Source of the DNA: Styela clava
Taxonomy: Eukaryota
Length of the DNA stretch: 64,000 nucleotides
Assembly (NCBI RefSeq): GCF_964204865.1
Contig: NC_135253.1
Location: 3,472,001 to 3,536,000 of the forward strand
Direction of reading: 5' to 3'
Positions 1 to 64,000 of the stretch are shown here, one piece after another (the stretch's first letter is position 1; the number at the start of each line of letters is the position of its first letter). The notes below the pieces were generated by a model that saw nothing but the letters and a program-made list of their open reading frames with translations, had not been told where the DNA came from and ran no database searches. The position numbers and the translations under genes are program-made.

Positions 1-493
1 TTTCGGATATTCGCTCAAAATTACCTTTGAGTCTCAAGTCCATAACCTCTGCTAGTTGGTCGAGTCAAAGTTCGAATCATTCCACTCGAGTAAAATGACT
101 GACTAAAGTCACACTAATACCGTTTGCCTGAAACGCAGTAACTTTTTAACTTCGCGTCTGTATATTTTGTCAGCTATCATTATGGTTTTATTCAATATTT
201 GGAAAGTAAGGCTGAAACTCACATGAAAAGTTACTGTTACGCACCATCTACTCATTTCATCTTTTTTGTGATTGCTGTAGAGTAGATGAAGATGAACAGC
301 ATTTGCAACCAATGTTATTATTGTTTGTTTCATCCTCATCTCATTACGTAACCATTGTTTCACTTTTATATATCAATTAATCAAATACTGTAAGAACGGA
401 TAAGAAATGACTGCATGGTAGAGAAACAATTACGATTGTTAATCTTAAATGAAAAGTATTAGTCTCTTGATTTGTATTTTTCCATATATGCAG

Positions 494-3400
494 ATAGACG
501 ATGAAAGAACTGGAGCGGTTGTTTTTCACTTCGATGGAATCGGTCCCAAAAATATGACACCGACAAGGTGAGTAATGTAACACAATAATTTCTGTGTCAT
601 GTTATTGGGTTCAATTATTGATATATTTTGTCAATGATGGTATGTGTGAATGATTTTACAAACTATTTGTATAATTTTGACGTTGAGTTGGAAACAAGTT
701 ATGTCTTTAAAATGAAATTGCTTTGAAATATTAACTTATTAAAGTGATAACGCATATGTTCTTGAGTTAGACTGATAATTACACTGTGTAACACAGTTTT
801 TGCTCCTGGCTTTTGATTGTTATTTACTATTTGATTGCCCCCCAAAAACTGAAGAAAAATTTTATCAATTTGGTTTTGTGAAAAGGGGGGTGGGATTTCC
901 CCAAAATCATTTTTTGTAATATAAAACATCGTAAAACTTTCATTATAACATTGTCTTGAATTGAAAAGAAATATTATCTAAATTTCCAACTATAGTTTTA
1001 GTCGATTTCACGAACAGGCCCTCATATGTAGTCACTGTCGTTCACATTGTACTATCATTGGTAACGGACGTTTACAATCCAACCGTGCCGCGTTACTGTG
1101 TAAAAAAGGCAAATTTTAAATGTAACATTGTCATCAGCTGGTACAGTTGTAGGGTGACATTTGATGTCGCCTTTGCTGTCAAGAAATTCAAATCTTTTTA
1201 GTCATTTTGGCCTGCTGTAGGGTGAAACTCTGTGTCTCTACTATCTTAATTTACTACTCAGTTGACCACTAAAGCTCTTTATATCTAAGGCTTAAACTTT
1301 ATGATATGCTATCTGGTTCTTAATCTGCCAATGACATTGCATAGACCGGTTTCCGACGTATTGATATATATATATATATAGTATATATTCTCGAATACAA
1401 ATGAACAGTTCAAAACAGACTGACAGCCAAAGAGAATCCAAATTGTTGCATGCCTAGCTGTTGTTGTTATTCTCTCTTTTTAGTTCATTCTCTTTCCGAA
1501 TCAGTGGTCATTTTATATACTTGTTTTGGTTTCCCGGGGGAAATAATTTCTAGTTAAAAAACGTTTTAAATGTCCAAATATCAACCAATGTTATCGAACC
1601 AACTATATTGTCACTCTCATAACCAACTTGTGCAATTCATATTTAACGGCCTTTATACCAGAATGCATTAATGATATTTTATTCTTTGTATTTAAAATTT
1701 ATGGAAAATCTGATTTTTAGTATAATGTGCAGAACGCATCATTAAATATATACTTCAAACATAAAAATTGAGGTTATCAAAACAGATATTCTATTTCAGG
1801 ATTGAACATCGTAGATACAAGTTGCAAAATTGCTTGTATTCTGCAGTCATAGGCACATTATTTGTAAGTTACAATGCGCTATAACGACGTCACACGATTG
1901 CGTCTTACTAATAAATTTAAATCTGGCTACGGCTAAAAAATGGAATCATGAGGGAATATTTACTCTTACTAACTTAATAATATCGTTTTTATATTCTGTA
2001 CTCGAAACTGATAAAAAATGACTTATGACACGCACCTTCGTTATTAGCGTAACGATTAGCTACATCCTCACTAAACATACCGTGTTATTTTTCTCGATTT
2101 CCATTTAGAAACCTAAGTCAACTTTACATATACTGGGACCTGGAATCGACTGCAAACCTTCGCAGCAGCAGAGGAGATACTTTAGAGTTCGAGGACAATT
2201 TTCAGTTTAATGCAACTATGACATACAGGTTAGGCTTATTGAACACAAAGTCGACTTATAGATTGTTGTGTTAATTCTTGTTCTTGCTCATGTTGTTGTA
2301 AAAAAATCGCTTTCACCACTAATCGACCAATCGATTATATAGCTTTCGTGCACAAGGTTTATTATGTCTTGTGCACACTTTCATATGACATTCAATAGGT
2401 TTTTTACCATTTGTCTGGAATTTTGCTACATCGTGGTACGCATATTAATGATTTGCCCTTCCAACCCAACAACAAATGTCACCTCAACAGAAACAACAAC
2501 AATCCATATGTATACCTATGACTTTGTCAAAACCTATATTTGTGCGAATCAGGTTTTTCTGATTTTGTTAGCGTCAAAACTGCCTCAAGTTTGACAGTGA
2601 CATTCGTCTGGCTATACAAATGACGGTCCCTAGAATTAGGAACCTCGTCAGACAATTCAAAGCGCAAGATACCCATTAGTTGTATACTGAAAAGCTTCGT
2701 CTTCCTTGTCGTTGGTTTGTTTTTGCATTCCATAAAAAGACGTAAAAACATACAATCCAACACGTTTAGTTTTTGGAATGACGTACAGAGGGGCCACGAG
2801 AGCAAAAAGGCGCCGGAAGGGGGACACGAACCATAAAAGGTTGAGAACCACTGCTCTACAAGATGGTGGTCTTGAAAACCTGAATTTTTCAATGATAAAA
2901 ATTTTAGCTGGAATATATTAATTTATAGAAGTTGAGAACAAAACAGACCTAAGTTCCGATTTGATGGACATTAGCCTTTTCGGCCCCGTATATCTGCAGT
3001 CAAAATCAAAATAGGCCGATTTTACACTTAAATTTAGGTTCAAATAATCCCAATAAACAAGAGGAAAAATAAATCTTATTGCCCTGATTGACTAATTAAT
3101 TAATTGGTATGCAGACAATTGATAATGAGTTAGACTGCAATCATACTAATAAGAAAAGTTTAGATGAAACAAAGATCTAGCTTGGAGGAATTTTGGTATT
3201 TAATCGGGCAGAACCTAGACGGATTGAACAGCTATAACTGTATATGCTTTAAAAAGTGCTCATTTTCAGCCTTCAAAATTTGAAAATGTGTTAGCTCATT
3301 TCATATTATTGAAGCAATATTCGGATTGGAATATGAACTACCCATGGGCCATGGTACAGAATTAAGTACTCCTGAAGTATGCGCACCAAGATGTCGCATA

Positions 3401-6400
3401 ACCTGAACCCTAACCTGGTACACAACCTGAGCCATCTTGGTGCGCATACTTCAGGAGTTCCGAAAATTTAATGAGCACCTAGAATCAAACTTTACATATA
3501 CAGAAAAAGGTTTTCCGTTCTGCTACATATTGTGGTAATGAACAAAGCAAATATAGTACAAATTTATCATATAAAAATAGATACTGCTAAAAGTTAGTTG
3601 GTGGTAGTTTGTATTCACTCTTTTTAATTGACAATTCAATTATTTCAGTTGCTGGAAATTCTTCAAATTTTCCCAAAAACAGTGACAATAAATCTCTCTG
3701 AGAGACAAACTAATATTTAGATCAATCCCTCGTGCTTTCGAAGATTGAAGGATTTGAATCAATCATTCTAGTGTTACGTTTACGACTTCGTAAGAATTGG
3801 TAAATTTTAAATATTAATTTTTTGTTTTGTAATATTAAGTTCTGTTGTATTGATTAAATACACAATACCCAAAACACAATAAGGGTGTGGCAAAACTGAA
3901 GTAGGTTAGTAATAATAGGTAGTAAGGGGTTAAGTTAACAGAGCGCAGGTCCTGATTATGAATGTAAGTTTTAGAATTTCTAAACTAAAATATTCGAATC
4001 AACATAAATTCGAATTGATTCGAAGCAAATCAGAAAATACGTCTAAAAAATCGGATAGAACGCTTTTTCGAATATTTTTCTTGCATTCTCAGCTTTTGAC
4101 AAACCATAACAATCTTGAGGTTGTAGTTATGGTTTCGCTCAATTTTTTTTCGACTAATCAAAAAATGTACTGGGTTTACAAATATATTTTTTATAAGCTT
4201 CCTTTTAGAACCTCAATTTAATAACATTGTGAGGTATTTATTCGTCATTCAACATAATTCTGCGATGTTTCACTTGAAGGCTTTCTCCCTATAAAATCAC
4301 AGCAAATTGATACTGAACCACATTTAACTGACTTGTATCAGAAAGAGCATTTGTACAAGAATTCTAAAAGTCAGTTCTAAAAGCAAATTATCATAATAAA
4401 CTCATTATTGTTTGCAAGAAAGGCTATGTGCTGTAAACTTACACCCATGCGAATTTGTTCAGTGCAACTTAGGCCTAGGAAGTCTTGTATTACAGCAGTC
4501 CATACAAAAAATTTCAAAACTTGTTGACAACGTCCTGGGCCTAAGTTCTTTACGGGGGTAAAAAAGTAGTAACGAATCAAATCTGAAGTATCAAAAAATA
4601 TTGATTACAAAGATATTCTCACCCACATAGAAATAAGAAGAGCTGAGTTCTGTACCAAGTGTGAATAAATTATGAAAATCAAAATTGTTTTTTTGCGCTT
4701 TCTCAAAACTCAAATTCGTTACTTAGGCTTGTTCTCATTCAGTGATATTTACAATGTACAAGTTATTGTTTACATAATTACTTAAATGTTACGTTAGTAT
4801 TTTATGCATTCTTTTGTACACCAGCAGAGAATGCTAATCAAATGATCCGGCTAATTTGAAGTGAGGTCGCTACGGGGCGGTGTCGAGGTCTAGTTGGCAC
4901 TTATAAGAATGCGCTAGGGATGGCGAACCTTTCTCAATGAATGGGTCAAAAATTATATTTTTATCGTGGAACAGAAGAGAGTGGGTCACAGATATTTAGT
5001 CAATGCTTGTATCTATAATAAACTTCTGAAACAAATCTTACAAGCTTTTATTGGTGTTGGTGTAGTTTTGGGCTTTATTTATGCAGCACTTTTCTCAGGT
5101 ACTTCTTATGGCACTCGATTTTATGAAATTAGAGTACGAAAACACGCATGTGAATTACCAAAAACGTGTAGAATCATGCGGAAAATTATTTTACGGCTCC
5201 AAAGAGTTTGGAGAAAATTCCATTCTGATATTGTTATATTTTTCGATCAAGGCACTTTTACACTGCCCCATTGTTATTTCAGATTACTAGATTTTTATTT
5301 CAAGTATGAAAGATTTCGTTTTCTCAACGCCATTGTAAGCGAGAAACTAATAAAATGCAAAGTAGCATCTAGTTCTTGTATAACCCCTAAAACAGTCCGC
5401 AGATACACTTCCGAAAGCGATAAGACGTTGCGAGAATTGAACAGATTAATTGCATTGTTATGTCATAAACGATGCAAATAGCCGAATAACGGTACATGGC
5501 GGTGCAGACATGCGTCCAAGATTAGGGGTTTTGAAAATTACCATACCGGCCCGAAAATTAACATTTTGTATATGAGCAATCGCAGCTCTTACTTCCCAAC
5601 TGACGGCACATTATAAAAGTTTAGTTATTGTTAGATTAATTTAAGGCCTGTTTCATCAATTTTTATATCACTGATATGATAGCATTTTTCGTGCCTTGGC
5701 GGGTCACGAATGAAACGCGGTGGGTCACTTTGTGACCCGCGCGTCAGTGGTTCGCCATCCCTGACATATACAAACACACACTCCTTATTGGAAATGCAAT
5801 TTTGTCAAGCTTGAAAAACTTCGTCATTATATTTTTATCTTTTTCAGAAGGGACTCGGATTTCTATCAAAGTTATGAACACAAATATGGTGTGACAAGAA
5901 TTATTGAAGAAAATACGCTCACACTAGAGGAACTGCTTGCGATGAAAACCAAGCATTCAGTCACATTCGTCTCAAACTGTCGTGCTAATGCTAGAGCGCG
6001 TTTTCGAATGAAAATGCTGGAGCATATAATACGATTAGGATTCAAACTGGAGGGATTCGGTGCATGCTTTTGGGGAAGTGGCAAGTTTGCAAATGGTAAC
6101 AGCCGAGACGAACCTGAATTCTATGCGGAAGTCAGAAAATATAAATTTCACTTTTCTTTTGAAAATTCCTATCACTGTAAAGACTACATTACTGAGAAGT
6201 TTTTCAACAATGCTCTCAGATCCTTTACTGTTCCTGTTGTCTGGGGTGCGACGAGGGAGGATTATGAAGCAGTCGCACCACCTGGATCATTTATATTTGT
6301 TGAAGACTTTGATTCCGTGGAGGCTTTAGCCGATTATCTTAATTATTTAGACAAAAACGATACGGCATATTTAGAATACCTCAAGTAAGTAAACCATCCT

Positions 6401-6921
6401 GGTTTCGTAATATTTCTAGCCTAATAATTCAAATTCGATCGTAGTTTGAAGATGATGCCATGTTAAGGAATGCTAGTACAATATATGGTGGCCTCGTTTA
6501 ACATTGTCACTGTTAACAAATTAGTTTCGTGCATTTTTACTAGAAAACTCAAAAGAATCCTTGCATTTTATCGCATTTGATTTTGTTTCGCTTTTATTTA
6601 AATTAGTTCGCCTGTTAATTCAGGGGGAATTTTTTGTGTTAAATAAATGGCTGGTATATTCTGCAACTATAAAAATTGTACGTTTACAGGTGGTTGACAA
6701 TGAAGCCAAGAGATATGCCTCACTACGGAAGAGCAAGACATTGGTGTTCGATATGCAGAGCTCTACATGGAATTAACATTGACGACATCTACAGTCCAAA
6801 ATACAACAAGACTAACCCAATTAGACCATTATTTACAGACGGCGTCGCAACGAGGACTGTCGAGCACTTAAAAGACTGGTATTACGGAGAAGATAATCCC
6901 GAGTGTTTTTCGAAATATTGA
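494..6921 (+). CDS. GT10 alpha-1,3/4-fucosyltransferase, copy A (5'-partial; first two coding exons upstream of window)
   Basis: Phase-compatible GT-AG exons 494-567 (IDDERTGAVVFHFDG), 2109-2228 (LYIYWDLES...FNATMTYR), 5848-6384 (RDSDF...VSNC...YKFHFSFENSYHCKDYITEKFF, the GT10 motif) and 6690-6921 (stop TGA). Exon boundaries match copy B. Confidence 0.93.
3368..3458. mobile_element. ~90-bp palindromic mini-element (MITE-like)
   Basis: Perfect 26-bp inverted repeat actcctgaagtatgcgcaccaagatg (3368-3393 / 3433-3458) around an aaccctaacc-containing loop. Related copies at ~20506-20578, ~37153-37253 and partial ~57017-57060. Confidence 0.75.
4915..5763. mobile_element. hAT-like non-autonomous DNA transposon in FUT A intron
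   Basis: Terminal inverted repeats tagggatggcgaacc / ggttcgccatccctg. No matching TSD recognisable. Confidence 0.6.
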
Positions 6922-7345
6922 CAATCAGATAATTAGCGGAATTCGGTCTTATAATTCCAGGATAAGCGTTCATCCTTTGATTACTCATTGTCCTTGTACA
7001 TTCTATGTAGCGGGCCGATTGTGCAGTCGATACTATTTTTGCTCACACTGAATGCTGTTCACCTCGGACAATAAATGAGCAAAAACCTTACCTATTTTTT
7101 GTCGACATATACAAATATTTGCAATATTCAAGTGGACGTGACTACAGATTCCATATTCCTTGTTTTTCAGATTCAATACGAACAAAACTAAGTTCATTTT
7201 ATAGGTCAGATCGCGATGCCACTGCTCTACTCCTGTTTATATCGTTTACTGGGTTAAAATTTTGAAATTCGTTTTTCCTCTTGAGAAACCGCTAATACAT
7301 GAACCAAGAATACGCCGATAGAAGAAAGAAATTTATAATATAAAT

Positions 7346-8081
7346 CAGGGGTGTGCAACTTTTCTTACAGTTGGACCAGATACGAGTAAGTAGGTGGAGC
7401 CGCGGGCCGCACCCAACTTTTGCCGCCTCCTCCCACTATCCACGGTCTTTGTTTAGCGTAGCCGAGTCGCCCAACTCAAAGATAAAAAACCTACCGTTAT
7501 TAGTTTGTATTCGGTATTTCTCTGTTCTTTTGATGTGTACCTTTTCTATTTACTACGCAGTAACCTAATTTTAACGAGTTTTGTGGGGGCTTTGAATGGA
7601 TTACATTAGGACATTTACTGGTAAAATGTGTCCCTACTTACGAAATGTTGTATCTACAAAGGGGCTTCCGAAACGAGTTAATTTTGTAGGTAGAGTTTCT
7701 ACTGTAGTGGCGAGCACAATTTTTTTTGTTATTGACCTTACGGCATTGTTGAAGGGTTCTTTTAGAAATGTTGAGTTGAAACGCATAAATGTTGAAAAAA
7801 AACAGCTATTCGAATTTATTGTCACACCGACGTTAAACGAATTCAGTGAGATGTTTTTATAACATAGTGTATTTTGCAACAAGATTTTGATAGCTTGTTT
7901 TACTACTATGTTAGTGGCACTCAGGCACTGGTATAGGCTTCGCGATGCAAAGAGATTGGAATTGCTCGCACGTACCAGAACAACTAAACAACAACTCTTT
8001 AGGCGGGCACACTATTCAGAATCGCCACTTCCCCGCGTGCCGCGCAATTTTTCTGTGCGGGCCGCAGTTTGCTCACTCCTG
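7346..8081. mobile_element. hAT (Charlie-like) non-autonomous element
   Basis: TIRs caggggtgtgcaact / agtttgctcactcctg, subterminal gcgggccgc motifs, degenerate 8-bp TSD atataaat / atgaaaat. Confidence 0.65.
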
Positions 8082-11000
8082 ATGAAAATGATAAATACTA
8101 GAGTGTTTCACATGTGAAAGCAGGTCAAATGATCACTTTTGTATGCATATCGTAATTTCGACAGAATTCACTCTCGACTCCTGGGAGATTGAGAATGCGA
8201 CTCTACCTGAAGTAACTAAATTTGATCTCATTACCGCCACGTATTTGAATGTATAACATTAAGGCGTCAATGAAAGTTAGACGGAATCAAAAATTGAATA
8301 GCGAATATCACTGGCTTTTTATTGGCAACCAAATTGGATATTTTTTCTCACCGACAAAATGTTGCGTCGCTGTGTCTATTCTAAATAGCTATATAGCATT
8401 ATCTTCTTCGATCCTTTTTGACTTTTAGTCGTCAAACTCGGTAATCTTTCATCTGTTCACTGTCAGTGTGTCAGACGAGAAAAAACCGTTATGCCCAAAG
8501 TTTTTTTTATTTTTGAAGAATTCCTGTTTCGTGGAGTTCGCTACCTCATGGTTGTTTCGTGCAATCGGTATTTACTGCACGCGTAATTTCTACGCTATTA
8601 TACGTTGTAGTCTCATTAGCTCTATTCTATTGGTGCGGGCGGGCTAAAATGAAGATTAAATTGAGTAATTTGCCGGACTATAAACACGTTTTAATTTGCA
8701 ATGAGAATTTTTGTTTGAGTGCGCACCAACCTGCATGCCGGTTGTTAGTTCAGTTTCAAAAACCAATAGCGTTGTATATTTAATTACGATTAATAGCAAT
8801 ACAAGGGGGGATCTTACTTGAAACACATAATAATAATTATCACAATATAGTTTTGGTCGAAACGTTACAGAACTCAAATGGGAAAACATTTTCCGGATTT
8901 TAATTTCAGATATATTACTGCTGTTTCTCTATTTTTGCAGTATAATCTTTGGTCTGGCGTATTCTAAATGAAGTGTGTTTTAGGGGGTAAACATATAATA
9001 TAACTGAAACGTTTCATACATAAAACGCACAAAGAGTACTGCCCGTATCAGCACAAGTATGTAGACTACTGATTCCGAGAAGACTACCCAGCACGCTATT
9101 ATAATATGTATACCTAGTCCTAGAGTTTTGTTTTTGCCCTATAAATATATATATATATATGTCCTCTGAGCCTAACTATATACGATTTCGTAATAATACA
9201 TTATTGGGCGTCATTGTTTCAAAGTAAAGACAAGGATAAAATTGGCGTAAATCTGAATTTATATCCTATATGTAACGTGATATATATAGCTTGTGCAACA
9301 ATGGCGTGCATCAACATTTATAAATGAGATTCCGCTACTCAAGAATGTGTCGGTATTGCAGTGGTATCCACCGGGCCGCGAGAATTGCCCCACGGCTCTT
9401 GCTAACAAACACCAAATTTGAGGAGTCATATTTGGGTATTGTTTCAATTTTTAATTTTGCATGAAGCGCGCCAGCACCATTTCGTATAATTGAAAATGTC
9501 ATACAAGTAACAAATTGTTGTGCGAATTTTTTTTTAAATTTTACCAAGGAATAAGATCAAAGCCGGCACAAAAGATAAAAATCGGAATAAAATCCCAAAT
9601 TCATTGCCTAATAACTGAAACTGAAGCCGTTACGATTGTGTCTCCCTCACATTCGTTCACAAATTGCAGCAGTGGTAAAGAAGCACCTAGCACAACAATT
9701 ACATGCATCATTATAATTCTATACCTGTCACTAAATACAGGGGATGTTTTGTTTACTTGAATAAAATTCCCGTTCATCTGATCTTCTATATTATTATTAT
9801 TTTATACCAAAATGGCATTATAAGTAGGAAATGTTGGGTTTTGTGATAGGTGTGATGCGAATATTTGAAGTGCTCAATAGTGTGCCGCGATATAAAAAAA
9901 AAACTTTGGGAACCACTGCGGTATTATGATCAAAAAGAAAGAAATGACAAGATTGGGGTAATCGATTATACTTATAATTGACAAATGTGGTCTTGAGTCC
10001 TACAACCTTGCAAAGAAATAGCGAAAACGGATTGAATGCATGTGCAATCTTTAGTTTTAAATAATTCAATTACACCCCGAAAAGGAATGCGGAGTATGTT
10101 GATCCTATATCTCGGTCGATTCCTGATATCGATTGATGATATCCATCCAGCGCGATTCAGTTATAGGGATAAGACGAGGAAATTCGCAGGTTGGCTTACT
10201 TCTACTGCTGGTTACGCTGCAGAATTATTTGTATTTCAATTATGGTATATTTATTGATACGCTCCATTGGAATTCTAACCGCTTTACTTTACGTCATATA
10301 CACTTCTCCATTTTTTTTGAAGTAGATAAGTGTTCGTCTACCATCACTGTCATCCGTGAGTATATGCTACAGAAAGACAAATTTTTTATTCGGTCTCTCT
10401 TTAGATAAATTGTATAACTGGATTCATATATCTAGATTTAGCATTGAGAAATATAATTGGACTTCAGTTTGCTTGATCGCGCCTAGCGAGTTTCCATGAA
10501 AATGTCATGCACATGGAAGTCTTAATTTGTAAAATATTTATGTAGTCTGCCGCCCTTTTCGTGAAATTCATTTGCATTTTAGAAGGTTGTGTGTTACTTA
10601 TAATAATATCTTAGCCGGTCTGTTCAGTTAAGTTAGTGTGCAGAACGACTCTTATGAAGATCCACTGGCACAAGGGCGGAGAGTCAATGTGGGATTGTAG
10701 GTGGTTAATGTCACAAACAAAGACGATTATATTTAGGCACTCATAATCTAAACTTTTCGTGACTAACAGTTTCCGTTTTATAACGCGTGACCTAATTATT
10801 TTGCCATTATCCGTTATGCTGCGAGAGAATTATTATTTGCTTTTCACCCCTAGTCATAGCTTACATCTCACACCTGAAAAGGATTGCCAGTAGTTATGGA
10901 ACTGCGACACTGATATTGCGTTTTCAGTGATATTTGGATATAGTAAAAGTCGTGAAAACGTCAAGTTTGGTGTTTCGGACTATACAAATTTCAAGCTCAG

Positions 11001-12483
11001 CAAACCACACAGACACTCCGGGGATAATACCGTATATATGACTACTATAAGGATATTACTATTTGTAATACATGTTTTACAAACATTTGCTAGATTTAGG
11101 GTTACCATATTTTTGTGACTTCAAAGCGGGACGCCTCCAAAGACAACGACCCCTTAGCTGTGATTTTGTGACTTTACATTTTCCAATTACTGCATAGGCC
11201 TACATTTAAAGCCATCCCGACTGTCTTCATTGACCTTATTGCTATCGAGAGTTCATGCGCACATTCTCTGTCCAAATATCGGGTTCAGTTCGAAAAATAG
11301 AAAGGAATTGACATTAATGATACAAATAATTCGAATTTAGATTTTTTTATGTACAGCAAAAGGAAGAAAGATACCCTGCCGTTTTCAAGCATTGAGAATT
11401 TACTTATTCGCCCAAGCATGCTTTTCTGTAGATAGCGCCTTCGTCAAAAAGACTATATTCAGTGTTACATTCATGTAAACGTCAGAACAAGACCAATTAC
11501 TATTGATTTTACATGTGATACGTTACGGGAAACAACGTAACAAACAAAATAACGCATTTACCTCCAGCAAGTGGGCTAGCGCTGCGCTGCACTGCACAGG
11601 AACAACAGTAACGAAAACATGTTAATTGGTAATGTTCAACATGCTACAAAGCGGGACGTATGGTAAGCCTAGCTATATTGATCATGCGGAATTTGTCGTT
11701 GATGCGAGATTGATCATAAGAATAAATTGAATAATTCAGCATGCATTCGATTATATTTTTTGTAAAATCAATATACCAGGACCAGCAATTGTACGGCTAA
11801 AAGGAAATGCGTGCTGACTTCCTTCAATGTAGGCGTAAAGTTCGTCTATATTTTTACAATATAAAAGAATGAGCTAAAACTTTATTTGATCTTTGTTCTA
11901 GTCTTGCGCAACATTAAATTTATTTTTGCGCATTGAAACTCTAACATTTTTAAAGTGTAGCCGTTACCTCTATCTATTTTCGTCGGAAACCGGCCTAACA
12001 CACACGCACTAACGAAATATTATTGCTGGAGCTACTGTTGGCTGGCGTTACAACTATTGTGATTCTGTCTTTCTATACACAGAGTTGTTTTTGCTATTAC
12101 ATAGCGAATGAAGCGAAGCGAAGTCGTCCTAATGTATTTGAGTGTGAGCTCTTCAGGTTCTACGTTTGTCTCGCATGAATGATCTACTTTTTCAATACAA
12201 TGGACCCGGCCTTCTTCTATCGACTGTATTTACTTTAGGTACTGTACGAGGCGAGAATGGCTAGCTTTGGTAGGAAACACTTGTCTGAATAAAGCAAGAT
12301 TGTTTGTTGAGCGAGGTTATCTGTAATGGAGTTGGTAGATAAAGCGTAATTTGTGTTTGGGTTTGAATTATTAATTGAGTAGTTTCCCCTGTTAGGCCTG
12401 TTTTATTCCGCTGAAAACAAAAATTTATATTTACTCTTGTTTTCTTATTACGATATTGTTTTATCTTGGGTTAAACGTAAGCT

Positions 12484-15400
12484 ATGGATCAGGCAACTTT
12501 GCCATGGATGTTCTCAACTAGATGCAGAATTCTAGCCTTCTTAACGGTGGTTATTATATTCATGGAGATTACAATGGTGAACAGATGGGAGACATTAAAT
12601 ACCACCAATCCTTCAGCAACCAGCAGTCTGAACATGAACAAATGGAATATAAAGAGTTCTTTCCGCGAACTTGAAATTGACTTCAACGGAGGTATTCCCT
12701 CTATTAAAAAAGAGATAGATGATATTTTGAATATGAAAGGTGGCGATTATAATTCAAATGAATTACCGGAAGTTACAGATGATGCAACACACACACAAGC
12801 ACTGGTAGAACCACAAACAACTACCATACGTACTTCATTTACAACGACTAATAATGACTCGATGTACATACAATCAGAGCTGATTCGTAGGCTGAAGGCT
12901 GCGACTGACAGAAAGGTTAGTGACTCATTGTTATAGCGTTCGTTCGTTGGAAGCTCGAAGCAAAAATAAATGAGCCAAAATACTATAAAATAATCCAATT
13001 ACAAGTTCGCGTTCCGTATTAGATTCCTTTTAGTAAATTTGAAAAGTAAATTTCTACTTTAACCGGCTAGTATTTGGAATCTTATTTGACTGAAAAATGA
13101 TATACTCAACAAAAAAATATTATATAAATATATGTTTTCAAAAATGTCACTAAACATCGGGACACGATTGGCTATAGCCACCTTGAATCAAAGTGGCTAT
13201 AAACCAAGTGGAGACACCGTGTGAAATGATGCATATCGGACGTCATTTTGTGTCCAGCGAATCGGGGGAACTCGGCAGCGTTGGTTTGTTTTAGCTTCGT
13301 CAGAAGGTCTCTCGTTCGTCAATTTGTTCTAAGATTTTTTAATGTTTTGCATTTTATACTGGTATCGTTCGGTTTCGTGAAAGTTCCGGTAGGTATCTTA
13401 TCATCCCGTGTGAGTTATGCAACTTTGAAACCTCGTATCTCACGAACCTTATATTATATGCAGATAAGTTTTATATTGTTTGAGAGACAATCTAGGAGAC
13501 TATTTATAATTATGGGATGGAGATAAAATGTAGTGATTATTATACAAAAATTGACAAAATTGAAAAGCGTGGATTTTTTTTGGAAAGCTTTTGAATTAAA
13601 TAACAAAAACTTCGATTTGTTCTTGTTATAACCTAATATGACATCGACACATTTGCAGAGGTTAAATATAGCTTTCGAAATTAGATAGAATTTATCGTGC
13701 ACCAGTAAAATTGTTTAAGTTATTTTATTCAATGTTATCCAATTCTTAACATGTCAACTGCGCCAACTTGAGTTAAACAACAACGTTCCCTAATTACTTG
13801 TTACGCAATTACGTCGCAACGTGGCAACGTTCCGTATGAAAGAAAAACACATTTCGCTTTCTTTCGAAAGTGTGTAACGTCATTAACCTAATGCATACGT
13901 TTAAATCAGGTACTACTTGAACTGGTAATATGATACTTGTTCACACCACGCGAAAGTTTAAAGCCTGTGTTTTACATTAATCATTCCAGAAACTGATGAA
14001 ATGAATTTTCTCGGGAAAATTTTCCTTAATTTAACGAGGTGTTGCAACAGTTGCTCCAAAAATTATAGAATGTAAACGATCTCATGGCTAGCACATTGTG
14101 CGGCCTCATCAATTTCATCAAAGCATGTACATTATAAGGTACACAATTTAAAAACCAGCCGCCGCGAATGGTGTTGCAGTTTTTAATTCTTATCAATTTA
14201 TTATTGGCAGGATATTTCGATTTCTTTGCGTCGGAAAATGTAGAATAAATACTAGGTGATCTAGCGACGCCATCATGTCTTCTACGTTCTCGTTGATAAA
14301 ACTTAATTGTAACTAAGCCTTGATGTTTCCGGAGGAACCCCATAAAGACACGGGGTTCAAATTGTTTGTTTGTTTCCATGGAAAGTGTCAATCCCGATGA
14401 ATGCCCACAATCGTTACCAACTCTTTTTAGGTCTTACACACATGATAAATATTTGAAAATTGATAGTTTTACCCAATATTTATGCCACCCATTTAATCAG
14501 TAATCAGTAGTTAATTTTATCACCACATCGAAAATACACTTTTTTACACGAGAGCAGAAAAAAAGATGAAAAGTTGCATTCCGCGGTGAAAGGAGTCGCG
14601 ATAAACCAGTAGTGGTTATCGAGCAGCGACACCCGTGAAATGAAATAGTCTACCATTAAATTATACAAAAGTAAAAGTAGGATTGAAAAAATCATTGAAT
14701 CATGATAAGAGTAAAAATACTAACACAAATAGCATATGAATATATTTGCGAGACCGGATATTTCCGGTATCACTAGAAGAAAACAACTCCGAGCGACAAC
14801 AGGCAGATAACCATGGCAACTACAGGACGGATAATTCAAATAGCTAATAAAGGCATTGGATGCCGCTGGCTAGTTGTGATTGTGACTGAATGAAAGTTAC
14901 CGTACTGAGGCATGGCTCTTGAATGCTGGAGACGGATTTGTCTATGAAGGAGAAATATGAATTAACCCAAAAAATCATCTATAAATACCGACAATTAAAA
15001 AAAGCAATCGTATTTTTGCGCGAAGCATAAACTATATTTCGCACCAATATTAATAATGCCTTTCATAATATATATATATTCGCCTGTTACTTTTCTGACA
15101 GATAAAGTTGCTTGAAATATAATTTCCCATCTTGCCACAATATCGCTTTTAAAACTTTGAAACGTTTTCTCAATTTAAGGTTAAATCTTCACGCGAAAGA
15201 AGAGACAATTAAAATTATTGAAAAACGGTATTCTAGTAGACCTGCAACAAGAGCTCAAGTCAAATAGATAATATATTATTTTTCATACACTCCAGATTAT
15301 TAGATGTTTTTGTGAACTTGATTGATATACGCCGTTATCCTTCATTCCATGCATGTAGCATATTATTTAATATTATTTTGGCAATGTACACCTTGTTGAA

Positions 15401-18400
15401 AATTTGCGATACACATATATATTTTAATATCCTGACATGTACCGCAAAAACAGTGCAAGTTTCTGTAGTCAGTTTGTTAAAATAGGTTTTGTGCAAGTGC
15501 AATTAGGAATTTTATAATAAAATGTGTATATTTTGTTTAATATTTAGGTCTCATTGGGTGTTGATTTATCGAGTGAAATTGGATGACTTTAACCTTAACT
15601 TCGTATATGCTGGCCATACCGCCGAGCCGAGTTATCCGAGAAACATCTGCGGATAATTAATTTTTCAAAATAATGTTCATTCGTTTTGCCGCTGCGAAAG
15701 TTTGGTCCAAGTTATTGAGCATCTTTTTTTCTATTCAGCTGTTTAACGATCGCAGGTTTAAATCACTTAGTTGGGATCATACAGCGATAGAATTCTGGAC
15801 ACAAAATGGCTGGTGTGACGTCACACGTGCGCTTAATAACGTTACTAATGCATGTCCTTACTTGGTTTATAGTCACTTTGCCTTGAATATGGATCTAATA
15901 TTTCCGAATAAATGAACTTCAAGGGGAAGGATGTCCCGGCTCGTTAAGCAGCATAATTATTAAACTACGTCTCCTTGCACTATGAAATGACATTCGTGAT
16001 TTCACTTTTACATTCTGTATGTACAACGTGTAATTTCAGTGTGGTAAACTACTGGACCATGCATTCATTGCGTAAACGTGTCATCGAACTCGCAATGAAA
16101 AGTAGAACCGATGCGTTGTCATTTTTTCAACCAAATATTTATTTTAGATAATACTTGTCTGGATTCCAATGTTTGGTGTGAAGGATCCACATCCCATCGA
16201 CGCTAAAAAATGCGGGAATTGTGAAGTAACTTATGACAGAAACAAGGTGAATTCTATTCAAATTCCGTCTTAAATTATATTTTTACCTTGATGTATTTAT
16301 ATATTGATGTATTTATTTCAAAAATTTCAGGTTGTACATTTTTGCGCATAAACAGTTGAAAATGTTTTGATCTTTTAGCATAGTTAGTGTTAGTGGTGAT
16401 AGAAATATGTTGCCATGTTCACTGAATTAAAATATCAGAACTGAATCAAATGCATTTTTTTAGGTAGCATTATTTTAACTGAAATATCGTTTAAATTTTT
16501 GTTCGAATTATATACAATTCTCAGTATGGTGGAAATCATAGGTATATAATATAAAAAATATATGAATGACTGCGTGATACTATTCACCCGACTTCTATTC
16601 AAATGCAGATAAATGACGAGAAAACTGGGGCAGTTGTGTTTCACTTTGATGCAATTAGAGCTAACAACATGCCATCTACGAGGTAGGTCCAAAAATTTGA
16701 ATGCTAGTTGAAATTCAATATGCAGAAAGCCAGTGGGCTCAGAGTAGGATCAACTTATGCTTATGTGTTTCATCTAATGCCATTTTAACACGGGGTGTGT
16801 GTTTCATATTTCCAATACTAACAAGTTTCAAAACCTTCCTTACTGAGTTATAAATATATCGTTCAGGTTCCATTCTTTCCAAAACAGCTACAAAAATATT
16901 ATACAGTGATGTTTATTCGTTTACGGATTTCTCTTCAGAAACCTTAGTCAACTTTACATATACTGGGACCTGGAATCGACTGCAACCCTGCGCGTCGTCA
17001 GAGGACAGTCCTTACAGTTCGAGGACAATTTTCATTTTAATGGGACCATGACATACAGGTAAGGTTCCTTTAGATATTGCCAAATCTAAAATTTATATGA
17101 AATCTTTTAGATAGGTTTTTTGTTTTGTTTCTAGTCATATCTATGTTGCAAGAGATCAACACACAAATAAATAGACACAAAACTACCTTATGCATCTTTG
17201 TCATATGTCGTTTGTGGGGAGTCAGCTTTCCATTTCTGCCGTGTCGCATTTTTTCTAAAAGCCCACAAAACTTCGCGGTGGCTCAACAGCTACATGAACA
17301 TTATCAACAATAAATTTATCAACATGTCTAAAGTCACAAAAATCGATCAAATATATTGAACTTCATTGTTAATCAATTTTATCTTGCTCATAAACATAAT
17401 CCAGGCGAAGGTCGCTACGCTACCCGCGAGGGAAATGTAAGGAAAAGATTTGAGTATAAAAAAGCGGATGTTATATAATGAATTTGATGGTTGCACCGGG
17501 TCGTTGCGCCGGACGAATGGTCGTCCGGCGCACTGCCCCCAGTCCCTTTAGTCCATTAAGTAGTTTAAATAATACGTCATAAACTGATCACTCTTAATGG
17601 AAGTCGATTTCTATCAATTTTAGGGTCCGTGTTCACTCAACCGTGACGAAATTTTTTTGTCATTATCTTCACTGTATATACCTTGTGTGGCCCAAATATG
17701 ACATCCCCATCTATTACCATTCTCGAGATATGACCTAAAATCACTGGAGCGTGACTGACATGTGGGAGAAAAAAATTCTACCTAAAACTGATTCGAATAA
17801 TTTTTCCGATCATGCCCATGCCTTCAGATTCTTGATAAGACCTCTCTGAAGCCGGCAAACGGCCAAAATCACTAGACCGTGACGGAGGCATGGGAGGAAA
17901 AAAATTCCTTGAAAAAAGTATTAAACTAATTTTTCTCAACCTACCTATATACTTTTTTTACTCAATATCACAATTCCGAAGCGCAACATTCCGAAGTCAC
18001 TGGAGCTTTACGGGGAAGGGGAATCCCCAAAGTTCAGGTGGTGAAATATTCTATTAATTAGTCTCTTCGATATTTATCCATCACTTTGCCCAAAAACCGA
18101 TGGCAGTTCCCCCACCCCTAATAGTACTTGTATAAATTCCCAATACTCGGGTATGAATATGTTCATGAGCTGGGCCTTTTTTGGCGCTGATTCATGTAGG
18201 CTGCTGTCCGACAAGTGATAGGTAATAATAATACATTCTCGAGCTCGAACACAATTTTAGCTTTCATAGGAATCTTGGCACGTAGGTCTTGGATAGTGTC
18301 CACATAACCCAGGAAATTTCATTGCGATCTGGCCAGAGGAAGGGGGTTTCTGTGAGTTGGAGGCGGGTACCTGTCACTGAAGACACACTCGAATAACTTT

Positions 18401-21129
18401 GTGATTTAGAGGTTTAGCGTCGTTTTCCAGGATGGCAAAGCGTTTCTCCGATCATTGCAAACTTCCAAGTATACTTTTGGCAGTGAGGTTCGTGGTCCTG
18501 AATTAGAGTAGTTAGACAATACTTCTGAATTTTAAACCTAACATAACCAATCAATTTTGTACATTTACATGTCTCTTTGTGCATGTAGTCATATTTAGTA
18601 GACATCAAACCCAAATTGTCATACATTTAATATTTTCCAATGGGAATGCCATGGGATGGGATAGGACAGGCATAAATTGCTATGGGCTGAAGTGGGATGG
18701 GACAAAAAGATATGACCCATTGACAAGCTTGCGTATCTGTAAACACACATCTACGAATGTGGTGTGAGAGCCTCTAGTCTAGAGTCTAAAGATTGTTTCA
18801 TATTGCGTTTACCTACAAATTCGCGATCACAAAATTGCGCTATATTTGTAAATATTTACATTATACTTTTTTATTGAAAGGCACTTCTCAAAAATAAAAA
18901 TATCTCATGTTTTCATGCGGTGAAAACGTGATATTTGTCAGTATTCATAGTTTTCCTACTCCATCGACAAGAGTTTAATCAACAAGAGTTTATTATAATA
19001 TTTAACCCATCGTGGATCGCCCTGTATAAACATGTTTGCAAAATAACGCCTTCCAAAGAAAGGCCTATTCAAAAAGCATTTTGCATTATTATGTGAAATG
19101 TTACGGTATTCTTTTCAATAAATGATTAATATTTACTCAATCGAATTTTATTTTTTTGAAAACGAAATCACCACATCAGGGTGTAGAATAAATCCCTAAT
19201 TTCATGTATCTATAGCTAAGTAAATTTGAAGCACCCAAGTTGCGTATTTTCAAATTTTTACAGGCGGGATTCGGATTTCTATCAAAGTTATGAACACGGA
19301 TATAATGTGGCAAGAATCTTGGAGGAAAACACTCGTACACCCGAAGAACTGCTCGCTATGAAAACCAAACTATCTGTAGCAATTGTCTCAAACTGTGGCT
19401 ACACTCCTGGAGCACGCACTCGAATAAAAATGCTCAAGGAGCTTATCGGATTGGGATTTAAGCTAGAAGGATTTGGTGGATGCTTTAAAGGTGGTAAATT
19501 TGCTAATGGTAAAGGCCGAGGCGAGCCGGAATTCTTCGTTGAAGTGAGGAAATATAAATTCTATTTTTCGTTTGAAAATTCTCATCACTGCAAAGACTAC
19601 ATTACTGAGAAGTTTTTCAATAATGCCATCAGATCATTGACTGTACCTGTTGTATGGGGAGCAAATAAAAAGGATTACGAAGCAGTGGCCCCACCAGGAT
19701 CATTTATATTTGCTGAAGATTTTGCTTCTATGAAAGATTTAGCAGATTATCTCAATTATCTAGATAAGAACGACACGGCATATCTAGAGTATCTTAAGTA
19801 AGTTATTACGATCATTAAATAAGTTCTACTACATTGTTTTTCTAACGCTCGAGATGGTGAAAAAAAAATAAGCCTAAAACTATAGAGTATAAGGGTACTC
19901 CCGCAGTATGTCTACCAGGTTATGGTTAGACCATAATTTTATTCTGATTTTTAGTACTATTACGAGTTCGGTGGCTGTCTGTGTTAGCCAAGTGAATATA
20001 CCATACCCCCTGTCCGTAGGTTTCAGTCCCTTCACCCAACTTGATGTGAAGTGGGCGAACAAAATTAGTTACCTTCATATTGGTACACACTACACACGCT
20101 TCTGGAGGGCCGTATTGAGAACATTATTATGTGTGAATTTTGATATATAAATTGACTAAATTATCCGTTTATCCGTGATGAATTTTATCAACGGAAAATT
20201 TGATGAAAGTCCAGTTGGCTGCCGATCCATGATATGTTTTGTGACCGAATTTATTTAGAGTTCTGTTACTTGCCACAAGCTGCTGAGATTAATCAGATAT
20301 TGATGATTCGATGCGAGCCAATAACATAATGGTTTTCGTGGTTCTTATCGCGCGATTATTTTAAAAGATAATTGAATACAACGTTCGCCGTTCGTTAACA
20401 ATTTCTATATTTGTTTTATTTAAGTAGTATTTTTGAATTTAGGGTTCATTAGACGAATTCTTTAATTTAACTTGCTTAATTTACAATGCAGTTGTAAATT
20501 CCGTTACTGAAGTATGCGCACCAAGATGGCGCACAACCTGATGTTATGCGACATCTTGGTTGCGCACACTTCAGGAGTACCGAAATTTGACTACATTTTT
20601 GGATTCGCATCGTTTTATTCTCCAGAGTAGACTATTTCAATATGTTAAAAACTCAAAAAAGTTTTTTGGAGTGTCATAATTGACTGTGATACTGTGTTAT
20701 AAAAGGCGCGGAAATATCTTCGGCTTGTCGCATCAATTTACTCATTTGACTCCAACTCCGCCAGCTAGCATATGCTGTTAAACGAACCGTAAAATCGTTA
20801 GTCGTTAGTATATACGTATACTTATCTGTTCAATTGTGGGTTGTTATACGTATACGTCTTTTATATAGGTAAGTTTGACCCCTCATTTTCCTTGTTTCAG
20901 GTGGTTGACGATGAAGCCGAGTGACATGCCACAGTACGGAAGAGCAAGAGAATGGTGTTCAATATGCAGAGCTTTGCATGGAATCAACTATGATGACAGT
21001 TACAGTCCAAAATATAATAAGACGAACCCAGTTAGGCCCTTATTTACAGACGGTGTAGCCCCTAGAACTGTTGAACACTTAATAGACTGGTATTACGGAG
21101 AAGATAATCCCGAGTGTTTTTCTAGGTAA
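12484..21129 (+). CDS. GT10 alpha-1,3/4-fucosyltransferase, copy B (intact, 495 aa, type II membrane protein)
   Basis: Exons 12484-12915, 16148-16246, 16609-16682, 16939-17058, 19264-19797, 20901-21129 total 1488 nt in one open frame. N-terminal TM ILAFLTVVIIFMEITMV, Thr-rich stem, IILVW, FNGTMTYRRDSDF and YKFYFSFENSHHCKDYITEKFF motifs. Confidence 0.95.
13189..15880. mobile_element. 2.7-kb non-autonomous DNA transposon, P- or hAT-superfamily-like, in FUT B intron 1
   Basis: 21-bp TIRs caaagtggctataaaccaagt / acttggtttatagtcactttg (1 mismatch), perfect 8-bp TSD ccttgaat (13181-13188, 15881-15888). Absent from the duplicate intron (~33000). No transposase ORF seen. Confidence 0.88.
20506..20578. 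mobile_element. Palindromic mini-element copy, loop partly deleted
   Basis: ctgaagtatgcgcaccaagatg...catcttggttgcgcacacttcagg; same family as 3368-3458. Confidence 0.7.
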
Positions 21130-22149
21130 AGTTATAGACCAGGCAAATTGGCTACAAAATTGAGGTGGTTTGAACACTCTGCTTGAAAATGATGAATAAT
21201 TAGGATTTGAGTTGAGAAAATAATTTAAATCTTTCCATTTGCTTTCTACAAATGCTTATAATAATGCGATGGGGCGGAGATACTGATGAAATTGCTGGCT
21301 CCCTATGCACTATGCAAAAACACAAGCTGTTTTTAGCGAGGTTGTAATATTGACTCGTGTATAAGGCCGGATTGGAGTCTTCTGGCCGGTACATGCAATT
21401 GTCCCCTAAGTTTCTTAAGCATCGAATCGACGTGGCCTATATAACGGGGAAATATTGACGGGATCGATGAATTTCTGCACGTGCCCATGGGAAAGCATTG
21501 AAGACCCCACATCATAAATTTAATAAAAACACATTATCATATACCAAGTAAAATATATTATATCTTCCACTGTTTGCAAAATTTATTGCTTCATGTACGA
21601 AAATTAGAATAGTTGTAACCTTCCACGATTTCATATTTCTATGCACGATTTTATTAACGATGACATTAAATAAAACAAAAATATTCATCGTTATTACAAG
21701 TTTCCTATTTACTTAATATATAATGTCCGAATGACAAAACGATTATTTGGAAGTGTTTACTTTCTTACTCAATTCTTACCTTGTTATACGTGACAATATT
21801 AAATGTTTGTGGTGCCCTATTGTTTTGGATTAAAAGTAGAAAATAAGTGTTTAAATATAGGCTTATTTGCATTGTTCTGACCGTTTATAGTCCTGGCTGG
21901 AGCTTACTCCCGATATCTGTGTCATGCGATGCCAGTGAGATGCCGCCAAAGTGGCCTTCTTTTATTAACTGCGTAGCTTTCTTTCTTATTAGATCTTTAT
22001 TGATGATTTTTTTATTGACTATTGATTTGCACTCGAAGGACGTCAGTAGGAAAGATAAATATATGCACGTGAACAAAATAAATCATTTCAGACCGAGTGA
22101 GTGATCATTTCAAATCTTATAATTCAACCTCCGAACGATTTCATTTATT

Positions 22150-24224
22150 CTACCCAACTGCGCTGACTGGTCCAGGACATGGCAAACTATTGTCAGCTTT
22201 TAAGACAAATTCATGTTGGCACCCATTTGGCAGAAGTATAGCTTCGCACTCGTCAGGTATGGTTGGATTTTCCATGCTAGAAATAGAATGTTTACGTTAT
22301 TAATGTGGCCATTGGTAAAAACAGTACATTTTAAGATACTAGAAATAGCAATTACGTTATTAATATGGCCATTGGTACAATCAGTACTTTTTAAGATGCT
22401 AGAAATAACAATTACGTTATTAATGTGGCCATTGGCAAACAGTACTTTTTACTATTCAACAATGAAGTTTATAAGAAGCGTATTCAAATATGTTTTGACA
22501 TGAGTTCAATTAATTTACAATGCATTGACTTCAATTTCGCTTTAAACTATAATAAATAAATTATGTAATTATACAGTATGTGATTTAAGGCAGATTAGGG
22601 AATCTTGGATGAAAGAGAAATCAAGTGGCAGCTTTAAACACTGGATTATATTGTAACCATATGAGAAATTGATAGCCTTAGCAAGTAAGGGGCAAGAATT
22701 TTAATGTGGTTGGTCGACCCAAAGAGTTTGTGATATGGGTTGCTTCAAGCGGCTTTGGTAAACGCGTGCGTACGGCAATCCGCGAAGTACTGTAGTCCAC
22801 GGAATCTGCATTACAATCACTGGTTTCACAAAACGTCACCCTGGCCTTTTCCAAGTGATTCAGAACAGAAATTCGTTTCATCGATAACGTACAACAAATG
22901 TAAAAAGTCGATCGCCATGCCATTATGATTAAATATAGTTTATCAGTGAATTTATAAAAAAATGTATATTTTTTGCAACCTTCTATGGAATTTGAAAAAC
23001 AATGCGCAAGTGAAAATTTCATTAAAATGCACTATGAAGTTGCATAAAGTGTAATTTATAATTTTATTCAACTTACTTGTTACAGCATGACCATGCAACT
23101 GAGTCCACGATTCGATAAACAACGAACACTTCAGACCGTTCATCTTTGTTTTTATCAGTTACAGTTGTGAAGCCAAATGGACATGATGTTGGGTGGATAT
23201 TTTCAAGATTTATAAAATAGGTTTTCGTTTCCTTGGTTGTTGGTAATGCATTTTGTACAGGAAGAGTGCAGTTTAAATAGGTCTAAAAAACGATTAAATT
23301 GAGTAACATGAGATGCATGTTGTATCTATAATTGTCCCCTCCCACGAGTATAAAAGTATCCTTGCTTCGTCGATGCAAATAATGGTTGTTCTATCTTATA
23401 AGGGCAGTTACATGATTCGGAGCTCTGCAAACTGGAAAGTCGATATGAAGTTCTCCTCTTACATTCGCAATAGTTAAAAATTTCAAAGTTCATTTTCTTT
23501 TTACGCTTATTGCGATACACATACATCGTCCGTCGTTTGATTAAAGACCACAAAACCTGAGGCATTTGGTATGGTATTAAATAATTTTTCTGTATACAAA
23601 CGCAACGGCAAAAGTTCTCAAAAATAAAAAAAGTGTCGCGCACCAAAAGTTTGCAGAGGTCAGCAACGTTCCCTCCAAGCTGCGCCGCCGCGTAGCTGGC
23701 CGATAATCCCCGCGCAGTACTTTCGTTCTGCCGCGCACTGGAGTTTATAAATAAATTCTGTGTTCGTTTAAAATGTTGTGTTCTTTTTTATTTTTTCGCG
23801 CAGACTTTTTTGAACCTCACATGGCCTTCTATTTCGCGCAACTAGGCAAGCTCTTAGAGGGTACGTTGGAGGTCAGACATAAATATAGATCTCAAATCTT
23901 CCCATTCTGCCCATATGTCATATTTCGATTTGGATGGTAATCTGTAGCGACATTATAAAACTATAGCACTGTTAGTACCGTGAAATTTTGATATTGATGT
24001 AAAATATAAATACACACCCCATACGTTACTGGATCGCAGCTACACTCAACACAGGGACCAGCGTTCCATTTTTGTCCTACATGATGATACTTCGTGAATG
24101 TCATTGAATCAGTTTTTGTAGTATGCAAACACCCTCGACCCAGTTGAGTTTCTCCGTAATCGCATGCTGCGTTGGCACAAGCGAATGTGACAATCCAAAC
24201 AGAAATCAAGATGGAGTATTTCAT
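22150..24224 (-). CDS. Secreted beta-microseminoprotein/small serum protein-like protein, type 1, copy 1 (179 aa)
   Basis: Minus-strand exons 24224-24018, 23282-23077, 22276-22150 total 540 nt. Signal peptide; W-x4-C-x2-CxC ... CC ... PDEC ... C ... PCPGPVSAVG* Cys pattern of the PSP94/MSMB family; 12 Cys in mature chain. Confidence 0.88.
22274..22450. repeat. 3 x ~60-bp tandem repeat overlapping the exon-3 splice acceptor
   Basis: Unit atgctagaaatagcaattacgttattaatgtggccattggtacaaacagtactttttaag; also present at ~39039-39220. Confidence 0.9.
23664..23868. mobile_element. 205-bp hAT-type MITE
   Basis: TIRs caacgttccctccaag / cttagagggtacgttg, perfect 8-bp TSD gaggtcag. Empty site in the duplicate (~40378, gaagtcag). 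Confidence 0.9.
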
Positions 24225-24316
24225 TCTGGACTTTTTTGATGAAAATGAACACTGTATCACAAAATCAACGGTAGCACCTAACTCAATTATGTAGACGTTA
24301 TGCATTGCAACGCGGA

Positions 24317-24342
24317 TTTATACTTTTCCATTTGTTACGTCA
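24317..24342 (-). promoter_or_regulatory. Putative TATA box with upstream CRE-like TGACGTAA for the minus-strand MSMB-like gene
   Basis: Minus strand reads tgacgtaacaaatggaaaagTATAAAtcc ~95 bp upstream of the ATG; conserved in the duplicate. Confidence 0.5.
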
Positions 24343-26157
24343 CATCGACACAAAAGTTAATCGTAGACAAGAGAAAGTGCATATGACGACGGCAATAAAA
24401 AAATCACAAACACTTTAGTAGTAAACAATATTCTGCTGAATTCTAATTTTAGCTCGCAACTGCTTCTCACACATGAATCAGAAAGTGATTCAGAATTTAT
24501 CATTGTCAAATTTATTAACCATCAATACTGGTACTTCAATTGTTTTTTTCGTGTTTTAGTGCTTATACAGTTAGCGATATTCTTTTGAATTGAAAGCCAC
24601 AGGAGATAAACACGCGATAAACTAATCATTTTTTAATCAATTGTACAATATAAAGATGATTTGTACCTGAGATGCCGGTTTAAATGAATAGTGACAGAAC
24701 CATCTAAAATCGGTCAACCGATTGATCATTCCAAGCTTTAACTATTACGGGTGGACAACATTGAACGAATGACTATGGTCGATGAATGTCATTTCATAGT
24801 TACTATTTCACAGCTATCCTAATAGCATTAATTCATAACTCGGTATAGAAAGAAAGAAATAATTAATACTTCAATCGTTGTGTCTTTTTTTTTTATATAG
24901 TATTTGTTTTTGCAAAGCAAGGCTTGAATAACACTTAACTGGCTAGCAATAAGTTACAGTTAAGCTGGCCTTTAGGGCTCCATGGAAACACGGAATAAAC
25001 ATCCTTATCAGATTATTAGTAGAACAAAATTAACCGAGTACGGTATTTCCATTTGTCCATCATGTAATTCGGTTGAACAGACCTCACCGACTATTCGACT
25101 TAGCTCAAGTGTAAATGCAAATGAAAGCGCATTAAATTACTACCAACTTCAATTAATGTTAAACTGATATCTTTTTATTGCAGATTCATGGAAGATGTAT
25201 CATATAGTGGGAAAGTCCTACAAACACCTGAGGCGTTAATCGTGCATACTTAGAATAGAAACATCGTACTTTATTATTAGTGTGTCTAACTTAAAATAGA
25301 TCATAATTATTTGTTAGGTTTTCATGTAAAGCTTGTCGCAAAATATTTGCAAGAATTCTTGACGTCATCTGAATGATATCACATATAAATCACTGTCTAT
25401 GTTTTGAATAATTGTTTCAATTTCACCAGAAAAATATTATTTTTGTGATAAATTAGAATTTCAGTTTCTACCATGGTAACAATAACAACGATAACATAAC
25501 TAGATTGTTTTAAAAATTGCACACTTGACATTTTTCTGTGAAAATGATTTGACTTGACTTACACATTTGAACAAGTTTGCATGAAAGTGTTTAAAGCAAA
25601 TGAAGTGCAAGCTGGTATGATTAAATGCAAATCAAGTAGAGGAAATGATATTTCAAATTTGTCCGTCCTAGCACAATATGGTACATGTCGCTTCCAACTG
25701 AACCCCACATAGACCTGATTGGCTCCGCAATTCTTATTTAAAATAGTGATCTGAGATATATTTTTAATACTTTTGGTATCACTTCAGCAAGAAAAGTGCT
25801 GGCCATAGTTTAGCCGTATGTGATGTACGAGAGTCACACGTAATGAATTTAAACTAAAGCAGCATAAGCGTCTCACTCTCAGACGGCATTGAAAATCCCA
25901 ATTGCTCTGTGGTCTCATAAGATGACGCTTTTTCCTAAAATACCAAATATTGTGCTTTAAAAATGTCTTTCCGCGGTTATTCACAAATTCGAATTGAGCT
26001 AGTTTATTTTTGTCAATAATTAGTATTCTTACTGATTCTCGGGAATACGAAAACAGAGTGTTCACGACGGGCTGTCTCGAAAACAAAAATCGGTACTTTC
26101 GTTCTAACACCAAACGTAAACACCGTCGCGTCGCATATTTTTGTGCCACGGAAAATA

Positions 26158-26164
26158 TATAAAA
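26158..26164 (+). promoter_or_regulatory. Putative TATA box for the plus-strand MSMB-like gene
   Basis: ggaaaataTATAAAAg ~120 bp upstream of ATG 26282. Confidence 0.5.
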
Positions 26165-26281
26165 GACTTGCGTTCACATCAAACGAAACATAACTTAAAC
26201 CAGTCAAAAGAAGCGTTTGTCGTAATATCAAATTGCATTGTATTAATTTGCACGTATTAGATTTTTTTTACTTCAAGTACA

Positions 26282-27158
26282 ATGGAAAGTTGCATCCAGA
26301 ACGCAGTTTTCCTAACTTTAATCTCATTCGCGATTTCTGTTCGCATAAACGCCAGTTGCGAATACGACATATTCGAAGACGATTGGTGTAAACATACTGT
26401 AAAAACCGCTACAATGAGATCTACAATGTTTTACCGAGCTGGTGAAAAGTGGAAAGATGGGCCGTGCGTTGATTGCAGTTGCGGTCCGGAGACTTACAAG
26501 GTATGTATCATTACAATGATATTAATAATTGTTTGGAAAATGAGAAAGTTTGATGATTTTTTTTTTGTTAATTTTCGCAGACTGTCCTGAACTGCTCGCT
26601 GGAAGTGGAAAATGGAAAGGCAAGATCTGATGAAGCCGAATCCTATTTTATAAATATTGATAATGTGTATCCAACATCATGTCCGTTTGGTTTCACCGAA
26701 ATTACAACAGAAAACAGAGATCTGGCATCTCAAATGTTTATAGTCTATCGAGTTGTTGACACAGTTTCCAAAACGTGCTGTACCAGGTGAGTGATGTTAA
26801 AATTAAATCACTGAGCCATGTAATATATATGAATACTTTCTACTAAGCACATATGTAACAGTAAATTCTTTAGTTTACAAACAATGAGCAGGCAAGCGTC
26901 ATGTGCGATAGTAACCTTCGCAAATAGGAGTTCAGAAAGCAAAAATGTGAAACAGGATTCCTATTACTACAAGTTCATAATACAATACCATAGTTTGTTT
27001 ATAACTCCAACGTATCGCGATTATGTTTTTGCAGAATGAATCCGAGTGAAATCCCCGAAGAATGTGAAGCAATACGCTCCGACGAATGCGAATATAAATT
27101 TGTTCTGAAATCGAACAATGGTATTCCATGTCCTGGACCAATTTTTATGTCTGGATAA
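26282..27158 (+). CDS. Secreted beta-microseminoprotein-like protein, type 2, copy 1 (182 aa)
   Basis: Exons 26282-26500, 26581-26786, 27035-27158 total 549 nt. Signal peptide; WKDGPCVDCSC...KTCCTR...PEECEAIRSDECEYKFVLKSNNGIPCPGPIFMSG*. Same exon phases as type 1. Confidence 0.9.
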
Positions 27159-27829
27159 AGAAAGAAACATGTCGATAAACTATGAAAATAATTGACATGA
27201 TAGAAACAAGGCGTTAATTCTATATCTGCACCTTTCTGTTATTTTATTGTGAAATTGTGAAAAGAAATCAAATTTGGGTGATTTTATTATCTTGCTTATA
27301 TATAACAATATCCGTAATGTTTTATAAATAAATGTTCTATTGCATCCAATGCGTTGCTATTGCTGTGACAATTGGTAGATGCAAAAATACATGTGTATCG
27401 TGCCTTTATGTCGAAGTTTTGTGTTACATCCTGCGAGAGCTTTATGAAAATACGCAAAAACTTTTTTAACAGGCCGACATTTAGTGTCATCGAGAAGCAT
27501 CTCGTAGAATAGGATTGTTATACTTCCCAGAAAAGAAGAAAACCGACAAGACATAGTATAATTATATAGCAAACCTTTTGTCCAGTCACTTACTTCATTT
27601 AGGTATAAAAAATCCGGATGTATTGTGTACTGAACTGTAAGTTCTTTTGTTCTTTTTCCTTGTTCCTATTTCGGATCCGCATGTGTCTGTTGCCACAAGG
27701 ATGCTTGACTGAGAGAGTATTATAAAGATAAACAGGAATACCATAATCTCTTTCCACGGAATAGCAAGTAAAAAAAAACGCCCAATTGTTTGTTCCCTGA
27801 ATATGGGAATATGAGAACCACGAGAAACG

Positions 27830-28005
27830 TTGTACCACGTTTCCCACTTGACACGTGGTACAAGTGGGACACGTGGTCCAGTGGGACATGTGGGACACGT
27901 GGTACACGTGGGAAAAGTGGTAGACGTGGGACAAGTGGTAGACGTTGGACAAGTGGTACACGTGGGACAAGTGGTACACGTGGGACGAGTGATACAAGTG
28001 GGACA
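27830..28005. repeat. Remnant foldback arm (9-bp units caagtggga/cacgtggta) ending at the duplication junction
   Basis: Counterpart of 44606-44819 but lacks the terminal TIR; joined to FUT exon-1 sequence at 28009. Confidence 0.88.
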
Positions 28006-28050
28006 TTACATGGAGATTACAATGGTGAACAGATGGTAGACATTAAATAC

Positions 28051-31000
28051 CGGTGTCTCAAAAATGTCGTTTCCCACTTGTCCCACTTGTCCCACGTGTC
28101 CCACGTGTCCCACTTGTCCCACGTGTCCCACGTGTCCCACTTGTCCCACGTGTCTCACTTGTCCTACGTGTCCCACTTGTTCCGCTTGTGCCACTTGTCC
28201 CACTTGTCCCACATGTCCCACTTGTATCCCTTTTGCCACGTGTACCACTTGTCCCACCTGTCCCACTTGTACCACTTGTATCCCTTGTCCCACGTGTCCC
28301 ACCTGTCCCACTTGTAACACTTGTACCACTTGTCCCACGTGTACCACTTGTACCACTTGCCCGACGTGTCCCACTTTTCCCACTCGTCCCACATGTCCCA
28401 CGTGTACCACTTGTCCCACTTGCCCCACGTGTCCCACGTGTCCCACTTGCCCCACGTGTCCCACGAGTCCCACCTGTCCCACGTGTCCCACTTGTACCAT
28501 GTGTACCACTTGTATCCCTTGTGCCACGTGTACCACTTGTACCACGTGTACCACTTGTACCACTTGTCCCACATGTCACACTTAACCCACTTGTCCCACT
28601 TTTTCACGGGCCCCACGTGTCCCGCGTGCCCCACTTGTCCCATCGATTTTTATTGCCGATATCGGTCGGGGGAGGAGGTATCGGCCGTGTTACTCTGTGC
28701 GTTATCACTGTAGCGCTATAAACCTCGCCAGACTTTTTTCGTATTCACCATATTTTTTTTTTGGTTATCGCTGATAAATACGAATTTGTAACTATTATTG
28801 AATGCAATTCAGTAAAGCGTATTTTCTTCCCTCGGTTCCTGACTCAATCACTTTTATTATACAAATCAGAGCGCATTGTAAAGCAAATCAGGTACAGGTA
28901 AGAATTAACCGACGGCTATCGCTAACAGGTTGAACCGATAAATGCAAGTATTTTTATTTTTGTTTTCTTTTTGCACCTATCATATTTTTAATTTCTAATC
29001 TTGCATAAAGCACGCCCATATCGTTTTTCGTAAATTTAGAATTGTCGAACCAGATAAGTACGACTGGTAATTATTGTATTCCATGGAAATTTTACGAGAT
29101 ATTTGGGACTGGAAGAAATATTATTTTGACCACGTAGAAATGCCATTATTGCCGTATTTCCGAGCGGCATCCGAGTAATAGTTTCACATTTAATGCCTTT
29201 GATCGGCGCTACATGCGAGCGTGTTTTTGTACTTTGTTTTTGTACGATTATGACGCTACTGACATCCGCGAGTTATACTACTCTCCCAAATTAGTTTTCA
29301 CGACTTCTAATGTTTTCATTTTCAAATGTGGGTACAACTGACTACGGATTAATGGTCGATATTTGAAATAGGGCTTGCGAAATATTCATTATAAACCGCC
29401 AGGTAAAGAGAGGCGTACTAAACGTATTTGGATTTTCGCTGTGAACGACGCATCCTTTTCAGCTTATTAAACGCCTTACGTCGTCGTGAATTGACCCCCC
29501 ATCCCCCGTTGGAAATTTTTTAGCTGTGCCCATGTCGGTATTTATCTGATATCAACCCGGCTATATTCCGGCACTGATAGACCAGGTCATAATTTGTCAC
29601 CCATGTTATCAATAAACAAAAATTTCGTGCTTGCTATTACCAGAAATTCTATTTTGCTGAATGAAAGTGCGACCCGCGACCAGCAAACGTGTTGTTGCGA
29701 ACAAGCGCAAGGATTGTGGATTGTGACGTCCACCACGAAACGAAATTGTTTGTCGAACATGCAAAAAACCAGACCACATACAGAAGCACTGCAACTTTGG
29801 GAAACAAAATGAACGAACGGAAGAGACGACGAGACCAATTATTACGTCAAGACCAAGTGGAACAGAAGCCGCGCCATCTTCACCTGAAGTCCCACATGGA
29901 CGGAAAAATGCACAAAAATTTAGATTTCACACCGGGCGAACGGACTACTACAACCTTAAGGTCCATATATGATAGATTCAGATTAAAAACGTATGACCCA
30001 CCAAAATTACACGTAGCACGTGATTGGCACTCCACACATCTCTTGGACCGCACATTGAAAAAACACTTTACGAATATCGAACGACAATCTGCATACCTCA
30101 TAGCCTTGGATGGGTTTTTGTTTGGAAATAGAAAGTGGCGTTACAGAATTGTCCGCCGAGATGCAAACTATATCGACCATTAAAACTAAATTGTAAATTT
30201 TGCGCGAACAATAATGATACAACGAAACACATATTTCTTGAATGCCCAAAATACCTAGTAATACATAAGAAAATTAGGCTGACTCTGGAAAAAATCTGCG
30301 GCAAAAAACTAGATGTTCCCCCACAATCAATTTTTGACAATTCCTATTCAGGCGAAAACAAATTGGCAATTCTGAAAATGTACAGTATTCTTAAATTGAA
30401 ACCCATCACTCTCAAATATACTATGGATAGAGAAAACAGATATGTGAATCAAACAGATATATCTTCAATACTCAGAACTGTCTACCGGAAATTTAAAGAC
30501 TGGATTTTTATAACCATAGACCGATATGGTTCGGCAGATGTGTACGCTCTATCCAAAAACTGGAAATCAACGTTAGATGGATGATATAGAGCGTGCGACA
30601 TCAAATGACAAATCTACAGGATGCACAACATGGAGCCAACTCATCAGTCACCACAAATGGTAGCTGAATTTCATCTTATCAGTGCCCGATACGCCAGCAC
30701 CGCTGTGTAAAAAGCTTGTGCTTGCAAATCGCCTCATGGTCATCGAATGGTTGTTGTAACTACCCATGTACCAGCTAAATTGGCCGATGTATTTGTTTCG
30801 AAATTTGGCGGATTTAAAAAAAATATAAGTAATACCATCCTAAATCGCGGATTTGATGTAAGGAAGCTTACCATATTAGTTTGGTAAAGACGATCCATTT
30901 TTCAAAGAAGAATGAGTCTTATACTTCCGTTGGCATTATCGGTCATGGAGGCATTGGGCTGGATTTCGGTAATGTCATCCTGATGACCTGATCCGTCATA

Positions 31001-32355
31001 AGAAAAAAAAAGTTTTGTTCACATATATCTCATTCGCCGAATATTTTGTCCATATGATTCCGTTTATCATACTTCTCATTCACCAGATATTTTGATATAT
31101 ATATTTCGTTTCCCTCATAAAACAGTCGTCGTGATTATTCGCTCGTTAAAAAAAAACGACTTGTGAGTGAGACTTGTCTGTGGCGTATAATTTTCAATCC
31201 ATGGCAATTAACTTAATTATGTCTAACTTAACTCGCGTTACGACTTTTAAATACATTGATACTCTAAAAAAACAAATGTAATATGTGGTCATAAACACAT
31301 GAGATAAACTGTCTAATTATATTTTATTTTGATAGGTATCTTTGCAATCTTGTTAATTCGTTATCGCCATTAGGAATCCGTATTTTTGCAATTTTGCGGA
31401 TTAGAGAAATCTGTACCTGTAACTACGATCCGTTCAATTGCAATTCTGCCACTCGGATTATTTTTAAGATATAACCGTTATTATCCCACGACGTAAAATC
31501 TATTTTAGTACAATGAAAGTCGATTGGATTCATTAATTTATCATCATAATTAATTTACCTTTACAATCCGCGTCGCGTTTTCAACTTTGTATAATGATAA
31601 CACTGAAACTTTCGGCAGCAATATAAAGAAATGGATAAAAAGATAAATCCAACGCGCAATTATTTTTTTTATTTAAGTGATGGTATGGTTTCCAACGCTA
31701 ACCAACCATAATACCAAAACAATCGACCATTTTAGCAAAATGCACGCAGTATTAGCGACAAGTGGGACATGTGGTACAAGTGGGAAATGTTGTACAAGTG
31801 GGAAACGTGGTTCAAGTGTGACACGTGGTACAAGTGGTACACGTGGTACAAGTGGTACAAGTGACAAAAGTTGTACAAGTGGTACACGTGGTACAAGTGG
31901 TACACATGGTACAAGTGGTACATGTGGTACAAGTGGTACACATGGTACAAGTGGTACAAGTGGTACACATGGTACAAGTGGTACAAGTGGTACACGTTGT
32001 GCAAGTGGTACACATGGTACAAGTGGTACACATGGTACAAAGGGTACAAGTGGGACACGTGGGACAAGTGGTACAAGTAGTACACGTGGGACAAGTGGGA
32101 CAAGTGTTACACGTGGGACAAGTGGGAAAGGTGGGACACGTGGGACAAGTGGGATAAGTGGGATAAGTAGGACAAGTGAGACAAGTGGGACATGTGGGAC
32201 AAGTGGGACAAGTGGAGCAAGTGGGACACGTGGGACAAGTGGGACACGTGGGACAAGTCGGACACGTGGGACAAGTGGGACACGTGGGACAAGTGGGACA
32301 CGTGGGACAAGTGGGACACGTGGGACAAGTGGGACACGACATTTTTGAGACACCC
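28051..32355. mobile_element. Foldback-type (MULE-like) transposon, 4.3 kb, non-autonomous
   Basis: Termini (c)ggtgtctcaaaaatgtcg / cgacatttttgagacaccc. Inverted arms of ~600 bp made of 9-bp units (28051-~28641, ~31757-32355). TSD attaaatac (28042-28050, 32356-32364; 11 bp if the terminal base is assigned to target). Uninterrupted site visible at ~12594 in FUT B. Confidence 0.93.
29680..30584 (+). mobile_element. 3' fragment of non-LTR retrotransposon ORF2 (zf-RVT type, L1/Tx1-like) inside the foldback element
   Basis: Overlapping ORFs 29689-30183 and 30135-30584 join by a frameshift near actatatcga (~30170). CKFCANNNDTTKHIFLECP matches the C-x2-C-x8-H-x4-C finger found C-terminal to RT. Confidence 0.75.
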
Positions 32356-35300
32356 ATTAAATACCACCAATCCTTCAGCAACCAGCAGACTGAACATGAA
32401 CAAATGGAATATAAAGAGTTCTTTCCGCGAACTTGAAATTGACTTCAACGGAGGTATTCCCTCTATTAAAAAAGAGATAGATGATATTTTGGATATGAAA
32501 GGTGGCGATTATAATTCAAATGAATCACCGGAAGTTACAAAGGATGCAACACACACACAAACAACTACCATACGTTCTTCATTTACAACAACTAATAATG
32601 ACTCGATGTACATACAATCAGAGCTGATTCGTAGGCTGAAGGCTTCGACTGACAGAAAGGTTAGTGACTCCTTGTTATTACGTTCATATGTAGCTCAAAG
32701 CAAAAATAAATGAGCCAAATTACTACAAAATAATCCACTTACAAGGTCGCCTTCCGTATTAGATTCCTTTTAGTAAATTCAAAAAGTAAATTTCTACTTT
32801 AACCGGCTAGTATTTGGAATCTTATTCGATTGAAAAATGCATTTCGTGGATTAGAAAGATGAAATTACTGACATGAAAGTTAGATTACCTTATTGAAATA
32901 TTATAATCCTAACATCTAGTAAAATGATATACTCAACAAAATAATATTATATAAATGTATGTTGTCAAAAATGTCACTAAACATCGGGACACGATTGGCT
33001 ATAGTTACTTTACATATGGATCTAACATTTTGGAATAAAATGAACTTCAAGGGGAAGGATGCCCCTGCTCGTTAAGCAGCATAAATATTAAATTACGTCT
33101 ACTTGCACTATGAAATGACATTCGTGATTTCACTTTTACATTCTGTATGTACAACGTGTAATTCCAGTGTGGTAAACTTCTGGGCCATGCCTTCATTGCG
33201 TGAACGTGTCATCGAACTCGCAATGAAAAGTAGAACCGATGCATAGTCATTTTTTTAACCAAATATTTATTTTAGATAATACTTGTCTGGATTCCAATGT
33301 TTGGTGTGAAGGATCCACATCCCATCGACGCTAATAAATGCGGGAATTGTGAAGTAACTTATGACAGAAACAAGGTGAATTCTTTTCAAGTTCTGTCTTA
33401 AATTATATTTTTACCTTGATGTATTTATTTCAAAAATTTCAGGTTGTACATTTTTGCGCATAAACAGTTGAAAAGGTTTTGATCTTTTAGCATAGTTAGT
33501 GGTAATAGAAATATGTTGCCATGTTCACTGAATTTAAATATCAGAACTGAATCAAATGCATGTGTTTATGTAGCATTATTTTAACTGAAATATCGTTTAA
33601 ATTTGTGTTCGAATTATATACAATTCTCAGTGGTGGAAATCATAGATATATACTCGTAATATAAAAAAAATATCAATGACTGCGAGATACTATTTACCCC
33701 AATCCTATTTGTGTACACAAATGCAGATAAATGACGAGCAAACTGGGGCAGTTGTGTTTCACTTTGATGCAATTAGAGCTAACAACATGCCATCTACGAG
33801 GTAGGTCCAAAATTTGAATGCTAGTTGAAATTCAATATCCTGAAAGCCAGTAGGCTTAGAGAAGGATCAACTTATGCTTATGTGTTTCATCTAATGCCAT
33901 TTTAACACGGGATATGTGTTTCATATTTCCAATACTAACAAGTTTCAAAACCTTCCTTACTGAGTTATAAATATATCGTTCAGGTTCCATTCTTCCCAAA
34001 ATAGCTACAAAAATATTATACAGTGATGTTTATTCGTTTACGGATTTCTCTTCAGAAACCTTAGTCAACTTTACATATACTGAGACCTGGAATCGACTGC
34101 AACCCTGCGCGTCGTCAGAGGACATTCCTTACAGTTCGAGGACAATTTTCATTTTAATGGGACCATGACATACAGGTTAGGTCCCTTTAGATATTGCCAA
34201 ATCTAAAATTTATATGAAATCTGTTAGATATGTTTTTTGTTTTGTTTCTAGTCATATCTATGTTGCAGGAGATCAACACACAAATTAATAGACACAAAAC
34301 TACTTTATGTATCTTTGTCATATGTCGTTTGTGGGGAGTCAGCTTTCCATTTCTGCCGTGTCGCATTTTTTCCAAAAGCCCACAAAACTTCGCGGTGGCT
34401 CAACAGCTACATGAACATTATCAACAATAAATTTATCAACATGTCTAAAGTCTCAAAAATCGATCAAATATATTGAACTTCATTGTTAATCAATTTTATC
34501 TTGCTCATAAACATAATCCAGGCGAAGGTCGCTACGCTACCCGCGAGGGAAATGTAAGGAAAAGATTTGAGTATAAAAAAGCGGATGTTATATAATGAAT
34601 TTGATGGTTGCACCGTGTCGTTGCGCCCAGTCCCTTTAGTCCATTAAGTAGTTTAAATAATACGTCATAAACTGATCACTCTTAATGGAAGTCGATTTCT
34701 ATCAATTTTAGGGTCTGTGTTCACTCAACCGTGACGAAATTATTTTGTCATTATCTTCACTGTATATACCTTGTGTGGCCCAAATATGACATCCCCATCT
34801 ATTACCATTCTCGAGATATGACCTAAAATCACTGGAGCGTGACTGACATGTGGGAGAAAAAAATTCTACCTAAGTGACAAGTGATAGGTAATAATAATAC
34901 ATTCTCGAGCTCGAACACAATTTTAGCTTTCATGGGAATCTTGGCACGTAGGTCTTGGATAGTGTCCACATAACCCAGGAAATTTCATTGCGATCTGGCC
35001 AGAGGAAGGGGGTTTCTGTGAGTTGGAGGCGGGTACCTGTCACTGAAGACACACTCGAATAACTTTGTGATTTAGAGGTTTAGCGTCGTTTTCCAGGATG
35101 GCAAAGCGTTTCTCCGATCATTGCAAACTTCCAAGTATACTTTTGGCAGTGAGGTTCGTGGTCCTGAATTAGAGTAGTTAGACAATACTTCTGAATTTTA
35201 AACCTAACATAACCAATCAATTTTGTACATTTACATGTCTCTTTGTGCATGTAGTCATATTTAGTAGACATCAAACCCAAATTGTCATACATTTAATATT

Positions 35301-37152
35301 TTCCAATGGGAATGCCATGGGATGGGATAGGACAGGCATAAATTGCTAAGGGCTGAAGTGGGATGGGACAGAAAGATATGTCCCATGGACAAGCTTGCGT
35401 ATCTGTAAACACACATCTACGAATGTGGTGTGAGAGCCTCTAGTCTAGAGTCTAAAGATTGTTTCATATTGCGTTTACCTACGAATTCGCGATCACAAAA
35501 TTGCGCTATATTTGTAAATATTTACATTATACTTTTTTATTGAAAGGCACTTCTCAAAAATAAAAATATCTCATGTTTTCATGCGGTGAAAACGTGATAT
35601 TTGTCAGTATTCATAATTTTCCTACTCCATCGACAAGAGTTTAATCAACAAGAGTTTATTATAATATTTAACCCATCGTGGATCGCCCTGTATAAACATG
35701 TTTGCAAAATAACGCCTTCCAAAGAAAGGCCTATGCATTATTATGTGAAATGTTACGGTATTCTTTTCAATAAATGATTAATATTTACTCAATCGAATTT
35801 TATTTTTTTGAAAACGAAATCACCGCATCAGGGTGTAGAATAAATCCCTAATTTCATGTATCTATAGCTAAGTAAATTTGAAGCACCCAAGTTGCGTATT
35901 TTCAAATTTTTACAGGCGGGATTCGGATTTCTATCAAAGTTATGAACACGGATATAATGTGGCAAGAATCTTGGAGGAAAACACTCGTACACCCGAAGAA
36001 CTGCTCGCTATGAAAACCAAACTATCTGTAGCAATTGTCTCAAACTGTGGCTACACTCCTGGAGCACGCACTCGAATAAAAATGCTTAAGGAGCTTATCG
36101 GATTGGGATTCAAGCTAGAAGGATTTGGTGGATGCTTTAAAGGTGGTAAATTTGCTAATGGTAAAGGCCGAGGCGAGCCGGAATTCTTCGTTGAAGTGAG
36201 AAAATACAAATTCTATTTTTCGTTTGAAAATTCTCATCACTGCAAAGACTACATTACTGAGAAGTTTTTCAATAATGCCATCAGAACATTGACTGTACCT
36301 GTTGTATGGGGAGCAAATAAAAAGGATTACGAAGCAGTGGCCCCACCAGGATCATTTATATTTGCTGAAGATTTTGCTTCTATGAAAGATTTAGCAGATT
36401 ATCTCAATTATCTAGATAAGAACGACACGGCATATCTAGAGTATCTTAAGTAAGTTATTACGATCAATAAATAATTTCTACTACATTGTTTTTCTAACGC
36501 ACGAGATGGTGAGAAAAAAACTAAGCTTAAAACTATAGTGTATTTAGGGTACTCCCGCGGTATGTGTACCAGGTTAGAGTTAGGCCATAATTTTATTCTG
36601 ATATTTGGTACTATTACGAGTTCGGGGGCTGTCTGTGTTAGCCAAGTGAATATACCATACCCCCTGTCCGTAGGTTTCAGTCCCTTCACCCAACTTGATG
36701 TGAAGTAGGCGAACAAAATTAGTTACCTTCATATTGGTACACACACTTCTGGAGGACCGTATTTAGAACATTATTATTTGTGAATTTTGATATATAAATT
36801 GACTAAATTATCCGTTCATCCGTAATGAATTTTATCAACGGAAAATTTGATGAAAGTCCAGGTGGCCGCCGATTCATGATATGTTTTGTGGCCGGATTTA
36901 TTTAGAGTTTTGTTACTTGCCACAAGCTGCTGAGATTAATCAGATATTGATGATTCGATGCGAGCCATTAACATAATGGTTTTCGTGGTTCTTATCGCGC
37001 GATTATTTTGAAATATAATTGAATACAACTTTCGCCGTTTTTCAACATTTTCTATATTTGTTTTATTTAAGTAGTATTTTTGAATTTAGGGTTCATTAGA
37101 CGAATTCTTTAATTTTACCTGCTTAATTTACAATGCAGTTGTAAATTCCGTT

Positions 37153-37253
37153 ACTGAAGTATTCGCACCAAGATGGCGCACAACCTGAACTCAGGTTGTG
37201 TACCAGGTTAAGGTTCAGGTTATGCGACATCTTGGTGCGCATACTTCAGGAGT
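37153..37253. mobile_element. Palindromic mini-element copy
   Basis: Same inverted repeat as 3368-3458 with the full loop, opposite orientation. Confidence 0.72.
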
Positions 37254-38914
37254 ACCGAAATTTGACTACATTTTTGGATTCGCATCGCTTTATTCTCCAG
37301 AGTAAACTATTTCAATATGTTAAAAACTCAGAAAAGTTTTTTGAAGTGTCAGAATTGACTGTGATACTGTGTTATAAAAGGCGCGCAAATATCTTCGGCT
37401 TGTCGCATCAATTTACTCATTTATCTATCTCATTTAAATCTATCGTCCAGAACGTACCGTAAAGTCATATGGAAGCTCATCATAAAATCATGTTTCTAAT
37501 CAGTTAGCCGTTAGTATATACGTATACTTATCTGTTCAATTGTAGCCTTGTAGGGTGTTAGACGTATACGTCTTTAATATAGGTAAGTTTGACACCTGAT
37601 TTTCCTATTTTCAGGTGGTTGACGATGGAGCCGAGTGACATGCCACAGTACGGATGAGTAAGAGAATGGTGTTCCATATGCAGAGCTTTGCATGGAATCA
37701 ACTATGATGACAGTTACAGTCCAAAATATAATAAGACGAACCCAGTTAGGCCCTTATTTACAGACTGAGTAGCCCCTAGAACTGTTGAACACTTAATAGA
37801 CTGGTATTACGGAGAAGATAATCCCGAGTGTTTTTCTAGGTAAAGTTACAGACCAGGCAAATTGGCTACAAAATTGGGGTGATTTGAACACTCTGCTTGA
37901 AAATGATGAATAATTAGGATTTGAGTTGAGAAAATAATTCAAATATTTCTATTTGCTTTCTACAAAGGCTTATAATAATGCGATGAGGCGGAGACACTGA
38001 TGAAATTGCTGGCTCCCTATGCACTATGCAAAAACTCAAGCTGTCTTTATCGAGGTTGTAATATTGACTCGTGTATAAGGCAGGATTGGAGTCTTCTGGC
38101 AGGTACATGCAATTGTCCCCTAAGTTTCTTAAGCCTCGAATCGACGTGGCTTATATGACGGGGAAATATTGACGGGATCGATGTATTTCAGCAGGTGCCC
38201 ATGGGAAAGCATTGAAGACCCCACATCATAAATTTAATAGAAACACATTATCATCTTTTCCAATACTCAAAGTAAAATATATTATATCTTCCACTGTTCG
38301 CAAAATTTATTGCTTCATGTACGACAATGAGAATAGTTGTAGTAAACTTCCACGATTTCATATTTCTATGCACGATTTTATTAACGATGACATTAAATAA
38401 AACAAAAGATATTCATCGTTATTACAAGTTTCCTATGTACTCAATATATAAACATGTAATGATGCTCCGAATGACAAAACGATTATTTGGAAGTGTTTAC
38501 TTTCTTACTCAATTCTTACCTCGTTATACGTGACAATATTAAATGTCTGTGGTGCCCTATTGTTTTGGATTAAAAGTAGAAAATAAGTGTTTAAATATAG
38601 GCTTATTTGCATTGTTCTGACCGTTTTAGTCATGGCTGGAGCTTACACCCGATATCTGTGTAATGCGATGCCGGTGAGATGCCGCCAAAGTGGCCTTCTT
38701 TTATTAACTGCGTAGCTTTTTTTCTTATTAGATCTTTAATTGATGATTTTTTTATTGGTTTGATTGATTTTTTATTGACTATTGATTTGCACTCGAAGGA
38801 CGTCAGTAGGAAAGATACATATATACACGTGAACAAAATAAAATAAATCATTTCAGACCGAGTGAGTGATCATTTTAAATCTTATAATTCAACCTCCGAA
38901 CGATTTCATTTATT

Positions 38915-40727
38915 CTACCCAACTGCGCTGACTGGTCCAGGACATGGCAAACTATTGTCAGCTTTTAAGACAAATTCATGTTGGCACCCATTTGGCAGAA
39001 GTATAGCTTCGCACTCGTCAGGTATGGTTGGATTTTCCATGCTAGAAATAGAATGTTTACGTTATTAATGTGGCCATTGGTAAAAACAGTACATTTTAAG
39101 ATGCTAGAAATAGCAATTACGTTATTAATATGGCCATTGGTACAAACAGTACTTTTTAAGATGCTAGAAATAGCAATTACGTTATTAATGTGGCCATTGG
39201 CAAACAGTACTTTTTAAGATTCAACAATGAAGTTTATGAGAAGCTTATTTAAATATGTTTTGACATGAGTTCAATTAATTTACAATGCATTGACTTCAAT
39301 TTCGCTTTAAACTATAATAAATAAATTATGTAATTATACAGTATGTGATTTAAGGCAGATAAGGGAATCTTGGATGAAAGAGAACTCAAGTGGCAGCTTT
39401 AAACACTGGATTCTATTGTAACCATATGAGCAACTTGATAGCCTTAGCAAGTAAGGGGCAAGAATTTTAATGTGGTTGGTCGACCCAAAGAGTTTGTGAT
39501 ATGGGTTGCTTCAAGCGACTTTGGTAAACGCGTGCGTACGGCAATCCGCGAAGTACTGTAGTCCACGGAATCTGCATTACAATCACTGATTTCACAAAAC
39601 GTCACCCTGGCCTTTTCCAAGTGATTCAGAACAGAAATTCGTTTCATCGATAACGTACAACAAAAGTAAAAAGTCGATCGCCATTATGATTAAATATAGT
39701 TTATCAGTGAATTTATAAAAAAAATGTATATTTTTTGCAACCTTTTATGGAATTTGAAAAACAATGCGCAAGTGAAAATTTCATTAAAATGCACTATGAA
39801 GTTGCATAAAGTGTAATTTACAATTTTATTCAACTTACTTGTTACAGCATGACCATGCAACAGAGTCCACGATTCGATAAACAACGAACACTTCAGACCG
39901 TTCATCTTTGTTTTTATCAGTTACAGTTGTGAAGCCAAATGGACAAGATGTTGGGTAGATATTTTCAAGATTTATAAAATAAGTTTTCGTTTCCTTGGTT
40001 GTTGGCAATGTATTTTGTACAGGAAGAGTGCAGTTTAAATAAGTCTGAAAAACGATTAAATTGATAAACATGAGATGCATGTTGTATCTATAATTGTCCC
40101 CTTCCACAAGTATAAAAGTATCCTTGTTTCGTCGATGTAAATAATGGTTGTTCTATCTTATGATGACAGTTACGTGATTCGGGACTCTGGAAGGTCGATA
40201 TTAAGTTCTCTTCTTAGATTAGCAATAGTTAAAAATTTCATTCCCAAAGTTCATTTTGTCCTTACGCTTATTGCGATACACATGCATCGTTGTTTAGATT
40301 TAGAACACCACAAATCCTGAGGCATTTTGTATGATATAATATTTTTTTTATAAACAAATGCAACGGTAAAAGTTGGCGGAAGTCAGACATAAATATTACA
40401 TATCGAACCTTCCCGTATGGCATATGTCGATTTGAATGCTAATCTTTCGCGACGTTATAAAACTATAGCACTGTTAGTACCGTGACATTTTGATATTGAT
40501 GTAAAATTGTAAATACGCACCTCATACGTTACTGGATCGCAGCTACATTCAAGGCAGGGACCACTGTTCCATTTTTGTCCTACATGATGAAACTGCGTGA
40601 ACGTCATTGAATCAGTTTTTGTAGTATGCAAACACCCTTGACCCAGTTGAGTTTCTCCGTGATTGCATGCTGCGTTGACACAAGCAAATGTAACAATCCA
40701 AACAGAAATCAAGATGGAGTTTTTCAT
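38915..40727 (-). CDS. Secreted beta-microseminoprotein-like protein, type 1, copy 2 (179 aa)
   Basis: Minus-strand exons 40727-40521, 40044-39839, 39041-38915; frame and splice sites intact. Confidence 0.88.
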
Positions 40728-43058
40728 TCTGGATATTTTTGATGAAAATGAACACTGTATCATACAATCAACCGTAGCACCCAACTCAATTATGTAGACG
40801 TTATGCATTGCAACGCAGATTTATACTTTTCCATTTGTTACGTCACATCGACAGAAAAATTAATCGTAGACAAGAGAAAGTGCCTATGACGACGCTAATA
40901 AAAAAATCACAAACACATTAGTAAACAATGTTCTGCTGAATTCTAATTTTAGTTCGCAACTGCTTCTCACACACGAATCAATTTAATCCTACATTCTGCA
41001 AAAATTGGAAAGATCCAATTCGGTTTACCGAATCGTGACAAGGTATAATTTAAGCTCGTAGCGTCCCAATGGTTCCAAGCAAACGTGATCTTATCCCCGT
41101 GTTGTTCGAAATTATATATAGTTCCCGATAGTTTCCTGGTCGCTCTTCTGCCGAGGTGTACCGTCAGATAATAGTGTATTCAACGGGACAGGCACTGAAT
41201 AGACGCTCTTGCAATAGAATCGTGAACGATATATTCTGACCAGGAAGTGATTTAGAATTTATCATTGTCAAATTTTATTAACCAGCAATACTGGTACTTC
41301 AATTGTTTTTTTTTTGTGTTTTAGTGCTTAGCAATACAGTTAGCGATATTCTTTTGAATTGAAAGCCACAGGAGATAAACACGCGATAAACTAATCATTT
41401 TTTAATCAATTGTACAATATAAAGATGATTTGTACCTGAGATGCCGGTTAAAATGAATAGTGACCGAACCATCTAAAATCGGTCAACCGATTGATCATTC
41501 CAAGCTTTAACTATTACGGGTGGACGACTTTGAACGAATGACTATGGTCGATGAATGTCATTTCATAGTTACTATTTCACAGCTATCCTAATAGCATTAA
41601 TTCATAACTCGGTATAGAAAGAAAGAAATAATTAATACTTCAATCGTTGTGTCTTTTTTTTTATATAGTATTTGTTTTTGCAAAGCAAGGCTTGAATAAC
41701 ACTTAACTGGCTAGCAATGAGTTACAGTTAAGCTGGCCCTTAGGGCTCCATGGAAACATGGAATAAACATCCTTATCAGATTATTAGTAGAACAAAATTA
41801 ACCGAGTACGGTATTTCCATTTGTCAATCATGTAATTCGGTTGAACAGACCTCAGCGACTATTCGACTTAGCTCAAGTGTAAATGCAAATGGAAGCGCAT
41901 TAAATTACTGCCAACTTCAATTAATGTTAAACTGAAATCTTTTTATTGCAGCTTCATGGAAGATGTATCATATAGTGGGAAAGTCCTACAAAGACCTGAG
42001 GCATTATTCGTGCATACTTAGAATAGAAACATCGTACTTTATTATTAGTGTGTCTAACTTAAAATAGATCATAATTATTTGTTAGGTTTTCATGTAAAGC
42101 TTGTCGCAAAATATTTGCAAGAATTCTTGACGTCATCTGAATGATATCACATATAAATCACTGTCTATGTTTTGAATAATTGTTTCAATTTCACCAGAAA
42201 AATATTAATTTTGTGATAAATTAGAATTTCAGTTTCCACCATGGTAACAATAACAACGATAACATAACTAGATTGTTTTGAAAATTGCACACTTGACATT
42301 TTTCTGTGAAAATGATTTGACTTGACTTACACATTTGAACAAGTTTGCATGAAAGTGTTTAAAGCAAATGAAGTGCAAGCTGGTATGATTAAATGCAAAT
42401 CAAGTAGAGGAAATGATATTTCAAATTTGTCCGTCCTAGCACAATATGGTACTTGTCGCTTCCAACTGAACCCCACATAGACCTGATTGGCTCCGCAATT
42501 CTTTTTTAAAATAATGATCTGAGATATATTTTTAATACTTTTGGTATCACTTCAGCAATAAAAGTGCTGGCCATAGTTTAGCCGTATGTGATGTACGAGA
42601 GTCATACGTAATGAATTGAAACTAAAGCAGCATAAGTGGCTCACTCTCTCCGCATTGAAAATCCCAATTGCTCTGTGGTCTCATAAGATGACGCTTTTTC
42701 CTAAAATACCAAATATTGTGCTCTAAAAATATCTTTCCGGTGTTCACAAATTCGAATTGAGCTAATTTATCTTGGTCATTAATTAATACTCTTACTGATT
42801 CTCGGGAAAACGAAAACAGAGTGTTCACGACGGGCTGTCTCGAAAACAAAAATCGTCACTTTCGTTCTAATAACAAACGTAAACACCGTCGCGTCGCATA
42901 TTTTTGTGCCACGGAAAATATATAAAAGACCTGCGTTCACATCAAACGAAACATAACTTCAAACAGTCCTGTATAAACCAGTCAAAAGAAGCGTTTGTCG
43001 TAATATCAAATTGCATTGTATTAATTCGCACGTATTAGATTTTTTTACTTCAAGTACA

Positions 43059-43934
43059 ATGGAAAGTTGCATCAAGAACGCAGTTTTCGTAACTATAATC
43101 TCATTCGCGATTTTTGTTCGCATAAACGCCAGTTGCGAATACGACATATTCGAAGACGATTGGTGTAAACATACTGTAAAAACCGCTACAATGAGATCTA
43201 CAATGTTTTACCGAGCTGGTGAAAAGTGGAAAGATGGGCCGTGCGTTGATTGCAGTTGCGGTCCGGAGACTTACAAGGTATGTATCATTACAATGATATT
43301 AATAATTGTTTGGAAAATGAGAAAGTTTGATGATTTTTTTTTGTTAATTTTCGCAGACTGTCCTGAACTGCTCGCTGGAAGTGGAAAATGGAAAGGCAAG
43401 ATCTGATGAAGCCGAATCCTATTTTATAAATATTGATAATGTGTATCCAACATCATGTCCGTTTGGTTTCACCGAAATTACAACAGAAAACAGAGATCTG
43501 GCATCTCAAATGTTTATAGTCTATCGAGTTGTTGACACAGTTTCCAAAACGTGCTGTACCAGGTGAGTGATGTTAAAATTAAATCACTGAGCCATGTAAT
43601 ATATATGAATACTTTCTACTAAGCACATATGTAACAGTAAATTCTTTAGTTTACAAACAATGACGCCGACAAGCGTCATGTGCGATAGTAACCTTCGCAA
43701 ATTGGAGTTCAGAAAGCAAAAATGTGAAACAGGATTCCTATTACTACAAGTTCATACTACAATATCATATTTTGTTTAAACTCTAACGTATCGCGATTAT
43801 GTTTTTGCAGAATGAATCCGAGTGAAATCCCCGAAGAATGTGAAGCAATACGCTCCGACGAATGCGAATATAAATTTGTTCTGAAATCGAACAATGGTAT
43901 TCCATGTCCTGGACCAATTTGGATGTCTGGATAA
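43059..43934 (+). CDS. Secreted beta-microseminoprotein-like protein, type 2, copy 2 (182 aa)
   Basis: Exons 43059-43277, 43357-43562, 43811-43934. Mature chain matches copy 1 except F to W near the C-terminus. Confidence 0.9.
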
Positions 43935-44605
43935 AGAAAGAAACATGTCGATAAACTATGAAAATAATTGACATGATAGAAACAAAGCGTTAATTTATAT
44001 CTTAACCTTTCCGTTATATTATTGTGAAATTGTGAAAAGAAATCAAATTTGGGTGATTTTAATATCTTGCTTATATATAACAATATCCGTAATGGTTTAT
44101 AAATAAATGTTCTATTGCATCCAATGCGTTTCTATTGCTGTGACAATTGATAGATGCAAAAATACATGTTTCGTGCCTTTATGTCGAAGTTTTGTGTTAC
44201 ATCCTTCGAGGGCCTTATGAAAATACGCAAAAACTTTTCAAACAAGCCGCCATTTAGTGTCATCGAAAAAGCATCTCGTAGAATAGGATTGTTATACTTC
44301 CCAGAAAAGAAGAAAACCGACAAGACATAGTATAATTATATAGCAAACCTTTTGTCCAGTCACTTACTTCATTTAGGTATAAAAAATCCGGATGTATTGT
44401 GTACTGAACTGTAAGTTCTTTTGTTCTTTTTCCTTGTTCCTATTTCGGATCCGCATGTGTCTGTTGCCACAAGGATGCTTGACTGAGAGAGTATTATAAA
44501 GATAAATTGGAATAACATAATCTCTTTCCACGGAATAGCAAGTAAAAAAAAAACCGCTCAATTGTTTGTTCCCTGAATATGGGAATATGAGAACCACGAG
44601 AAACG

Positions 44606-46570
44606 TTGTACTACGTTTCCCACTTGACACGTGGTACAAGTGGGATGAGTGGGACACGTGGTACAGTGGGACACGTGGGACAAGTGGTACAAGTGGGACA
44701 CGTGGGACAAGTGGTACACGTGACACAAGTGGGACACGTGGGACAAGTGGTACACGTGGGACAAGTGACACAAGTGGGACACGTAGGACAAGTGGGACAC
44801 GACATTTTTGAGACACCCCCACTTGTACCACATGTCCCACTTCCACCACCTGTCCCACTCGTACCGCATGTCCCACTTCAACCATGTCGCACTTGTACCA
44901 CGTGTCCCACTTGTCCTACTTGCCTCACGTGTACCACTTTCCCCGGGAGGGCCAGATAAAGATAACTGAGTAAAACCGCGGGTCGCACTTTCATTCAACA
45001 TAGGCTTTCTGGTAATAGCAAGCACAAAAGTTTTGGTTATTGATGACATGGGTAACAAATTATAACATAGTTTATAAGTGCCGGAATATAGCCGGGTTGA
45101 TATCGGATAGGTACCGACATGGACGCAGCCAAAATTTTTGGTGGTGAAATTAAAACAGAGCACACAAAGTACAATTCACGACGACGTAAGGTAAGGCGTT
45201 TAATAAACTGAAAAGAATGCGTCGTTCACAGCAAAATTCCACAGTTACGTGTAGCCCGCCTCTTTTTCTTTGCCTGGCGGTTTATGGAGAATATTTTGCA
45301 AGTCCTATTTCAAATATCGACCGTAGTCAGCAGTACCCGCATTTGAAAATGGAACATTAGAAATCGTAAAAATTAATTTTGGAGGGAGGTTCAACTCGCG
45401 AATGTCAGTAGCGTCAAAATCGTTCATAAGTACAAAATCACGCCCGCATGTAGCAACGATCAAATGCATTAAATGTGAAACTATTACTTGAATTTTAATG
45501 TTGGACAAATTGATTTTTAATTGGCATTCAATGATAATTAACATGCGCCGTAATTAGTGGTGGGCAAACAGTTTTTTTAGTCAAGTTATTCGAATATTTT
45601 CAACGAACACAACACCGAATAATGAGTATTGTCATTTCAAACAACCGTAATTGGGATGTCGGCCGCTGAAACGATCGCCGCAACAATTTTATTTTTCGGA
45701 ATTTACTTGAAGACTGAAAACTTTTTATTTCGCGTTTTTTTATTTCCTAATTTTGTCATAATCCAAGGCCGCAGTAAATATTTTTGTCACCGCGATCCTT
45801 CCGGCGGCTTGACATCCCAATTAATGATGATAAACTATATTAAAGCACTTTTCATTTACTAGTTCATATTAATTCTCATGCAACGGCAGATATTGTAGTT
45901 TGTCCTTTATTTTTTTGGACAGAAATTTGATTTTTAAGGAGTGCATTCACAACACAAATTAATTTTATGCTGCTTGTTAATTTTTTTGTAGGATTTTATC
46001 ACAGTTTGTAATTTGAGGTCCCAATTTTAAGCGAACAGTATTACTGATCCCGGAATGCGATATTTGTGAAGCTGATAGTTGAATTTTTTATGCTTTTAAT
46101 TTTATATCGTGTTCGTGGTACTTTCGTATTAAATAATAATAATTAAAAACTCCGCAAAATCGTAATCTCTTGAATACTCAGTGTTGAGAATTTACGTAAC
46201 TCAGCTTTGAAATAAAACACTGATACTAAACACTTGAATAAATCGGCAATAATGGCATTTCTACGTGGTCAAAATAATATTTCTCCCCATCCCCAATATC
46301 TTCCATAGAATACAAAATTCACCAGTCGTACTTATCTGGTTCGACAATTCTAAATTTACAAAAACGGTGTTGGCGCGCTTTATTCAAAATTAGAAATTAA
46401 AAACTCTCACACGTAACTCGTTCTAAATTAATGGTAATAAATTCTAATTTGCTTTTCAATGCGCTGTGATTTGTATAATTAAAGTGATTGAATCAGGAAT
46501 AGAGGGAAGGAAACACGCTTTACTGAATTGCAAGTGGGACACGTGTGACAAGTGGGGCAAGTAGAACAAG
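44606..46570. mobile_element. Older, inverted foldback-family copy with a nested arm remnant
   Basis: 9-bp arrays at 44606-44945 (intact terminus cgacatttttgagacaccc at ~44800-44818) and 46531-46570. Internal 44975-45490 and 46240-46530 are reverse-complement homologs of ~29170-29680 and ~28800-29155. Confidence 0.85.
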
Positions 46571-46729
46571 GTTAAGAACAGCCGCGGGAAACTAGCTCAA
46601 ATATCTTAATTGTCCATACAATGGCAAATAATCGGTGTGTCAAGATATAGTAGTGGTCTGATGTTTATGGGTGTCTATAGGCGTAGGCCCACAATCGCGC
46701 AATCTAAAAAATCAGTAAATAATCTAGAC

Positions 46730-47409
46730 CCGTGATTCCCAACCTTTTTCAGTTCGCGGCCCAATTTTATTGCCATTTTTGTGATACCCACAATGAGATG
46801 TTGATATATGAATAAAGAAACAATTTATCCCCAAGAAATTTACTATTAATGCGAAACTTGCATATTGTATTGAGGAGACAAGCTCACACGCAACGTAGCA
46901 TCAACGCCCAATACATTGTGCTTTTGGCTCAAAGTTATTTCATGCCTTAATGAAACCACATTTATTGTAATCAGAGTCATATTTTCTCACTACTTTTCGG
47001 ACTTTCTTTCATTTTTTCATCTACTTCGTACCTTTTCTTTCAAAAAATTATTCATTTTGTGGCTTACAAATATATATCAAACAAAGTTAGGGTGTTGAAA
47101 TAAAGTGTACTAACTCTGTTTAGCCAGTATTTAAAAAGCAACTCATTGGACAGTTCACCAATTACATATATCGGTGTCTTTGCTACTGACTACACGAATT
47201 CAACAAATTACTAATCTGCCTAAAAGTCTACCTACAGTTTACTACAGGTAGGGGTGTACTGAATTTATTAACGAGACGCAACGAATAATTCCAACTGTTA
47301 CATCGTTTCGTAGTTGTTACTTGAAGATAATGGCACAATTTCCCGATCTAATTGTAAACTATATTTAACATTTAGAAATACTTCGCAACCCACAGGCTGG
47401 GAAGCACTG
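46730..47409. mobile_element. Degenerate hAT-like MITE
   Basis: Ends ccgtgattcccaacc / ggctgggaagcactg; TSD only 5/8 matching. Confidence 0.45.
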
Positions 47410-47527
47410 TTCCAAACAGTCTTTAGCAAATGTTTAGAAAACTAACTTGTTTGCCTTCTGAGGATGTATTTTTCGGATTCGTTGACCTTAAAATAAATTT
47501 AAAGCAGTGCTCTATGATCATCTACTG

Positions 47528-48401
47528 CAGTGGTTCTTAAAGTATGGGTCGCGACCCAAACATGGGTCGCGGAAGGTTTAAAATGGGTCGCGACGAGGTC
47601 GTCAATGCAAGGGCAATCTAAGAGGAGAAGGAAGAATTTTCAGCTTTCCCAATGTTTCAATTTAGCTTCTAAACTCCTGTATTTAAAAATAATAAAAAAT
47701 AAAATTTCATTCACGGAAAGAACTGTCTTGAGCTCATTGTTACATCACAATTCTGATATGCCAGTCACGCGTATTATTTTTACGGTATCGGTAACCATGC
47801 ACGTCGCTTGTCGTTGTGTTGACCGCGTGGAATGGTGTCTTAGTGGATTAAAATAACCAAAAATGGGTGTCTTTTTGGTAATGTAAATTGTAATAGACGA
47901 CGCAATGAAAAAGCTCGCTTCTCGACATTAGATTATTCAATATCTAGAGAAAATGTGACTTCATCTCAAGGCACCATTTACCGCGAACGAAGCAGTGTGT
48001 GCACATTTGATGAGTAAAAAGTTGTATATTGCGAGAGATACCGAAGGCCAGCTAAGATGTCGTGTTTGCGACGGACAGCGGACGCCTTTTCTGCTACAAT
48101 TCGCGACAAGGCACTTGTGCGAGCGAGGATATTTGGCACTGACGGTTATCAAAACTAAGCTCGCAATCGCCTCGATACCCGTGACAACCTGCGTATTGCG
48201 TTAAGTAAAATAGAGCTGTGTATTGAAATTTCAGTTTCATCAATCTCACTGAGTCAATGGACTGTTTCTAATAAATAGTTGTCTGTATTTGAGTCAAACT
48301 GTACTAACATTAAAAACACATTTTGCGTTATTTAGGATTGGGTCGCGAGTATTCATAAAACTCAGATTTGGGTCGCGCTCGAAAAAGTTTAAGAACCACT
48401 G
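47528..48401. mobile_element. hAT (Charlie-like) MITE, 874 bp
   Basis: TIRs cagtggttcttaaa / tttaagaaccactg, perfect 8-bp TSD atctactg, repeated tgggtcgcg subterminal motifs. Confidence 0.92.
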
Positions 48402-48834
48402 ATCTACTGAAATGAATATGAATTAAACGAAGCCAAAATTAACCTCAGAGCATTGTGGATGTAGAGTTCCAGATAGAAAATAAAATTCAATGTTCGAATC
48501 CGCTAGTCGGCACTATTACGTTTGCCTGTACACTTGCGGTCATATAATGTTCTGCATAATAGTACGGACCTTGGATCAAGGTTTATATTACGATTTATCA
48601 GCATAGCAAAATTGTGGTATCTTTATTTATAATTTATACAGCACACTAAATCATATGTATTTATTTTGCTTGAATTTAAATTGCCCAAGAAGGTATTTAA
48701 CAGATCTCTAGATATGTTGCATAAAGATTGAAGAACATAAAAAGTAGACATATTAATATTTCTATTCAGTAGAAAATTCGAGTACAAAAATTGACATGTA
48801 ACTTCAATCTTATTTCATGACGCTGCAAAATCCA

Positions 48835-48853
48835 TCACGTGACAGGAGATTGG
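48835..48853. promoter_or_regulatory. E-box (TCACGTGAC) plus inverted CCAAT box upstream of HHIP-like copy 1
   Basis: tcacgtgac at 48835-48843 and attgg at 48849-48853, ~110 bp before the ATG. Motif match only. Confidence 0.35.
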
Positions 48854-48957
48854 TTGCATCCGACATAAACAGGTATCGGATTTTGAACGCCAAAGGCTAT
48901 ATCTAACCTAGTTCAAGTTTATGTAAGTGACCGTTGCAAATAAATAAAGAATAGTTC

Positions 48958-55512
<6,555 letters not shown>

Positions 55513-55624
55513 ACGTTTTGTATTGTATTCATGCAAAGCGTAAAATTGTAGAGTAATTGTAAGGACAATTATTGCGCTAGTTATTGTATACTGTATAACT
55601 TTAGACTAGTACTAGTATGCATTA

Positions 55625-57210
55625 CACTGGGCGCCAAAAACTTTTTTTCATGGTGCCTAAGATGTTTTAACCGTTTTGGGCAAATTGAGGGCGCTGATCC
55701 AGAAATGCTGTTACCTTTTCACTATCAGGTCTATTTTTTCTTCTATGGTATATACCTCTCTGCAGGATGCCGAAAGCTACAATAAAGATAGGCACAACAT
55801 TTTTCTGTAATTTTATTGAACATATTCATGAAATCTCACTAAAATATTTACAATTAAAGCTGGAAGTTGTTATAAATGCTAACTAATAGATGTCCTCAGC
55901 TATAAATAGACGTTTTACTGATTTTCTAAAATGGGAGGCCACGGAATCATTGCGCTTGATAGACTAACAGTTGTCTGCAAGCATGATGGCATCACAACGA
56001 CCTTGATAGCAAACTTTCATGCCGCTTATATCTTGATGAAAGGGCTCCCCTTGCCCATCATTCATATAACTTAGATTTTCTGGAAAACGGGCAAGATGGC
56101 TGTGCAAAATATGCAACTTGATGCTTATATTTGCACCACGTTGACGGAGACTTGTGAGTAGTTTTTAAACAAGCTCTTTGTAATTGGGCTGATTTTGGCC
56201 TGTGATTTTCCCCAAAATTTTTTTACCACATTTGTCAACGACGTCCATGGATTCATAAAATTACAGAAAGTTTCGTCCTTCATTAACATTCGAATCTGGG
56301 TTCCATCAAAAATTTCAGCTTTTAGTTTTTCTGCGGTTAGACCTGGAAATTTCCTGCAAATATATATACTTGAACCTGTTTCTCGAGAGCATTCACAAAC
56401 TGCTAAGCTTTATGTGAAGAGAAGGAAACTCAATTTTGGAACGTTCAGCCCTAGGAGGAGCCAGAATTGTGAAGAAAAACACTGTTTATAAAAAGGCGGC
56501 AACGTCGTTGCAATATACTAAGTCGTTTTCTTGAGTAAAAATAATGACAAGAGTTCAATAAGAAGCTGGAAATTCAAGAGATTTTTTGGAAAAGTTGAAA
56601 TCTCTAGTCCGATCATTAAGTTATCAATGAGAAAAAGACTATAGAAGTGAAGAAGAGGAAAAACCGACATCTGAAACAGCGCATTCACTACTATCAGGGG
56701 ACAAAACGGAGGTTTGGTCTTCTTCAGAGCCAGACAATTCCAATTCGAGCAAGCCTACACACACTGAAAAATGAATTTCATTGCATTGAGGAATTTGCCT
56801 CATTGCAGACTCGAAGTTTGGATAAACTAGCGATCTCCTGTTCTCCCTATTGATTCCCTTCGTGTTTACTGCACAGAAGTAGCAGTCATTAAAATATTTT
56901 TTCGAGACCATTGGAATACCAAAGCGGAGTGACTTTCTATCCTTTTTGTCCACTGTGGAAGATGCTCAACACATTGCTTGCATACAATATATAACCTGAA
57001 TATAGTATATATATATACCAGGTTAGGGTTATTAGGTTGTGCGCCATCTTGGCGCACACACTACCCAAGCACTAAAAAGATATAAAATAGCAAATATTTC
57101 AACAAATTGATCTGATGAGAAAAAACTAGTATGATTTTCGTACTCAGCACCCTAAAGTTTACCTAAATCAGCTTAGAAACCTTGGACGCCAAAAAATGTG
57201 TTGGACAGGG
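55625..57210 (-). mobile_element. Chapaev3-like (CMC) DNA transposon relic with degenerate transposase
   Basis: tta|CACTGGGC terminus. Minus-strand remnants LRFGIPMV...NDCYFCAVNTKGINRENRRSLVYPN, KFPGLTAEKLKAEIFDGTQIR and NISIKLHILHSHLARFPENL..NDGQGEPFHQDI...YQGR....MLADNC. Other end degenerate; family assignment is from motif recall. Confidence 0.75.
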
Positions 57211-58189
57211 ATCAGTAAAGTGTTTACGTGCAAATATTGTGATCATGCAATGGGATTTGGTTTTTAGAGCAAGTTGTTTGTGGTATCTATAATAATTTTC
57301 AGTCGATTTAGAAAATGCTGGTTGTTTGTCAGATGTTATTTTGCTGATAACTGAAACAAAAGTTACTGGTGAATATCACCTACATGCTAACCTATGCTGA
57401 ATTCTTTGTAAAGCTTGCAAATACAATCTCGGAATAAATTTTAAAATCCATTTGACTCTGGTTGAATGTTTCTTGTATGTAAACATTAGATAGAATGAAT
57501 TTTTTGGTCTTTCAATTGTAAGCAGCGTATACTTGATCATACTGTTGTGTCGCGTTTTTAACCGTTTTCGAATTGTGTGGTTCAAAATGACGTAAGCCAT
57601 GAATACATTCAAAATACCAACAGGGAAGTCACAACACAGCGGTTAGTGATTCAAACCAATGGGCATGAGTGCTCAAACCAATAATTGACAACGACACTGC
57701 GGGCTGCAATGATCTTATCTCATACTTTGATAGTCGAAGTGTACATATGGATCGTTTCGTTAATGTGTTGTTGTTTTTCATCGTATCGTATTATTAGTAC
57801 TAGTATTTCTTCTACTTGAAAAAATCGCTTTTCTGAACTCGCTACTGGACCAATTGCTTCGAAATTTTAGGTGGTTAAAGATTTTATTATTTTTATTTGT
57901 TACTGAATTTTCTATTAATCCTATGAAATTTGATAATACACCAAAATTTTTATTTATGGAAACACGTTTTTTATTTGGCCAAGCGTGATGCTGTCTTCTG
58001 TTTTGATTTTGCGAACTCTTGTTACGCGAAAGTCGGATAATTTATCGATACTGCTGGCAACACACTGTAGACTAAGTAAGTTGCTGCAAAAGTATAAAGT
58101 ACCATAAAATATTTGATATTACAGTTGTGAGTCAAATCATCTGGTATTTTATTTCACGTTAGCACTAGCCCACGATTCATCATCGTCAC

Positions 58190-58470
58190 AGAACCTGGCA
58201 AAGCTAGAAGAGTCAGTAATAAGAAAAAATATTTCAAATTACAGACCTATATTCATTCTATCTGCTATTGGTAAAGGCATTTGAACTTCTAATTCATAGA
58301 AGGCTTATGAACTTTCTCAAAAAGCATGACATACTAAATAAATCACAGTTCGGTTTCACCTCCTTACTATCTATTTAACAAGTAGAACACAATATGTAGA
58401 AATCGGCTCATACTGCTCCTCTGTCTTACCTGTGATCCATGGGGTCCCCCAGGGTTCTTGTTTATCGCCT
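58190..58470 (+). mobile_element. CR1/L2-type reverse transcriptase fragment, internally deleted
   Basis: NYRPIFILSAIGK / AFELLIHRRLMNFLKKHDILNKSQFGF (frameshifted), followed by HGVPQGSCLSP. Confidence 0.82.
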
Positions 58471-58684
58471 GAACAACCGAATTTTTCCAAGAACGAGATC
58501 CACATCAGGCTATTAATTCCCAACTCGAATCAAATTGCGTTTAATGGATCCATATGTGGCGCACTGGGTAGTAAAATAGATGAAAACTGGCCAAAACAAG
58601 AGACAACACGAAGAAACTTTGGAAACATAAATGCCAAGATGGCGGCGATCGAATTTTCCCGCGCTGCGACAACGCGAAACGAGA

Positions 58685-58753
58685 GAGAAGATCGTTCTAT
58701 GTATTTCCAGTTTAGTGGAGAGAAGATCGTTCTATGTATTTCCAGTTCAGTGG
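58685..58753. repeat. 2 x ~35-bp direct repeat upstream of HHIPL copy 2
   Basis: gagaagatcgttctatgtatttccagtt(t/c)agtgg twice in tandem. Confidence 0.85.
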
Positions 58754-58857
58754 TTGAATTCGGAAAAAAAAGATATCGGATTTTGAACGCCAAAGGGTAT
58801 ATCTAACCTAGTTCAGGTTTATGTAAGTGCCCGTTGAAAACAAATAGAGAATAGTTT

Positions 58858-64000
<5,143 letters not shown>

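Follow-up and report, generated by a model that had tools for sequence, protein, structure and literature searches.

The window, a stretch of 64,000 nucleotides from Styela clava, holds four genes of three exons each, two of type 1 on the plus strand and two of type 2 on the minus strand, and exon 2 is 206 nt long in all four. In type-1 copy a, exon 1 (26282..26500, +; 219 nt) encodes a signal-like hydrophobic peptide, the cysteines of an MSMB N-domain (26, 36, 62, 65, and 67), and six residues of what we describe below as a stalk, and it ends at a phase-0 donor. Exon 2 (26581..26786, +; 206 nt) is bounded by AG and GT, entered in phase 0, and left in phase 2. It supplies 65 insert residues, with an NCS sequon and two extra cysteines (Cys78 at 26593-26595 and Cys107 at 26680-26682), followed by the ancestral CC pair (26776-26781), and its donor falls within codon CC+2. 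Exon 3 (27035..27158, +; 124 nt) encodes an MSMB-like C-terminal domain (Cys 152, 160, and 174) and the stop. The product is 182 aa long, with cysteines at 4 (in the leader), 26, 36, 62, 65, 67, 78, 107, 139, 140, 152, 160, and 174. Type-2 copy a lies head-to-head with this gene, ∼2.1 kb away, and has its exons at 24018..24224, 23077..23282 (insert, NCT sequon, and CC), and 22150..22276, all on the minus strand. The b copies are at 43059..43277, 43357..43562, and 43811..43934 (type 1, +; RefSeq XP_039247910.2) and at 40521..40727, 39839..40044, and 38915..39041 (type 2, −).

Two genes became four through a tandem duplication of ∼17 kb (15887..44781), in which 15887-28005 matches 33014-44781 in blocks that are 92%–97% identical. 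Each duplicated unit contains both MSMB-like types and a GT10 fucosyltransferase gene, and the introns and intergenic DNA of the units are 89%–100% identical. The two units could reflect genuine copy-number variation or a haplotype left uncollapsed; residues of copies a and b are mixed in an older RefSeq protein (P0001) and in a contig of run X2. Between the type-1 copies (26282-26500 vs. 43059-43277), exon 1 has four differences, all of which change amino acids and all of which are in the leader. In intron 1 all 79 aligned bases match, and exon 2 is identical (no nucleotide differences). Gene conversion between the two copies is a possible reading of this pattern.

Both type-1 joints (exons 1-2-3), which an earlier note on this DNA had proposed to check in RNA, are present in all four of the runs examined (four studies, out of 17 runs listed), where the RNA status of the runs is the tool's guess. 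The joints skip exactly the 80-nt and 248-nt GT..AG introns. No joint that skips exon 2 is listed among the type-1 contigs of these four runs, which as contigs drop rare forms. If exon 2 were skipped, a phase-0 end would meet a phase-2 start, so that the frame would shift and the CC pair would be lost. The two type-1 translations are identical to S. clava RefSeq proteins XP_077968379.1 and XP_039247910.2, both named “uncharacterized,” and the type-2 joints are those of the RefSeq models (LOC120325812) rather than of reads. In the four window proteins, hydropathy over nine residues reaches 2.5–2.6 at the N terminus, compared with at most 1.64 elsewhere. The proteins are likely secreted.

The earlier note had counted ∼70 residues between the CxC and CC motifs, mostly from exon 2, where the usual MSMBs have about six. 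The count is 71 in all four genes and six in solved MSMBs, and the two added cysteines that it had reported (in LNC and TSC) are present in every copy. Its ungapped exon-2 alignment of types 1 and 2 was reproduced (35/68 and 36/68 identical residues), far above 100,000 shuffles (mean 4.6, maximum 16). The insert is a real, spliced insertion of 65 residues, most of it encoded by exon 2. Symmetric exon shuffling was considered as a source of exon 2 and ruled out by the phases (0 and 2); the ancestral CC also lies within this exon.

Probable relationship to MSMB/PSP94

The protein very probably descends from MSMB/PSP94 and would retain the five ancestral disulfides (26-140, 36-67, 62-160, 65-139, and 152-174). 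Homology is likely, given weak profile matches, ESM features, cysteine spacing, and the position of an intron. A profile of nine sequences searched against the PDB placed chicken MSMB3 (6rwc) at the top (E = 0.0033), with two separate stretches that flank the insert, and six of its seven matches were MSMB-family chains. The exon-3 profile matched MSMBs only (four of four; best 3ix0, E = 0.013). For the exon-1 profile, the best match was a fibronectin type I (FN1) module (E = 3.5e-4), and no MSMB chain was listed; the N-domain of MSMB itself resembles FN1. By ESM features, PSP94 clusters ranked first (0.91, with 191 of 256 features in common). The Atlas model aligned over 88–89 residues to clusters of MSMB size, with TM scores of 0.58–0.63 by target, below the tool's bar for naming a family. 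In a second structural comparison, PSP94 (3ix0) was the only chain at Z ≥ 2 (Z 2.0, rmsd 2.4, 36 residues aligned, model positions 145-182). The aligned part is the C-domain, which in the two-domain MSMB fold has two strands and follows a Greek-key N-domain.

Position by position, Cys 26, 36, 62, 65, 67, 139, 140, 152, 160, and 174 correspond to cysteines 2, 12, 30, 33, 35, 42, 43, 57, 66, and 80 of MSMB3, and all ten are invariant in the four family alignments in which this was scored (A2, A4, A5, and A6). The spacing shared with MSMB3 as described in PMC8167871 comprises nine residues between the first two cysteines, CxxCxC, CC, and 13 residues before the last cysteine. Chicken MSMB3 has exon lengths of 3/85/103/130 (PMC3268785), and if the last of these ends at the stop codon, its last intron is in phase 2 at codon CC+2 (mature codon 45), exactly as in the Styela models.

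The earlier note had suggested testing the flanks against a PSP94 profile, and the outcome was mixed: weak matches to solved MSMBs were obtained as above, but the Pfam cut-off was missed. PF05825 (PSP94) did not match the whole protein, six aligned proteins, or any exon set in Pfam scans, and a PF05825 search of the genome gave six weak matches, none of them at these MSMB-like loci. Pfam fn1 (PF00039) was detected in two of 20 members, with a best E of 0.01, below the curated cut-off. VWC (PF00093) scored 14.8–15.3 bits on exon 1 against a cut-off of 27.6, covering only profile positions 4–31 of 57 and thus falling short of the full ten-Cys VWC pattern. The likeness to FN1 and VWC modules consists of these weak scores for the W..CxxCxC part of exon 1, all below curated cut-offs, whereas neither module includes the first cysteine or a C-terminal domain of the MSMB type. 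The VWC matches (E 0.007–0.035, below cut-off) could be taken to mean that the flanks are unrelated cysteine-rich pieces or that exon 2 is absent from the mature transcript, so that the gene model would be an artefact. We regard this as extremely improbable: exon 2 is in the joined contigs of all four runs, which refutes the idea for type 1, its omission would break the frame and delete the CC pair, RefSeq models concur, and exon 3 finds MSMBs alone.

Set beside MSMB/PSP94 as a whole (MSMB, MSMP, USM, and snake SSPs; PF05825; PDB 3ix0, 6rwc, 2iz4, and 6imf), the Styela proteins are alike in the hydrophobic leader, the cysteine at predicted mature position 2, the ten cysteines in order with CxxCxC and CC, the C-terminal domain pattern that ends close to Gly, and the last intron (CC+2, phase 2). 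They also resemble them in having tandem, lineage-specific copies (e.g., 14 in opossum) (PMC3268785). They differ in having 69–102 residues rather than six from CxC to CC, plus two extra cysteines; in a phase-0 intron within the insert, whereas the phase-1 intron of vertebrates has no equivalent in the window genes; and in a mature chain of ∼155–190 aa instead of 87–94. Part of the family carries an N-glycosylation sequon (clade A, see below), whereas MSMBs are described as nonglycosylated (PMC8167871), and the Styela proteins fall below the Pfam cut-off. One MSMB with a lengthened exon is known, marsupial MSMB1, for which the main text of PMC3268785 has a longer exon 3 and the supplement gives 154 nt for exon 2 and 106 nt for exon 3. 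In that case the gain is ∼16 codons, probably outside the CxC-CC turn, and the description in PMC3268785, as far as it goes, includes no extra pair of cysteines. Because all 30 of the gene models assembled for the genome (see below) have 69–102 residues from CxC to CC, we file the Styela proteins as a derived MSMB variant rather than as canonical members. The MSMB family itself is already known; what appears to be new is the 12-Cys, long-insert form on its scaffold.

A family of 32 loci in two clades

The 377-Mb genome contains 32 loci of this kind, four on C4 (the window), 26 on C1, and one each on C3 and C14. With the window exon 2 as the query, 14 matches at 13 loci were found, and a divergent paralogue (P0009) led to the second clade. 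Thirty of the 32 loci could be modeled and counted, and the two whose exon 2 is broken by a frameshift or stop were left out. In six of the 30 models, exon 1 has no intact in-frame start; these copies may be damaged or may have an upstream exon. All 30 have 69–102 residues from CxC to CC (i.e., 63–96 beyond the usual six), exactly two cysteines within this interval, and a phase-0 intron soon after CxC; the exon finder demanded a cysteine early in exon 2, and copies without one could therefore not surface. The first extra cysteine follows CxC after nine residues in 22 models and after ten in the other eight. Between the two extra cysteines there are 27–59 residues, and after the second there are 25–37, such that length varies mainly between the pair. 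The 12-Cys subfamily proposed in the earlier note is borne out, and is defined by flanking strands of fixed length and two cysteines around 27–59 residues.

In a tree, 11 genes that include those of the window form clade A (support 1.0), and the remaining 19 are grouped as clade B. Ten of the 11 clade A genes have the NC[ST] sequon, as do none of the 19 in clade B, and the motif YFINxxNx(Y/H)PTSCPFGFT is confined to the four window genes. Thus, both of these features, to which the earlier note had drawn attention as conserved, hold for the window (four of four) but not for the family as a whole (10/30 and 4/30, respectively). Clade A proteins are acidic (pI 4.5–5.8 in all 11), and in clade B the pI is at least 8 in 15 of 19. 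Exon 2 of clade A aligns almost without gaps, with 15 invariant columns of 69. No insert-less MSMB was found in the genome using PF05825 and nine protein queries, a search that is insensitive at the level of exons; it returned three weak, unassigned matches (E > 2.8) at C14:15.98 Mb, C3:19.04 Mb, and C19:14.77 Mb.

Some loci have unusual splice sites. At L024 (C1 ∼24.429 Mb, the P0013 gene) intron 1 has a noncanonical GC donor, and at L022 (C1 ∼24.410 Mb) exon 2 is followed by GG, in a copy that also has no start and is missing one cysteine. In at least nine clade B genes, including those on C1 at 15.8–17.5 Mb (L026, L041-L046, and L050), the ATG comes immediately after a pyrimidine tract and AG. 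This arrangement suggests a 5′ intron or a trans-splice acceptor, which would lie three bases from the position of intron 1 in vertebrate MSMB.

Pooled dN/dS (Nei-Gojobori, three gene sets) is below one in every computable region, although dS is saturated in clade B. The stalk has the lowest values (0.27, 0.53, and 0.08 in the three sets), compared with 0.68, 0.79, and 0.18 in the part between the extra cysteines, which we call the head. Identity is likewise highest in the stalk (62%–68%) and amounts to 48%–57% in the head and 49%–59% in the MSMB core. These sequence comparisons support viewing the insert as a functional module under purifying selection, one on which constraint is relaxed in clade A. 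No positive selection on the head was seen in the pooled dN/dS of the three gene sets. With dN/dS below one, head included, nothing points to an arms race. The clustered and broken copies indicate birth-and-death evolution of the family.

A predicted stalk and head

The β5-β6 turn of chicken MSMB3 lies between C35 and C42; the disulfide C33-C42 crosses this hairpin, and C2-C43 reaches β1 (PMC8167871). The Styela insert occupies the position of this turn. An AF2 model of the full protein has low confidence (pLDDT 45.8, pTM 0.29); strands 68-81, 93-98, and 123-136 belong to the region that was modeled best. When exon 2 was modeled alone, pLDDT was 66.5 (range 58–79), with strands (in full-length numbering) at 76-81, 94-98, and 123-129. 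In both models, the end points of the long strands, as read from strand limits rather than from coordinates, sum to 204–205, which is the register that a cross-strand bond between 65 and 139 would impose. At each position from CxC+1 to CxC+8 in clade B, no more than 11% of the residues are turn-formers (G, N, D, P), and hydrophobic runs oppose each other in this same register. Based on the AF2 strands and the clade B residue pattern, the β5-β6 hairpin probably extends as a two-stranded stalk that carries a head closed by Cys78-Cys107. Each strand of the stalk would be ∼10–14 residues long, and the disulfide would clamp a head of variable length. The disulfide-closed subdomain envisaged in the earlier note is thus a prediction (AF2 pLDDT 66.5 for exon 2 alone), and the module resembles an extension of a hairpin rather than a free-standing domain.

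The same cysteines could be threaded in another way. Cys78 could pair with Cys65 to close an FN1-like hairpin, local as in the four-Cys FN1 module, in which case the N-domain would end at 78, the insertion would follow, and Cys107 would pair with one cysteine of the CC. The alignments lend some substance to this, as the MSMB3 CC strand aligns with the LNC motif (LNCSL) as well as with the true CC, making another pairing possible, and exon 1 scores best on FN1 modules (E = 3.5e-4). The spacing from CxC to Cys78 is also fixed (9–10 residues), and Pro occurs at CxC+2 in eight of the 11 clade A genes. Against it, the complete CC pair persists as in MSMB, as does the intron at CC+2, both AF2 models set 68-81 against 123-136 with no local hairpin around Cys78, and clade B is devoid of turn residues where a Cys65-Cys78 hairpin needs them. 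On balance, we consider the alternative pairing improbable, the least likely of the structural options discussed in this section.

Returning to the extended hairpin, the head may be less ordered than the word implies. It could be a flexible tethered loop or a cleavable propeptide, in which the cysteines serve only as a clamp and which adds bulk, charge, or a glycan but no binding site. Head lengths of 27–59 residues, the charge-rich heads of clade B, pLDDT values of just 58–79 in the exon-2 model, and its failure to match any fold at Z ≥ 2 would all fit a loop of this type. However, exon 2 of clade A is near-gapless with 15 of 69 columns invariant, the head is nearly as conserved as the MSMB core (48%–57% vs. 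49%–59% identity), and AF2 gives the isolated exon three strands. A flexible loop or propeptide thus seems unlikely, if marginally less so than the other pairing.

The insert matches no known domain or fold, in agreement with the earlier note, which had proposed none. Foldseek returned nothing at E ≤ 0.001 for the full, low-confidence AF2 model, and a structural comparison of that model gave one unrelated row (Z 2.2). The exon-2 model, also of low confidence, gave nothing at E ≤ 0.001 (Foldseek) or Z ≥ 2 (VIA-align) among 48,161 chains. Sequence searches of the PDB with the insert yielded no matches in one case and a single match at E = 1.3 in another, Pfam scans revealed no consistent family, and an ESM search with the insert alone reached at best 0.78, under the useful range. 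The absence of fold matches does not show that the head has a new fold, although a small new β fold is possible. Origin of the head as an internal duplicate of the N- or C-domain was tried and rejected (hhalign probability ≤1.05%). Between the two clades, the heads have no profile similarity (hhalign probability 0.17%), so the case for their common origin is made by cysteine positions and intron phase.

Distribution and possible roles

A phmmer search of 1.84 billion representatives gave five matches, four from S. clava and one spurious repetitive sequence (P0008) that was dropped. A profile word search gave nine, eight of them from S. clava and one an unnamed Logan protein (P0015), the sole relative found outside RefSeq. 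P0015 is 189 aa long, shares 76% identity with P0009, and likewise has the 90-residue insert region. Because 76% is low for an allele, P0015 may stem from another species. A metagenome scan produced 67 pattern matches, none of which was confirmed. The literature searched, which excludes subscription journals, holds no description of an insert-bearing 12-Cys MSMB, and the earlier note's “possibly undescribed” therefore stands. In the S. clava genome paper (PMC7540406), the terms PSP94, microsemino, and MSMB are absent from the main text, and the accessible text of PMC3268785 gives tunicate microseminoprotein homologues one sentence, with Ciona msmb-like exons listed as 145 and 259 nt.

It could be that the long form is an old and widespread tunicate or invertebrate type of MSMB that is already in databases, and that only its expansion in Styela is new. 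The two clades, with saturated dS and deep divergence within one genome, do imply an old origin, the Logan protein carries the insert, and the wide searches were made before most of clade B was known and are insensitive for this reason, so they do not establish absence from other tunicates. Yet those searches returned almost exclusively S. clava (four of five by phmmer, the fifth spurious, and eight of nine by profile, the ninth unnamed), the PSP94-type Atlas clusters among those listed are 87–119 aa long, and the Ciona msmb-like exons listed in PMC3268785 measure 145 and 259 nt. We judge wide occurrence to be rather unlikely, but more probable than either structural alternative above. It concerns novelty and is compatible with the stalk-and-head explanation.

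In vertebrates, mucosal and reproductive surfaces are the sites at which MSMBs are secreted, and some of these proteins have antimicrobial activity (PMC8167871; PMC7150914; PMC8857485). They bind CAP/CRISP proteins via the edge of β1 and the C-terminal strand (PMC8167871; PMC7150914), and the roles and histories reported for them include CRISP binding, antimicrobial activity, and tandem expansions (PMC8167871; PMC7150914; PMC8857485; PMC5638244). The explanation that we favor overall, and hold with reasonable though not high confidence, is that of an MSMB-derived protein in which the predicted stalk and Cys78-Cys107 head would likely add a variable binding surface, likely a secreted protein of surface defence. 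As the insert sits at a turn away from the C-terminal domain and would project from the opposite pole, the CAP/CRISP-binding edge would stay free. We suggest tentatively that this ancestral edge would remain available while the head makes paralogue-specific contacts at mucosal or haemolymph surfaces. Equally tentative is a role in defence at body surfaces, in which the secreted protein would bind through two surfaces, one of them a head that differs between paralogues. The acidic, sequon-bearing clade of the window and the mostly basic clade would then bind different targets. By analogy with the sea cucumber, where 11 tandem PSP94-like genes are induced during gut regeneration (PMC5638244), a role in tissue repair may also be entertained. 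That cluster is likewise an expansion in an invertebrate deuterostome that was recognized by cysteine topology, whereas the sections of PMC5638244 that describe it mention no insert.

Bovine antibodies with ultralong CDR-H3 regions have a β-ribbon stalk that projects a disulfide-bonded knob from a conserved scaffold. The stalk-and-knob architecture predicted here is alike by analogy only, with no homology, and differs in having one (predicted) head disulfide, germline paralogues, dN/dS below one, and no evidence of somatic diversification. A more ambitious proposal, which we think has a small chance of being correct, is that an invertebrate chordate encodes ∼30 secreted germline recognition proteins of stalk-and-knob form on an MSMB scaffold, each with a conserved base that binds host CAP/CRISP proteins or surfaces and a disulfide-closed head of new fold that reads microbial or self/nonself ligands. 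If so, a germline repertoire, in which head length and charge differ per paralogue, would converge on the geometry of these antibodies.

MSMB/PSP94 proteins are regarded as compact miniproteins with ten cysteines, and their general function is unsettled. The Styela genes indicate that the scaffold tolerates a two-Cys module of 63–96 residues at one defined hairpin turn, in a form that has been kept and multiplied. The paralogues constitute a natural head-swap series in which a role of the MSMB core can be set against that of the added surface. They may also represent a family of secreted defence proteins in S. clava, an invasive ascidian. The 32-locus family is unnamed in RefSeq and missed by Pfam, which suggests that inserted MSMBs may go unnoticed in other invertebrate annotations.

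The remainder of the window contains several other features. Genes for GT10 (α-1,3-type) fucosyltransferases are at 5765-6921, 19220-21129, and 35872-36453, and the two of the three that were scanned match PF00852 (E ∼1e-40). Two of these genes are in the duplicated units, beside the sequon-bearing genes of secreted type. Farther along, at ∼48850-55500 and 58750-63730, are two tandem genes, 84%–92% identical, with weak matches to Folate_rec and GSDH, a layout that we take to be HHIP-like. A LINE-like fragment at 29665-30584, between the duplicated units, matches zf-RVT weakly (E = 0.002). Minisatellite arrays with a 9-bp unit occur in both orientations at 27800-28640, 31757-32340, and 44600-44900, where they raise local GC, and the one at 31.8–32.3 kb adjoins a 91% copy of a membrane-anchored ORF (12481-12936).

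What the first reader, a model, noticed from the sequence alone, without database searches (positions are those of the whole stretch)
27830..28070. 15.4-kb gene-bearing duplication whose breakpoint is a foldback transposon arm
Seen: unit 1 ends in a 9-bp array that in unit 2 terminates in an intact TIR (~44818). At the junction the array is fused (gtgggacatta|catggagattac) to codon ~27 of FUT exon 1, and a complete element of the same family inserted 42 bp further on. A 42-bp exon sliver is thus sandwiched between two opposed arms. Inference: a transposase-driven (alternative or sister-chromatid transposition) or array-breakage duplication that doubled the MSMB-like pair and created a dead-on-arrival FUT, plus a local hop.
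Basis: partly seen in the sequence, partly recalled or inferred. Interest (0 to 1): 0.75.

Follow-up and report, generated by a model that had tools for sequence, protein, structure and literature searches.

The report
Tandem duplication broken in foldback arm
A 15-kb stretch carrying a fucosyltransferase gene and two small cysteine-rich protein genes was copied head-to-tail, and the joint lies inside the repeat-built arm of a hairpin-forming transposon; it is a real but fairly ordinary transposon-associated rearrangement, not a new mechanism.

Summary
Unit 1 (12561-28005) is repeated as unit 2 (28009-28051 plus 32355-44781), with 3.8% substitutions and five large indels. The joint reads array | TTA | third base of FUT codon 26. 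In unit 2 the same 9-bp array runs 36 bp further and ends in an exact 18-bp terminal repeat at 44800-44817. A 4,303-bp foldback element (E2, 28052-32354) sits 43 bp past the joint, with perfect ends and an 11-bp target duplication. A 143-letter short-read contig from another study bridges both joints without a difference, so this is not an assembler mis-join.

The joint is inside the arm, not at the element tip, and the upstream parent has no array. That argues against transposase-driven alternative transposition and rules out homologous exchange. The best fit is a break in the arm joined non-homologously to FUT exon 1. E2 is an ordinary separate insertion; I could not settle whether it came before or after the duplication. 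FUT copy 2 lacks its start and carries two in-frame stops.

One further tandem duplication (contig C5, 6.9 kb, 99.5%) also breaks inside an arm of this family, but my small survey shows no enrichment. No earlier scan note describes such a joint on other DNA.

The parts
12561..28005 (+). Duplication unit 1 (15,445 bp): FUT-B from codon 26 onward, two head-to-head cysteine-rich genes, and a truncated foldback arm.
   Evidence: Self-BLAST blocks; 448 mismatches in 11,902 aligned bases, 3.8%.
12484..12908 (+). FUT-B exon 1, intact in unit 1. The upstream breakpoint falls at 12560|12561, after 25 codons and two bases.
   Evidence: ORF and frame. The 5' part is single-copy in the genome.
19226..19801 (+). 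FUT-B catalytic exon (GT10). Its unit-2 counterpart is 35878-36453.
   Evidence: Pfam PF00852, E = 5.6e-41 and 6.8e-41; 5 differences in 576 bases.
23961..24305 (-). Unit-2 counterpart is 40463-40808.
   Evidence: ORFs. No Pfam PSP94 match anywhere in the genome; this exon's ORF itself was not scanned against Pfam.
26282..26590 (+). First exon of cysteine-rich gene 2. Unit-2 counterpart is 43059-43366.
   Evidence: ORFs. Pfam found nothing for the unit-2 ORF.
27830..28005 (+). Truncated foldback arm X' at the end of unit 1. It has a roughly 22-bp stub in the opposite orientation, then about 17 nine-bp units, and no terminal repeat.
   Evidence: Sequence, TRF, alignment to unit 2.
28006..28008 (+). 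Three bases (TTA) at the duplication joint that neither parent sequence explains.
   Evidence: Comparison of 27990-28020 with 12550-12575 and 44770-44800.
28009..28051 (+). 43-bp sliver of FUT exon 1 (codons 27-40) that opens unit 2. Its last 11 bases are the left copy of E2's target duplication.
   Evidence: 42 of 43 bases match 12561-12603.
28052..32354 (+). E2, a complete non-autonomous foldback element of 4,303 bp. Arms are 28052-28642 and 31757-32354. The interior carries a LINE reverse-transcriptase tail fragment and no transposase.
   Evidence: Perfect 18-bp ends, TRF, ORFs, weak zf-RVT hit, same interior in copy L001.
32355..44781 (+). Rest of unit 2 (12,427 bp). It starts with the right copy of the 11-bp target duplication (32355-32365).
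37610..37840 (+). Last FUT exon of copy 2, with two in-frame stop codons.
   Evidence: Translation beside unit 1's exon 20896-21126.
44607..44817 (+). Full-length arm X at the end of unit 2: the same stub, about 19 nine-bp units, then the intact 18-bp terminal repeat at 44800-44817.
44818..46540 (+). E3, an older and degenerate copy of the family. Its opposite-orientation arm (44818-44943) lacks a terminal repeat and abuts X's tip. Its interior is 80-90% like E2's, inverted.

Best explanation
This is a real tandem duplication, and not a recent one. It arose when a DNA break, or a stalled replication fork, inside the 9-bp-repeat arm of a resident, already one-sided foldback transposon (X) was joined without homology to a site 15.4 kb upstream, in FUT exon 1, on the sister chromatid or the homologue. 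The join left three stray bases. The hairpin-prone arm probably predisposed the site to break; that step is inferred. The event doubled two small cysteine-rich genes and made a FUT copy with no promoter, start codon or membrane anchor, which has since gained two stop codons. E2 is a separate, ordinary cut-and-paste insertion of the same family into the leftover exon piece, 46 bp from the truncated arm. The two now form a composite palindrome. Shown: the anatomy, the joint, the reality of the joint in reads, the decay of FUT copy 2, and E2's target duplication. Inferred: that the arm caused the break, the repair pathway, and the order of the E2 insertion and the duplication.
For: The joint lies 36 bp inside the arm and lacks the terminal repeat that unit 2 keeps. 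The upstream parent (12540-12570) has no array, so there was no homology to recombine on. Only three unexplained bases and at most 1-3 bases of microhomology sit at the joint. A short-read contig of run X4, from a different study and sample than the Hi-C run, bridges the joint exactly. Stretches identical in both units carry about twice the contig depth of unit-specific stretches in two of three runs: X1 70.7 against 34.8, X4 538 against 330 and 242-299. In the assembly the unique flank occurs only at the two units, and the FUT 5' end only once. E2 has perfect ends and an 11-bp target duplication, and copies L001 and L003 show 10-11 bp duplications. The arm plus E2 folds at z = -14.3. A second, independent tandem duplication on C5 (6.93 kb, 99.5%) has its upstream breakpoint 108 bp inside an arm of another copy, again not at the tip. 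Of 10 loci centred on a terminal repeat, 6 have no partner end within 9 kb, so arms are often broken. Passages of PMC8277862 propose fork stalling and breaks in the repetitive ends of Drosophila FB4 followed by template switching.
Against: A causal role for the arm is not demonstrated. In my small survey of same-strand pairs or runs of family ends, 4 proved to be duplications. Only 1 of those 4 (C5) breaks in an arm. In 2 (C14 and the 3.75-kb array on C3) the arm is a passenger, and in 1 (C6) the ends were out of view. By my rough estimate chance alone would give one such case about a quarter of the time. This window was also picked after the fact. The order of E2 and the duplication is open, because E2's nearest relatives are about 94% identical. 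The 3.8% divergence may partly be allelic if the exchange was between homologues. I did not measure depth against single-copy flanks, and X3's depths are inconsistent: it shows no twofold excess for the shared stretch (25.5 against 25.3) and only 8-9 for unit 2.
Confidence: 0.5

Rival explanations
1. Same non-homologous duplication, but the arm is a bystander. The breakpoint fell in the array by chance, and the reader noticed it because it looks striking.
For: There is no enrichment in my survey: 1 of 4 duplications that carry a family end breaks in an arm. The region duplicates readily without these arrays. Examples are an older FUT paralogue at 5830-6390, a second duplication at 48851-54955 against 58751-63695, and a 2.9-kb tandem duplication in L014 that starts 1.1 kb from a mini-element.
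Against: The arrays are a very small share of the genome, though I did not measure the share, so two independent arm-internal breakpoints (the window and C5) are unlikely by chance. Arms are often truncated: 6 of 10 loci. Hairpin-forming repeats are established fragile sites (general knowledge; the FB4 passages in PMC8277862).
Confidence: 0.25
2. E2 was already in FUT exon 1 when the duplication formed, so both breakpoints lay at foldback arms: 43 bp outside E2's left tip and inside X's arm. Unit 1 lacks E2 because the exchange was between homologues, one of them without E2, or because E2 later excised precisely from unit 1 and restored FUT.
For: It explains without any homing why E2 sits 43 bp from the joint. 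E2 is not demonstrably young, since the best other copies are about 94% identical. More than 90% of excisions of the foldback-type MULE Muta1 in yeast were precise (passage of PMC5499845). Divergence of 3.8% with several TE-sized indels between the units could be allelic.
Against: It needs one more step than insertion after the duplication. Unit 1 shows a clean, footprint-free site. Family ends cluster at short range elsewhere in the genome, so a later nearby insertion is not unlikely.
Confidence: 0.13
3. Transposase-driven alternative transposition (sister-chromatid or reversed-ends type). X's right end was cut and integrated into FUT exon 1 on the sister chromatid, and the terminal 36 bp were lost afterwards.
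For: A family end lies at the right place in unit 2. In maize, alternative transposition of Ac ends makes tandem direct duplications (passages of PMC3744419). X abuts another family member (E3) tip-to-arm, so paired ends were nearby.
Against: The defining signature, an element tip joined precisely to the target, is absent. The joint is 36 bp inside the arm and carries three stray bases. The C5 case also breaks 108 bp inside an arm. E2 between the copies has a normal two-sided target duplication and is not a one-sided alternative-transposition joint. No transposase was found for this family.
Confidence: 0.08
4. Assembly artefact: two haplotypes of a single-copy locus mis-joined at the repeat.
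For: The units differ by an amount that could be allelic in a very polymorphic invertebrate. Depth against single-copy flanks was not measured.
Against: A 143-letter short-read contig with no differences bridges array|sliver and sliver|E2 with at least 48 letters on each side. The joint runs into unique exon sequence, not a shared repeat an assembler could slip on. There are no gaps, since the window has no N.
Confidence: 0.02

Closest known systems
Drosophila Foldback (FB) elements and FB-associated rearrangements (Potter 1982; Collins & Rubin 1984; I saw these only as reference-list entries and in a passage of PMC8277862)
   Same: Long inverted arms built of short tandem repeats. Element size is very variable: 61 bp to 5.6 kb in the copies I read. 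Many copies are internally rearranged or one-sided, and the family is associated with chromosomal rearrangements.
   Different: A different organism (an earlier scan note calls the genome sea-squirt-like; I did not test that). The 9-bp unit and 18-bp tip are unrelated. The target duplication is 10-11 bp. The rearrangement here is a tandem gene duplication with a non-homologous joint.
Muta1 and other 'type 2 foldback' Mutator-like elements (passages of PMC5499845)
   Same: Ends are made of subterminal tandem repeats, and the target duplication is long. By analogy, the 9-bp units would be transposase-binding sites, which could explain why a truncated arm still attracts a new copy.
   Different: No MULE transposase was found inside any copy with this tip. 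None of the 67 MULE-domain matches in the genome lies within 10 kb of a listed tip. The Mutator-type foldback noted 13.4 Mb away is a different family. Superfamily membership is therefore untested.
Tandem direct duplications made by reversed-ends or sister-chromatid transposition of maize Ac/Ds (passages of PMC3744419)
   Same: The outcome is a tandem direct duplication with a transposon at the joint between the copies.
   Different: In maize the joint is an exact element tip next to the target, with the 8-bp target duplication shared between reciprocal products. Here the joint is inside the arm, the tip is missing, and the complete element nearby has its own two-sided duplication.
[quoted passage not shown]
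   Same: A break or stall in a repetitive foldback end, and a joint with little or no microhomology to a nearby sequence in cis.
   Different: Those events capture small pieces (median 224 bp) inside the transposon. Here a 15.4-kb chromosomal segment is duplicated in tandem and nothing is mobilised. Supplementary Data 7 of that paper, on FB4 structural variants, could not be read.
Galileo, a P-superfamily foldback-like element that generates Drosophila inversions by ectopic recombination (PMC2775673; search listing and start of abstract only)
   Same: A foldback-type element sits at natural rearrangement breakpoints.
   Different: Galileo's inversions arise by homologous exchange between two copies. 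Here only one parent breakpoint carries the repeat, so homologous exchange is excluded.

Membership tests
Foldback-type DNA transposon family (applies to E2, X, E3) | Long inverted arms made of short tandem subrepeats | tested here: met
   TRF finds period 9/18 at 28072-28642 (63.6 copies) and at 31757-32338 in the opposite orientation. The inverted self-match is 80-84%.
Foldback-type DNA transposon family (applies to E2, X, E3) | Conserved terminal sequence shared by many dispersed copies | tested here: met
   The 18-bp tip occurs 379 times in the genome with up to 1 mismatch and 0 times for the reversed control. One variant occurs 116 times exactly.
Foldback-type DNA transposon family (applies to E2, X, E3) | Target-site duplication flanking complete copies | tested here: met
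   E2 has 11 of 11 identical. L001 and L003 have 10-11 bp. L002 and L005 are degenerate.
Foldback-type DNA transposon family (applies to E2, X, E3) | A transposase-encoding (autonomous) member | tested here: not met
   The interiors of E2 and of the 5.6-kb copy L001 hold only LINE reverse-transcriptase tail fragments. I read only a few copies.
Mutator-like (MULE) superfamily | Target duplication of 9-11 bp | tested here: met
   10-11 bp. The range expected for MULEs is recalled from memory, not taken from a call.
Mutator-like (MULE) superfamily | MULE transposase associated with these ends | tested here: inconclusive
   None of the 67 PF10551 matches lies within 10 kb of a listed tip. The Mutator-type foldback at C4:16.9 Mb shares neither tip nor sequence with E2.
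Alternative-transposition duplication (Ac/Ds RET or SCT type) | Duplication joint is an exact element tip against the target site | tested here: not met
   The joint is 36 bp inside the arm, the tip is absent, and TTA filler is present.
Alternative-transposition duplication (Ac/Ds RET or SCT type) | Target duplication shared with a reciprocal deletion product | not testable with these tools
   The reciprocal chromatid is not available.
NAHR (unequal homologous crossing-over) duplication | The same repeat at both parental breakpoints, giving a hybrid repeat at the joint | tested here: not met
   No array at 12500-12600, and the joint runs from array into unique exon sequence.
Non-homologous (end-joining or template-switch) tandem duplication at a hairpin-prone repeat | Joint with little or no microhomology, or with a short filler | tested here: met
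   Three filler bases in the window and 2-3 ambiguous bases in the C5 case.
Non-homologous (end-joining or template-switch) tandem duplication at a hairpin-prone repeat | Breakpoints recur in the repeat more often than chance allows | tested here: inconclusive
   One further case (C5) among 4 duplications that carry a family end.
Haplotype mis-join (false duplication) | No reads bridge the joint | tested here: not met
   X4 contig 27958-28100 has no differences and at least 48 letters on each side of the joint.

The most novel reading that the evidence does not exclude
In this genome the repeat-built arms of this foldback family act as self-reinforcing trouble spots. They break and seed tandem gene duplications, as in the window and on C5. 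Their truncated stumps, which are still arrays of presumed transposase-binding units, attract new copies of the family to within tens of bases, as with E2 at 46 bp and X tip-to-arm with E3. That builds ever larger composite palindromes which break again. Under this reading the family would be a measurable driver of local gene-copy turnover.
Probability: 0.2. Interest if true: 0.6.

Novelty: new member of a known kind. Interest (0 to 1): 0.35.

Why it matters
The locus is a cleanly resolved natural example of how a gene cluster grows. One event doubled two small secreted-protein genes and produced a headless glycosyltransferase pseudogene, and the joint is preserved to the base. It separates two ideas that are often conflated: a transposon acting as an enzyme-driven rearranger, and a transposon acting as a fragile, hairpin-prone piece of DNA. 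Here the second idea fits. If the arms proved to be recurrent breakpoints genome-wide, the family would be a handle on tandem-duplication rates in this animal lineage. As a single case it adds to what has been known for foldback elements since the 1980s.

Tried and rejected
(1) Empty-site allele of E2. Read laying gave a joint 28040->32355 (skips 4,314; 11 letters shared; side 30) in X1, X3 and X4, and I first read it as an E2-free allele. I rejected that reading. The first 31-letter word that unit 1 shares with unit 2's right flank starts at 12593 (= 32355). A unit-1 contig must therefore end at 12622 (= 32384), which gives exactly 30 letters on the right. The joint's depth (47 / 17.6 / 531) matches unit-1-specific contigs and exceeds unit-2-specific ones (32 / 8-9 / 242-299). 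It is most likely unit 1's intact exon laid across E2. One caveat remains: no T>G at 28037 was listed.

(2) Selection on FUT copy 2. The catalytic exon differs at only 5 of 576 bases, 4 of them silent. But the whole tract 17393-19792, intron included, is only about 0.8% diverged. That points to gene conversion, not constraint, and the last exon has two stops.

(3) 'MSMB-like' label. Pfam gave nothing for the ORF. PSP94 gave no match in the genome, and none in the control genomes either, so that search is weak.

(4) Autonomous partner. None was found.

(5) Genome-wide census of breakpoints. I planned 76 loci. Only 20 were delivered, each cut to its first 10 kb, so only the 10 plus-strand ones contained the tip. 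None of these 10 had a direct duplication abutting an arm. L018 has an inverted duplication of element plus flank.

(6) The 3.75-kb tandem array on C3 looked like a third case, but its unit boundary lies about 0.9 kb from the arm.

(7) Organism name. A literature search for foldback + transposable element + ascidian found 0 papers.

(8) Exons were compared one by one.

(9) Supplements of PMC8277862 were not read.
Full report
ANATOMY. The window is C4:3472001-3536000 of a 377-Mb assembly and contains no N. Self-BLAST shows one colinear direct repeat. Blocks 12593-13099, 15887-17785, 18210-20541, 20543-23616, 23907-24480 and 24479-28005 match 32355-44781 at 90.9-96.8% (refined). The 43 bases 28009-28051 match 12561-12603 with one mismatch. 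Unit 1 is therefore 12561-28005, 15,445 bp. Unit 2 is 28009-28051 plus 32355-44781, 12,470 bp. Between the two parts of unit 2 lies E2 (28052-32354, 4,303 bp). E2 has perfect 18-bp inverted ends and an 11-bp target duplication, CATTAAATACC, at 28041-51 and 32355-65. Its arms are about 590 bp of 9-bp units.

Unit 1 ends in a 9-bp array at 27850-28005 (17.4 copies). In unit 2 the same array (44626-44799) runs 36 bp further and ends in the same 18-bp tip at 44800-44817. The joint reads ...gtgggaca | tta | catggagatt.... Base 12561 is the third base of FUT codon 26. The sliver is 43 bp rather than 42.

IS IT REAL? Run X4 (sample S2, study P1) yields a 143-letter contig laid at 27958-28100 with no differences. 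It has 48 and 95 letters on either side of 28005|28006, and 94 and 49 on either side of 28051|28052. X4 is from a different study and sample than the only raw-read run, X5, a Hi-C run of study P2. I do not know which sample the assembly came from. X5 was too thin to help, at about 1-3 reads per bin.

Contigs from stretches that are identical in both units (27495-27614 and 27585-27699) have about twice the depth of unit-specific contigs in two of three runs. In X1 the figures are 70.7 against 34.8 and 42.4 for unit 1 and 32 for unit 2. In X4 they are 538 against 330 for unit 1 and 242-299 for unit 2. X3 does not fit: the shared stretch has 25.5, unit 1 has 25.3, and unit 2 only 8-9. I did not lay single-copy flanks, so I cannot tell a homozygous from a heterozygous duplication.

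In the assembly the unique flank 27300-27830 occurs only at the two units. The FUT promoter and first 26 codons occur once. There is no alternative haplotig. A haplotype mis-join is excluded for the joint itself.

THE ELEMENT FAMILY. The 18-bp tip occurs 379 times in the genome with up to one mismatch, and 0 times for the reversed control. One variant occurs 116 times exactly. The copies I read range from 61 bp (L014) to 5.6 kb (L001). L001 shares E2's interior at 94-96%, including fragments of a LINE reverse-transcriptase tail (weak zf-RVT hit, E = 0.0021), and has no transposase. Target duplications are 10-11 bp in L001 and L003.

This is a non-autonomous foldback-type family. A MULE affiliation is suggested only by the duplication length. 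None of the 67 MULE-domain matches lies within 10 kb of a listed tip. Arms are often broken: 6 of 10 tip-centred loci have no partner tip within 9 kb. X itself has only a 22-bp stub of its other arm, in both units.

MECHANISM. Homologous unequal exchange is excluded, because the upstream parent has no array. Transposase-driven alternative transposition predicts an exact element tip against the target, as at the Ac joints in maize (passages of PMC3744419). Here the joint is 36 bp inside the arm, the tip is missing, and three stray bases are present. E2 has a normal two-sided target duplication, so it is a standard insertion and not a one-sided transposition joint.

What remains is a break or stalled fork inside the arm, joined without homology to FUT exon 1 on the sister chromatid or homologue. 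The pathway could be end joining or template switching; I cannot tell which. This is the kind of event proposed for the repetitive ends of Drosophila FB4 (passages of PMC8277862).

TIMING. The units differ at 448 of 11,902 aligned bases, 3.8%. There are also five indels of 81 bp to 2.7 kb. A 2.4-kb tract (17393-19792) is only about 0.8% diverged, intron included, which points to gene conversion. If the exchange was between homologues in a polymorphic species, part of the divergence predates the event.

E2's closest relatives elsewhere in the genome are about 94% identical, so E2 is not demonstrably young. The apparent E2-empty joint is better explained as unit 1's intact exon cross-laid. A unit-1 contig must stop at 12622 (= 32384), where words become shared with unit 2. 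That gives the reported side of exactly 30 letters, and the joint's depth equals unit-1 depth. The order of E2 and the duplication therefore stays open. If E2 came first, both breakpoints lay at foldback arms, and unit 1 lacks E2 either through inter-homologue exchange or through precise excision. Precise excision is frequent for the foldback-type MULE Muta1 (passage of PMC5499845).

GENES. FUT-B exons were placed by tblastx against the upstream paralogue, and the catalytic exon is GT10 (E = 5.6e-41). Copy 2 lacks the promoter, the start codon and most of the membrane anchor. E2 splits its exon 1, and its last exon (37610-37840) has two in-frame stops. The first exons of the two head-to-head cysteine-rich genes are open in both units. 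Pfam does not support the MSMB label.

GENOME-WIDE LOOK. Exact tips are clustered. Thirteen adjacent gaps are 100 kb or less, against about 1.6 expected, and 8 are 10 kb or less, against 0.16 expected. After removing three single elements and three duplications, seven close pairs remain. That supports local transposition in general.

I followed up same-strand pairs or runs of tips. C5:23552195-23566054 is a 6.93-kb tandem duplication at 99.5% (28 mismatches). Its upstream breakpoint is 108 bp inside the left arm of a 589-bp copy, not at the tip, with 2-3 ambiguous bases at the joint. For C6, the duplication ends were out of view. C14 is a 1.8-kb repeat with the arm inside it. C10 has no duplication. 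C3 is an array of at least 11 units of 3.75 kb at 99.7%, whose unit boundary lies about 0.9 kb from the arm.

So 1 of 4 duplications that carry a tip breaks in an arm. By my rough estimate, chance alone would give that about a quarter of the time. The causal role of the arm therefore rests on two cases plus general knowledge about hairpin-prone repeats.

COMPARISON AND VERDICT. The family behaves like classical foldback elements. The rearrangement belongs to the known class of transposon-associated, non-homologous tandem duplications. It is not a member of the alternative-transposition class, because the defining joint was tested and not met, and it is not NAHR.

The boldest reading still open is that these arms both break and attract new copies. 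E2 sits 46 bp from the stump, X's tip lies directly against E3's arm, and several same-strand tips lie 41-72 bp apart (not followed up). Together these would build composite palindromes such as 27830-28642 (z = -14.3). A search for foldback + transposable element + ascidian found no paper. The searches turned up only the general precedents cited above.

Noticed in passing
G000:C5:23552195-23566054 (L026+L028, 1196-15055): Young 6.93-kb tandem duplication (99.5%, 28 mismatches). Its upstream breakpoint lies 108 bp inside the left arm of a 589-bp copy of the same foldback family. The downstream breakpoint is in unique sequence.
   Followed up: yes
G000:C3:2928334 to at least 2971193 (L033+L032): Tandem array of a 3.75-kb unit, at least 11 copies at about 99.7% identity. 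Each unit carries a one-sided foldback arm with tip. The unit boundary is about 0.9 kb from the arm. One spacing is 6,168 bp instead of 3,753.
   Followed up: partly
window 27830-27870 and 44607-44650; also L032 about 1108-1140 and L020 1001-1040: One-sided copies have a 15-22-bp stub of one arm folded directly onto a long opposite arm, forming a mini-hairpin centre. This form recurs, and I cannot say how it arises.
   Followed up: partly
window 44800-44830: X's intact tip abuts, with no spacer, the interior of E3's opposite-orientation arm, which lacks its own tip. This could be a nested insertion or an inversion within one old element; it is unresolved.
   Followed up: partly
window 17393-19792 vs 34480-36444: A 2.4-kb tract of only about 0.8% divergence, intron included, inside units that otherwise differ by 3-8%. 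Gene conversion between the copies is likely.
   Followed up: partly
window 13185-15867: A 2.68-kb insertion present only in unit 1 (FUT-B intron 1), flanked by near-identical CTATAG-containing octamers. It looks like another transposon.
   Followed up: no
window 27620-27770: A roughly 150-bp dispersed repeat (83-86% matches on at least seven contigs) lies just upstream of the truncated arm. It is unrelated to the arm arrays.
   Followed up: no
window 48851-54955 vs 58751-63695: A second, older tandem duplication (84-92%) lies downstream. An older FUT paralogue at 5830-6390 is 78.6% identical to both unit copies. The region duplicates repeatedly.
   Followed up: no
L014 2194-8148 (G000:C1:16048520-16054474): A 2.9-kb tandem duplication (97.3%) starts 1.1 kb from a 61-bp mini-copy of the family that consists of little more than two tips.
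   Followed up: no
L018 100-4441 (G000:C1:31052790-31057131): Inverted duplication of a foldback copy together with about 0.9 kb of its outside flank.
   Followed up: no
G000:C16:13446412/13446462, C16:21274536/21274577, C8:20935547/20935592, C3:8167384/8167456: Same-strand tips only 41-72 bp apart. They could be terminal duplications or insertions right beside an existing tip.
   Followed up: no
window 29689-30584 and L001 4168-5217: E2 and the 5.6-kb copy L001 share an interior made of LINE reverse-transcriptase tail fragments, so a composite carrying retrotransposon debris has itself been mobilised.
   Followed up: partly
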